Positions 1-64,000 of a stretch of DNA of 64,000 nt are shown here, piece by piece; position 1 is the first letter of the stretch; every line of letters begins with the position of its first letter. The notes below the pieces were generated by a model. The model saw nothing but the letters and a program-made list of their open reading frames with translations. It did no database searches and was not told the origin of the DNA. The DNA lies in NCBI GenBank assembly GCA_030390025.1, contig JASTWF010000337.1, positions 310,001-374,000 of the forward strand, given 5' to 3'. Source of the DNA: Squalus acanthias (lineage: Eukaryota). The translations under genes were made by a program, and so were the position numbers.

Positions 1-3000
1 CAGGAAACTGATAACTGGACAAGGAGCAGATAACTGGACAAGGAACTGATAACTGGACAAGGAACTGATAACTGGACAAGGAACTGATAACTGGACAAGG
101 AACTGATAACTGGACAAGGAACTGATAACTGGACAAGGAGCAGATAACTGGACAAGGAGCTGATAACAGGACAAGGAACTGATAACTGGACAAGGAACTG
201 ATAACTGGACAAGGAACTGATAACTGGACAAGGAACTGATAACTGGACAAGGAACTGATAACTGGACAAGGAACTGATAACTGGACAAGGAACTGATAAC
301 TGGACAAGGAACTGATAACTGGACAAGGAGCAGATAACAGGACAAGGAGCAGATAACTGGACAAGGAGCAGATAATTGGACAAGGAGCAGATAACTGGAC
401 AAGGAACTGATAACTGGACAAGGAACTGATAACTGGACACGGAGCAGATAATGGACAAGGAGCAGATAACTGGACAAGGAACTGATAACTGGACAAGGAG
501 CAGATAACTGGACAAGGAGCAGATAACTGGACAAGGAGCAGATAACTGGACACGGAGCAGATAACTGGACAAGGAACTGATAACTGGACAAGGAACTGAT
601 AACTGGACAAGGAACAGATAACTGGACAAGGAGCAGATAACTGGACAAGGAACTGATAACTGGACAAGGAACTGATAACTGGACAAGGAACTGATAACTG
701 GACAAGGAGCAGATAACTGGACAAGGAACAGATAACTGGACAAGGAGCAGATAACTGGACACGGAGCAGATAACTGGACAAGGAACTGATAACTGGACAA
801 GGAACTGATAACTGGACAAGGAGCAGATAACTGGACAAGGAACTGATAACTGGACAAGGAGCAGATAACTGGACAAGGAACTGATAACTGGACAGGAGCA
901 GATAACTGGACAAGGAACTGATAACTGGACAAGGAACTGATAACTGGACAAGGAACTGATAACTGGACAAGGAGCAGATAACTGGACAAGGAACAGATAA
1001 CTGGACAAGGAACTGATAACTGGACAAGGAACTGATAACTGGACAAGGAGCAGATAACTGGACAAGGAGCAGATAACTGGACAAGGAACTGATAACTGGA
1101 CAAGGAACTGATAACTGGACAAGGAACTGATAACTGGACAAGGAACTGATAACTGGACAAGGAGCAGATAACTGGACAAGGAACTGATAACTGGACAAGG
1201 AACTGATAACTGGACAAGGAGCAGATAACTGGACAAGGAACTGATAACTGGACAAGGAGCAGATAACTGGACAAGGAACTGATAACTGGACAAGGAACTG
1301 ATAACTGGACTAGGAGCAGATAACTGGACAAGGAACTGATAACTGGACAAGGAACTGATAACTGGACAAGGAACTGATAACTGGACAAGGAGCAGATAAC
1401 TGGACAAGGAACTGATAACTGGACAAGGAGCAGATAACTGGACAAGGAACTGATAACTGGACAAGGAACTGATAACTGGACAAGGAGCAGATAACTGGAC
1501 AAGGAACTGATAACTGGACAAGGAACTGATAACTGGACAAGGAACTGATAACTGGACAAGGAACTGATAACTGGACAAGGAACTGATAACTGGACAAGGA
1601 ACTGATAACTGGACTAGGAGCAGATAACTGGACAAGGAACTGATAACTGGACAAGGAGCAGATAACTGGACAAGGAACTGATAACTGGACAAGGAACTGA
1701 TAACTGGACAAGGAACTGATAACTGGACAAGGAACTGATAACTGGACAAGGAGCAGATAACTGGACAAGGAACTGATAACTGGACAAGGAACTGATAACT
1801 GGACAAGGAGCAGATAACTGGACAAGGAACTGATAACTGGACAAGGAACTGATAACTGGACAAGGAACTGATAACTGGACTAGGAGCAGATAACTGGACA
1901 AGGAACTGATAACTGGACAAGGAGCAGATAACTGGACAAGGAACTGATAACTGGACAAGGAACTGATAACTGGACAAGGAACTGATAACTGGACTAGGAG
2001 CAGATAACTGGACAAGGAGCTGATAACTGGACAAGGAGCAGATAACTGGACAAGGAACTGATAACTGGACAAGGAACTGATAACTGGACAAGGAACTGAT
2101 AACTGGACAAGGAACTGATAACTGGACTAGGAGCAGATAACTGGACAAGGAGCTGATAACTGGACAAGGAACTGAAAACTGGACAGGGAACTGATAACTG
2201 GACAAGGAGCAGATAACTGGACAAGGAACTGATAACTGGACAAGGAGCAGATAACTGGACAAGGAACTGATAACTGGACAAGGAACTGATAACTGGACTA
2301 GGAGCAGATAACTGGACAAGGAACTGATAACTGGACAAGGAACTGATAACTGGACAAGGAACTGATAACTGGACAAGGAGCAGATAACTGGACAAGGAAC
2401 TGATAACTGGACAAGGAGCAGATAACTGGACAAGGAACTGATAACTGGACAAGGAACTGATAACTGGACAAGGAGCAGATAACTGGACAAGGAACTGATA
2501 ACTGGACAAGGAACTGATAACTGGACAAGGAACTGATAACTGGACAAGGAACTGATAACTGGACAAGGAACTGATAACTGGACAAGGAACTGATAACTGG
2601 ACTAGGAGCAGATAACTGGACAAGGAACTGATAACTGGACAAGGAGCAGATAACTGGACAAGGAACTGATAACTGGACAAGGAACTGATAACTGGACAAG
2701 GAACTGATAACTGGACAAGGAACTGATAACTGGACAAGGAGCAGATAACTGGACAAGGAACTGATAACTGGACAAGGAACTGATAACTGGACAAGGAGCA
2801 GATAACTGGACAAGGAACTGACAACTGGACAAGGAACTGATAACTGGACAAGGAACTGATAACTGGACTAGGAGCAGATAACTGGACAAGGAACTGATAA
2901 CTGGACAAGGAGCAGATAACTGGACAAGGAACTGATAACTGGACAAGGAACTGATAACTGGACAAGGAACTGATAACTGGACTAGGAGCAGATAACTGGA

Positions 3001-6000
3001 CAAGGAGCTGATAACTGGACAAGGAGCAGATAACTGGACAAGGAACTGATAACTGGACAAGGAACTGATAACTGGACAAGGAACTGATAACTGGACAAGG
3101 AACTGATAACTGGACTAGGAGCAGATAACTGGACAAGGAGCTGATAACTGGACAAGGAACTGAAAACTGGACAGGGAACTGATAACTGGACAAGGAGCAG
3201 ATAACTGGACATGGAGCAGATAACTGGACAAGGAGCAGATAACAGGACAAGGAACTGATAACTGGACAAGGAACTGATAACTGGACAAGGAACTGATAAC
3301 TGGACAAGGAGCAAAAAACTGGACTCGGAACTGATAACTGGACAAGGAACTGATAACTGGACAAGGAACTGATAACTGGACAAGGAACTGAAAACTGGAC
3401 AGGGAACTGATAACTGGACAAGGAGCAGATAACTGGACATGGAGCAGATAACTGGACAAGGAGCAGATAACTGGACAGGAAACTGATAACTGCACAAGGA
3501 ACTGATAATTGGACAGGGAGCAGATTACTGGACAAGGAGCAGATAACTGGACAAGGAGCAGATAACTGGACACGGAGCAGATAATTGGACACGGAGCAGA
3601 TAACTGGACAAGGAGCAGATAACTGGACAAGGAGCAGATAACTGGACAAGGAGCAGATAACTGGACAAGGAGCAGATAACTGGACAAGGAGCAGATAACT
3701 AGACACAGAGCAGATAACTGGACAAGGAGCAGATAACTGGACAAGGAGCAGATAACTGGACAAGGAGCAGATAACTGGACAAGGAGCAGATAACTGGACA
3801 AGGAGCAGATAACTAGACACAGAGCAGATAACTAGACACAGAGCAGATTACTGGACACGGAGCAGATTACTGGACAAGGAGCAGATAACTGGACAGGAAA
3901 CTGATAACTGGAAAAGGAACAGATAACTGGACAAGGAGCAGATAACTGGACAAGGAGCAGATAACTGGACAGGAAACTGATAACTGGACAAGGAGCAGAT
4001 AACTGGACAAGGAGCAGATAACTGGACAGGAAACTGATAACTGGACAAGGAGCAGATAACTGGACAAGGAGCAGATAACTGGAGAGGAAACTGATAACTG
4101 GACAAGGAGCAGATAACTGGACAAGGAGCAGATAACTGGACAAGGAGCAGATAACTAGACACGGAGCAGATAACTGGACAAGGAACTGATAACTGGACAA
4201 GGAACTGATAACTGGACATGGAGTAGAAAACTGGACAAGGAACTGATAACTGGACAAGGTGCAGATAACAGGAAAAGGAACTGATAACTGGACAAGGAGC
4301 AGATAACTGGACAAGGAGCAGATAACAGGGCAAGGAACTGATAACTGGACAAGGAGCAGATAACTGGACAGGAAACTGATAACTGGACAGGGAGCAGATA
4401 ACCGGACAAGGAACTGATAACTGGACAAGGAACTGATAATTGGACAAGGAGCAGATAACTTGACAAGGAACTGATAACTGGACAAGGAGCAGATGACTGG
4501 AGAAGGAGCAGATAACTGGAAAAGGAGCAGATAACTGGAAAAGGAGCAGATAAATGGACAAGGAACTGATAACTGGACAAGGAACTGATAACTGGACAAG
4601 GAACTGATAACTGGACAAGGAACTGATAACTGGACAAGGAACTGATAACTGGACAAGGAACTGATAACTGGACAAGGAACTGATAACTGGACAAGGAGCA
4701 GATAACTGGACAGGAAACTGATAACTGGACAAGGAACTGATAACTGGACAAGGAACTGATAACTGGACAAGGAACTGATAACTGGACAAGGAACTGATAA
4801 CTGGACAAGGAACTGATAACTGGACAAGGAACTGATAACTGGACAAGGAACTGATAACTGGACAAGGAACTGATAACTGGACAAGGAACTGATAACTGGA
4901 CAAGGAGCAGATAACTGGACAGGAAACTGATAACTGGACAAGGAGCAGATAACTGGACAGGAAACTGATAACTGGACAAGGAACTGATAATTGGACAGGG
5001 AGCAGATAACTGGACAGGAAACTGATAACTGGACAAGGAACTGATAATTGGACAGGGAGCAGATAACTGGACAAGGAGCAGATAACTGGACAATGAGCAG
5101 ATAACTGGACACGGAGCAGATAATTGGACAAGGAGCAGATAACTGGAGTGGAAACTGATAACTGGACAAGGAGCAGATAACTGGAAAAGGAGCAGATAAC
5201 TGGAGTGGAAACTGATAACTGGACAAGGAGCAGATAACTGGACAAGGAGCAGATAACTAGACACGGAGCAGATAACTAGACACGGAGCAGATAACTGGAC
5301 AAGGAACTGATAACTGGACAAGGCACTGATAACTGGACAAGGAACTGATAACTGGACAAGGAACTGATAACTGGACAGGGGCAGATAACAGGACAAGGAA
5401 CTGATAACTGGACAAGGAGCAGATAACTGGACAAGGAGCAGATAACTGGACAGGAAACTGATAACTGGACAAGGAGCAGATTACTGGACAAGGAGCAGAT
5501 AACTGGACAAGGAGCAGATAACTGGATAGGAAACAGATAACTGGACAAGGAACTGATAAATGGAAAAGGAACTGATAACTGGACAAGGAACTGATAACTG
5601 GACAAGGAACTGATAACTGGACAAGGAACTGATAACTGGACAAGGAGCAAAAAACTGGACTCGGAACTGATAATTGGACAAGGAACTGATAACTGGACAA
5701 AGAACTGATAACTGGACAAGGATCAGATAACTGGACAAGGAACTGATAACTGGACAAATACTGATAACTGGACAAGGAACTGATTACTGGAGAATGAACT
5801 GATAACTGGACAGTGAACTGATAACTGGACAAGGAAATGATAAGTGGACAAGGAACTGATAACTGGTCAAGGAACTGATAACTGGACAAGGAACTGAAAA
5901 CTGGACAAGGAGCAGATAACTGGACAAGGAGCAGATAACTGGACAAGGAGCAGATAACTGGACAAGGAGCAGATAACTGGACAAGGAGCAGATAACTGGA

Positions 6001-9000
6001 CAGGCAACTGATAACTGGAAAAGGAACAGATAATTGGACAGGGAGCAGATAACTGGACAAGGAGCAGATAACTGGACAAAAAAAAAGATAACTGGACAAA
6101 AAAAAGATAACTGGACAAGGAGCAGATAACTGGACAAGGAGCAGATAACTGGACGAGGAGCAGATAACTGGACAAGGAGCAGATAACTGGACAAGGAGCA
6201 GATAACTGGACAGGCAACTGATAACTGGACAAGGAACAGATAATTGGACAGGGAGCAGATAACTGGACAAGGAGCAGATAACTGGACAAAAAAAAGATAA
6301 CTGGACAAAAAAAAGATAACTGGACAAGGAGCAGATAACTGGACAAGGAGCAGATAACTGGACGAGGAGCAGATAACTGGACAAGGAGCAGATAACTGGA
6401 CAAGGAGCAGATAACTGGACACGGAGCAGATAACTGGACACGGAGCAGATAACTGGACGAGGAGCAGATAACTGGACAAGGAGCAGATAACTGGACAAGG
6501 AGCAGATAACTGGACACGGAGCAGATAACTGGACACGGAGCAGATAACTGGACACGGAGCAGATAACTGGACACGGAGCAGATGACTGGAAAAGGAACAG
6601 ATAACTGGACAAGGAGCAGATAACTGGACAAGGAGCAGATAACTGGACAGGAAACTGATAACTGGACAAGGAGCAGATAACTGGACAAGGAGCAGATAAC
6701 TGGACAAGGAGCAGATAACTGGACAAGGAGCAGATAACTGGAGAGGAAACTGATAACTGGACAAGGAGCAGATAACTGGACAAGGAGCAGATAACTAGAC
6801 ACGGAGCAGATAACTGGACACGGAGCAGATAACTGGACACGGAGCAGATAACTGGACACGGAGCAGATAACTGGACACGGAGCAGATAACTGGACACGGA
6901 GCAGATAACTGGACACGGAGCAGATAACTGGACACGGAGCAGATAACTGGACACGGAGCAGATAACTGGACACGGAGCAGATAACTGGACACGGAGCAGA
7001 TAACTGGACACGGAGCAGATAACTGGACACGGAGCAGATAACTGGACAAGGAGCAGATAACTGGACAAGGAGCAGATAACTGGAAAAGGAGCAGATAACT
7101 GGAAAAGGAGCAGATAACTGGACACGGAGCAGATAACTGGACACGGAGCAGATAACTGGACACGGAGCAGATAACTGGACACGGAGCAGATAACTGGACA
7201 CGGAGCAGATAACTGGACACGGAGCAGATAACTGGACACGGAGCAGATAACTGGACACGGAGCAGATAACTGGACACGGAGCAGATAACTGGACACGGAG
7301 CAGATAACTGGACAAGGAGCAGATAACTGGACAAGGAACTGATAACTGGACAAGGAGCTGATAACTGGACAAGGAACTGATAACTGGACAAGGAACTGAT
7401 AACTGGACAAGGAACTGATAACTGGACATGGAGTAGAAAACTGGACAAGGAACTGATAACTGGACAAATACTGATAACTGGACAAGGAGCAGATTACTGG
7501 ACAAGGAGCAGATAACGGGACAAGGAGCAGATAACTGGACAAGGAACTGATAACTGGACAAGGAACTGATAACTGGACAAGGAACAGATAACTGGAGAAG
7601 GAACTGATAACTGGAGAAGGAACTGATAACTGGACATGGAGTAGAAAACTGGACAAGGAACTGATTACTGGAGATTGAACTGATAACTGGACAGTGAACT
7701 GATAACTGGACAAGGAACTGATAACTGGACAAGGAACTGATAACTGGACAAGGAGCAGATAACTGAACAAGGAACTGATAACTGGAAAAGGAGCAGATTA
7801 CGGGAGAAGGAACTCATAACTGGACAAGGAGTAGATTACTGGACAAGGAACTGATCACTGGACAAGGAGCAGATAATTGGACAAGGAGCAGATAACTGGA
7901 CAAGGAGCAGATAACTGGACAAGGAGCAGATAACTGGACAGGAAACTGATAACTGGACAAGGAACTGATAACTGGACAGGGAGCAGATTACTGGACAAGG
8001 AGCAGATTACTGGACAATGAGCAGATAACTGGACAAGGAGCAGATAACTGGACAAGGAGCAGATAACTGGACACGGAGCAGATAATTGGACACGGAGCAG
8101 AAAACTGGAAAAGGAGCAGATAACTGGACAAGGCACTGATAACTGGACAAGGAGCAGATAACTGGACAAGGAGCAGATAACTGGACACGGAGCAGATAAC
8201 TGGACACGGAGCAGATAACTGGACAAGGAACTGATAACTGGACAAGGCACTGATAACTGGACAAGGAGCAGATAACTGGACAAGGAGCAGATAACTGGAC
8301 AAGGAGCAGATAACTGGACAAGGAACTGATAACTGGACAAGGAACTGATAACTGGACAAGGAGCAGATAACAGGACAAGGAACTGATAACTGGACAAGGA
8401 GCAGATAACTGGACAAGGAGCAGATAACTGGACAAGGAGCAGATAACTGGACAAGGAACTGATAACTGGACAGGAAACTGATAACTGGACAAGGAGCAGA
8501 TTACTGGACAAGGAGCAGATAACTGGACAAGGAGCAGATAATTGGACAAGGAACTGATAACTGGACAGGAAACTGATAACTGGACAAGGAGCAGATAACT
8601 GGACAAGGAACTGATAACTGGACAAGGAACTGATAACTGGACAAGGAACTGATAACTGGACAAGGAACTGATAACTGGACAAGGAACTGATAACTGGACA
8701 AGGAGCAGATAACTGGACAAGGAGCTGATAACAGGACAAGGAACTGATAACTGGACAAGGAACTGATAACTGGACAAGGAACTGATAACTGGACAAGGAA
8801 CTGATAACTGGACAAGGAACTGATAACTGGACAAGGAACTGATAACTGGACAAGGAACTGATAACTGGACAAGGAACTGATAACTGGACAAGGAGCAGAT
8901 AACAGGACAAGGAGCAGATAACTGGACAAGGAGCAGATAATTGGACAAGGAGCAGATAACTGGACAAGGAACTGATAACTGGACAAGGAACTGATAACTG

Positions 9001-12000
9001 GACACGGAGCAGATAATTGGACAAGGAGCAGATAACTGGACAAGGAACTGATAACTGGACAAGGAGCAGATAACTGGACAAGGAGCAGATAATTGGACAA
9101 GGAGCAGATAACTGGACACGGAGCAGATAACTGGACAAGGAACTGATAACTGGACAAGGAACTGATAACTGGACAAGGAACTGATAACTGGACAAGGAGC
9201 AGATAACTGGACAAGGAACTGATAACTGGACAAGGAACTGATAACTGGACAAGGAACTGATAACTGGACAAGGAGCAGATAACTGGACAAGGAACTGATA
9301 ACTGGACAAGGAGCAGATAACTGGACACGGAGCAGATAACTGGACAAGGAACTGATAACTGGACAAGGAGCAGATAACTGGACAAGGAACTGATAACTGG
9401 ACAAGGAGCAGATAACTGGACAAGGAACTGATAACTGGACAAGGAACTGATAACTGGACAAGGAGCAGATAACTGGACAAGGAACTGATAACTGGACAAG
9501 GAACTGATAACTGGACAAGGAACTGATAACTGGACTAGGAGCAGATAACTGGACAAGGAACTGATAACTGGACAAGGAGCAGATAACTGGACAAGGAACT
9601 GATAACTGGACAAGGAACTGATAACTGGACAAGGAACTGATAACTGGACTAGGAGCAGATAACTGGACAAGGAGCTGATAACTGGACAAGGAGCAGATAA
9701 CTGGACAAGGAACTGATAACTGGACAAGGAACTGATAACTGGACAAGGAACTGATAACTGGACAAGGAACTGATAACTGGACTAGGAGCAGATAACTGGA
9801 CAAGGAGCTGATAACTGGACAAGGAGCAGATAACTGGACAAGGAACTGATAACTGGACTAGGAGCAGATAACTGGACAAGGAGCAGATAACTGGACAAGG
9901 AACTGATAACTGGACTAGGAGCAGATAACTGGACAAGGAACTGATAACTGGACAAGGAGCAGATAACTGGACAAGGAGCAGATAACTGGACAAGGAGCAG
10001 ATAACTGGACAAGGAACTGATAACTGGACTAGGAGCAGATAACTGGACAAGGAACTGATAACTGGACAAGGAGCAGATAACTGGACAAGGAGCAGATAAC
10101 TGGACAAGGAGCAGATAACTTGACAAGGAGCAGATAACTGGACAAGGAGCAGATAACTTGACAAGGAGCAGATAACTGGACAAGGAGCAGATAACTTGAC
10201 AAGGAGCTGATAACTGGACAAGGAGCAGATAACTTGACAAGGAGCTGATAACTGGACAAGGAGCAGATAACTTGACAAGGAGCTGATAACTGGACAAGGA
10301 ACTGATAACTGGACAAGGAGCAGATAACTGGACAAGGAGCAGATAACTTGACAAGGAGCTGATAACTGGACAAGGAACTGATAACTGGACAAGGAGCAGA
10401 TAACTGGACAAGGAACTGATAACTGGACAAGGAACTGATAACTGGACAAGGAACTGATAACTGGACTAGGAGCAGATAACTGGACAAGGAACTGATAACT
10501 GGACAAGGAGCAGATAACTGGACAAGGAACTGATAACTGGACAAGGAACTGATAACTGGACAAGGAACTGATAACTGGACTAGGAGCAGATAACTGGACA
10601 AGGAGCTGATAACTGGACAAGGAGCAGATAACTGGACAAGGAACTGATAACTGGACTAGGAGCAGATAACTGGACAAGGAGCTGATAACTGGACAAGGAG
10701 CAGATAACTGGACAAGGAGCTGATAACTGGACAAGGAACTGATAACTGGACAAGGAGCAGATAACTGGACAAGGAACTGATAACTGGACAAGGAACTGAT
10801 AACTGGACAAGGAACTGATAACTGGACTAGGAGCAGATAACTGGACAAGGAGCTGATAACTGGACAAGGAGCAGATAACTGGACAAGGAACTGATAACTG
10901 GACTAGGAGCAGATAACTGGACAAGGAGCAGATAACTGGACTAGGAGCAGATAACTGGACAAGGAGCAGATAACTGGACAAGGAACTGATAACTGGACTA
11001 GGAGCAGATAACTGGACAAGGAACTGATAACTGGACAAGGAGCAGATAACTGGACAAGGAGCAGATAACTGGACAAGGAGCAGATAACTGGACAAGGAAC
11101 TGATAACTGGACTAGGAGCAGATAACTGGACAAGGAACTGATAACTGGACAAGGAGCAGATAACTGGACAAGGAGCAGATAACTGGACAAGGAGCAGATA
11201 ACTTGACAAGGAGCAGATAACTGGACAAGAGCAGATAACTTGACAAGGAGCAGATAACTGGACAAGGAGCAGATAACTTGACAAGGAGCTGATAACTGGA
11301 CAAGGAGCAGATAACTTGACAAGGAGCTGATAACTGGACAAGGAGCAGATAACTTGACAAGGAGCTGATAACTGGACAAGGAACTGATAACTGGACAAGG
11401 AGCAGATAACTGGACAAGGAGCAGATAACTTGACAAGGAGCTGATAACTGGACAAGGAGCAGATAACTTGACAAGGAGCTGATAACTGGACAAGGAACTG
11501 ATAACTGGACAAGGAGCAGATAACTGGACAAGGAGCAGATAACTGGACAAGGAGCAGATAACTTGACAAGGAGCTGATAACTGGACAAGGAGCAGATAAC
11601 TTGACAAGGAGCTGATAACTGGACAAGGAACTGATAACTGGACAAGGAGCAGATAACTGGACAAGGAGCAGATAACTTGACAAGGAGCTGATAACTGGAC
11701 AAGGAACTGATAACTGGACAAGGAGCAGATAACTGGACAAGGAGCAGTTAACTGGACAAGGAGCAGATAACTTGACAAGGAGCTGATAACTGGACAAGGA
11801 ACTGATAACTGGACAAGGAGCAGATAACTGGACAAGGAGCAGATAACTGGACAAGGAGCAGATAACTGGACAAGGAACTGATAACTGGACAAGGAGCAGA
11901 TAACTGGACAAGGAACTGATAACTGGACAAGGAGCAGATAACTTGACAAGGAACTGATAACTGGACAAGGAACTGATAACTGGACAAGGAGCAGATAACT

Positions 12001-15000
12001 GGACAAGGAACTGATAACTGGACAAGGAACTGATAACTGGACAAGGAGCAGATAACTGGACAAGGAACTGATAACTGGACAAGGAGCAGATAACTTGACA
12101 AGGAACTGATAACTGGACAAGGAACTGATAACTGGACAAGGAGCAGATAACTGGACAAGGAGCAGATAACTGGACAAGGAGCAGATAACTTGACAAGGAG
12201 CTGATAACTGGACAAGGAACTGATAACTGGACAAGGAGCAGATAACTGGACAAGGAGCAGATAACTGGACAAGGAGCAGATAACAGGACAAGGAACTGAT
12301 AACTGGACAAGGAACTGATAACTGGACAAGGAGCAGATAATTGGACAAGGAGCAGATAACTGGACAAGGAGCAGATAACAGGACAAGGAACTGATAACTG
12401 GACAAGGAGCAGATAACTGGACAAGGAACTGATAACTGGACAAGGAGCAGATAACAGGACAAGGAGCAGATAACTTGACAAGGAGCAGATAAATGGACAA
12501 GGAGCAGATAAATGGACAAGGAGCAGATAAATGGACAAGGAGCAGATAAATGGACAAGGAGCAGATAACAGGACAAGGAGCAGATAACTTGACAAGGAAC
12601 TGATAACTGGACAAGGAACTGATAACTGGACAAGGAGCAGATAACTTGACAAGGAACTGATAACTGGACAAGGAACTGATAACTGGACAAGGAGCAGATA
12701 ACTGGACAAGGAGCAGATAACTGGACAAGGAGCAGATAACTTGACAAGGAACTGATAACTGGACAAGGAGCAGATAACAGGACAAGGAACTGATAACTGG
12801 ACAAGGAACTGATAATTGGACAAGGAGCAGATAACTGGACAAGGAGCAGATAAATGGACAAGGAGCAGATAACTGGACAAGGAGCAGATAACTTGACAAG
12901 GAACTGATAACTGGACAAGGAACTGATAACTGGACAAGGAGCAGATAACTGGACAAGGAGCAGATAACTGGACAAGGAGCAGATAACTTGACAAGGAGCA
13001 GATAAATGGACAAGGAACTGATAACTGGACAAGGAGCAGATAACAGGACAAGGAACTGATAACTGGACAAGGAACTGATAATTGGACAAGGAGCAGATAA
13101 CTGGACAAGGAGCAGATAAATGGACAAGGAGCAGATAAATGGACAAGGAACTGATAACTTGACAAGGAACTGATAACTGGACAAGGAGCAGATAACTGGA
13201 CAAGGAGCAGATAAATGGACAAGGAGCAGATAAATGGACAAGGAACTGATAACTGGACAAGGAGCAGATAACTAGACACGGAGCAGATAACTGGACAAGG
13301 AGCAGATAAATGGACAAGGAGCAGATAAATGGACAAGGAACTGATAACTTGACAAGGAACTGATAACTGGACAAGGAGCAGATAACTGGACAAGGAGCAG
13401 ATAAATGGACAAGGAGCAGATAAATGGACAAGGAACTGATAACTGGACAAGGAGCAGATAACTAGACACGGAGCAGATAACTGGACAAGGAACTGATAAC
13501 TGGACAAGGAGCAGATAACAGGACAAGGAACTGATAACTGGACAAGGAGCAGATAACTGGACAAGGAGCAGATAACTGGACAGGAAACTGATAACTGGAC
13601 AAGGAGCAGATTACTGGACAAGGAGCAGATAACTGGACAAGGAACTGATAACTGGACAAGGAACTGATAACTGGACAAGGAACTGATAACTGGACAAGGA
13701 ACTGATAACTGGACAAGGAACTGATAACTGGACAAGGAACTGATAACTGGACAAGGAACTGATAACTGGACAAGGAACTGATAACTGGACAAGGAACTGA
13801 TAACTGGACAAGGAACTGATAACTGGACAAGGAGCAGATAACAGGACAAGGAACTGATAACTGGACAAGGAGCAGATAACTGGATAGGAAACTGATAACT
13901 GGACAAGGAGCAGATTACTGGACAAGGAGCAGATAACTGGACAAGGAGCAGATAACTGGACAAGGAGCAGATAACTGGACAAGGAGCAGATAACTGGAAA
14001 AGGAGCAGATAACTGGATAGGAAACTGATAACTGGACAAGGAACTGATAACTGGACAAGGAACTGATAACTGGACAAGGAACTGATAACTGGACAAGGAG
14101 CAGATAACTGGACAAGGAACTGATAACTGGACAAGGAACTGATAACTGGACAAGGAACTGATAACTGGACAAGGAACTGATAACTGGACAAGGAACTGAT
14201 AACTGGACAAGGAACTGATAACTGGACAAGGAGCAGATAACAGGACAAGGAACTGATAACTGGACAAGGAGCAGATAACTGGACAAGGAGCAGATAACTG
14301 GATAGGAAACTGATAACTGGACAAGGAACTGATAACTGGACAAGAACTGATAACTGGACAAGGAACTGATAACTGGACAAGGAACTGATAACTGGACAAG
14401 GAACTGATAACTGGACAAGGAACTGATAACTGGACAAGGAACTGATAACTGGACAAGGAACTGATAACTGGACAAGGAACTGATAACTGGACAAGGAACT
14501 GATAACTGGACAAGGAACTGATAACTGGACAAGGAGCAGATAACAGGACAAGGAACTGATAACTGGACAAGGAGCAGATAACTGGACAAGGAGCAGATAA
14601 CTGGACAGGAAACTGATAACTGGACAAGGAGCAGATTACTGGACAAGGAGCAGATAACTGGACAAGGAGCAGATAATTGGACAAGGAGCAGATAACTTGA
14701 CAAGGAACTGATAACTGGACAAGGAACTGATAACAGGACAAGGAACTGATAACTGGACAAGGAACTGATAACTGGACAAGGAACTGATAACTGGACAAGG
14801 AGCAGATAATTGGACAAGGAGCAGATAACTTGACAAGGAACTGATAACTGGACAAGGAGCAGATAACAGGACAAGGAACTGATAACTGGACAAGGAACTG
14901 ATAATTGGACAAGGAGCAGATAACTTGACAAGGAACTGATAACTGGAAAAGGAGCAGATAACTGGACAAGGAGCAGATAAATGGACAAGGAACTGATAAC

Positions 15001-18000
15001 TGGACAAGGAGCAGATAACTGGACAAGGAACTGATAATTGGACAAGGAGCAGATAACTTGACAAGGAACTGATAACTGGAGAAGGAGCAGATAACTGGAC
15101 AAGGAACTGATAACTGGACAAGGAGCAGATAACTGGACAAGGAGCAGATAACTAGACACGGAGCAGATAACTGGACAAGGAGCAGATAACTGGACAAGGA
15201 GCAGATAACTAGACACGGAGCAGATAACTGGACAAGGAACTGATAACTGGACAAGGAACTGATAACTGGACATGGAGTAGAAAACTGGACAAGGAACTGA
15301 TAACTGGACAAGGTGCAGATAACAGGAAAAGGAACTGATAACTGGACAAGGAGCAGATAACTGGACAAGGAGCAGATAACAGGGCAAGGAACTGATAACT
15401 GGACAAGGAACTGATAACTGGACAAGGAACTGATAACTGGACAAGGAACTGATAACTGGACAAGGAACTGATAACTGGACAATGAGCAGATAATTGGACA
15501 AGGAGCAGATAACTTGACAAGGAGCAGATAAATGGACAAGGAGCAGATAACTGGACAGGAAACTGATAACTGGACAAGGAGCAGATAACTGGACAGGAAA
15601 CTGATAACTGGACAAGGAACTGATAATTGGACAGGGAGCAGTTAACTGGACAAGGAACTGATAACTGGACAGGGAGCAGATAACTGGACAAGGAGCAGAT
15701 AACTGGACAAGGAGCAGATAACTGGACAAGGAGCAGATAACTGGACAAGGAGCAGATAACTGGACAAGGAGCAGATAACTGGAGTGGAAACTGATAACTG
15801 GACAAGGAGCAGATAACTGGAAAAGGAGCAGATAACTGGACAAGGAGCAGATAACTGGACAAGGAGCAGATAACTGGATAGGAAACAGATAACTGGACAA
15901 GGAACTGATAACTAGACACGGAGCAGATAACTAGACACGGAGCAGATAACTGGACAAGGAACTGATAACTGGACAAGGCACTGATAACTGGACAAGGAAC
16001 TGATAACTGGACAAGGAACTGATAACTGGACAGGGGCAGATAACAGGACAAGGAACTGATAACTGGACAAGGAGCAGATAACTGGACAAGGAGCAGATAA
16101 CTGGACAGGAAACTGATAACTGGACAAGGAGCAGATTACTGGACAAGGAGCAGATAACTGGACAAGGAGCAGATAACTGGACAAGGAGCAGATAACTGGA
16201 TAGGAAACAGATAACTGGACAAGGAACTGATAACTGGAAAAGGAACTGATAACTGGACAAGGAACTGATAACTGGACAAGGAACTGATAATTGGACAAGG
16301 AACTGATAACTGGACAAAGAACTGATAACTGGACAAGGATCAGATAACTGGACAAGGAACTGATAACTGGACAAATACTGATAACTGGACAAGGAACTGA
16401 TTACTGGAGATTGAACTGATAACTGGACAGTGAACTGATAACTGGACAAGGAACTGATAAGTGGACAAGGAACTGATAACTGGTCAAGGAACTGATAACT
16501 GGACAAGGAACTGAAAACTGGACAAGGAGCAGATAACTGGACAAGGAGCAGATAACTGGACAGGCAACTGATAACTGGACAAGGAACAGATAATTGGACA
16601 GGGAGCAGATAACTGGACAAGGAGCAGATAACTGGACAAAAAAAAAGATAACTGGACAAAAAAAAGATAACTGGACAAGGAGCAGATAACTGGACAAGGA
16701 GCAGATAACTGGACGAGGAGCAGATAACTGGACAAGGAGCAGATAACTGGACAAAAAAAAAGATAACTGGACAAAAAAAAGATAACTGGACGAGGAGCAG
16801 ATAACTGGACAAAAAAAAAGATAACTGGACAAAAAAAAGATAACTGGACGAGGAGCAGATAACTGGACGAGGAGCAGATAACTGGACAAGGAGCAGATAA
16901 CTGGACAAGGAGCAGATAACTGGACACGGAGCAGATAACTGGACACGGAGCAGATAACTGGAAAAGGAACAGATAACTGGACAAGGAGCAGATAACTGGA
17001 CAAGGAGCAGATAACTGGACAAGGAGCAGATAACTGGACAAGGAGCAGATAACTGGACAAGGAGCAGATAACTAGACACGGAGCAGATAACTAGACACGG
17101 AGCAGATAACTGGACACGGAGCAGATAACTGGACACGGAGCAGATAACTGGACACGGAGCAGATAACTGGACACGGAGCAGATAACTGGACACGGAGCAG
17201 ATAACTGGACAAGGAGCAGATAACTAGACACGGAGCAGATAACTGGACACGGAGCAGATAACTGGACACGGAGCAGATAACTGGACACGGAGCAGATAAC
17301 TGGACACGGAGCAGATAACTGGACACGGAGCAGATAACTGGACACGGAGCAGATAACTGGACACGGAGCAGATAACTGGACAAGGAGCAGATAACTGGAC
17401 AAGGAGCAGATAACTGGAAAAGGAGCAGATAACTGGACACGGAGCAGATAACTGGACACGGAGCAGATAACTGGACACGGAGCAGATAACTGGACACGGA
17501 GCAGATAACTGGACACGGAGCAGATAACTGGACAAGGAGCAGATAACTGGACAAGGAACTGATAACTGGACAAGGAGCTGATAACTGGACAAGGAACTGA
17601 TAACTGGACAAGGAACTGATAACTGGACAAGGAACTGATAACTGGACATGGAGTAGAAAACTGGACAAGGAACTGATAACTGGACAAGGAGCAGATAACT
17701 GGAGAAGGAACTGATTACTGGAGATTGAACTGATAACTGGACAGTGAACTGATAACTGGACAAGGAACTGATAACTGGACAAGGAACTGATAACTGGACA
17801 AGGAGCAGATAACTGAACAAGGAACTGATAACTGGAAAAGGAGCAGATTACGGGAGAAGGAACTCATAACTGGACAAGGAGTAGATTACTGGACAAGGAA
17901 CTGATCACTGGACAAGGAGCAGATAATTGGACAAGGAGCAGATAACTGGACAAGGAGCAGATAACTGGACAAGGAGCAGATAACTGGACAGGAAACTGAT

Positions 18001-21000
18001 AACTGGACAAGGAACTGATAATTGGACAGGGAGCAGTTAACTGGACAAGGAACTGATAACTGGACAGGGAGCAGATTACTGGACAAGGAGCAGATAACTG
18101 GACAATGAGCAGATAACTGGACAAGGAGCAGATAACTGGACAAGGAGCAGATAACTGGACAAGGAGCAGATAACTGGACACGGAGCAGATAATTGGACAC
18201 GGAGCAGATAACTGGAAAAGGAGCAGATAACTGGACAAGGAGCAGATAACTGGAGTGGAAACTGATAACTGGACAAGGAGCAGATAACTGGACAAGGAGC
18301 AGATAACTGGACACGGAGCAGATAACTGGACAAGGAACTGATAACTGGACAAGGCACTGATAACTGGACAAGGAGCAGATAACTGGACAAGGAGCAGATA
18401 ACTGGACAAGGAGCAGATAACTGGACAAGGAACTGATAACTGGACAAGGAACTGATAACTGGACAAGGAGCAGATAACAGGACAAGGAACTGATAACTGG
18501 ACAAGGAGCAGATAACTGGACAAGGAGCAGATAACTGGACAGGAAACTGATAACTGGACAAGGAGCAGATTACTGGACAAGGAGCAGATAACTGGACAAG
18601 GAACTGATAACTGGACAAGGAACTGATAACTGGACAAGGAACTGATAACTGGACAAGGAGCAGATAACTGGATAGGAAACTGATAACTGGACAAGGAACT
18701 GATAACTGGACAAGAACTGATAACTGGACAAGGAACTGATAACTGGACAAGGAACTGATAACTGGACAAGGAACTGATAACTGGACAAGAACTGATAACT
18801 GGACAAGGAACTGATAACTGGACAAGGAACTGATAACTGGACAAGGAACTGATAACTGGACAAGGAACTGATAACTGGACAAGGTACTGATAACTGGACA
18901 CGGAGCAGATAACTGGACAAGGAGCAGATAACTGGACAAGGAACTGATAACTGGACAAGGAGCAGATAACTGGACAAGGAACTGATAACTGGACAAGGAA
19001 CTGATAACTGGACAAGGAACTGATAACTGGACAAGGAACTGATAACTGGACAAGGAGCAAAAAACTGGACAGGGAACTGATAACTGGACAAGGAACTGAT
19101 AACTGGACAAGGAACTGAAAACTGGACAGGGAACTGATAACTGGACAAGGAACTGATAACTGGACAAGGAGCAAAAAACTGGACAGGGAACTGATAACTG
19201 GACAAGGAACTGATAACTGGACAAGGAACTGAAAACTGGACAGGGAACTGATAACTGGACAAGGAGCAGATAACTGGACATGGAGCAGATAACTGGACAA
19301 GGAGCAGATAACTGGACAAGGAACTGATAACTGGACAAGGAACTGATAACTGGACAAGGAGCAAAAAACTGGACAGGGAACTGATAACTGGACAAGGAGC
19401 AGATAACTGGACATGGAGCAGATAACTGGACAAGGAACTGATAACTGGACAAGGAACTGATAACTGGACAAGGAACTGATAACTGGACAAGGAGCAAAAA
19501 ACTGGACAGGGAACTGATAACTGGACAAGGAGCAGATAACTGGACATGGAGCAGATAACTGGACAAGGAGCAGATAACTGGACAAGGAGCAGATAACTGG
19601 ACAGGAAACTGATAACTGCACAAGGAACTGATAATTGGACAGGGAGCAGATAACTGGACAAGGAGCAGATAACTGGACAAGGAGCAGATAACTGGACAAG
19701 GAGCAGATAACTGGACAAGGAGCAGATAACTGGACAAGGAGCAGATAACTGGACAAGGAGCAGATAACTGGACAAGGAGCAGATAATTAGACACAGAGCA
19801 GATTACTGGACACGGAGCAGATAACTGGAAAAGGAACAGATAACTGGACAAGGAGCAGATAACTGGACAAGGAGCAGATAACTGGACAAGGAGCAGATAA
19901 CTGGACAGGAAACTGATAACTGGACAAGGAGCAGATAACTGGACAAGGAGCAGATAACTGGAGAGGAAACTGATAACTGGACAAGGAGCAGATAACTGGA
20001 CAAGGAGCAGATAACTGGACAAGGAACTGATAACTGGACATGGAGTAGAAAACTGGACAAGGAACTGATAACTGGACAAGGTGCAGATAACAGGAAAAGG
20101 AACTGATAACTGGACAAGGAGCAGATAACTGGACAAGGAGCAGATAACAGGGCAAGGAACTGATAACTGGACAAGGAGCAGATAACTGGACAAGGAACTG
20201 ATAACTGGACAAGGAACTGATAATTGGACAAGGAGCAGATAACTTGACAAGGAACTGATAACTGGACAAGGAGCAGATGACTGGAGAAGGAGCAGATAAC
20301 TGGAAAAGGAGCAGATAACTGGACAAGGAGCAGATAAATGGACAAGGAACTGATAACTGGACAAGGAACTGATAACTGGACAAGGAACTGATAACTGGAC
20401 AAGGAACTGATAACTGGACAAGGAACTGATAACTGGACAAGGAACTGATAACTGGACAATGAGCAGATAACTGGACAAGGAGCAGATAACTGGACAAGGA
20501 GCAGATAACTGGACAAGGAGCAGATAACTGGACAAGGAGCAGATAACTGGACAAGGAGCAGATAACTGGACAAGGAGCAGATAACTGGACAAGGAGCAGA
20601 TAACTAGACACGGAGCAGATAACTGGACAAGGAACTGATAACTGGACAAGGAACTGATAAGTGGACAAGGAACTGATAAGTGGACAAGGAACTGATAAGT
20701 GGACAAGGAACTGATAACTGGAAAAGGAATTGATAACTGGACAAGGAACTGAAAACTGGACAGGGAACTGATAACTGGACAAGGAGCAGATAACTGGACA
20801 AGGAGCAGATAACTGGACAGGAAACTGATAACTGGACAAGGAACAGATAATTGGACAGGGAGCAGATAACTGGACAAGGAGCAGATAACTGGACAAAAAA
20901 AAGATAACTGGACAAGGAGCAGATAACTGGACGAGGAGCAGATAACTGGACGAGGAGCAGATAACTGGACAAGGAGCAGATAACTAGACACGGAGCAGAT

Positions 21001-24000
21001 AACTGGACACGGAGCAGATAACTGGACACGGAGCAGATAACTGGACACGGAGCAGATAACTGGACACGGAGCAGATAAATGGACACGGAGCAGATAACTG
21101 GACAAGGAGCAGATAACTGGACAAGGAACTGATAACTGGACAAGGAGCTGATAACTGGACAAGGAACTGATACCTGGACAAGGAACTGATAACTGGACAA
21201 GGAACTGATAACTGGACATGGAGTAGAAAACTGGACAAGGAACTGATAACTGGACAAGGAGCAGATAACTGGAGAAGGAACTGATAACTGGACAAATACT
21301 GATAACTGGACAAGGAGCAGATAACGGGACAAGGAGCAGATAACTGGACAAGGAACTGATAACTGGACAGTGAACTGATAACTGGACAAGGAACTGATAA
21401 CTGGACAAGGAACTGATAACTGGACAAGGAACTGATAACTGGACAAGGAACTGATAACTGGAAAAGGAGCAGATTACGGGAGAAGGAACTGATAACTGGA
21501 CAAGGAGTAGATTACTGGACAAGGAACTGATCACTGGACAAGGAGCAGATAATTGGACAAGGAGCAGATAACTGGACAAGGAGCAGATAACTGGACAAGG
21601 AGCAGATAACTGGACAGGAAACTGATAACTGGACAAGGAACTGATAATTGGACAGGGAGCAGTTAACTGGACAAGGAACTGATAACTGGACAGGGAGCAG
21701 ATTACTGGACAAGGAGCAGATAACTGGACAATGAGCAGATAACTGGACAAGGAGCAGATAACTGGACAAGGAGCAGATAACTGGACAAGGAGCAGATAAC
21801 TGGACAAGGAGCAGATAATTGGACACGGAGCAGATAACTGGAAAAGGAGCAGATAACTGGACAAGGAGCAGATAACTGGACAAGGAACTGATAACTGGAC
21901 AAGGAACTGATAACTGGACAAGGAGCAGATAACTGGACAAGGAGCAGATAACTGGACAGGAAACTGATAACTGGACAAGGAGCAGATAACTGGACAAGGA
22001 ACTGATAACTGGACAAGGAACTGATAACTGGACAAGGAGCAGATAACTGGACAAGGAGCAGATAACTGGACAGGAAACTGATAACTGGACAAGGAGCAGA
22101 TAACTGGACAAGGAACTGATAACTGGACATGGAACTGATAACTGGACAAGGAACTGATAACTGGACAAGGAACTGATAACTGGACAAGGAACTGATAACT
22201 GGACAAGGAACTGATAACTGGACAAGGAGCAGATAACTGGACAAGAACTGATAACTGGACAAGGAACTGATAACTGGACAAGGAGCAGATAACTGGACAA
22301 GAACTGATAACTGGACAAGGAACTGATAACTGGACATGGAACTGATAACTGGACAAGGAACTGATAACTGGACAAGGAACTGATAACTGGACAAGGAACT
22401 GATAACTGGACAAGGAACTGATAACTGGACAAGGAGCAGATAACTGGACAAGAACTGATAACTGGACAAGGAACTGATAACTGGACAAGAACTGATAACT
22501 GGACAAGGAACTGATAACTGGACAAGGAACTGATAACTGGACAAGAACTGATAACTGGACAAGGAACTGACAACTGGACAAGGAACTGACAACTGGACAA
22601 GGAACTGCTAACTGGACAAGGAACTGATAACTGGACAAGGAGTAGAAAACTGGACAAGGAGCAGATAACTGGACAAGGAACTGATAACTGGACAAGGAGC
22701 AGATAACAGGACAAGGAACTGATAACTGGACAAGGAACTGATAACTGGACAAGGAGCAAAAAACTGGACTCGGAACTGACAACTGGACAAGGAACTGATA
22801 ACTGGACAAGGAACTGATAACTGGACAAGGAACTGAAAACTGGACAGGGAACTGATAACTGGACAAGGAGCAGATAACTGGACATGGAGCAGATAACTGG
22901 ACAAGGAGCAGATAACAGGACAAGGAACTGATAACTGGACAAGGAACTGATAACTGGACAAGGAACTGATAACTGGACAAGGAGCAAAAAACTGGACTCG
23001 GAACTGATAACTGGACAAGGAACTGATAACTGGACAAGGAACTGATAACTGGACAAGGAACTGAAAACTGGACAGGGAACTGATAACTGGACAAGGAGCA
23101 GATAACTGGACAAGGAGCAGATAACTGGACAGGAAACTGATAACTGCACAAGGAACTGATAATTGGACAGGGAGCAGATAACTGGACAAGGAGCAGATAA
23201 CTGGACAAGGAGCAGATAACTGGACAAGGAGCAGATAACTGGACAAGGAGCAGATAACTGGACAGGAAACTGATAACTGGACAAGGAGCAGATAACTGGA
23301 CAAGGAGCAGATAACTGGACAAGGAGCAGATAACTGGAGAGGAAACTGATAACTGGACAAGGAGCAGATAACTGGACAAGGAGCAGATAACTGGACAAGG
23401 AGCAGATAACTGGACAAGGAGCAGATAACTGGACAAGGAGCAGATAACTGGACAAGGAGCAGATAACTGGACAAGGAGCAGATAACTGGACAAGGAGCAG
23501 ATAACTGGACAAGGAGCAGATAACTAGACACAGAGCAGATAACTAGACACAGAGCAGATTACTGGACAAGGAGCAGATAACTGGACAAGGAGCAGATAAC
23601 TGGACAAGGAGCAGATAACTGGACAGGAAACTGATAACTGGACAAGGAGCAGATAACTGGACAAGGAGCAGATAACTGGACAAGGAGCAGATAACTGGAG
23701 AGGAAACTGATAACTGGACAAGGAGCAGATAACTGGACAAGGAGCAGATAACTAGACACGGAGCAGATAACTGGACAAGGAACTGATAACTGGACAAGGA
23801 ACTGATAACTGGACATGGAGTAGAAAACTGGACAAGGAACTGATAACTGGACAAGGTGCAGATAACAGGAAAAGGAACTGATAACTGGACAAGGAGCAGA
23901 TAACTGGACAGGAAACTGATAACTGGACAGGGAGCAGATAACCGGACAAGGAACTGATAACTGGACAAGGAACTGATAATTGGACAAGGAGCAGATAACT

Positions 24001-27000
24001 TGACAAGGAACTGATAACTGGAGAAGGAGCAGATAACTGGAAAAGGAGCAGATAAATGGACAAGGAACTGATAACTGGACAAGGAACTGATAACTGGACA
24101 AGGAACTGATAAGTGGACAAGGAACTGATAAGTGGACAAGGAACTGATAACTGGAAAAGGAATTGATAACTGGACAAGGAACTGAAAACTGGACAGGGAA
24201 CTGATAACTGGACAAGGAGCAGATAACTGGACAAGGAGCAGATAACTGGACAGGAAACTGATAACTGGACAAGGAACAGATAATTGGACAGGGAGCAGAT
24301 AACTGGACAAGGAGCAGATAACTGGACAAAAAAAAGATAACTGGACAAGGAGCAGATAACTGGACGAGGAGCAGATAACTGGACAAGGAGCAGATAACTA
24401 GACACGGAGCAGATAACTGGACACGGAGCAGATAACTGGAAAAGGAACAGATAACTGGACAAGGAGCAGATAACTGGACAAGGAGCAGATAACTGGACAG
24501 GAAACTGATAACTGGACAAGGAGCAGATAACTGGACAAGGAGCAGATAACTGGAGAGGAAACTGATAACTGGACAATGAGCAGATAACTGGACAAGGAGC
24601 AGATAACTAGACACGGAGCAGATAACTGGACACGGAGCAGATAACTGGACACGGAGCAGATAACTGGACACGGAGCAGATAACTGGACACGGAGCAGATA
24701 ACTGGACACGGAGCAGATAACTGGACACGGAGCAGATAACTGGACACGGAGCAGATAACTGGACACGGAGCAGATAACTGGACACGGAGCAGATAACTGG
24801 ACACGGAGCAGATAACTGGACACGGAGCAGATAACTGGACACGGAGCAGATAACTGGACACGGAGCAGATAACTGGACACGGAGCAGATAACTGGACACG
24901 GAGCAGATAACTGGACACGGAGCAGATAACTGGACACGGAGCAGATAACTGGACACGGAGCAGATAACTGGACACGGAGCAGATAACTGGACACGGAGCA
25001 GATAACTGGACACGGAGCAGATAACTGGACACGGAGCAGATAACTGGACACGGAGCAGATAACTGGACACGGAGCAGATAACTGGACACGGAGCAGATAA
25101 CTGGACACGGAGCAGATAACTGGACACGGAGCAGATAACTGGACACGGAGCAGATAACTGGACACGGAGCAGATAACTGGACACGGAGCAGATAACTGGA
25201 CACGGAGCAGATAACTGGACACGGAGCAGATAACTGGACACGGAGCAGATAACTGGACACGGAGCAGATAACTGGACACGGAGCAGATAACTGGACACGG
25301 AGGAGATAACTGGACAGGGAGCAGATAACTAGACACGGAGCAGATAACTGGACACGGAGCAGATAACTGGACACGGAGCAGATAACTGGACACGGAGCAG
25401 ATAACTGGACACGGAGCAGATAACTGGACACGGAGCAGATAACTGGACACGGAGCAGATAACTGGACAAGGAGCTGATAACTGGACAAGGAACTGATAAC
25501 TGGACAAGGAACTGATAACTGGACAAGGAGCTGATAACTGGACAGGGAGCTGATAACTGGACAGGAACTGATAACTGAACAAGGCACTGATAACTGGACA
25601 ATGAGCAGATAACTGGACAAGGAGCAGATAACTGGACAGGAAACGGATAACTGGACAAGGAGTAGATTACTGGACAAGGAGCAGATAACGGGACAAGGAG
25701 CAGATAACTGGACAAGGAACTGATAACTGGACAAGGAACAGATAACTGGACAAGGAGCAGATAACTGGAGAAGGAACTGATAACTGGACAAATACTGATA
25801 ACTGGACAAGGAACTGATAAGTGGACAAGGAACTGATAACTGGTCAAGGAACTGATAACTGGACAAGGAACTGAAAACTGGACAAGGAGCAGATAACTGG
25901 ACAAGGAGCAGATAACTGGACAAGGAGCAGATAACTGGACAAGGAGCAGATAACTGGAGAGGAAACTGATAACTGGACAAGGAGCAGATAACTGGACAAG
26001 GAGCAGATAACTAGACACGGAGCAGATAACTGGACATGGAGCAGATAACTGGACACGGAGCAGATAACTGGACACGGAGCAGATAACTGGACAAGGAGCA
26101 GATAACTAGACACAGAGCAGATAACTGGACACGGAGCAGATAACTGGACACGGAGCAGATAACTGGACACGGAGCAGATAACTGGACAGGGAGCAGATAA
26201 CTGGACAGGGAGCAGATAACTGGACAGGGAGCAGATAACTGGACAGGGAGCAGATAACTGGACAGGGAGCAGATAACTGGACACGGAGCAGATAACTGGA
26301 CACGGAGCAGATAACTGGACACGGAGCAGATAACTGAACACGGAGCAGATAACTGGACACGGAGCAGATATTTGGACACGGAGCAGATAACTGGACAAGG
26401 AACTGATAACTGGACAAGGAACTGATAACTGGACAAGGAACTGATAACTGGACAAGGAACTGATAACTGGACAAGGAACTGATAACTGGACATGGAGTAG
26501 AAAACTGGACAAGGAACTGATAACTGGACAAGGAGCAGATAACTGGAGAAGGAACTGATAACTGGACAAATACTGATAACTGGACAAGGAGCAGATTACT
26601 GGACAAGGAGCAGATAACGGGACAAGGAGCAGATAACTGGACAAGGAACTGTTAACTGGACAAGGAACTGATAACTGGACAAGGAACAGATAACTGGAGA
26701 AGGAACTGATAACTGGAGAAGGAACTGATAACTGGACATGGAGTAGAAAACTGGACAAGGAACTGATTACTGGAGATTGAACTGATAACTGGACAGTGAA
26801 CTGATAACTGGACAAGGAACTGATAACTGGACAGTCAACTGATAACTGGACAAGGAGCAGATAACTGAACAAGGAACTGATAACTGGAAAAGGAGCAGAT
26901 TACGGGAGAAGGAACTGATAACTGGACAAGGAGTAGATTACTGGACAAGGAACTGATCACTGGACAAGGAGCAGATAATTGGACAAGGAGCAGATAACTG

Positions 27001-30000
27001 GACAAGGAGCAGATAACTGGACAAGGCGCAGATAACTGGACAAGGAGCAGATAACTGGACAAGGAGCAGATAACTGGACAGGAAACTGATAACTGGACAA
27101 GGAACTGATAATTGGACAGGGAGCAGTTAACTGGACAAGGAACTGATAACTGGACAGGGAGCAGATTACTGGACAAGGAGCAGATAACTGGACAATGAGC
27201 AGATAACTGGACAAGGAGCAGATAACTGGACAAGGAGCAGATAACTGGACAAGGAGCAGATAACTGGACAAGGAGCAGATAACTGGACACGGAGCAGATA
27301 ATTGGACACGGAGCAGATAACTGGAAAAGGAGCAGATAACTGGACAAGGAGCAGATAACTGGACAAGGAGCAGATAACTGGACAAGGAGCAGATAACTGG
27401 ACAAGGAACTGATAACTGGACAAGGAGCAGATAACTGGACAAGGAACTGATAACTGGACAAGGAGCAGATAACTGGACAAGGAGCAGATAACTGGACAAG
27501 GAGCAGATAACTGGACAAGGAACTGATAACTGGACAAGGAGCAGATAACAGGACAAGGAACTGATAACTGGACAAGGAGCAGATAACTGGACAAGGAGCA
27601 GATAACTGGAGTGGAAACTGATAACTGGACAAGGAGCAGATAACTGGACAAGGAGCAGATAACTAGACACGGAGCAGATAACTGGACAAGGAACTGATAA
27701 CTGGACAAGGCACTGATAACTGGACAAGGAGCAGATAACTGGACAAGGAGCAGATAACTGGACAAGGAGCAGATAACTGGACAAGGAACTGATAACTGGA
27801 CAAGGAACTGATAACTGGACAAGGAGCAGATAAGAGGACAAGGAACTGATAACTGGACAAGGAGCAGATAACTGGACAAGGAGCAGATAACTGGACAGGA
27901 AACTGATAACTGGACAAGGAGCAGATTACTGGACAAGGAGCAGATAACTGGACAAGGAGCAGATAACTGGACAAGGAGCAGATAACTGGACAAGGAACTG
28001 ATAACTGGACAAGGAACTGATAACTGGACAAGGAACTGATAACTGGACAAGGAACTGATAACTGGACAAGGAACTGATAACTGGACAAGGAACTGATAAC
28101 TGGACAAGGAACTGATAACTGGACAAGGAACTGATAACTGGACAAGGCGCTGATAACTGGACAAGGAGCAAAAAACTGGACTCGGAACTGATAACTGGAC
28201 AAGGAACTGATAACTGGACAAAGATCTGATAACTGGACAAGGAGCAGATAACTGGACAAGGAACTGATAACTGGACAAATACTGATAACTGGACAAGGAA
28301 CTGATAACTGGACAAGGAGCAAAAAACTGGACTCGGAACTGATAACTGGACAAGGAACTGATAACTGGACAAAGATCTGATAACTGGACAAGGAGCAGAT
28401 AACTGGACAAGGAACTGATAACTGGACAAATACTGATAACTGGACAAGGAACTGATTACTGGAGATTGAACTGATAACTGGACAGTGAACTGATAACTGG
28501 ACAAGGAACTGATAACTGGACAAGGAACTGATAACTGGAAAAGGAACTGATAACTGGACAAGGAACTGATAACTGGAAAAGGAGCAGATTACGGGACAAG
28601 GAACTGATAACTGGACAAGGAGTAGATTACTGGACAAGGAACTGATCACTGGACAAGGAGCAGATAATTGGACAAGGAACTCATAACTGAACAGGTAGCA
28701 GATAACTTGTCAAGGATCAGATAACTGGACAAGGAACTGATAACTGGACAAGGAGCAGATAACTGGACAAGGAACTGATAACTGGACAAGGAACTGATAA
28801 CTGGACAAGGAACTGATAACTGGACAAGGAACTGATAACTGGACAAGGAACTGATAACTGGACTAGGAACTGATAACTGGACTAGGAACTGATAACTGGA
28901 CTAGGAACTGATAACTGGACAAGGAACTGATAACTGGACAAGGAACTGATAACTGGACAAGGAACTGATAACTGGACAAGGAACTGATAACTGGACAAGG
29001 AACTAATAACTGGACAAGGAACTGATAACTGGACAAGGAACTGATAACTGGACAAGGAACTGATAACTGGACAAGGAACTGATAACTGGACAAGGAACTG
29101 ATAACTGGACAAGGAACTGATAACTGGACAAGGAACTGATAACTGGACAAGGAACTGATAACTGGACAAGGAACTGATAACTGGACAAGGAGCTGATAAC
29201 TGGACAAGGAGCTGATAACTGAACAAGGAGCAGATAACTGGACAAGGAGCAGATAACAGGACAAGGAACTGATAACTGGACAAGGAACTGATAACTGGAC
29301 AAGGAACTGATAACTGGACAAGGAACTGATAACTGGACAAGGAGCAAAAAACTGGACTCGGAACTGATAACTGGACAAGGAACTGATAACTGGACAAAGA
29401 ACTGATAACTGGACAAGGAGCAGATAACTGGACAAGGAACTGATAACTGGACAAATACTGATAACTGGACAAGGAACTGATTACTGGAGATTGAACTGAT
29501 AACTGGACAGTGAACTGATAACTGGACAAGGAACTGATAACTGGACAAGGAACTGATAACTGGAAAAGGAACTGATAACTGGACACGGAACTGATAACTG
29601 GAAAAGGAGCAGATTACGGGACAAGGAACTGATAACTGGACAAGGAGTAGATTACTGGACAAGGAACTGATCACTGGACAAGGAGCAGATAATTGGACAA
29701 GGAACTCATAACTGAACAGGTAGCAGATAACTTGTCAAGGATCAGATAACTGGACAAGGAACTGATAACTGGACAAGGAGCAGAGAACTGGACAAGGAAC
29801 TGATAACTGGACAAGGAACTGATAACTGGACAAGGAACTGATAACTGGACAAGGAACTGATAACTGGACAAGGAACTGATAACTGGACAAGGAACTGATA
29901 ACTGGACTAGGAACTGATAACTGGACTAGGAACTGATAACTGGACTAGGAACTGATAACTGGACAAGGAACTGATAACTGGACAAGGAACTGATAACTGG

Positions 30001-30118
30001 ACAAGGAACTGATAACTGGACAAGGAACTGATAACTGGACAAGGAGCAGATAACTGGACAAGGAGCAGATAACTGGACAAGGAGCAGATAACTGGACAAG
30101 GAACTGATAACTGGACAA
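1..30118. repeat. 19-bp satellite array, about 1,580 units; main variants GGACAAGGAACTGATAACT and GGACAAGGAGCAGATAACT; continues past the left edge
   Basis: Continuous 19-bp periodicity read directly, with rare 18/20-bp units; ends abruptly at ...CTGGACAAAA near 30118. Confidence 0.99.
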
Positions 30119-30751
30119 AACAGTTTATGATTTTTAACACCTCCTTTAACTCTCCCTTTTACCTTCACTGCTCTAAAGAGAACAACTTCGAGGTGCTGAG
30201 ACTAACGGCACCTGCTGCAGCAGGAGGGAGCGAGTCACTGAATTGCCTGATGTTCATCTTGCTGATGTGCTGTGGTGAAGGCCTCGCTCACGGGGAAGGC
30301 CCCGCTCTGACAGTTTATGCAGGCCCCTCATTTGACATCTGAATGCTGGACGCTCAGGTACCCCTGCATTAAGTGTTTGAACACTTTCTGTCCCTCACTG
30401 CAATTTAATTTGTACAGACCCACCCATGTGGGCAGGTGCATGGGAGGTGGGGTGTGGGGAGGGCCAGGGGAGGTAAGCACAGGACAGCGCTAATATCCAT
30501 CAGTTTAAGACAAACAAACAGCAATGGATCCTCATCATCCCAAACTCATTTGCAAACTTTTCAATTCAAACTGTGTTAGAATTCTAATGGTAATGTTCAC
30601 TTCTCAGTGACCTCATCAGCATTTAAACCTAAATATTCGGAAATCACAGAAATGCAAAAATATGCAGTTACATTTTAAATGAGTCTTTCTCAACATTTGA
30701 TTTCAAATTTCAAGAGTTCCTCTTTGAACAACTGCAATTCAAAAGTGTGTC

Positions 30752-30846
30752 TTTTACTACGTTAAAGGCGCGATATAAATACAAGTTGTTGTATTCGCTG
30801 TAAAGTGCTTTGGGAATTCTCAGGCTGTGAAAGGTGCTGATCAATA
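30752..30846 (+). mobile_element. Two short L2-type LINE/SINE 3'-tail remnants
   Basis: TTTTACTACGTTAAAGGCGCGATATAAATACAAGTTGTTGT resembles the reverse complement of the L2 tail at 40527-40590; a second degenerate tail follows. Confidence 0.6.
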
Positions 30847-30894
30847 CAGGTTCTTTGCTGCAACTAAACCCAGTCAGAAACTTGCCCTGAGTCA

Positions 30895-32700
30895 TTAACG
30901 TCTATCAAAAACAGCAGTGGTCCAAGGACTGAGCCCTGGGAAACACCACTGTATCCCTCCCTCCAGTTCCAAAAACAGTCATTCACCACAACTTGCTGTT
31001 TTTCATCCCTTAGCCAATTTTGTATCCATGCTGCTACTGTCCCTTTTTACCCCAGGGACTTCAATTTTGCTAACAAGCCTAATATGTGGTAGTTTATCAA
31101 ACGCCTTTTGAAATGCCATCAACTGCACTGCCCTCATCCACCCTCCCTGTTACCTCATCAAAAAACTCAATCAATAAAGCTTCCCCACCGCCAACGTTAA
31201 ATTAACTGGCCAGGTTTATCCTTCTCCCCTTTGTGAACAAGGGTGCAACATTTGCAATCCTCCAGTCCTCTGACACCACCTCTGTATCTGAGGAAGTTTG
31301 GAAGATTGTGGCTAGCACCTCCACAATTTCTACCATTACTTCCCTCAGCAACCTAGGATGCATCCCACCCTGACCTAGTGACTTATCCACTTTAAGTACA
31401 GCCAGCCTTTCTAGTATCTCCTCTTTATCTATTTTTATTTCACTCAGTATCCCAATAACCTCCTTGTTTACCAAAGCCTTGGTAAAGTCCTCTTCCTTGG
31501 TAAACACCGCTGCAAATTACTCATTTAGTACCTCAGCTACACCTTCTGCCTCCACCAACAGATCTCCATTTTGGTCCCGAATGGGCCCCATCACTCCGCT
31601 GACAACCCTTTTACTGTTAATATGCTTATAGAAGACCTTTGGATTCCTTTTATGTTAGCCGCCAATCTATACTCTCACTGTCTCTTTGCCCCTCTTATTT
31701 CCTTTTTCACTTCTTTACTTTTTATATTCTCCCTTGTATTATCAAGCTCACGTCTATTATACGCCCCCTTTCTGCTTTATCCTACTCTCTAATTCCTTCG
31801 TCAGCCAGGGAGCTCTGGCTTTGGTTTCCCTCCCTTTCCCCCTTGTGGGAATGTACCTAGACTGTACCTGAACCATCTCCTCTTTAAAGGCCGCCCATTG
31901 CTCCATTACATTTCTGGCTCCCTGTCTTTGACTCCAATTTGCCTGGGCCAGATCCCGCCTCAATTCACTGAAATTAAACCTCCTTCAATTCACAGAAATC
32001 ACAGAATCCCCACAGTGCAGATAGAGGCCATTTCAGCCCATCGAGCCTGCACCGACACATATCACACCCTATTTAATCCCCCTAACACTAAGGGTCAATT
32101 TATCATAGCCAAATCAACCTAACCCGCACATCTTTGGACTGTGGGAGGAAACCGGAGCACCCGGAGGAAACCCACGCAGACACGGGGAGAATGTGCAAAC
32201 TCCACACAGACAGTCAACTGAGGCCGGATTCGAACCCGGGTCCCTGGCGCTGTGAGGTAACAGTGCTAACCACTATGCCACCATGGTATTTTTATTCCAG
32301 ATTTCTCCTTGTCCTTCTCCATAACTAATCCAAACCTTATACTATGATCACTATTCCCGAGATACTCCCTGACTGTGACATTCTCCACTTCATTCCTCAG
32401 AACTAGACCCAGCAATACCTCCTTCCTCGGGGAACATACTGATCAAAAAGGTTCTCCTGAATACACTTCAGAAATTCCTCCCCCCTCTCTGCCCTTAACA
32501 CAATCACTGCCCCATTCAATATTGGTGTAGTTAAAGTCTCCCATTATCACTACTCTATAGTTCTTTCATCGCTCAGCAATTTCTTTTCAAATCTGCTTCT
32601 CTATCTTCTTCCCACTATTTGGTGGCCTATAAAATACACCAAGTAGCGTAATAGCTCCTCTATTGTTTCTTAACTGCTACCAAATAGATTCCGTCTTTCT
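30895..32700 (-). mobile_element. Decayed CR1-clade LINE ORF2 fragments (endonuclease to RT), interrupted by a SINE
   Basis: Minus-strand translations LKVDKSLGQGGMHPRLLRE...WRIANVAPLF and RAPWLTKELESR; QGSVLGPLL-type motif near 30915-30950. Confidence 0.85.
31992..32284 (-). mobile_element. HE1-like V-SINE (tRNA-derived head, LINE-related tail)
   Basis: Minus strand has a tRNA-like head with B box GGGTTCGAATCC, a V-SINE core (GTGTGGAGTTTGCACATTCTCCCCGTGTCTGCGTGGGTTTCCTCCGGGTGCTCCGGTTTCCTCCCACA) and an (ATTCTGTG)-type tail. Confidence 0.85.
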
Positions 32701-33164
32701 AACACTAATATTTTCAACACACATGGTCGCACAGAGGCTTCTCAGATGCTGCATGTGATACCTTCTCCATCCTCGTTAGGTTGTTTAACCTTTTTTAGAG
32801 CTGCACAGCTGAACGGGGCGTTGACACACTGGGCCAAAGCCAACTCCCACCACTGGTCTGGATGGATTCCTGCCCCGACACCCAGTCCATCCTTCTCCTC
32901 ACCTCATCGTTAATGGAGGCTGAGCACTGGCCAGAACGTACCCGTTTTTTCTGCGTTCCTGATTCCCCCTTTAAACTGTTGCAGTAGCAGCAGGATTTCC
33001 ACTCCCTCCCTCTGCCAGAGCACTAATGACTGGCAAAATGTTAGCAGGAATGTGCCTCCGACTGGCTCAGTGGGATCCCCGACTTCCCCGATCCAACTGG
33101 CAAACACAAGCTGCAGGCCATCACCTGTAAGGAAAGGGGTGCAGTAAAGCGCAGGGACACACAA

Positions 33165-33190
33165 CGCCAGTAACCCAGTGTTCCTTTATT
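33165..33190 (-). terminator. Candidate SGSM3 polyadenylation signal (AATAAA at 33190-33185)
   Basis: AATAAA followed on the minus strand by GU-rich GTTGTGTGT, about 1.3 kb past the stop codon; a second AATAAA lies at 33919-33914. Confidence 0.5.
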
Positions 33191-34514
33191 TCTTATTTAC
33201 AAATAGCTAACATGATATAAAGTTTATACACACAGACTGGGCAATGATTAAATAAAAGTCAAGGAAGACAAGGAATAAAGTAAAACCCGCTACCAGGAGA
33301 CTCAAATTGCGAGAAGGTGTACGGATGATAATGAATCCAAGGCCCTACAGGACCTGCACTGCACAAAAACGCCACATACTTTCCGCTGCTGGACTCTGAA
33401 TGAAGCTGTTTTCATTCAGGAATGTCTGAAATGGAAATAATATGGGTCTGCCAGGGATAGTGAGAAGATGGAACAGCTGCCACACTTCTATGGGAGACAC
33501 TTTAAATGATTGCTTAATTAGGGACTCAACCCCAGGCTTAAACAAACTTGAATTTTAAATATACAGAGCAATTCCCACTGTTTCACAGCTGTAACCAGCC
33601 CTGCAAGCTCACCCAGCAGACTGGTGACCAGAAATGTACCATTTATGGCAGTTTTGAGGCCTGTTCATGCACTGGTTGGTATTTGTGACTTCCACCTGTT
33701 GGAATTGAGCATCTCAGGCTGTCGCATATTCTGGGAATGTGAAGGAAGTTGGGAAATCTAAACATAAATAGCTCCCACAGCAGGAATCAGCGGGCTGTCA
33801 GCTGTTGCCTCCCCCTGCACTGGCTACAATTACTGCTCCCGGAAACAAGCACCGAGGCTGCTGCCGAGGCTGGCTGCAGGTTTTTGCTCCCAGAGGCAGT
33901 CCCTCCTGTTTTGTTTATTCGTGTCAGCAATCTCCAAAGCACACACTTTTTTCTCTAATCTAATCTTTTTAAAGCCTGTCCCATGCTGCCGACGATGTGT
34001 GCTATAACCAGCCCTGCATGCCTGTCACCAGCAAGCTCAGCTAGTACAGTTACAGTTCCAGCAGGGTGGCAACCCCGAGCTCGGGCCGCTCTATCGATGG
34101 GCTGGAACCCTGCGTGTGATGAGATGCAGAAAGTGCCCCTTCAGTAGATTTGGACTCCCCAGGGGGGAAGGATTACAGTGTCGGTCACCCCACCAGGTGA
34201 AACCAGGCTAGCAAACACCCCCAGCCAGGTTAGTGCCCATTAACGGGAATTATGCAAGAGCTCTGTGTAACCTTTGGGGGGGAGAGAGTGGGGAGGGGGA
34301 TGAGAGTGGGGAGGGGGATAGAACAACAGCTCCCAAAGATTAATATTTGCAGGGTTACAATGATGCAGCGTTTCCTTGTCTCTTGTAGTGTGGGTGCAAA
34401 GCAGCACTCCGCAAATCCTGATCCTGATTGGGTGATCGCTATGTACACAGGCACCTGCAGTGTAACATGCTGATGGTGATTTGGCGTAGTGTTTGATTGG
34501 AGGAGAGTAGTTAG

Positions 34515-34598
34515 TTAACCATCAATATCCCAGCTGAACAGATGATGCTTCACCAACATGTCCTGGACTCCGTCTTTCAGAGGCTTCTTCTCTTTATC
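34515..34598 (-). CDS. SGSM3: SGSM3 terminal coding exon: [27 protein letters not shown]
   Basis: Acceptor ttttttcatcatcag; peptide matches the vertebrate SGSM3 C-terminus as I recall it ([12 protein letters not shown](V/I)DG); TAA at 34517-34515; phase 0. Confidence 0.95.
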
Positions 34599-34969
34599 CT
34601 GATGATGAAAAAAAAATGAATCATGTGCCGCTTGCGACAGTCGGACGATATCTCAACCAGAGCGGAGCCAGGGGATGTGATCAGGAACAGCAGGCAGCCC
34701 CTCACCACACCTCCCACTTCGCAGAGTCCGCAGCCTCAGCCCCACCCAGGCTGCAACTAATAATAAAAGACATGAAGCTCAGCCCCCACCACCCAACACA
34801 GACCCCGAGAGACAGACCCCTCCCCATACAGAACCTCCCCCCACACACAGATCCCTCCCCACCTAGACCCTCTCCCCCCGCACAGAAACCTCCTCCACAA
34901 AAAAAATCACACCCCACACAAAACCACCCAACACAGGACCCCCACGCCCCAACACGCAGAGAACACACA

Positions 34970-35160
34970 CACACACAGAAACCCCCTCCCGCACACACAG
35001 AAACCCCCTCCCGCACACACAGAAACCCCCTCCCGCACACACAGAAACCCCCTCCCACACACAGAAACCCCCTCCCACACACAGAAACCCCCTCCCACAC
35101 ACACAGAAACCCCCTCCCACACACACAGAAACCCCCTCCCACACACACAGAAACCCCCCA
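34970..35160. repeat. About 20-24-bp minisatellite CACACAGAAACCCCCTCCC(A/G)
   Basis: About 8 tandem copies with variable CA count. Confidence 0.9.
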
Positions 35161-35213
35161 GAGACTCCTCTCTATTGTGTTCGGATACACAGATCTGGAA
35201 TCATCAGGCGTCA

Positions 35214-36452
35214 GGACACTGGCTCACTGTATGGGTGTAATGTCCAGTGGAGTGGACACTGGCTCACTGTATGGGTGTAATGTCCAGTGGAGTGGACACT
35301 GGCTCACTGTATGGGTGTAATGTCCAGTGGAGTGGACACTGGCTCACTGTATGGGTGTAATGTCCAGTGGAGTGGACACTGGCTCACTGTACGGGTGTAA
35401 TGTCCAGTGGAGTGGACAGTGACTCACTGTACGGGTGTAATGTCCAGTGGAGTGGACACTGACTCACTGTACGGGTGTAATGTCCAATGGAGTGGACACT
35501 GGCTCACTGTAAGGGGTGTAATGTCCAGTGGAGTGGACACTGGCTCACCGTAAGGGGTGTAATGTCCAGTGGAGTGGACACTGGCTCACTGTACGGGTGT
35601 AATGTCCAGTGGAGTGGACACTGGCTCACTGTAAGGGGTGTAATGTCCAATGGAGTGGACACTGGCTCACTGTAAGGGGTGTAATGTCCAGTGGAGTGGA
35701 CACTGACTCACTGTACGGGTGTAATGTCCAGTGGAGTGGACACTGGCTCACTGTAAGAGGTGTAATGTCCAGTGGAGTGGACACTGGCTCACTGTACGGG
35801 TATAATGTCCAGTGGAGTGGACACTGGCTCACTGTACAGGTGTAATGTCCAGTGGAGTGGACACTGGCTCACTGTACGGGTGTAATGTCCAGTGGAGTGG
35901 ACACTGGCTCACTGTACGGGTGTAATGTCCAGTGGAGTGGACACTGGCTCACTGTACGGGTGTAATGTCCAGTGGAGTGGACACTGGCTCACTGTACGGG
36001 TGTAATGTCCAGTGGAGTGGACACTGGCTCACTGTACGGGTGTAATGTCCAGTGGAGTGGACACTGGCTCACTGTACGGGTGTAATGTCCAGTGGAGTGG
36101 ACACTGGCTCACTGTACAGGTATAATGTCCAGGGGAGTGGACACTGGCTCACTGTACGGGTGTAATGTCCAGTGGAGTGGACACTGGCGCACTGTACAGG
36201 TATAATGTCCAGGGGAGTGGACACTGGCTCACTGTACAGGTATAATGTCCAGTGGAGTGGACACTGGCTCACTGTACGGGTGTAATGTCCAGGGGAGTGG
36301 ACACTGGCTCACTGTACGGGTGTAATGTCCAGTGGAGTGGACACTGGCTCACTGTACGGGTATAATGTCCAGTGGAGTGGACACTGGCTCACTGTACGGG
36401 TATAATGTCCAGTGGAGTGGACACTGGCTCACTGTACGGGTGTAATGTCCAG
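35214..36452. repeat. 40-bp intronic minisatellite GGACACTGGCTCACTGTACGGGTGTAATGTCCAGTGGAGT, about 31 copies
   Basis: Direct tandem periodicity; a few 41-bp units. Confidence 0.97.
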
Positions 36453-36494
36453 GGGATGAGATACACGGCACCTTCAGCATTCTTTTTTCTTTAC

Positions 36495-36555
36495 CTCTTT
36501 CTTGATGGGAAGCTCCCAGTCCTGAGAAAGGCTAAACGCAAACCTGGACAACACC
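36495..36555 (-). CDS. SGSM3: SGSM3 exon: (R)VLSRFAFSLSQDWELPIKKE
   Basis: tgtgttgcag acceptor, GAG|gtaaag donor; 61 nt, phase 2 to 0; FAFSLSQDWELP motif. Confidence 0.95.
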
Positions 36556-37336
36556 CTGCAACACAGAGGCAGAAAACTCAGTCGAGATGTTATGTTGCAG
36601 AATGAAAGAAAAATAGTACCTGACCTTAACGACAGTTTATACAAGTGTAATCCTCTTTGTTAATCGAGTGCTTTAATCTTGGGGCTCTCTCAGGAGATGC
36701 TTTCCTAACATGATCCAATATCTTAGTCTCCCTGCTGTAAAACCAGCAACATATATACAGGACTGACACGGCTCTGTGGCGCCTCTCAGAGCATCGCACA
36801 GCAGCACCTCCTGGGGGTGGGGGTGGGATGCTGCATGCAGGGGGGCATCTTTGATGGGGTAAAGAATGGAGCTATTAGCAACATGGGGACAAGCGAGCGG
36901 TTACTGATGTCTCAGCAGGCAGAGTATAGCCAAGCCACACAGACCAGAAGGCTTAGGTCCAATCCCTGGTCTGTACAGACCGGCTGATCTCTGGGGGACA
37001 GCAAAATGTGTGGCTGCAACTGGTCTCAGTCCCCTCCCCACCCCCCGGGCTGGGAAACCAGAGAATTCCTGCTCCTTGTGACAATTCAATCAATGCTGCT
37101 GGAAGCTGATCTTGCGTGTGGCAGGTTTGGAATCTGCACTGAAGACCTCCAGTCCGAACTCTCACACAAAGACATCACTGAGGCCTGTGCGATCACATAA
37201 CTCTACGCCAGAGAAAGTCAGTGTCCCGACAAGAGAGTCGGAAATTGGCACAGAAATACGAGCACGAATAGGCCTTGCACCCAGCACGAGCTGCCCCAGC
37301 TACCATATAGCAACATAATATGGAGCAGTTCCTTAC

Positions 37337-37459
37337 CTCAGTTCACACTTGATCTGGACCCAGCCAGGACTGCGTAGGAACGACCAGGGCTGGTACCATT
37401 TCTCCACTGTCTGCATACTCGAACAGAGCACCTCCAGCCACAGCGGCAGAACCTGCTCA
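37337..37459 (-). CDS. SGSM3: SGSM3 RUN-domain exon: (N)[40 protein letters not shown](R)
   Basis: cctttgtgcag acceptor, GAG|gtaagg donor; 123 nt, phase 2 to 2; [24 protein letters not shown] motif. Confidence 0.97.
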
Positions 37460-37935
37460 CTGCACAAAGGCACCATTAGTAATAACCAAACCATGCATTC
37501 ATGCCCTATATCAATTCACATTAATAACATCACAACCCTGACAGGAATGAAGAGGAGCACACCAGGTACCAGAGGGAGTGAGACCCCTGCACACAACAAC
37601 AATCTTGCCAATCGCACTCAGGAAGAACACAGGAAGGCTGCTGTGGGAAATGGAAAACTAACACGCGAGTACAGCAGGAGTGCTCGACTGAGAGATGGAG
37701 CGTTAACCTGCAGATACTGCATAGCTGCAATGGAAAATTGTTCATCCCAAAATATCCCACAACTTGCAGAGTAAAAAAACCAACACAGCCACAAAAAGGC
37801 AAAACCAGCAGCATTTTACAGAATGAGGAACATCACTCACTGCAGTTACCGGGACAGCCCATAACCTGACACAGACTGACCCACAACACAGACCCAGGTT
37901 ATATGGATTTGGGGAGCGTGTGTGAGAGATTTGCG

Positions 37936-38424
37936 GGGCGTGCGAGGGGGATTCGGGGGCGTGCGAGGGGGATTCGGGGGCGTGCGAGGGGGATTCGGGG
38001 GCGTGCGAGGGGGATTCGGGGGCGTGCGAGGGGGATTCGGGGGCGTGCGAGGGGGATTCGGGGGCGTGCGAGGGGGATTCGGGGGCGTGCGAGGGGGATT
38101 CGGGGGCGTGCGAGGGGGATTCGGGGGCGTGCGAGGGGGATTCGGGGGCGTGCGAGGGGGATTCGGGGGCGTGCGAGGGGGATTCGGGGGCGTGCGAGGG
38201 GGATTCGGGGGCGTGCGAGGGGGATTCGGGGGCGTGCGAGGGGGATTCGGGGGCGTGCGAGGGGGATTCGGGGGCGTGCGAGGGGGATTCGGGGGCGTGC
38301 GAGGGGGATTCGGGGGCGTGCGAGGGGGATTCGGGGGCGTGCGAGGGGGACTCCGGGCGTGCGAGGGGGACTCCGGGCGTGCGAGGGGGACTCCGGGCGT
38401 GCGAGGGGGACTCCGGGCGTGCGC
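37936..38424. repeat. G- and CpG-rich 21-bp minisatellite GGGGCGTGCGAGGGGGATTCG (about 19 copies) plus about 4 copies of a 20-bp variant
   Basis: Near-perfect tandem copies read directly. Confidence 0.97.
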
Positions 38425-39184
38425 GTGTCAGAGAGCAGCTGATTTAAGATGTGAGGCGATGCGGATGGTGAAGCAAGATTGTGATTAGCAAAGAGATGAA
38501 CACGACAGATGGACAATAGCATGGAACCAGAATTGGGATTCTAAGCATCGTGGGGTCGTGCTTTCACTTTGGGCGCAATTGGCAATCCCTTCGTCCATTT
38601 TGAGAAATGTTATTTTTCCTCACATTTCCACTCAAAAGTATTTGCATATCACCGAACACAAAATCTGCCATGAACCAGCGCAATCTGGTAGCGTTTTAAA
38701 ACATAATTTAAAAAAAAATCTTCCCTGCTGTATTTAAGAGCGGTAACTGGGTGCAGTTTGATTAATACAGCTAGAAATGGCTTTATCACAAAAAATAAGC
38801 ATTTTTAATCAGTGTTAATCTACCACCTGTGAGTAACACGATTTTAAATGACTCAAAATAACTTTAAAATTATGCAGAACCATTTGTTGGTTTTATTGTG
38901 ATACAGGAGTCAGTTTGTTAGTAAGTTTAAAAAAAAATTATATTCAAAACCTTTTAAAACATGCCTATTCGTGTCCTTGTGCCCCAAAAATCCAGCTTAA
39001 TTTTTGGAGCCTCCTCGAAGAGCTGCAAACAGGCAGTTAGCGGAAACTCCCAACGGTGAATAATTCACCCTGGGGGGTGTGGCCAGTTTTGTGGGCGGGG
39101 CCTGCTTCTAACGTGATGTTTTTAAAACTAGCGCAAAAGATGGCGGAAACGCGCTTTGCGCTGAACGTAATTTGCTCTTAAAAT

Positions 39185-39805
39185 TCAGAGAGTCATTACA
39201 ACACAGAAGGAGGCCACTCGGCCCATCGAGTCCGTGCCGGCTCTCTGTAGAGCAATCCAGTCAGTCCCATTCCCCCGCTCTATCCCCGTAGCCCTGCAAG
39301 TTTATTTCCCTCAAGCGGCTATTCTATTTCCTTTTGAAATCATTGATCGTCTCCGCTACACCACCCTCGTTGGCAGCGAGTTCCAGGTCATTACTACTCG
39401 CTGCGTAAAAAAGTTCTTCCTCACATCCCTCCTGTATCTCTTGCCCAAAACCTTAAATCTGTGTCCCCTAGTCCTTGTACCATCAGCCAATGGGAACAGC
39501 CTTTCTGTGTCTACCTTATCCAAACCCGTCATAATCTTGTACACCTCTATCAAATCTCCCCTCATCCTCCTTTACTAAAGGAGAACGACGCCAGCTTCTC
39601 CAACCTAACCTTGGAGCTAAGATCCCCCATCCCCAGAACCATTCTGGTAAATCTCCTCTGCACCCTCTCAAGGATCTTCACATCCTTCCTAAAGTGTGGT
39701 GACCAGAACTGAACACAATACTCCAGTTGTGGGCTAACCAGAGCTTTATAAAGGTTCAGCATAACTTCCCTGCTTTTGTACTCAATACCTCTATTTATGA
39801 AGCTT
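39185..39805 (-). mobile_element. 5'-truncated CR1/HER1-type LINE 3' end
   Basis: LYKALVSPQLEYCVQFWSPH and RGDLIEVYKIM...TRGH...FFTQRVV CR1 C-terminal motifs. Confidence 0.9.
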
Positions 39806-39982
39806 TTCCTGATAATTTACTTCACAAGAGAAATGTTGCCCTTCTTGGTCCTAATGCCCTGTTTAAGTTGGGGCTGCACTGAGCCCTGAATCACACACCG
39901 AGCACTATTTGTTCCCTGTACAGTATGTCTTGGTCTCAAAGGAACAGGATTATAAAGTCAAGAATTGAAGATTTTCACTTAC

Positions 39983-40068
39983 TTTAGTCCCACACAGATC
40001 AGTGATCGGAATTTCACATCCATCTGTGCATGCGCAGCATCGTGACTCATGTTCACGGACTGGACAGC
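39983..40068 (-). CDS. SGSM3: SGSM3 exon: [28 protein letters not shown](N)
   Basis: cccttctttcag acceptor, AAA|gtaagt donor; 86 nt, phase 0 to 2. Confidence 0.96.
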
Positions 40069-40526
40069 CTGAAAGAAGGGAAGCAAAGTTTGGTGTTGGA
40101 TGGAGTGCACAGCTTCAGAAAGGAGAATGGCTGATCAATCTCATACTCCGGTTTTTAGGGCCTATAATTGGTACAAATATTGCATCTTTATTGGTCCCAT
40201 TATTAGCCACAGTTATAGCTCCTACAACAAAAAAACTGCAAATGTTGGAATCGTGAAACAAAAAGAGAAAATGCTGGAAACACTCAAGTTATCAAGCATC
40301 TGTGGAGAGAGAGAGAGAAAAAGAGAGCTGAATATTTTAGACATGGTCCATCCCTGGAATCGAAGCACAGCTTCCCCTCTCCTCTTTCTGGAGGGTTTGA
40401 TCCCTCCACAAGACTCTTGTCCTCCACCCCAGCTTTTCCGCTGCCGTTCCATTATCATTTTCCTATGGACCTGTAGCAGCTGCAACACCTGTCCATTCAC
40501 CTCCGCCCACACGATCCAGGGCCCCA

Positions 40527-41640
40527 AACAACAACTTGCATTTATATAGTGCCTTTATCACGGTAAAACGTCCCAAGGCGCTTCACAGGAGTGGTGTCAA
40601 ATCTTGTTTGATAATCGAGCCACGTAAGGAGATATTAGGATAGGTGACCAAAAGCTTGGTCAAAGAGGTAGGTTTTAAGGTGCATCTTAAAGGAGGAGAG
40701 AGAGGTAGAGAGGTGGAGAGGTTTAGGGAGGGAATTCCAGAGCTTAGGGTCGAGGCAACTGAAGGCACGGCCACCAATGGTGGAGCGACGAAGATCGGGG
40801 AAGCACAAGAGGCCAGAATTGGAGGAGCGCAGAGATCTCAGAGGGTTGTGGGGCTGGAGGAGATTACAGAGATAGTGAGGGGCGAGGCCATGGAGGGATT
40901 TGAAAACAAGGACGAGAATTTTAAAATCGAGGGGTTGCCAGACCGAGAGCCAATGGAGGTCAGTGAGCACAGGGGTGATGGGTGAATGGGACTTGGTGCG
41001 AATTAGGACTCGGGCAGCCGAGTTTTGGATGAGCTCAAGTTTACGGATGGTGCAAGATGGGAGGCCAGCCAGGAGAGCATTAGAATAGTCAAATCTAGAG
41101 GTAACAAAGGCATGGATGAGGGTTTCAGCAGCAGATGAGCTGAGGCAGGGCGGAGCTGGGCGATGTTACAGAGCTGGAAGTAGGCGGTCTTTGTGATGGG
41201 ACGGATATGTGGTCGGAAACTCATTTCGGGGTCAAATAGGACGCCAAGTTTGCAGTCTGGTTCAGCCTCAGACAGATGTTAGGGAGAGGGATGGAGTCGG
41301 TGGCTAGGGAACGGAGTTTGTGACGGGAACCAAAGACAATGACTTCGGTCTTCACAATATTTAATTGGAAGACATTTCTGCTCATCAAATACTGGATGTC
41401 GGACAAGCAGCAGGACAAATGAGAGGCAGTGGATGGGTCGAAAGAGGCGGTGGCACGGTAGAGCTGGGTGTCGTCAGCGTACATGTGGAACCTAATGTTA
41501 TGTTTTCGGATGACGTCGCCAAGGGGCAGCATGAGGATGAGAAATAGGAGGGGCCAAGGATAGATCCTTGGGGGACTCCAGAGGTAACGGTGCGGGAGCG
41601 TGAAGAGAAGCCGTTGCAGGAGATTCTCTGACTACGACTG
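40527..41640 (-). mobile_element. L2-clade LINE, 5'-truncated
   Basis: GVPQGSILGP, YADDTQLY, LHWL..FKILVLVFKSLHGLAP.YL, WNSLP; 3' tail ...TATATAAATGCAAGTTGTTGT. Confidence 0.92.
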
Positions 41641-41681
41641 GACTCCTCTGCATTGTGGAGACCAAACATAGATAGGGGATG

Positions 41682-44035
41682 TCATAGAATCATAGAAAGT
41701 TACAGCACGGAAGGAGGTCATTTCGGCCCATTGTGTCCGCGCCGGCCAACAAAGAGCTATCCAGCCTAATCCCACTTCCCAGCTCTTGGTCCATAGCCCT
41801 GCAGGTTAGAGCATCCCAAGTGCACATCCAAGTACTTTTTAAATATGGTTAGGGTTCCTGCCTCTACCACCCTTTCAGTCAGTGAGTTCCAGACCCCCAC
41901 AACCCTCTGGGTGAAGAAATTTCCCCTCAAATCCCTTCTAAACCTTCCACCAATTACTTTAAATCTGTGCCCCCCCGGTTTTTGACCCTTCTGCTAAGGG
42001 AAATAGGTCCTTTCTATCCACTTTATCTATGCCCCTCATAATTTTATACACCTCAATAACGTCTCCCCTCAGCCTCCTCTGTTCCAAGGAAAACAGACCC
42101 AGCTTTTCCTCATAGCTAAGATTCTCTACTCCCAGCAACATCCTTGTAAATCTCCTCTGTACCCTCTAGTGCAATCACATCTTTCCTGTAATGTGGTGAC
42201 CAGAACTGCACGCAGTACTCTAGCTGAGGCCTAACTAGTGTTTTATACAGTTGAAGCATAACCACCCTGCTCTTATATTCTATGCCACGGCTAATAAAGG
42301 CAAGTATTCCATATGCCTTCTTAACCACCTTATCTACCTGGCCTGCTACCTTCAGGGATCTGTGGACATGCACTCCAAGGTCCCTTTGTTCCTCTACACT
42401 ACTCAGTGTCCTACCATTTAATGTGTATTCCCTTTCCTTGTTAGCCCTCCCCAAATGCATTACCTCACACTTTTCCGGATTGAATTCCATTTGCCACTGT
42501 TCTGCCCAATTTATTGATATCTTCCTGCAGTCTACAGCTTCCTTCTTCAGTATCAACCACACAGCCGATTTTAGTATCATCTGCAAACTTCTTAATCATA
42601 CCCCCTATATTCAAGTCAAGATCGTTGATATATACCACAAAAAGCAAGGGACCTAGTACTGAGCCCTGCGTAACTCCACTGGAAACAGCCTTCCAGTCAC
42701 AAAAACACCCATCAACCATTGCCCTCTGCTTCCTGCCTGTGAGCCAGTTTTGAATCCAACTTGACACTTTACCCTGGATCCCATGGGCTTTTAACTTCGT
42801 GACCAGTCTGCCATGTGGAACCTTATCAAAAGCCTTGCTAAAGTCCATATACGCACTACCCTCATCTACCCTCCTTGTTACCTCCTCAAAAAATTCAATC
42901 AAGTTTGTCAGACATGACCTTCCCTTAACAAATCCATGCTGACTATCCTTGATTAATCCGTGTCTTTCTAAATTAAGATTTATCCTGTCCTTCAGAATTC
43001 TTTCCAATAATTTTCCCACTACCGAGGTTAGGCTGACTGGCCTGTAATTACTTGGTTTATCCTTTTCTCCCTTTTTAAACACGGGTACCACATTAACAGT
43101 CCTCCAGCACCACACCTGAAGCCAGAGAGGATTGAAAAATGATGGTCAGGGCCTCTGCTATTTCCTCTTTTGCTTCACTTAACAACCTGGGATACATTTC
43201 ATCCGGGCCTGGGGATTTATCCACTTTTAAAGCTGCGAAACCCCTTAATACTTCCTCTCTCACTATGTTTATTTCATCTAATATTTCACACTCCTCCCCC
43301 AATAGCAATGTCTGCTTCGCCCCTCTCCTTTGTGAAAACAGATGCAAAGTATTCATTAAGAACCCTACCGATGTCTCCCACCTCCACACACAGATTACCC
43401 TCATGATCTCTAATAGGTCCTACCCTTTCTTTAGTAATCCTCTTACTCTTAATATATTTATAAAACATCTTTGGGTTTTCCTTGATTTTACTTGCCAAGA
43501 ATTTTTCACGCTCTCTCTTTGCTTTCCTAATATCCTTTTTAATTGCACCCCTGCACTTTCTGTACTCCTCTAAAGATTCTGCAGTATTTAGCCCTCGGTA
43601 TCTGTCATACGCCTCCCTTTTTTTCTTTACCCTACCCTGTATGTCCCTAGACATCCAGGGGGCTCAAGATTTGTTAGTCCCACCTTTTTTCTTTAAGGGC
43701 ACATATTTGGTCTGAAACCTCCGGATCTCCTCCTTGAATGTCTCCCACTGCTCTGACACTGATTTACCTTCAAGTAGCTGTTTCCAGTCCACTGTGGCTA
43801 AATCCCCTCTGAGCTTAGCAAAATTTGCTTTTCCCCAATTTAGAATTTTTATTCCTGGTCTATCCTTGTCCTTTTCCATAACTACCTTAAATCTAACAGA
43901 ATTATGGTCACTAGCACCAAAATGCTCCCCCACTGATATGCCTTCTACCTGCCCAGCTTCAATCCCTAAAACTAAGTCCAGAACCAGCCCCTCCCTTGTT
44001 CGGCTTGCTACATACTGGCTAAAAAAGTTCTCCTG
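41682..44035 (-). mobile_element. CR1-clade LINE ORF2, 5'-truncated and frameshifted
   Basis: NYRPVSLTS, DFSKAFDKVPH, QGSVLGPLLF, FADDTK; (TTCTATGA)-type tail at about 41682-41698. Confidence 0.95.
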
Positions 44036-44309
44036 CTGAATACTTTATTTCTGTCTGCAAGTTGTGACCCTGAGCCCCCTATGGCTCTCTTTAAATCCCC
44101 CTCCCATTATCGCTCTGACCACCCAGTTTTTGATTTTCTACACAATGCAAGTGATAGGATCAGTATCACATCCTTCTCCCAGTTGCTCTGCTACGCTGAG
44201 GCCTGAACACTGACCTTACTACAACCTCAATTCTCCTGCATTTCTCCCTTTTTTCCCCCAATTTTCCACTACTTTCCCTCCTTTGCCCACAGGTAGGCCT
44301 CTCACTAAC

Positions 44310-47300
44310 TTAGCTTAGAGAGCTTGGGCACAGAGCTGTGGAGAATCGCAATCGGAGTGGAAGCTGAGAATTTGGTGATAGTAGGAATTCGGTGGCAAGG
44401 TGGAAGGCAGTTCTCATGCCCAACTCAAAAAAAGGACTGGAGCTGCAGAACCCGAGGACTCGAAGATAAGTATCTAGGTTAAGTATCTAGTTATCTAATA
44501 TTTAGGTTCTGTGTGTTTAGTGATCTCAGTGGTTCTTGTTAAGCTAGAATAAATAATTAGTCTTTGGTTAATTCACTTTAAGGATCAAAGAGAAAAATAA
44601 CAGTATAATTTAATATATTCAAATAATTTAGACCTAGTTAACAGCAATTATATAAATAATCACCTAAGGAGGTTTATTAAGGTATAATTAGAATGGAGAG
44701 ACAGCTGCGACCCGTAGCCTGTAATTCCTGCACCATGTGGGAACTTCAGGATGCTTCATGTGTCCCAGAGGCCCACGTGTGCAGAAGGTGCCTCCAGCTG
44801 CTCGACCTCATGCTGAGGGTTTCTGAGCTTGAGGTACAGCTGGATTCACTGCAGGGTATACGGGTGGCTGAGTGTTTCCTGGATCGCAGGTTCCAGGAGC
44901 TGGTCACCCCACAATCAGATAGAGTTCAGAATAGCAAGTCGGTGGCCATCCGGAAGGATAGGAAAAGGCAGTGCAGGAATCCTCCGGGAGTGTGGCACTC
45001 TCAAACCAGTATTCAGCATTGAATTCTAGTGAGGATGATGACACCTCAAAGGAGTGCAGTCCTGAGCCTGGCACTGTGAGGCAAAGAACTGCAGGGGGGC
45101 ACAGCAAAGTGTAGGAACACAGTAGTAATTGTGAAATTGGATAGTCTGGGAGACAGACAGGCAGTTCTGCTACCACCAACGTGAGTCCCGTATAGTATGT
45201 TGCCTTGCTGGTGCCAGGGTAAGGGACATCACGGAGAGGGAGCAGAACATTCAGCGGGGGGAAGGGGAAGAGCCAGAAATCGTGGTCCATGTCAGAACCA
45301 ACGACATAGGGAGGAAGACGGTTGAAGTCCTGCACTCAGAGTTTAAGGAGCTAGGGAGGAAGTTAAAAAGCAGGACCTCAAAGGTAGTCATTTCTGGATT
45401 ATGCCTAATGCCACGTGCTAGTTAGAGTAGAAATAGGAGGATATGGCAGGCTAATTCATGGCTACAGACATGGTGCAGGAGGGAGGGCTTCAGATTCCTG
45501 GGACATTGGGACCTGTTGTGTGGCAGGAGGGACCTGTTCAAGATGGACGGGTTGCACCTGAACAAAGCTGGGACCAATATCCTTGCGGACAGGTTAACTA
45601 GTGCTGTGGGGGTAGGTTTAAACTAACGTGGCAGGGGGTTGGGCACCAGGATGTAATATTAAAAAGTAGAAACAAGGTGCACAGAGGACTGTGAGAGACA
45701 GAGTTAGAAATAATACAGAATTAGGTGGGATCATAGAAAATACAAAGAGGTCTAAGTTAGATTTGGCGGGCATGTGTGTAAATGCACGACGTGTGGTTAA
45801 TAAGGTTGGTAGGAGCAAATAGCCACGTGGGAATATGATGTAGAGGTGATAACTTAGATCTGGCTCAAAAAAAGTGAGGATTGGATGCTTAATATTCTGG
45901 GTACAAGGTATTCAGGAAACAGAGGGAAGGAAAAAAAAGGAGGGGTAGCATTTTTGATAAAGGAAAATATTAGAGCTAGAAAGAGAGAATGACCTTGAGG
46001 GGTCAAAGACAAAATCTATTTGGTTGGAGTTAAGAAATAATAAAGGAGTTATTCAGCTACTTCGTGTATTTTGTATAGGTCACCAAATAGTGGGAAGGAG
46101 ATCGAAGAGCAGATTTGCAGTGAAATTACTGAGAGATGCATGAACTATAGAGAAGTGATAATGAAATACTTTAACTACCCCAATATTGAATGGGGCAGTG
46201 ATTGTGTTAAGGGCAGAGAGAGGGGGAGGAATTTCTGAACTTTCTTGATCAGTAAGTTCTCTGCCCAACGAGGAAGGTTGGCATTGCTGGATCTAGTCCT
46301 GGGAAATAAAGTGGGTCAAGTGGAGATTGTCACATTGGGGGAGCATCTCGGGAATAGTGATCATAAGGTTTAGATTAGTTATGGAGAAGGACAAGGAGCA
46401 ATCCAGAATAGAAATACTGAACTGGAGGAGGGCTAATTTCAGAGAATTGAGGAGAGATTTGGCCCGGGTAAAATGGAGTCAAAGACTGGCAGGCAGAAAT
46501 GTAATGGAGCAATGGGCGGGCTTTAAAGAGGAGATGGTTCGGGTACAGTCTAGGTACATTCCCACAAGGGGGCAAGGGAGGGAAACCAAAGCCAGAGCTC
46601 CCTGGATGACGAAGGAGTTAGAGAGTAGGATGAAGCAGAAAAAGGGGGCATATGATAGATGTCAGCTTGATAATCAGGAGAATCAGGCTGAATATAAAAC
46701 GTACAGAGGAGAAGTGAAAAAGGAAATAAGAGGCATAAAGAGATAGTATGAGAAGCGACTGGCGGCTAACATAAAAGGGAATCCAAAGGTCTTCTATAGG
46801 CATATTAACAGTAAAAGGGTTGTCAATAGGTATGAGTGGCAAGTTGGCTAAGGTAGATTGGGAAATAAGATTAAAAGGTATGACAGTAGATAAGCAGTGA
46901 CAAACATTTAAAGAAATATTCCAAAATTCTCAATGACTATACACTCCATTGAGAAATAAAAACTCCATGGGAAAAGTGATCCATCCATGGCTAACTAAAG
47001 AAGTTAACGATAGTATTAAATTAAAAGAAGAGGCTCAAGTACTAGGTCCCTTGCTTTTTGTGGTATACATCAATGAGTTAGACATCAATGTAGGGGGCAT
47101 GATCAAGAAGTTTGCAGATGATACAAAAATTGGCCGTGTGGTTGATAGTGAGGAAGAAAACTGTAGACTACAATTGTACAGGGCTTTGGTGAGACCACAC
47201 CTGGAGTACTGTGCACAGTTCTGGTCTCCTTATCTAAGGAAGGGCATACTTGCCTTAGAGCCACTAGATTGATCCCTGGGATGAGAGGGTTGTTGTATGA

Positions 47301-47612
47301 GGAGAGATTGAGCCTATACTCTCTGGAGTTTAGAAGAATGAGAGGTGATCTCATTGAAACATATAAGATTCTGAAGGGGATTGACAGGGTAGATACTGAG
47401 AGGTTGTTTCCCCTGGCTGGAGACTCTAGAACTAGGGGGCATAGTCTCAGGATAAGGGGTCGGACATGTAAAACTGAGATGAGGAGGAATTTCTTCACTC
47501 AGAGGGTTGTGAATCTTTGGAATTCTCTGCCCCGGAGGGCTGTGGATGCCAGAGTACAAAAGCCAGGAGGCTATGCTGAACCTATATAAAACACTAGTTC
47601 TATGATTCTATG
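44310..47612 (+). mobile_element. CR1-clade LINE retaining ORF1 (Cys-finger/leucine zipper plus SGNH esterase); ORF2 internally deleted or mosaic
   Basis: 44693-45620: CNSC...CRRC, leucine heptads, GARVRDI, VVHVRTND, DGLHLN. ORF2 pieces with abrupt junctions near 46825, 47037, 47170, 47265; tail TATGATTCTATG. Confidence 0.85.
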
Positions 47613-48168
47613 GTTGGCTGATTATTGAACAATCTCCGGCTTTTATTTCAAGCAGGTGGCAGGGTCCCTGCTGCGACTGCAGTGTGTTGTCTTTTCCTTC
47701 CTTCTTATTCCAGATTCTATTAAAATTTGTCTTTGTCTGTCACTATTCAGTTCTGACGAAGGGCTTTGTCTGAAATAATAACCTTTCTTTTCCTGCCTCC
47801 ACTTGCTGATTGACCTGTTTGCAGCATTTTGGTCTGATTGTTCTACACACTTTCAATACAGTCACAATCCTGGACGCCAACCTCCTTTAATCCCACGGAT
47901 GCCCAGCCCAAAACCTGTCCCCCCTGCCCAGAAAACCCCACTACCTCCTAGACCCTTGCCCCGCCCAGCAAACCCCGTCCAGACCCTGCGCCCCTGCCCA
48001 GAAACCCCCCTCTCCATGAACCTTTCCCCGCCCAGAAAACCCCATCCAGAACCCGCCCCCCTGCCAGACCCCTCCCTGCCCAGGAACACCCCCAGTACTC
48101 ACACTGATCACCTCCCCCTCCCGCCGCTGTACTCACTCTGCACCCTCCGCCACCACCCCAGTACTCAC

Positions 48169-48217
48169 TCTGTACAGAAGTTCCTCAGGAGTCAGCACCT
48201 TCCCGTCTTCATCCAAC
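48169..48217 (-). CDS. SGSM3: SGSM3 exon: (R)LDEDGKVLTPEELLYR
   Basis: ttcctttttacag acceptor, AGA|gtgagt donor; 49 nt, phase 2 to 0. Confidence 0.96.
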
Positions 48218-48328
48218 CTGTAAAAAGGAACCTTCATTAACCGATGGATTCCGAGCATTCAATTACGGGAAATAACCACCAACTGCACAGTACCTGCTGG
48301 GATTCACCAGCTTGTACAGCACCTGGTA

Positions 48329-49466
48329 CCTCTACATTGCCCCATCAAACACTCCCAGGGCAGGTACAGCATGGGTTAGATACAGAGTAAAGCTCCCTCT
48401 ACACTGTCCTGACAAAGACTCCCAGGGCAGGTACAGCACGGGTTAGATACAGAGTAAAGCTCCCTCTACACTGTCCCATCAAACACTCCCAGGGTAGGTA
48501 CAGCACGAGTTAGATACAAAGTAAAGCTCCCTCTACACTGTCCCATCAAACACTCCCAGGGCAGGTACAGCACGGGTTAGATACAGAGTAAAGCTCTCGC
48601 TACACTGCCCCATCAAACACTCCCAGGGCAAGTACAGCACGGGTTGATACAGAGTAAAGCTCCCTCTACATTGTCCCATCAAATACTCCCAGGGCAGGTA
48701 CAGCACGGGTTAGATACAGAGTAAAGCTCTCGCTACACTGCCCCATCAAACACTCCCAGGGCAAGTACAGCACGGGTTGATACAGAGTAAAGCTCCCTCT
48801 ACATTGTCCCATCAAATACTCCCAGGGCAGGTACAGCACGGGTTAGATACAGAGTAAAGCTCCGTCTACACTGCCCCATCAAACACTCCCAATGCAGGTA
48901 CAGCACGGGTTAGATACAGAGTAAAGCTCCCTCTACACTGTCCCATCAAACACTCCCAGGGCAGGTACAGCATGGGTTAGATACAGAGTAAAGCACCCTC
49001 TACACTGTCCCATCAAATACTCCCAGGGCAAGTATAGCACGGGTTAGATACAGAGTAAAGCTCCCTCTACACTGTCCCATCAAACACTCCCAGGGCAGGT
49101 ACAGCACGAGTTAGATACAGAGTAAAGCTCCCTCTACACTGTCCCATCAAACACTCCCAGGGCAGGTATAACATTGGTTAGATACAGAGTAAAGCTCCCT
49201 CTACACTGTCCCATCAAACACTCCCAGGGCAGGTACAGCACGGGTTAGATACAGAGTAAAGCTCCCTCTACACTGTCCCATCAAACACTCCCAGGGCAGG
49301 TACAGGACGGGTTAGATACAGAGTAAAGCTCCCTCTACACTGTCCCATCAAACACTCCCAGGGCAGGTACAGCACGGGTTAAAGACAGAGTAAAGCTCCC
49401 TCTACAGTGTCCCATCAAACACTCCCAGGGCAGGTACAGCACGGGTTAGATACAGAGTAAAGCGCC
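48329..49466. repeat. 67-bp tandem repeat, left arm (about 17 copies)
   Basis: Unit CCCATCAAACACTCCCAGGGCAGGTACAGCACGGGTTAGATACAGAGTAAAGCTCCCTCTACACTGT. Confidence 0.97.
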
Positions 49467-50007
49467 CGTTAAAATAGTGACCATTTCTAGTTGACCATCT
49501 TCCCATCAGACCCTGCCTGTGTACAGCAAGTTAAAATGTCCTTGTGACGTGCTGGCTCTTGACGTTCAAGCTGAGCTTACAGATAACAGGTTTTCTTTGG
49601 GAACAGACTGAGCTTGTAGCTGCAAGAACCAGACACTTACAGATAATAGATGGATAACAACAAGATACGGTCAGGGACAAGGCCAGTATGTTTGTAATTA
49701 GAGATCGACTTATTGGGTATAATTATAGGACGAGTGGTCAGTGGTTGTTCGAGCTCTCAAGACAATCGGAAGTAGCGCAGCCTAGTGACGGAGGTCGAGC
49801 TAATCACCTTGAAGTCCGCGGGGAAACCAGGTTGTATTAATTGCATGTCATTTAATGTAATTCTGTAGAACAGTTGTATAAGAACAATAATGTTATTAGT
49901 CAATATATATTAAAGCTTGTTGTTTAAAACCATTCGGGCCAGAGTTTTTGTTGCAGGTCTAACAACCCTTTATTGCTACAGTAACCACGGAAAGAAATCC
50001 ACTAACA
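49467..50007 (+). repeat. 5' LTR (541 bp)
   Basis: CGTTAAAATAGTGACC...CACTAACA; by eye 9 substitutions and 2 single-base indels versus the 3' LTR. Confidence 0.95.
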
Positions 50008-50008
50008 C

Positions 50009-50026
50009 TGGCGGCCCTTGGTGGAC
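50009..50026 (+). promoter_or_regulatory. Primer-binding site, tRNA-Asn-like
   Basis: TGGCGGCCCTTGGTGGAC, 1 nt after the LTR; 15/18 match to TGGCGTCCCTGGGTGGGC, the complement of the vertebrate tRNA-Asn 3' end as recalled. Confidence 0.7.
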
Positions 50027-50639
50027 TGGAGTTAAAGGTTTAAAAATAGGCGAACATAAAGGGAAAAGGGGACCAATTGGTTGTGACCGAGTTATTGAAA
50101 GGTAGCCAACCCCTCGAGCATAAACACGTGGAAGGATCGGTAGGGTCGTGCACACCCTTGGTAGGGGAAGCAGAAAACCTAGGCAGTCTGAGTGAAAGTG
50201 AGTGTGAATGTGTGAAAGTTTACTGACCTATGAATGTTTAACAGAGCTAAAAGCAGTTCAACTCTCTGTAGTCTTGTCTTTGATTAAAATGCCTAAAATA
50301 CTTTCAACATTAATGTCTTTTCTACAAGTATATGCTGTTTTAAACTTGCTAATTGTTTTCTCTATGTATGTATACACATGTGGATTATTTTTGAGATGCT
50401 TTGAATCATGTTTTTGGTCTTGAACTGATTTAAAGGGTGTGAATGTTCCTTGGGATCGTGACCAGGGAATACAATGTAAACATTTGGCACTTTGAGTTCC
50501 TAACCCATTACACGGATCAGTATTTCCAAGGAGCATGATAGTGTGAATATCGTTGTTGAGTATGTTCATTTCAATTTAAGATTGTGTGCCTGAACTGGGG
50601 AAAACTTTGTGATTTACATTTTAAGTTAAAGGTACTGGT

Positions 50640-52870
50640 TGGAGCTGCACTCCAGGCAAGTGGAGAGTGTTCCATCACACTCCTGACTTGTGCCTTGTAG
50701 ATGGTGGAAAGGCTTTGGGAGTCAGGAGGTGAGACATTCGCTGCAGAACACCCTGCTCTTGTTGCCACAGTATTTATGTGGCTGGTCCAGTTAAGTTTCT
50801 GGTCAATGGTGACCCCCAGGATGTTGATGGTGGGGGATTCGGCGATGGTAATGCTGTTGAATGTCAAGGGACGGTAGTTAGACTCTCGCTTGTTGGAGAT
50901 AGTCATTGCCTGGCACTTGTGTAGTGCGAATGTTACTTGCCACTTATCAGCCCAAGCCTGAATGTCGTTCAGGTCGTGCTGCATGCGGGCATGGACTGCT
51001 TCATTATGTGAGGAGTTGCGAATGGAACTGAACACTGTGCAATCATCAGCGAACATCCCCACTTCTGACCTTATGATGGAGGGAAGGTCATTGATGAAGC
51101 AGCTGAAGATGGTTGGGCCTGGGACACTGCCCTAAGGAACTCCTGCAGTGATGTCCTGGGGCTGAGATGATTGACCTCCAACAACCACAACCATCTTCCT
51201 TTGTGCTAGGTATGACTCCAGCCAGTGGAGAGTTTTCCCCCTGATTCCATTGACTTGAGTTTTACTAGGGCTCCTTGATGCCACACTCGGTCAAATGCTG
51301 CCTTGTTGTCAAGGGCAGTCACTCTCACCTCACCTCTGGAATTCAGCTCTTTTGTCCATGTTTGGACCAAGGCTGTAATGAGGTTGGGAGCTGAGTGGTC
51401 CTGGCGGAACCCGAACTGAGCATTGGCGAGTAAATGCTGCTTGATGACACTGTCAATGACACCTTCCGTCACTTTGCTGATGATTGAGGGTAGACTCATG
51501 GGGCGGTAGTTGGCTGGGTTGGATTTGTCCTGCCTTTTGTGGACAGGACATACCTGGGAAATTTTCCATTTTGTCAGATAGATGCCAGTGTTGTAGCTGT
51601 ACTCGAACAGCTTGGCTAGAGGCACGGCTAGTTCTGGAGCATAAGTCTTCAGCACGACAGCCGGGATGTGTCGGGGCCCATAGCCTTTGCTGTAGTCAGT
51701 GCACTCAGCCATTTCTTGATATCACGTGGAGTGAATCGAATTGGCTGAAGACTGGCTTCTGTGATGGTGAGGTCCTCAGAAGGAGGCCGATATGGATCAT
51801 CCACTCGGCACTTCTGGCTGAAGATGTTGCAAACGCTTCAGCCTTGTCTTCTGCACTCGCGTGCTGGGCTCCACCATCATTGAGGATGGGGATGTTCATG
51901 GAGCCGCCTCCTCCTCCCGTTAGTTGTTTAATGGTCCACCACCATTCACAACTGGATGTGGCAGGACTGCAGAGCATTGATCTGATCAGCTGATTGCAGG
52001 ATCGCTTAGCTTTGTCTATAGCATGCTGCCTCTGCTGTTTAGCATGCATACAGTCCTGAGTTGCAGCTTCCCCAGGTTGACACCTCATTTTTAGGGACAC
52101 CTGGTGCTGCTCCTGGCATGTTCTTCTGCACTCCTCATTGAACCAGGGCTGGTTCCCTGGCTTGATGATAATGGTAGAGTGAGGGATTTGTGTCAGCCAT
52201 TGCCAAGTTGGCAGCACCCTTGCCTCTGAATCAGAAGGTTGTGGGTTGAAATCCCACTCCAGGGACTTGAGCACAATAATCGAGGCCAACATTCCAGTGC
52301 CATCTTTCGGTGGGACAGGACATACCCAGGGATGGTGATGGAGGAGTCTGGGACACTGGCTGAAAGTTATGATTCTGTGAGTATGACTATGTCAGGCTGT
52401 TGCTTGACTAGTCTGTGGGACAGCTCTCCAAATTTTGGCACAAGTCCCCAGATGTTAGTGAGGAGGACTTTGCAGGGTCGACTGGGCTGGGTGTGCCGTT
52501 GTCGTGTCCGAATCCGGTGCCGAGATTGAAGCCGGGTGGTCCGTCCGGTTTTATGCTTATTATTGTTTTTCATAGTGGTTTTTTACAACTGGGTGGCTCA
52601 TTAGGCCATTTCAGAGGGCAGTTCAGAGTCAACCACATTGCTGTGGGTCTGGAGTCACACAGACCAGATAAGGACGGCAGATTTCCTTCCCATTAGTGAA
52701 CCAGATGGGTTTTTACGACAATCCGATAGTTTCATGGTTACCATTATTGATACTAGCTTTTTATTCCAGATTTATTTAATTAACTGAATTTAAATTCCCC
52801 AGCTGCTGTGGTGGGATTTGAACTCATGTCTCTGGATCATTAGTCCAGGCCTCTGGATTACTAGTCCCGT
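50640..52870 (-). mobile_element. CR1-group LINE (APE and RT relic) with a tRNA/SINE-like 5' head
   Basis: KVLLTNIWGL...PDIVILTES, PWFNEEC, NPANYRPMSL, AAFDRVWH, MFADD; head at about 52600-52870 contains GAGTTCAAATCCC. Confidence 0.85.
52190..52310 (+). mobile_element. tRNA-derived SINE fragment (DeuSINE/SacSINE1-like)
   Basis: GCAGCACCCTTGCCTCTGAATCAGAAGGTTGTGGGTTGAAATCCCACTCCAG; same family as 61445-61595. Confidence 0.7.
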
Positions 52871-52874
52871 AAAC

Positions 52875-53160
52875 ACAGGATTTTTTTTAACTTGTCCCAT
52901 TGCCATCTCCTTTTGCCTGCACCATCATCCCTTTTGTCTCCCAATCTCTCCTGCCTTCCATCCTATCACAGACCATCCCTTTTGTTCTTTCCTCCCCTCC
53001 CCCCTTTCCCTGCCCCTACACTTGCTTAAAAACCTGTTCCATCTCCAACTTTTTCCAGTTCTGACGAAGGGTCATCGACCAGAAACGTCAACTCTGTTTC
53101 TCTCTCCACAGATGCTGCCTGACCTGCTGAGTATATCCACCATTTTCTGTTTTTATTACA
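52875..53160 (+). mobile_element. Penelope-like element terminal fragment
   Basis: Pyrimidine-rich tract, hammerhead motif, then CCACAGATGCTGCCTGACCTGCTGAG tail related to 40236-40340 (inverted) and 47750-47850. Confidence 0.65.
53057..53093 (+). ncRNA. Minimal type I hammerhead ribozyme
   Basis: AGTT-CTGACGA-AG-GGTC(ATC)GACC-A-GAAAC-GTC-AACT: stem I AGTT/AACT, both catalytic boxes, stem II GGTC/GACC, palindromic ACGT stem III, GUC cleavage triplet. Confidence 0.75.
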
Positions 53161-53898
53161 AGTTACAGTTGCTGGTATAGATCAATTTGAATGTCTCCAA
53201 AGCACCTTGTTTTAATTGGATAACAGCTATAAAGATTGCTATCGCTTTATACAGTTTAAATTAAAGATGTGTGGTCTTGTTTTAAATCAATTCGAATGTT
53301 TACAAAGCACTGTTTTCTTCATTTGGTTACTCGAAGTCTGAGACTTGCTATTGTGATTGACTCCGCCCCCACCCAGGTAATCAGTAATCAGAATTTGTAA
53401 ACTGGGCTGAGAGAAAATGCACCAAGTTAATCTATGATGGAATAAAGGAGAGAGGGAAAGATTCTTCCCCTTTTCTACTGTCACAAGCTGCAGGAGATCT
53501 TTTGTTTCCACCGTACTGTCTCGAAGAGCCTGTGTGAATGTTTCAGAGCCCACAAGCTGTGGGAGGTTCCACCATTAACCCTTTTGTGTAGAAATGTTAC
53601 AAAGATTTTGTTTAGATCTGAATACTAATATTTTCTTCAGTTATATTCAGTTTTTAGTCCTTTGAAGAAATAACAAAAAAAATGTAATTTTCTGGGTTTT
53701 GTAAGCATGTGCTATTTTGATATTTTTATCTGTTGTGCAGTATGTTTAGTTAATAAAATATTGGCCTGAATTAAATTGGAACTATTGAGGTTAACTAATC
53801 TATTAAATTGTGAAAACCAGATTTTCATTATGGCCAGTGAAATTCTGATTACTGTAAATTATCTGTGATTCTATGTGGAGGTATCTGATGTGATGAGA

Positions 53899-56848
53899 GG
53901 AAGAGGTAAACGAATATGATATGATTGGGATTACAGAAACATGGCTCCAGGGTGACCAAGGCTGGGAACTCAACATCCAGGGGTATTCAATATTCAGGAA
54001 AGATAGGCAAAAAGGAAAAGGAGGTGGGGTAGCATTGCTGGTTAAAGAGGGGATTAACACAATTGTAAGGAAGGATATTAGCTCTGATGATGTGGAATCT
54101 GTATGGGTAGAACTGAGAAATACCAAGGGGCAGAAAACGTTAGTGGGAGTGGTATACAGACCCCCAAACAGTAATGCGGAGGTTGGGGATGGCATTAAAT
54201 GGGAAATTAGAGAAGCATACAATAATGGTACAGCAGTTATCATGGGTGACTTTAATCTACATATAGATTGGGCTAACTAAATTAGTAACAGTACTGTGGA
54301 GGAGGAATTCCTGGAGTGTATACAGGACAGTTTCCTGGACCAATATGTCGAGGAACCAACTAGAGATCAGGCCATCTTAGACTGGGTATTATGTAACGAG
54401 AAAGGATTAATTAGCAATCTTGTTGTGCGAGGCCCCTTGGGTCGAAGCGATCATAATATGATAGAATTCTTCATTAAAATGGAGAATGAAGTAGTTGACT
54501 CGGAGACTAGGGTCCTGAATTTAAATAAAGGAAACTACGATGGTATGAGGCGCGAGTTGGGTAGGATTGATTGGGGAATGTTACTCAAAGGGCTGACGGT
54601 GGATAGGCAATGGCAAACATTCAAAGATCGCATGGATGAACTGCAGAATTTGTTCATCCCAGTTTGGCATAAAAATAAAACAAAAAAGGTGACTCAACCG
54701 TGGCTAACAAGGGAAATTAGGAATAGCATAAGATCCAAGGAGAGGACATATAAATTGGTCAGAAAAAGCAGTAAACCTGAGGATTGGGAGCAGTTTAGGA
54801 TTCAGCAAAGGAGGACAAAGGGATTAATTAAGAGGGGGAAAATAGAGTATGAGAGTAAACTTGCAGGGAACATAAAAACTGACTGTAAAAGCTTTTATAG
54901 ATATGTGAAGAGAAAAAGATTGGTGAAGTCAAACGTAGGTCCCTTGCAGTCAGAATCAGGGGAATTTATAATGGGGAACAAAGAAATGGCAGACCAATTA
55001 AATACATACTTTGGTTCTGTCTTCACAAAGGAGGACATAAATAACCTCCCAGAGATGTCAGGGAACATAGGGTCTAATGAGAGGGAGGAACTGAAAGAAA
55101 TCAGTATTTGTAGGGAAATGGTGTTAGCGAAATTGACGGGATTGAAGGCCGATAAATCCCCAGGGCCTGATAATCTACATCCTAGGGTACTTAAGGAAGT
55201 GGCTCTAGAAATAGTAGATGCATTGCTGGTCATCTACCAAAATTCGATAGATTCTGGAACGGTACCCATGGATTGGAGGGTAGCTAATGTTACCCCACTA
55301 TTCAAAAAAGGTGGTAGAGAGAAAACGGGGAATTATAGACCGATAAGCCTGACATCGGTAGTGGGGAAAATGCTAGAGTCCATTATAAAAGATGTAATAG
55401 CAGAGCACTTGGAAAACAGTGACAGGATCGGACAAAGTCAACATGGATTTACAAAAAGGTAAATCATGCTTGACTAATCTGCTGGAATTTTTTGAAGATG
55501 TAACTGGTAAAATAGATAAGGGAGAACCAGTGGATGTGGTGTATTTGGACTTTCAGAAGGCTTTCGATAAGGTCCCACATAAGAGATTAGCGTGTAAAGT
55601 TAAGGCACATGGGATTGGGGGCAAGGTATTGACTTGGATAGAGAACTGGTTGGCAGACAGAAGGCAAAGAGTTGGAATAAACGGGTCTTTTTCCGAGTGG
55701 CAGGCAGTGACTAGTGGGGTACCGCAGGGATCGGTCCTAGGACCCCAGCTATTCACAATATATATTAATGATCTAGACGAGGGAACTAGATGTAATATCT
55801 CCAAGTTCGCAGACGACACAAAGCTGGGTGGGCGTGTGTGCTGTGAGGAGGATGCCGAAAAACTCCAGCATGATTTGGACAGGTTGGGTGATTGGGCAGA
55901 ATCATGGCAGATGCATTATAATGTGGATAAATGCGAGGTTATCCACTTTGGTGTCAAAAACGGGAAGGCAGATTATTATCTGAATAGCAATAGATTGGGA
56001 GAAGGGGAAGTGCAACGAGACCTGGGTGTCCTTGTGCACCAGTCGCTGAAGGTAAGCATGCAGGTGCAGCAGGCGGTTAAGAAGGCAAATGGTATGTTGG
56101 CCTTCGTAGCGAGAGGGTTCGAATACAGGAACAAGGATGTCTTGCTGCAGTTGTACAGGGTACTGAGTTTAGATGATCAGCCATGATCTCATCGAATGGC
56201 GGAGCAGGCTCGAGGGGCCGAATGGCCTACTCCTGCTCCTATCTTCTATGTTTCTATGTCTATGTACAGGGCCTTGGTGAGACCACACCTTCAGTATTGT
56301 GTGCAGTTTTGGTCGCCTTATCTGAGGAAGGATGTTCTTGCCATGGAGGGAGTGCAGCGAAGATTCACCAGGCTGATACCTGGGATGGCAGGAATGACGT
56401 ATGAGGAGAGATTGGGTCGATTGGGCTTATACTCGCTGGAGTTTAGAAGAATGAGAGGGGATCTCATTGAAACTTATAAAATTCTAACAGGACTAGACAG
56501 ACTAGATGCAGGAAGGATGTTCCCGATGGTTGGGGAGTCCAGAACCAGGGGTCACAGTCTAGGGATAAGGGGTAAGCCATTTCGGACAGAGATGAGGAGG
56601 AATTTCTTCACCCAGAGAGTGGTGAACCTGTGGAATTCTCTACCACAGAAGGCAGTGAAGGACAATTCAATAAATATATTCAAGAAGGAGTTCGATATAT
56701 TTCTTAAGGCTAAAGGGATCAAGGGATATGGGGAAAAGGCAGGGACAGGGTAATGAATTTGGATGATCAGCCATGATCTCATTGAATGGCAGAGCAGGCT
56801 CGAGGGGCCGAATGGCCTACTCCTGCTCCTATCTTCTATGTTTCTATG
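53899..56848 (+). mobile_element. Relatively well-preserved CR1 LINE ORF2 (APE, RT, 3' tail), 5'-truncated
   Basis: GITETW, GDFN, SDHN, QGSVLGP, FADDTK; open stretches of 388 and 255 aa; TTCTATG tail; possible ATGAGA TSD (53893-98 and 56846-51). Confidence 0.96.
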
Positions 56849-57499
56849 AGACGATCACAGTTCAAAAATTGCTAGTTTTGAATTTCTTAAATGTTTAATG
56901 ATTTGAAGTGGATGAGATGTTAATGTTGAGTGTAATTGACGTGGTTTTGTGCCTTTAAGATTTTGGGACATTTGAGGTGATTCTGCTTGTTTAATCACCT
57001 TGGTTGTATTGGAATGTGATAGCGGTCAGTAGACTGACAGCACCTTTAGATCATGTGACTGACTGGTCAGAAAAAAGTACCGGGAAGAACAAGAATGATT
57101 AAAGGATCTCCTGCTATCTCTATGACACCAATATGGAAAAATCTTGTGGTTGGACACCAAATGCTTTGAAAACAATTGGAGTTTAATTTGGAAAAATAAA
57201 AAGGCTGTCTTTCCTGATGAAAATGTTTTTGAAAAGCTAATAGTGACGTAACTAATGATTTCTGCTGTTTTAACGGATTTTCAAATCCTAATGATGGAAA
57301 ACAAAACGTTCGGTAGGATCTCTGTGCAAGTTTTAAAGGTACAAAGACTTTGGAAAAAAAACAAAATGGAGTTTGGCTCTTTTTCAGTCGGCAAAGTTTA
57401 AAAAAATGTGAAGTAACGCAAGTCCACGCGTCTGACGATATCTTCTGATAAAACATGCAAAGACGTTAACCCTTTCCACCGGCAGCTGTTTTTAATTCA

Positions 57500-58240
57500 C
57501 CAAAACGTCTTTTGTGTTGCTGAATGTAAATATATATCCTGGGCATTATTAAATTTAAAGTTTCTTAATTTAAGTGGGTACGTCGCCATGGTGATAGAAG
57601 GAAATCATGAATTGGCAAATTAACCCGTTGGGCTCTCTTATTTAAGAGCCGCAATGGATTCTCTGTTTTTTTTCAAAAGAGTTTTCTGGACTCTATGAAT
57701 GTTGAGGGCGTAGCAAGGGATCCAGCAGTTTTAAGAATTTAACACCTTATCCGCAGACAGCAGCAGATATCAAATGTCACAGCGTGGCAACGATCTGGAC
57801 TAAGACTTTGCCTTTCCAAAGATTCGGCATTAACCCATTCAGGGTCGTTTGTTATGTTCCAAGACAGAGTGCTTGTGGGTGTTGGTGGGGGCGGGGGGGG
57901 AGGGGGTGGCGAATGTGGGAGTTACCTCCAAAACTAATTGCAAAGCACTTCTGTCTCCAATGTAAAACCACCAAGCCTGGGCATCATTTGTTTCTGAAAT
58001 TGGAACATAGAAGATAAATTGATCTGAGTTGCTGTTACACTCACGCACTCAAGAAGGGAAATTTTACCTGAAGTTTAAGGGGACGATCACATATTTTTTT
58101 TAAAAGAATGCAATCTAGGTGGTTCCTGCCCAGTGCTGTGTATCAAGAAAAAAGATCCTTTGGAGAAATAAAATTGAACATTGACAAGTACTGTCAGTCC
58201 AACAACACTGCTCTTTGGATTTGCGATAATTGTGAAATGA
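57500..58240 (+). pseudogene. Decayed pol relics of the LTR element (RNase H/tether-like, then integrase zinc-finger-like)
   Basis: VFCVAECKY/YILGIIKFKVS*FKWV...IGKLTRWALLF resembles Ty3/gypsy-type RNase H; KRMQSRWFLP...IKLNIDKYCQS...CDNC resembles the integrase HHCC region. By-eye motif similarity only. Confidence 0.45.
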
Positions 58241-58329
58241 CAAAATGGAGTCAGGCACAATATAGCGGGTTATTTTGGAAAATAAAAGGCCCAAGAGACG
58301 GTTCGGTTAAGTAAAATAAACAAACTTGC

Positions 58330-60240
58330 TGTACCTGCATGTTAACTTTCTGTGATTCATGTACAAGTACACTCAGGTCCCTCTGAGTGCAAACATTTCC
58401 CAGTCTCTCACCATTCAAAAAATATTCTGCTTTTTGTCTTTCCTATCAAAGTGGATAACTTGACACTTCCCCACATTGTATTCTATTTGCCATGTTCTTG
58501 CCCACTCAGTCAACCTGTCTATATCTCTCTGCAGTCTCTTTGCATCCTCCTCACAGCTTACTTTACCACCTAACTTTGTATCAGCAGCAAACTTGGATAC
58601 GTTACACTCAGTCCCTTCATCGAAGTCATTAATATAGATTGTAAATAGCTGAGGCCCAAGCACTGATCCCTGTGGCACCCCGCTAGTTACAGCCTGCCAA
58701 CCGGAAAAAGTTCCGTTTATTCCTACTCTGTTTTCTGTCCATTAACCAATCCTCAATCCATGCTAATATATTACTCCCAATCACGAGTCCTAATTTTGTG
58801 TAATAACCTTATCGAATGCTTTTTGAAAATCCAAATACACTACATCAACTGGTTCCCCCTTATCCATCCTACCAGTTACATCTTCAAAAAAATCTAACAG
58901 ATTTGTCAAACATGATTTCCCTTTCTCTGCCTAATCATATTATGATTTCTAAGTGCCCTGTTACCACGTCCCTAATAATAGATTCGAGCATTTTGCCTAC
59001 TACTGATGTCAAGCTAACTGGCCTATAGTTCCCCGTTTTTTCTCTTCCTCCTTTCTTAAATAGCAGGGTTATGTTTGCTACCTTCCAATCCTTGGGGACT
59101 GTTCTAGAATCTAGGGAATTTTGGAAAATTGATACCAATGCATCCACTATTTCTGCAGCTACCTCTTTTAAAATCCTAGGATGCAGGTCGCCAGGTCCAG
59201 GGGATTTGTCGCCACTTAGTACTGGAGAAATTAATGGGACTATGTCTTTACTTATACTGATTTCTTTAAATTCCTCATTCTCTCTAGACCCTTGGTTCCC
59301 CACTATTTCCAGAATGTTTTTTGTGTCTTCTAGCATGAAGTCAGATACAAAGTATTTGTTTAATGTCTCTGCCATTTCCTTATATGCCCATTATAATTTC
59401 TCCTGTCTTTGCCTCTAACGGGCCCACGTTTACTTTAACTAATCTCTTCCTATTTACATACTTATAGAAACGGTTACAATCTGCTTTTATGTCTCTTGCT
59501 AATTTACTCTCATATTCTTTTTTCTCTTTCCTGATCAATTTCTTGGTCCTCCTTTGTTGAATTCTAAAATCCTCCCAATCCTTACTACTCTTTTTGGCAA
59601 CATTATAAGCCTCTTCCTTTGATCTAATACTATCTTTAACTTCACTTGTTAGCCACGGTTGGACCACTTTTCCTGTGGGGCTTTTGTGCCTTAAAGGAAT
59701 GTATATTTGTTGTAAATTATGTATTAATTTTTTAAATGCTAGCCATTGCTCATCTACCGTCATACATTTTAATGTAGTTTCCCAATCTACCTTAGCCAAC
59801 TCGCCCCTCATACCTACGTAGTTTGCTTTGTTTAGATTTAAGACCCTAGTTTCAGAGTTAACTAAATCACTTTCAAACTCAATATAAAATTCTATCATAT
59901 TATGGTCACTCTTCCCTAAGGGCCCCTTTACTACAAGGTTATTAAATAACCCTTTCTCATTGCACAATAGTAGATCTAAAATAGCCTGTTCCCTAGTTGG
60001 TTCCTTAACATACTGATCTAGAAAACTATCTTGTATACATTCCATGAACTCGTCCTCCATACTATTACTGCAAATTTGGTTTGCCCAGTCTATATGTAGA
60101 TTAAAGTCCCTCATGATTACTGTATTACCCTTGTTACATGCGCCTCTAATTTCCTGATTTATACTTTGCCCTACATTACAACTACTGTTTGGGGACCTAT
60201 AAACAACTCCCATCAATGTTTTCTGCCCCTTGCTGTTTGT
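58330..60240 (-). mobile_element. CR1 LINE ORF2 fragments with deletions
   Basis: GKSDHNMIEF, PWLTSEVKDSIR, DKSPGPGDLHPRILKE, PQGSVLGPQLF. Confidence 0.92.
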
Positions 60241-60500
60241 TATGGCACGGATATGTGGTCGGAAGCTCATTTCAGGGTCAAATATGTCACCAAGGTTGTG
60301 AACAGTCTAGTTCAGCCTCAGACAGATGCCAGGGAGAGGGATGGAGTCGGTGGCTAGGGAACGGAGTTTGTGGCGGGGACTGAAGAAAATGGCTTTGGTC
60401 TTCCCAATATTTAATTGGAGAAAATTTCTGCTCATCCAGAACTGGATGTCAGACAAGCAATTTAGAGACAGTGGAGGGGTCAAGAGAGGTGGTGGTGAGG
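60240..60500 (-). mobile_element. L2 LINE internal fragment
   Basis: Homologous to 41200-41450 (GGAGAGGGATGGAGTCGGTGGCTAGGGAACGGAGTTTGTG is shared). Confidence 0.85.
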
Positions 60501-60567
60501 TAATAATGGGTGAATTAGAATCAATCCAAAGGGGTTAGGGAAAAGATGTGTGAGGGCACCCATGAGT

Positions 60568-60715
60568 AACATAACATAAGAACATAAGAAATAGGAGCAG
60601 GAGTAGGCCATTTGGCCCCTCGAGCCTGCTCCACCATTTAATGAGATCATGGCTGATCTGATCTTGGGCTCAGCTCCATTTTCCTGTCCGCTCCCCATAA
60701 CCCATCACTCCCTTA
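60568..60715 (-). mobile_element. Short CR1 3'-tail insertion
   Basis: (AACATAAG) microsatellite tail plus reverse complement of the CR1 3' UTR seen at 56760-56848. Confidence 0.85.
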
Positions 60716-62405
60716 TTTGCAACAAAAAAAAATCTGGGAAAATTCCTCTGCCACCCATCTAGGCGATCGAACCAGGAGATCACTCTGGCCCTTTTGCATA
60801 GACTGCCCCCTTGTCCTGATTCTTATCTCATGGATCAGGAGTTGTGCATGCTTTATGCTGTGGCAATGCTGGTTAGAGGCATCTTGGGACCAAATAAACA
60901 CCAGAAACAATGGGTTTTGATTCAACACCCTCTCTCTTTGCCTTCTCCAAATCGACTGGCTTCCCCTGTAACATACACCTAAAGGTGTGGGTCTCCGCCT
61001 CAACCTCCCTTCTTAGTAACGTGTATAGATTTGTTCTCTGCAAAGAAATAATTGCAGAGGCCTGTCTTAATTATGCCTTTCACAATGCTGAATCTGCACC
61101 CACTTGTGCTGCGATTCTGATATGTTTCAGGTTTTTGGGATCTCTGTATCTAGTCATTGGACAAGGTTTGGAGGCTACCCACCAGAAGGCTTGGAATTTT
61201 GATTTGAATCCAGCTGTTGCTTAAATGGATCAGGTGAAAGCTCCCGAACTACAATTGGATCATTTGACTCCACAAATATCGACTGCATAAATACAGGTGC
61301 AAGAAACCACTTTATCTAAACCATATCTTGTGCTGTAGCAACAATTCCAAACCTCTGCTCACTTGTGTTTGTGATACAGGTGAACACCAGTTTGGAATTG
61401 TTCACAGCAATTAAGTGTACAATGGGTCTCAGAACTAAAATAGTTAGCTGTGGCTCTGTGGGCAGCACTCTCGCCTCCGAGTCAGAAGGCCGCGGGTTCA
61501 AGTCCCACTCCAGAGACCCGAGCACAAAAATCCAGGCTGACACCCCAGTGCAGTGCCGAGGGAGTGTTGCATGGTCAGAGGTGCCCTCTTTCAGGTAACT
61601 TAAATCATCTGGGTACAATTCACCAAGAGTTATCAATCTGGTATCAATGTATATTCTAGTGAAAGCCAGGAAATTGTAAGTGTGACAGGTTAATTGATAG
61701 CTTTCTCCTGGAGATTTTTGTGTCCTTGCCTATACTGAACAATAAGGAAACTGCATTTGAGAGCATGGCCACTATCGAGACATAAGCAAAGACCTCCACA
61801 CCGCACCCCCGATCTTTTAATAAGATAACCTGAAATGTCCAAGAAAGGTTTGCATCTGATGTCACGTGTGGCATGATCTTGGGATGTGTGTGTGCAAATG
61901 TGATAAGTTACATGTGAGGCAACTAGCATGCGGAAATGCTCAGTTACTTGACAATAGCACAACATGAAATGGTTAATGTGGCTCAGGAGAGTGAGAAAAC
62001 CTTTAATCAAGGCACTGACATATGTTTCATAGAGAAACCAACCTTTTTATGAAACAATCAGGATAGAGTTAAACACAGAGGGATTGAAATTGAAGTAAAG
62101 AGGGACATAGAATTTGGATTTACGAAATCCGTGGGTTGGGTTCCTTTGAGTTAACAATGAAATTGGAACAATTGAGGGCTAGGGAGAAATAATACTTTGC
62201 AAGAATTATCCACAAAATGGATAAGGGTAAAGGGAGTGCTGAGAATCTTTGAAGTCCATGATTTCTCGATAATATGGGACACTGTAGCTTTCTGTACAAT
62301 GTATTATGATCTTCTCTGTCTGGATCATGATGTGTAGTATTGGGCAAATGAGACTTGGATTAGTGATCACGTACATGCTGCTTGGACAAGCCCTTAAAAA
62401 CTGAA
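60716..62405 (+). pseudogene. Possible decayed env-like gene of the LTR element
   Basis: Lies just upstream of the PPT; RTRR|SL furin-like site (about 60768-60785), LLEIFVSLPIL, Cys cluster DVTCGMILGCVC, hydrophobic LSVQCIMIFSVWIMMCSIG..LGLVITYMLLG (62288-62390); many stops and frameshifts. Confidence 0.35.
61445..61595 (+). mobile_element. tRNA-derived SINE (DeuSINE/SacSINE1-like), 3'-truncated
   Basis: A-box-like TGGCTCTGTGGG, B box GGGTTCAAGTCCC, then AAAATCCAGGCTGACACCCCAGTGCAGTGCCGAGGGAGTG. Confidence 0.75.
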
Positions 62406-62635
62406 GAGGGAAACAGATCCCGGTTAGAGGAGAGCTCTATCAAATATGCTGTGTAAAGGACGATTACCAACAGCTGAAATAAAAGGGGCTCGTTGGCACA
62501 ATATGTATATGGTACGTTTGTTTGTGTGAATGTAACATCAACCGACTGTAAACTCAAGGTGATCTAAGGTGAGGCCAGAAAGGAAATTCACGGGTAAAAG
62601 TGAAAGTCGACCCAGTGTGGTTCCAACTCAGGTTC

Positions 62636-62647
62636 AAAAGGAGGGAA
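62636..62647 (+). promoter_or_regulatory. Polypurine tract AAAAGGAGGGAA
   Basis: All-purine run directly abutting the 3' LTR. Confidence 0.85.
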
Positions 62648-63186
62648 TATTAGAATAGTGACCATTTCTAGTTGACCATCTTCCCATCAGACCCTGCCTG
62701 TGTACAGCAAGTTAAAATGTCCTTGTGACGTGCTGGCTCTTGACGTTCGAGCTGAGCTTACAGATAACAGGTTTTCTTTGGGAACAGACTGAGCTTGTAG
62801 CTGCAAGAACCAGACACTTACAGATAATAGATGGATAACAACAAGATACGGTCAGGGACAAGGCCAGTATGTTTGTAATTAGAGACCGACTTATTGGGTA
62901 TAATTATAGGACGAGTGGTCAGTGGTTGTTCGAGCTCTCAAGACAATCGGAAGTAGCGCAGCCTAGTGACGGAGGGCGAGCTAATCACCTTGAAGTCCGC
63001 GGGGAAACCAGGTTGTATTAATTGCATGTCATTTAATGTAATACTGTAGAACAGTTGTATAAGAACAATAATGTTATTAGTCAATATATATTAAAGCTTG
63101 TTGTTTAAAACCATTCGGCCAGAGTTTTTGTTGCAGGTCTAACAACCCTTTATTGCTACAGTAACCGCGGAAAAAATCCGCTAACA
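62648..63186 (+). repeat. 3' LTR (539 bp)
   Basis: TATTAGAATAGTGACC...CGCTAACA; the two LTRs imply ancestral termini TGTTAG...CTAACA. Confidence 0.95.
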
Positions 63187-63664
63187 GATCCCTCTACACT
63201 GTCCCATCAAACACTCCCAGGGCAGGTACAGCACGGGGTTAGATACAGAGTAAAGCTCCCTCTACACTGTCCCATCAAACTCTTCCAGGGCAGGTACAGC
63301 ACGGGTTAGATACAGAGTAAAGCTCCCTCTACACTGTCCCATCAAACACTCCCAGGGCAGGTACAGCACGGGTTAGATACAGAGTAAAGCTCCCTCTACA
63401 CTGTCCCATCAAACACTCCCAGGGCAGGTGCAGCACAGGTTAGATACAGAGTAAAGCTCCCTCTACACTGTCCCATCAAACACTCCCAGGTCAGGTACAG
63501 TATGGGTTAGATACAGAGTAAAGCTCCCTCTACACTGTCCCATCAAACACTCCCAGGGCAGGTACAGCATGGGTTAGATACAGAGTAAAGCTCCCTCTAC
63601 ACTGTCCCATCAAACACTCCCAGGGCAGGTACAGCACGGGGTTAGATACAGAGTTAAACTCCCT
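63187..63664. repeat. 67-bp tandem repeat, right arm (about 7 copies)
   Basis: Resumes in register with the unit broken at 49466. Confidence 0.97.
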
Positions 63665-63702
63665 AAAACAAATTCTAACTCGTGAAAAACAGCAGAATGT
63701 AC

Positions 63703-63773
63703 CTGTATGTTTTACACAGCACTAGTCGAGAATACACCGAGTCGAAGTCTCGTTCCACCTCCTTACCAGCAGC
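63703..63773 (-). CDS. SGSM3: SGSM3 exon: [23 protein letters not shown](R); gene continues past the right edge
   Basis: cttatttcatag acceptor, CAG|gtacat donor; 71 nt, phase 0 to 2, joins the 48217 exon in frame. Confidence 0.95.
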
Positions 63774-64000
63774 CTATGAAATAAGGGATGGGTGGCAGTG
63801 GGGGGAGGAGGGGGAAGAGAGAAAAAAAGGGGGCGAGGGAGCAAAGGGGAGAAAGAAGAAAGGGGGGGGGGGAAGATGAGGCGAAAGAGAAAGGGCAGAC
63901 AGACGGTACGAGTGGGTAACAAGGGAAGACAGAAACAGGGGGAAGGGAAGATAGAGAGCGGGGAAGAGAGGGGAGCGGAAGAGAGAAACAGGGAGGGGAA

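Follow-up and report, generated by a model that had tools for sequence, protein, structure and literature searches.

A likely old, non-autonomous retrovirus-derived LTR family with a decayed, probably F-type envelope relic, probably seen in a 13.7-kb intronic element of Squalus acanthias

Introduction

MaLR-like and LARD elements are non-autonomous derivatives of retroviruses in which only the cis-acting signals are kept. Derivatives of endogenous retroviruses (ERVs) of this kind are named as a class in PMC8672886. Such elements possess long terminal repeats (LTRs), a primer-binding site (PBS), a polypurine tract and target-site duplications (TSDs), lack pol, and occur as many dispersed copies together with solo LTRs. 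Among elements with genes, F-type envelopes are stated, in the passages of PMC9040795 that treat them, to be confined to lokiretroviruses; the main text of PMC7947760 on lokiretroviruses, searched by word, mentions neither sharks nor cartilaginous fish nor a primer. A tRNA-Asn PBS is carried by the newt foamy-like ERVs (FLERVs) NviFLERV-1 and -2, as well as by the galago foamy virus (PMC5512871), in agreement with the initial annotation of the present DNA, which had associated an Asn primer with some foamy-type viruses. A basal retrovirus lineage from cartilaginous fish is represented by the snakehead-retrovirus-related ERVs, CmiERV lineage I of the elephant shark (PMC4422223), with which our comparison is by description only. 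Gene conversion between LTRs is a known effect (PMC7251063; PMC4921805).

In this study, we describe a 13.7-kb element at positions 49467–63186 of a window of 64,000 nucleotides (the whole stretch of Squalus acanthias DNA that was analysed, to which all coordinates refer). The element works like a non-autonomous ERV derivative and shares the features given above for that class; it differs from the class in that its family carries a dead F-type env, not a gag remnant, and uses an Asn primer. We take the family to be genuine and old, a non-autonomous derivative of a retrovirus in which the F-type env is dead and the LTRs have likely undergone conversion; paper searches listed no description of it or of any Asn-primed shark element with an F-type env. 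In the account that we consider probable, the element is an old insertion from a non-autonomous LTR family that has retained retroviral cis-signals and the remains of an F-type env, gag and pol being undetectable. A related retrovirus with an Asn primer likely copied it in trans, and gene conversion likely homogenized its two LTRs later. No principle is overturned by these findings.

Structure of the element and its family

The element occupies the intron at 48218–63702 of a minus-strand RUN-domain gene, which we take to be SGSM3. The flanking minus-strand exons lie at 63703–63773 (upstream) and 48169–48217 (downstream), and further RUN-domain exons follow downstream at 39985–40068 and 37339–37458. 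The antisense position proposed by the initial annotation thus holds for the intron of this gene. The insertion target was a 67-bp tandem array (48329–49466) that resumes at 63189–63664. The whole region occurs twice on one contig, the copies lying about 77 kb apart, as found by a search of the genome with its own LTR.

Two plus-strand LTRs delimit the element, a 5′ LTR of 541 nt (49467–50007) and a 3′ LTR of 539 nt (62648–63186), which in pairwise comparison differ at 11 sites (98% identity) and correspond to the two direct repeats of about 540 bp noticed earlier. Sister LTRs start with TGTTAG and end with CTAACA. These termini had also been proposed for the present element; they are found in the family copies, whereas the starts here have decayed to CGTTAA and TATTAG. 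The polypurine tract AAAAGGAGGGAA is located on the plus strand at 62636–62647, directly before the 3′ LTR, where a tract had been annotated. The left and right TSDs, GCGCC (49462–49466, plus strand) and GATCC (63187–63191, plus strand), are decayed and match at three of five positions, each being one change away from GCTCC of the flanking array unit. After three non-solo LTRs among the 11 listed had been set aside, the eight solo LTRs with both ends showed a perfect 5-bp duplication in three cases and one with a single mismatch in three others, so that the 5-bp TSD claimed for the element stands for its sisters and only at three of five positions here. The TSD of foamy viruses is 4 bp, against 5 bp in this family. 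All LTR/ERV hallmarks (two LTRs, TG…CA ends, PBS, tract and TSD) are therefore present, with ends and TSD decayed at this locus and intact in sister copies.

The PBS (50009–50026, plus strand) begins 1 nt after the 5′ LTR and agrees at 15 of 18 nt with a host tRNA-Asn(GTT) gene, compared at its 3′ end with CCA added. Sister copies match tRNA-Asn at all 18 positions, and a genome search found the exact 18-mer 14 times (reversed control, none); in one copy the tRNA match continues for about 50 nt into the anticodon arm. The tRNA-Asn-like PBS assigned from the window alone is thereby borne out both against the species' own tRNA gene and in the sister copies.

With the LTR as query, 49 matches were obtained in the genome when 40 of 594 candidates were scored; they comprise the whole-element duplicate and dispersed copies at 71–91% identity. 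The check that had been proposed for the LTR thus reveals, besides the duplicate, an old dispersed family of at least 40 loci whose copies are 65–85% alike. When candidate segments of the element were placed on 40 fetched stretches, the family interior proved collinear across copies, in the order A, B, C, D0 and E. Segment A (50008–50640) is a non-coding leader, B (53160–53865) is AT-rich and non-coding, C (56850–58325) has no detectable Pol, Gag or Env similarity, D0 (60500–60574) is joined directly to position 61595 in other copies, and E spans 61595–62647, A to D0 being mapped on the plus strand. Family interior amounts to 3,943 nt in this element, less than the approximately 5 kb estimated earlier, and to about 4.2 kb in the family, because in other copies C and E are separated by about 250 nt (median; n = 23).

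Between these segments lie nested sequences totalling 8.7 kb. A minus-strand LINE fragment with an RT domain and short repeats, foreign to the family, fills 50641–53159; a plus-strand LINE with endonuclease and RT, presumably of the CR1 type as judged from its tail, occupies 53876–56848; and minus-strand LINE pieces cover 58340–60499, where about 150–200 nt of family interior were lost. A private minus-strand insertion at 60575–61594, bounded on both sides by GTAAC, consists of a LINE 3′ tail and a piece that, the duplicate aside, has a counterpart at one locus, 81% identical across about 900 columns; it is absent from all 40 family stretches examined. The nested elements are 88–96% identical to their nearest sampled kin. 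Two other LTR families contain rearranged pieces of this family's interior. The recurrence of a dead env block in LTR families that are not related to each other hints at a function in cis.

The envelope relic

Segment E holds a decayed env relic on the plus strand at 61606–62350, broken across frames and running from a Cys-rich ectodomain to a predicted transmembrane region. With an env profile of 54–71 rows, none of them from the element family, 29–34 domains were found on the plus strand of E (iE < 5; best, 1e-5), running collinearly with env positions 456–645, against one domain in reversed and one to three in shuffled controls, none of these under 0.1. Of 38 tblastn matches obtained with env homologues of other origin, 37 fell on the plus strand of E (best 2e-6; reversed, none). 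The nearest named env homologues also suggest a cartilaginous-fish host. A second tblastn diagonal, between E and RT, recurred in 11–13 loci, and this test is therefore weak by itself. Cysteine motifs are shared family-wide, a CKCD-type motif in 20 of 33 copies and CGN in 30 of 43. The 13.7-kb element alone gives env iE values of 0.5–1.6, which are not significant, with three weak pieces in order at 61851–62350. On sequence similarity, then, 61606–62350 is a genuine env relic at the level of the family.

Its class is probably F-type (paramyxovirus-fusion-like) as judged from Atlas features of the homologues, which match Gypsy env, Baculo_F and Fusion_gly clusters at 0.91–0.95 and constitute one source of evidence; Pfam and PDB searches with the env alignment returned no F match. 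The initial annotation had placed env-like sequence at 60.7–62.4 kb. Its right-hand part survives as the family-level relic, whereas 60575–61594 is the private captured insertion, and the env candidate at 60.7–61.4 kb was rejected as LINE tail within sequence absent from 40 of 40 stretches.

A related coding family and the parent lineage

A search with the PBS led to a coding family, here called P, of about 15 copies at 83–91% identity, all broken in the stretches read. P has a CCHC zinc knuckle (Gag) together with a protease of the retropepsin type, RT, RNase H and integrase; its env is homologous to the probe, and P aligns across the tether region of a dual-RNase-H Pol. It has in common with the element family the exact Asn PBS, a similar leader start, the LTR start TGTTAGAA and a similar tract. 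An LTR profile of the element family matched seven of eight P stretches (E 1e-14 to 1e-18) over a 200-nt block and none of six stretches from three other coding families, nor any reversed sequence. The element-family interior shows no DNA similarity to P, and the best-scoring homologues of the env relic lie outside P; P is therefore regarded as a relative, its role as parent or helper being unproven, and as a plausible helper in view of the shared terminal signals. A Leu-type-primed family carries a different LTR. A younger Asn-primed family with a related LTR was also considered as helper and rejected, five stretches of 20 kb containing no pol.

RT sequences were compared in a tree of 41 rows, selected among 93, with which a quick tree of all 93 agrees. 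P is split at 100/100 from Gypsy rows that have a single RNase H, and at 90/98 it clusters with frog, coelacanth and gamma-like rows, an unlabelled eel element falling outside; the tree contains no labelled loki, foamy or snakehead rows. The RT of P thus appears to group on the retrovirus side, away from Gypsy. We regard it as unlikely that the parental lineage was a lokiretrovirus, or a Ty3/Gypsy element bearing env, instead of one on the canonical-retrovirus side. PMC7947760 gives a tether plus RNase H and an F-type env as loki marks, such envelopes are also found among the Gypsy elements of invertebrates (PMC13524379), and the element family itself has no RT to place; against this stand the two tree splits of P, which cover P only in setting it apart from Ty3/Gypsy or BEL. 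The env-bearing Ty3/Gypsy or basal retrovirus proposed by the initial annotation narrows to an Asn-primed, env-derived element of basal-retrovirus type that is not an ordinary Gypsy or BEL element.

With lokiretroviruses, as far as they are described in PMC7947760 and PMC9040795, the element family shares a probable F-type env, and P shares a gag–pol–env layout and two RNase H-type regions. The element family differs in having no pol and so no tether plus RNase H, and the RT of P lies on the retrovirus side in a tree without labelled loki rows. With the foamy-like ERVs and galago foamy virus of PMC5512871 it shares the tRNA-Asn PBS; foamy viruses and FLERVs use Lys or Asn primers, a trait that is not specific. 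Unlike foamy viruses and FLERVs, P has a CCHC-knuckle Gag and a retropepsin-type protease, and neither P nor the probes gave a Pfam match to spuma protease, Gag or Env. LTRs of about 540–580 nt also contrast with the roughly 950–1700 nt given for foamy viruses in PMC6669660. The foamy-like origin entertained earlier thus finds no counterpart in the related coding family, and the element family cannot be assigned to either loki or foamy viruses, given the lack of pol here, the lack of foamy marks in P and an RT comparison free of labelled loki rows.

In a genome of cartilaginous-fish type, the family would represent an old fossil of an F-type env among elements of the retrovirus side, and so be relevant to the confinement of such envelopes to lokiretroviruses as stated in PMC9040795. 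As a tentative suggestion, which we hold to be possible and would not press, the element family and P may together form an undescribed Asn-primed retrovirus lineage of cartilaginous fish, with an F-type env and on the canonical-retrovirus side of the RT tree; its dead env/leader block would now be a portable cis-acting module, which the gene-less element family has retained and which at least two further LTR families, whose LTRs and primers are different, have acquired.

Search for gag and pol and mode of spread

Relics in retroviral order had been reported from the interior, with RNase H-like sequence near 57.5 kb and an integrase zinc-finger-like sequence near 58.1 kb. Pfam searches of 30 frames of the own interior gave no real match. 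Five Pol and Gag profiles built from the host genome found no domain at iE < 0.1 in 201 pieces in six frames (nine of 210 pieces, from the Leu-primed family, were excluded), and tblastn with eight Gag, Pol and Env probes of the host genome gave no match at E < 0.1 on the 210 pieces (reversed control, two). The last test was too blunt, because the env relic emerged only with nearer or more probes. The RNase H candidate was rejected on the empty Pol profiles; so was the zinc finger, whose motifs are moreover private, the CxxC near 58.2 kb recurring in none of 22 other copies and the HxxxH in two of 25 (motifs near 58.0–58.2 kb). No Pol or Gag signal remains in the interior to support the reported pol relics or their order. 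Nearby, a basic furin-like motif at about 58.29 kb, seen in five of 23 or two of 17 copies in two counts, has no env-profile match and is a weak lead.

Stops shared by at least half of the copies occur at chance density in every plus phase of A, B, C and E. In E they number 20, 20 and 21 per phase in 280 codons (20.9 expected) and in C 19, 30 and 18 in 380 codons (28.3 expected), whereas pol of family P, the positive control, shows 28, 0 and 29 in 572 codons. Stops common to most copies in all three frames imply that the spreading template was already non-coding. The family is thus, to judge from these shared stops, non-autonomous, its env having been full of them while it spread. The approximately 2.8 kb of A, B and C could conceal relics decayed beyond detection.

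An improbable alternative is that the element began as an intact provirus and that the decay of pol and env took place within it, leaving them in retroviral order. The order LTR–PBS–env relic–tract–LTR and the reality of the env relic agree with such a history, but the interior measures about 4.2 kb in all mapped copies against about 8 kb in P, no Pol or Gag signal was found even though the faster-evolving env was detected, the proposed zinc-finger residues are private and the stops are common family-wide; these observations largely refute it. For the preferred non-autonomous family we propose that gag and pol disappeared from a basal retrovirus with an env, through a deletion or via a spliced RNA, and that env decayed. 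The resulting template, which as the shared stops show was already non-coding when it spread, may have produced LTR-to-LTR RNA. Proteins of P or a relative would have packaged this RNA, reverse-transcribed it from a tRNA-Asn primer and integrated the product with a 5-bp duplication.

LTR identity and history of the insertion

Family copies depart from the column majority by a median of 10%, and the 13.7-kb element by 7–12%; 75–108 differences between its LTRs are therefore expected, against the 11 seen. Seven of the eight differences common to both duplicates fall in the outer 78 nt (p about 1e-5). The control consists of a single full-length LTR pair of the family, 77% alike, besides two short pairs at 88 and 91% over 57 and 103 nt; five further 5′ LTRs have no partner in their stretch. 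In contigs of three other organisms, the LTR, primer site and leader are present at about 94–96% identity, above any long paralogous match in this genome, and one such contig differs at 16–17 sites in about 301 nt from both LTRs, where the two LTRs differ from each other by three. These contigs are probable orthologues, an assignment made from identity and not from unique flanks.

Since reverse transcription regenerates identical LTRs, the 98% identity could mean that the whole 13.7-kb composite, cargo included, retrotransposed recently. This is very improbable: the TSD matches at three of five positions, both TG starts have decayed and done so differently, the differences cluster at the edges, the only locus found with the same cargo is the duplicate with the same flanks, not a donor, and probable orthologues exist in three other organisms at 94–96%. 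The 11 differences against 75–108, their clustering at the edges, the decayed TSD and TG starts and the other pair at 77% instead point to gene conversion between the LTRs, not youth, as the likely cause of the identity. The case resembles the LTR–LTR conversions described in PMC7251063 and PMC4921805 in that the nested elements are older than the host LTR pair suggests, and it differs from what is described there in an approximately tenfold effect and unconverted edges. Dating by LTR divergence would make the insertion about ten times too young, and the element may serve as a warning case.

Under the preferred account of an old, converted insertion, the element landed in the 67-bp array of the host intron and, through several LINE/SINE insertions and one captured genomic piece, grew from about 5.3 to 13.7 kb. 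Ectopic gene conversion likely overwrote the core of the LTRs and spared their edges, and the region is now present twice on its contig. It is most improbable that errors of assembly or polishing on an unplaced contig account for the LTR identity or for the second copy: both copies do lie on a single 525-kb contig among satellites, and their 3′ LTRs are identical, but merging of LTRs 80% alike would not be expected, the 5′ LTRs of the duplicates differ at five sites, and their interiors differ by 0.4–1.2%.

Other LTR families sharing the interior or primer site

Pieces of the roughly 4.2 kb interior of the studied family recur in two LTR families that differ from it in other parts. One of these, a younger family with a different LTR (genomic stretches L188, L186, L190, L198 and L235-L238), carries gag, protease, an RT stub and a primer site that we take to be of Leu type; 3' of the RT stub lie rearranged pieces of the studied-family interior at 65-85% identity, together with the end of a better-preserved F-type env. 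The third family (L274 and L275; also L247, L249 and L255) possesses a distinct gag, after which the same interior block and an env end are found, and the exact 18-mer of the Asn primer site lies in antisense orientation between the gag and the interior block.

The Asn primer site is also present in a set of near-identical copies (L252-L257 and L259-L267), the LTR of which is related to profile positions 24-369 of the studied-family LTR. These copies bear an env C-terminal piece immediately upstream of the LTR and show no pol within 20 kb. In one copy of the studied family (L244:1501-1550), complementarity to tRNA-Asn extends approximately 50 nt from the primer site, through the anticodon arm, which is likely to reflect primer read-through during reverse transcription.

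A young high-copy family with env (L187 and L231-L234; 92 of 92 scored matches), containing RT, RNase H and integrase domains, served as a probe only. Protein P0002, labelled 'Niban 1-like', is env-like over residues 1-250, which may represent a gene-model fusion or an exaptation.

Duplication, insertions and surroundings

A second full copy of the element and its flanks, 98.8-99.6% identical, is located at positions 436393-450116 of the same contig (G000:C2638), approximately 77 kb downstream of the first, and is a duplication taking in part of the host gene region. The private insertion at window positions 60575-61594 (compare stretch L146) is a low-copy genomic piece fused to a LINE tail and inserted in antisense; it is likely to be a template-switch or read-through retrocopy with the C17 locus as its source. 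In one copy of family P, the related Asn-primed gag-pol-env family, the start of gag is interrupted by a DNA-transposon-like insertion (L271:5140-8740), presumably of Harbinger type as judged from its motifs. A 19-bp tandem satellite fills window positions 1-30118 (about 30 kb).

What the first reader, a model, noticed from the sequence alone, without database searches (positions are those of the whole stretch)
50008..62647. Near-identical LTRs around a ruined, cargo-stuffed interior
Seen: the LTRs differ by about 2% (9 substitutions, 2 indels by eye), yet the element's own coding relics are barely recognisable and it holds at least 8 nested insertions, some themselves decayed. Inference: (a) a non-autonomous LARD-like element mobilised in trans with part of its cargo already aboard, (b) LTR-LTR gene conversion, consistent with both TSD copies and LTR 5' termini being mutated while the LTR body is homogeneous, or (c) a very slow host substitution rate.
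Basis: partly seen in the sequence, partly recalled or inferred. Interest (0 to 1): 0.7.

Follow-up and report, generated by a model that had tools for sequence, protein, structure and literature searches.

The report
Old LTR element, self-homogenised repeats
This is an old, dead retrovirus-like element in an intron of a shark or ray gene, whose two end repeats most likely look young only because they have copied over each other, a known effect that makes such elements seem far more recent than they are.

Summary
Two ~540-bp LTRs (49467-50007, 62648-63186) differ by 9 substitutions and 2 indels. They enclose 12.6 kb: about 4.7 kb of the element's own sequence and 9 LINE/SINE pieces. The element sits in a 67-bp satellite, inside a 15.5-kb intron of a RUN-domain gene on the opposite strand, in a cartilaginous fish. 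No search recognised any gag, pol or env relic.

The best explanation is LTR-to-LTR homogenisation (gene conversion) of an old insertion:
- 6 of 11 LTR differences lie in the outer 27 of 541 columns (corrected p=2.5e-4), and both TSD copies are mutated.
- Public contigs show the interior is a multi-copy family, but this copy assembles as long single-locus contigs. That implies roughly 5-10% divergence per lineage and no near-identical sibling, against 0.4% for the LTR body.
- One nested LINE is about 5% decayed.

Recent trans-mobilisation with cargo aboard is not supported. A slow clock alone cannot separate LTRs from interior. The conversion itself is inferred: no ortholog or family LTR tree could be built. 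The process is well documented in plants and humans. Interest is modest.

The parts
49467..50007 (+). 5' LTR (541 bp)
   Evidence: 98.3% identical to the 3' LTR; ends TAACA; first base departs from TG
62648..63186 (+). 3' LTR (539 bp)
   Evidence: second base departs from TG; both forms of the 63116 indel site are present in public contigs
49462..49466 (+). Left target-site duplication (5 bp, one mismatch to the satellite unit)
   Evidence: register of the 67-bp unit
63187..63191 (+). Right target-site duplication (5 bp, a different single mismatch)
50009..50026 (+). Putative primer binding site, starts TGG one base after the LTR
   Evidence: sequence; likeness to a tRNA-Asn primer site is recalled, not tested
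62636..62647 (+). Polypurine tract (12 purines) abutting the 3' LTR
   Evidence: sequence
50008..50636 (+). Element's own interior, piece 1 (leader, T-rich)
   Evidence: low depth against LINE bins; family contigs differ at many sites
53158..53883 (+). Own interior, piece 2
   Evidence: single-locus contig 53284-53720
56851..58326 (+). Own interior, piece 3; faint gag-matrix-like look by eye only
   Evidence: single-locus contigs 56968-57280 and 57255-57988; no protein hit
60661..61444 (+). Own interior, piece 4
   Evidence: single-locus contig 61090-61475; organism B contig 60776-61017 with 4 differences in 242; no protein hit
61597..62647 (+). Own interior, piece 5
   Evidence: single-locus contig 62281-62697 crossing into the 3' LTR; no protein hit
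50637..52867 (-). Nested LINE-B: RT-bearing LINE, 3' end lost, internal deletions, frameshifts, about 5% decayed
   Evidence: Pfam RVT_1; relatives named from a ray and a catshark; loose ends at 50651, 50752, 52867; 9 of 88 residues private
52191..52308 (+). Nested SINE-like insert inside LINE-B (second level)
   Evidence: 79.8% to 61458-61551; interrupts the LINE frame
52895..53157 (+). Nested 3'-tail fragment of a high-copy retroelement
   Evidence: 76% to 40254-40318; depth about 1e6 and loose ends at 53157
53884..56850 (+). Nested CR1-type LINE, 5'-truncated, young (1 stop, 1 frameshift in about 916 codons)
   Evidence: Pfam Exo_endo_phos and RVT_1; frames; the label CR1 is recalled
56153..56263 (+). 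Nested LINE 3' tail inside the CR1-type LINE (111 bases including one copy of a short direct repeat)
   Evidence: 95% to 56745-56848; family contigs skip 111 bases here
58327..60238 (-). Nested CR1-type LINE, no stop in 539 codons tested, several frame-breaking indels
   Evidence: 71.6% to 54118-56071; Pfam
60239..60500 (.). Nested LINE fragment
   Evidence: 83% to 41190-41453
60569..60660 (-). Nested LINE 3' tail
   Evidence: 89% to 56175-56265
61445..61596 (+). Nested SINE-like insert
   Evidence: its left junction lies on a contig of single-locus depth
48329..49466 (+). 67-bp satellite, left arm (17 copies)
   Evidence: units average 2.9% from their majority unit
63187..63664 (+). 67-bp satellite, right arm (7 copies)
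63703..63773 (-). Host gene exon upstream of the intron that holds the element
   Evidence: AG/GT borders, phase joins the 48169-48217 exon; gene name SGSM3 is recalled
48169..48217 (-). Host gene exon downstream of that intron (intron 48218-63702, 15.5 kb)
   Evidence: a further exon near 37336-37452 hits Pfam RUN, E=1.7e-10

Best explanation
An LTR retroelement integrated long ago into a 67-bp satellite in an intron of a RUN-domain gene, antisense to the gene. Shown: LTR pair, TSD, polypurine tract, intron position. It then decayed neutrally by roughly 5-10% and took up LINE and SINE insertions one after another over a long time. Shown: insert ages differ, from about 5% to about 1%. Inferred: the interior's distance from its family. 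Its two LTRs, 13.2 kb apart, were repeatedly made alike by non-crossover homologous repair using each other as template, or by paired unequal exchanges, which give the same result (inferred). Such tracts need homology on both sides and so spare the LTR termini and the TSD, which keep the older mutation load. A crossover would have left a solo LTR, so only non-crossover histories survive as a full element. The flanking satellite was probably homogenised by its own concerted evolution (inferred).
For: (1) 6 of 11 LTR differences lie within 20 bases of an end; scan-corrected p=2.5e-4, and 0.014 if the first two are dropped for boundary doubt. The body has 4 substitutions in 513 columns (0.8%), the ends 5 in 26. 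(2) Both TSD copies are mutated: p=0.003 at the age the whole LTR pair implies. (3) Family contigs cover the own interior (14-36 contigs at many sites; summed depth up to 16,000 against about 12 for one locus), and at many listed sites nearly all of them carry another letter than the window. This copy itself assembles as 5 contigs of 312-733 letters with 0-3 other letters and depth 10.9-13 in run X1. In a star-family simulation such long private contigs never arose at 2% or less per lineage (0 of 150 runs for each of N=1, 5, 20, 100). The best fit was about 5% (one relative) to about 10% (20-100 relatives). At 10% pairwise, 9 or fewer substitutions in 539 has p=7e-15. (4) LINE-B, which is younger than its host, has 9 private residues in 88 columns against two outside relatives, about 5% at DNA level; p=3e-5 at the LTR-implied age. 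(5) The same anomaly is common in plants: 25% of 4126 nested pairs had the inner element looking older, and intra-element conversion exceeded inter-element conversion (PMC7251063).
Against: The direct signature, derived states shared by both LTRs against a family or ortholog tree, was not obtained. The contig argument rests on 32 of 648,955 listed pieces and on a simplified model of the assembler. If half of all shared runs failed to break contigs, the simulation no longer excluded a young copy (19-37% of runs matched at 0.85%), although such contigs should then exceed single-locus depth, which they do not. The LTRs keep more CpG (observed/expected 0.67-0.74) than 4 of 5 interior pieces (0.24-0.45; the fifth 0.64) and the LINEs (0.32-0.45), as a young LTR would. 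The two CR1-type inserts are young enough to fit the LTR age (1 stop in about 916 codons, 0 in 539). The satellite units are only 2.9% from their majority unit, less than the interior estimate, so satellite homogenisation must be added. LINE-B's private residues may include change in the active lineage, and its two references are fragments inside mispredicted genes. Reverse-transcription errors at template ends can also give terminal LTR mismatches (recalled), though not TSD changes.
Confidence: 0.62

Rival explanations
1. Non-autonomous, LARD-like copy mobilised in trans fairly recently (about 0.8% per lineage) from an already decayed donor, with the older cargo (LINE-B and its SINE) aboard; only the young CR1-type inserts came later.
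For: The interior is multi-copy and has no recognisable ORF. The LTRs are CpG-rich. The two CR1-type LINEs fit a 1% age. PBS-like site and polypurine tract are still in place.
Against: A donor or sibling 98% identical would double the depth or shatter the contigs, but five long contigs have single-locus depth, one of them across the SINE junction at 61445 (simulation). It needs the donor lost from the sampled individuals (the five long contigs are listed for sample S1, one of them also for S2). It does not explain the terminal clustering or the two TSD changes.
Confidence: 0.13
2. Ordinary ageing under a slow clock: the LTR distance is a fair date (about 38 My at the 2.2e-10 per year assumed for elephant shark), long enough for nine insertions, and the family was already diverse and non-coding when this copy landed.
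For: Shark rates are low: 7e-10 per generation in epaulette shark (PMC10587355); LTR distances of 2.4-3.3% were read as 54-75 My (PMC4422223); conversion to years. A probable ortholog piece in organism B differs by 4 of 242 (1.7%), no more than the whole-LTR distance.
Against: One clock acts on LTRs, TSD, interior and inserts alike. It cannot give 5% decay in a nested LINE, 2 changes in 10 TSD bases, or end-clustered LTR differences.
Confidence: 0.1
3. Both LTR bodies were overwritten from a third, younger LTR elsewhere in the genome (inter-element conversion, possibly cDNA-templated), not from each other.
For: It would explain high CpG in the LTR bodies together with old ends. Inter-locus LTR conversion is reported for human ERVs (as cited in the Discussion of PMC7251063).
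Against: It needs two events from like donors. Depth at LTR position 63116 is only 30.8 in X1 (about 2.5 loci) and 64.8 at 62976, so no abundant near-identical LTR family shows there. Intra-element conversion is the commoner kind in plants.
Confidence: 0.1
4. Assembly artefact: collapse or polishing made two more divergent LTRs look alike except at their anchored ends.
For: It would give the same end-clustered pattern (inference). The window's letter at 62976 was seen in no laid contig, and the contig entering the 3' LTR has 2 unlisted differences.
Against: Both forms of the 63116 indel site are present in runs X1 and X5. A contig runs 50 bases into the 3' LTR with only 2 differences in 417. 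No long, divergent private LTR contig is among the longest pieces listed for X1, X3 or X5.
Confidence: 0.05

Closest known systems
Intra-element LTR gene conversion (PMC7251063, 15 plant genomes; Cossu et al. 2017 and Trombetta et al. 2016 as cited there)
   Same: Host LTR pair looks younger than what is nested in it; uneven divergence along the LTR; TSD present, so not a recombinant of two elements.
   Different: Here the host is a cartilaginous fish, the nested clocks are LINEs and not LTR elements, and the gap is large (about 0.4% against 5-10% per lineage). The conversion was inferred from end clustering and contig structure, not from a tract-detection program or a tree.
LARDs, large non-autonomous LTR retrotransposon derivatives (definition recalled)
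   Same: Long interior with no recognisable ORF, paired LTRs, PBS-like site, polypurine tract, multi-copy interior.
   Different: No near-identical siblings were seen, and the lack of ORFs may be decay and not design. Conserved interior structure was not tested.
Chondrichthyan ERVs (CmiERV lineages I-III, PMC4422223) and fish Ty3/Gypsy groups Sushi and rGmr1 (LTR end motifs in PMC3601003)
   Same: LTR ends fit the general integrase motif TGTTRNR...YNYAACA at 6 of 7 bases at each of the four ends. CmiERV LTR pairs are similarly close (2.4-3.3%).
   Different: No pol, env or gag homology was found, so it cannot be placed in either group. The own interior is only about 4.7 kb.

Membership tests
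LTR retroelement (broad) | Paired direct LTRs | tested here: met
LTR retroelement (broad) | TG...CA termini with short inverted repeat | tested here: inconclusive
   Both 3' ends TAACA; each 5' end has one base off TG, at different places
LTR retroelement (broad) | 4-6 bp target-site duplication | tested here: met
   5 bp in satellite register, one mismatch in each copy
LTR retroelement (broad) | Polypurine tract before the 3' LTR | tested here: met
   62636-62647
LTR retroelement (broad) | PBS complementary to a host tRNA 3' end | tested here: inconclusive
   TGG start 1 base after the LTR; two papers' supplements gave no matching reference; the tRNA-Asn likeness is recalled
Endogenous retrovirus (Retroviridae) | Retroviral pol with downstream env homolog | tested here: not met
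   No hit; decay and frameshifts may hide it, and only 3 readings went to the large protein collections
Ty3/Gypsy (Metaviridae) | gag-PR-RT-RH-IN domains in order | tested here: not met
   No Pfam retroelement domain in 24 readings of the own interior
LARD | Interior over 4 kb without coding capacity | tested here: inconclusive
   About 4.7 kb, longest stop-free frames 95-132 aa, marginal against shuffles (P 0.035-0.115); may be a decayed coding region
LARD | Multi-copy family with shared interior | tested here: met
   14-36 family contigs at many interior sites, also in organism B
LARD | Recent mobilisation shown by near-identical copies with other flanks | tested here: not met
   Single-locus long contigs
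LARD | Conserved interior RNA structure | not tested
   No full-length paralogs in hand
Intra-element LTR gene conversion | LTR pair younger than nested or interior clocks | tested here: met
Intra-element LTR gene conversion | Uneven divergence along the LTR, ends spared | tested here: met
Intra-element LTR gene conversion | 5' and 3' LTRs group within species in an ortholog tree, or share derived states against the family | not testable with these tools
   No genome held; one search lists only 40 of 1,287 variant rows

The most novel reading that the evidence does not exclude
The element is a very old fossil, over 200 My if the interior's 5% or more is all post-insertion and the assumed 2.2e-10 per year rate holds. 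LINE-B's even three-way decay against a ray and a catshark copy (9, 11 and 10 private residues of 88) fits that. Its LTRs would then have been held above 98% identity by recurrent conversion. LTR dating of shark and ray retroelements would then run about tenfold too young at some loci, and this single-copy gene intron would give a directly traceable test across species.
Probability: 0.2. Interest if true: 0.55.

Novelty: new member of a known kind. Interest (0 to 1): 0.3.

Why it matters
LTR-LTR distance is the standard clock for retroelement insertions and has been used to date shark ERVs at 54-75 My (PMC4422223). A locus where that clock reads about ten times younger than the interior is a caution for chondrichthyan paleovirology. 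Because it lies in an intron of a recognisable single gene, it can be followed across species to measure the conversion rate in a slowly mutating lineage. The process itself is known, so the gain is a test case, not a new mechanism. One literature search for gene conversion + LTR + shark + retrotransposon (15 of 29 papers listed, titles and abstract starts only) showed no paper on this in sharks; that is a thin search.

Tried and rejected
Own genome: none held. Rfam over 30000-64000: 0 matches at E up to 0.5. Protein identity of the interior: Pfam (only sub-threshold, unrelated families), phmmer on 1.84 billion representatives, two word-index searches, PDB (one unrelated hit at E=0.093), viral contigs: nothing. 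No language-model atlas result was obtained for the interior. A gag-matrix-like look at 57100-57250 and an env-like Cys motif near 61850-61900 are impressions by eye and are not claimed. Metagenome scans: LTR motif 0 hits; interior motif 3 hits, all 23-28 base chance matches. Earlier findings of this scan: none. The joints table shows 15 of 5,908 rows, all within LINEs, so it says nothing on copies lacking the inserts. Stop-codon dating of the two CR1-type inserts did not show them older than the LTRs. A BLASTP of a single LINE-B frame against P0001 was uninformative because of frameshifts. PBS assignment from papers failed: the published newt PBS does not match, and the errantivirus tables gave no Asn entry among the places shown. 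Segmental duplication was rejected: the flanks of the two LTRs are unrelated.
Full report
Setting. The window is from a cartilaginous fish: the relatives of a nested LINE are named from Mobula birostris and Scyliorhinus torazame (2 of 3 hits). No whole genome is held. The element lies in a 67-bp satellite (48329-49467 and 63189-63664). That satellite is inside a 15.5-kb intron (48218-63702) of a gene on the minus strand. The exons at 63703-63773 and 48169-48217 have AG/GT borders and join in phase, and a further exon near 37336-37452 hits Pfam RUN at E=1.7e-10. The name SGSM3 is my recall.

Observation. The LTRs are 49467-50007 and 62648-63186, with 9 substitutions and 2 one-base indels. Both end in TAACA, and each 5' end has one base off TG. 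The 5-bp TSD copies each differ from the satellite unit at a different base. A TGG-starting PBS-like site follows the 5' LTR, and 12 purines precede the 3' LTR. The 12,640-base interior holds about 4.7 kb of own sequence in five main pieces (4,662 bases) and nine inserts, two of them nested at second level. No search recognised a protein in the own interior, so the element can be filed neither as an ERV nor as a Gypsy element.

Clock 1, along the LTR. The distances of the 11 differences from the nearer LTR end are 0, 1, 5, 6, 13, 20, 71, 101, 145, 212 and 238. Against uniform placement, corrected for the choice of window, p=2.5e-4; it is 2e-4 for substitutions only and 0.014 without the first two. 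The body differs at 4 of 513 columns (95% interval 0.2-2.0%), the ends at 5 of 26 (7-39%, biased upward by how the ends were chosen). Two TSD changes in 10 bases have p=0.003 at the whole-LTR age and 0.03 at the satellite's 2.9%.

Clock 2, the interior against its family. Five runs of one organism (two samples) hold 52-65% of the sampled words of 60660-62900. I laid four runs (X1, X3, X5 and X7 of a second organism) on 50008-63200 at 80% likeness. LINE bins reach depths of 1e5-5e6. The five bins wholly within own sequence or LTR reach 220-2,800 in the first organism, with peaks of 5,000-16,000, against about 12 for single loci in X1. At many listed interior sites nearly all family contigs (up to 36) carry another letter than the window, and X7 agrees with them, so the family is shared by both organisms. 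This copy itself appears as five contigs of 312-733 letters with 0-3 other letters and depth 10.9-13. One crosses the SINE junction at 61445 and one enters the 3' LTR. A contig stays unbroken only where no 30-mer is shared with another copy. Simulation of a star family put the best fit at about 5% per lineage with one relative and 9-10% with 20-100 relatives, and gave 0 of 150 runs at 2% or less. Limits: the tables show 40 of 1,287 variant rows, 15 of 5,908 joints and 32 of 648,955 pieces. A version in which half the shared runs do not break contigs loses the bound, though such contigs should be deeper than one locus.

Clock 3, the inserts. LINE-B has lost its 3' end and carries internal deletions and frameshifts. 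In 88 aligned columns it has 9 private residues against 11 and 10 for the two outside copies, which corresponds to about 5% DNA change; p=3e-5 at the LTR-implied age. The plus-strand CR1-type LINE has 1 stop and 1 frameshift in about 916 codons, and the minus-strand one has no stop in 539 codons, so both may be young. The inserts thus arrived at different times, and at least one looks older than the LTR pair, which is impossible without homogenisation or an older donor.

Mechanism. The simplest account is an old insertion whose LTRs have been repaired from each other without crossover. Tracts need homology on both sides, so the termini and TSD are left out, and crossovers would have removed the element. 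Paired unequal exchanges give the same result and cannot be told apart. All of this is inferred. The observations against it are the high CpG of the LTRs, the satellite at only 2.9%, and the young CR1-type inserts. A piece in organism B at 4 differences in 242 (depth 2.1) is probably the ortholog. It is neutral evidence, as it does not exceed the whole-LTR distance.

Rivals. Recent mobilisation with cargo needs a near-identical donor that the contigs do not show (0.13). A slow clock stretches dates, to 38 My for the LTR pair at the rate assumed in PMC4422223, but acts on all parts alike (0.10). Overwriting from a third LTR (0.10) and assembly artefact (0.05) are less likely, because both forms of the 63116 site are present and LTR depth there is only about 2.5 loci in X1.

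Unexplained. The contig entering the 3' LTR ends at 62697 in three runs, 14 bases beyond where the window's LTR differences predict, and has two unlisted differences. The window's letter at 62976 was in no laid contig. Depth peaks at 57557, 58006 and 62216 may be conserved parts of the family or separate small repeats.

Literature seen. PMC7251063: passages and the whole Discussion. PMC4422223: part 1 of 2 of the text. PMC10587355, PMC5210030, PMC3601003: passages. PMC5512871 and PMC13524379: passages and supplement searches. Other papers: search listings only. The LARD definition, the labels CR1 and SINE, the tRNA-Asn likeness, the template-end error mechanism and the gene name are recalled.

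Verdict. A real feature and a clear example of a known process in an unnamed element family. New member of a known kind; interest 0.3.

Noticed in passing
window 34500-63773, minus strand: A RUN-domain gene (SGSM3-like, name recalled) runs across the window: exons at 63703-63773, 48169-48217, one within 39800-41200, about 37336-37452 (Pfam RUN), near 36540 and a last one near 34560. Its introns hold several minisatellites and LINEs.
   Followed up: partly
window 10-30118: 30-kb array of a 19-bp unit, about 1,586 copies, 90% matches, starting about 4 kb past the gene's last coding exon; no copy of the unit elsewhere in the window at 3 mismatches.
   Followed up: no
window 34812-38423: Further tandem arrays: 22-bp x 9 (34968-35158), 40-bp x 31 (35214-36456), 21-bp x 25 (37905-38423), 96-97% matches; the region is rich in homogeneous arrays.
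   Followed up: no
window 56153-56271: A LINE 3' tail inserted into the RT frame of a CR1-type LINE, 95% identical to that LINE's own 3' end and flanked by a 9-base direct repeat.
   Followed up: partly
window 52590-52867: The 5' end of LINE-B looks like a tRNA-derived SINE head fused to the LINE (recalled likeness); family contigs continue about 30 bases further.
   Followed up: no
window about 39090-39170: GC-box-like and AAGATGGCGG motifs, typical of housekeeping promoters (recalled), inside an intron of the RUN-domain gene.
   Followed up: no
window 62180-62270, 57557, 58006: Short interior stretches with summed contig depth 5,000-16,000, far above their neighbours: either a very high-copy conserved part of the family or separate small repeats.
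   Followed up: no
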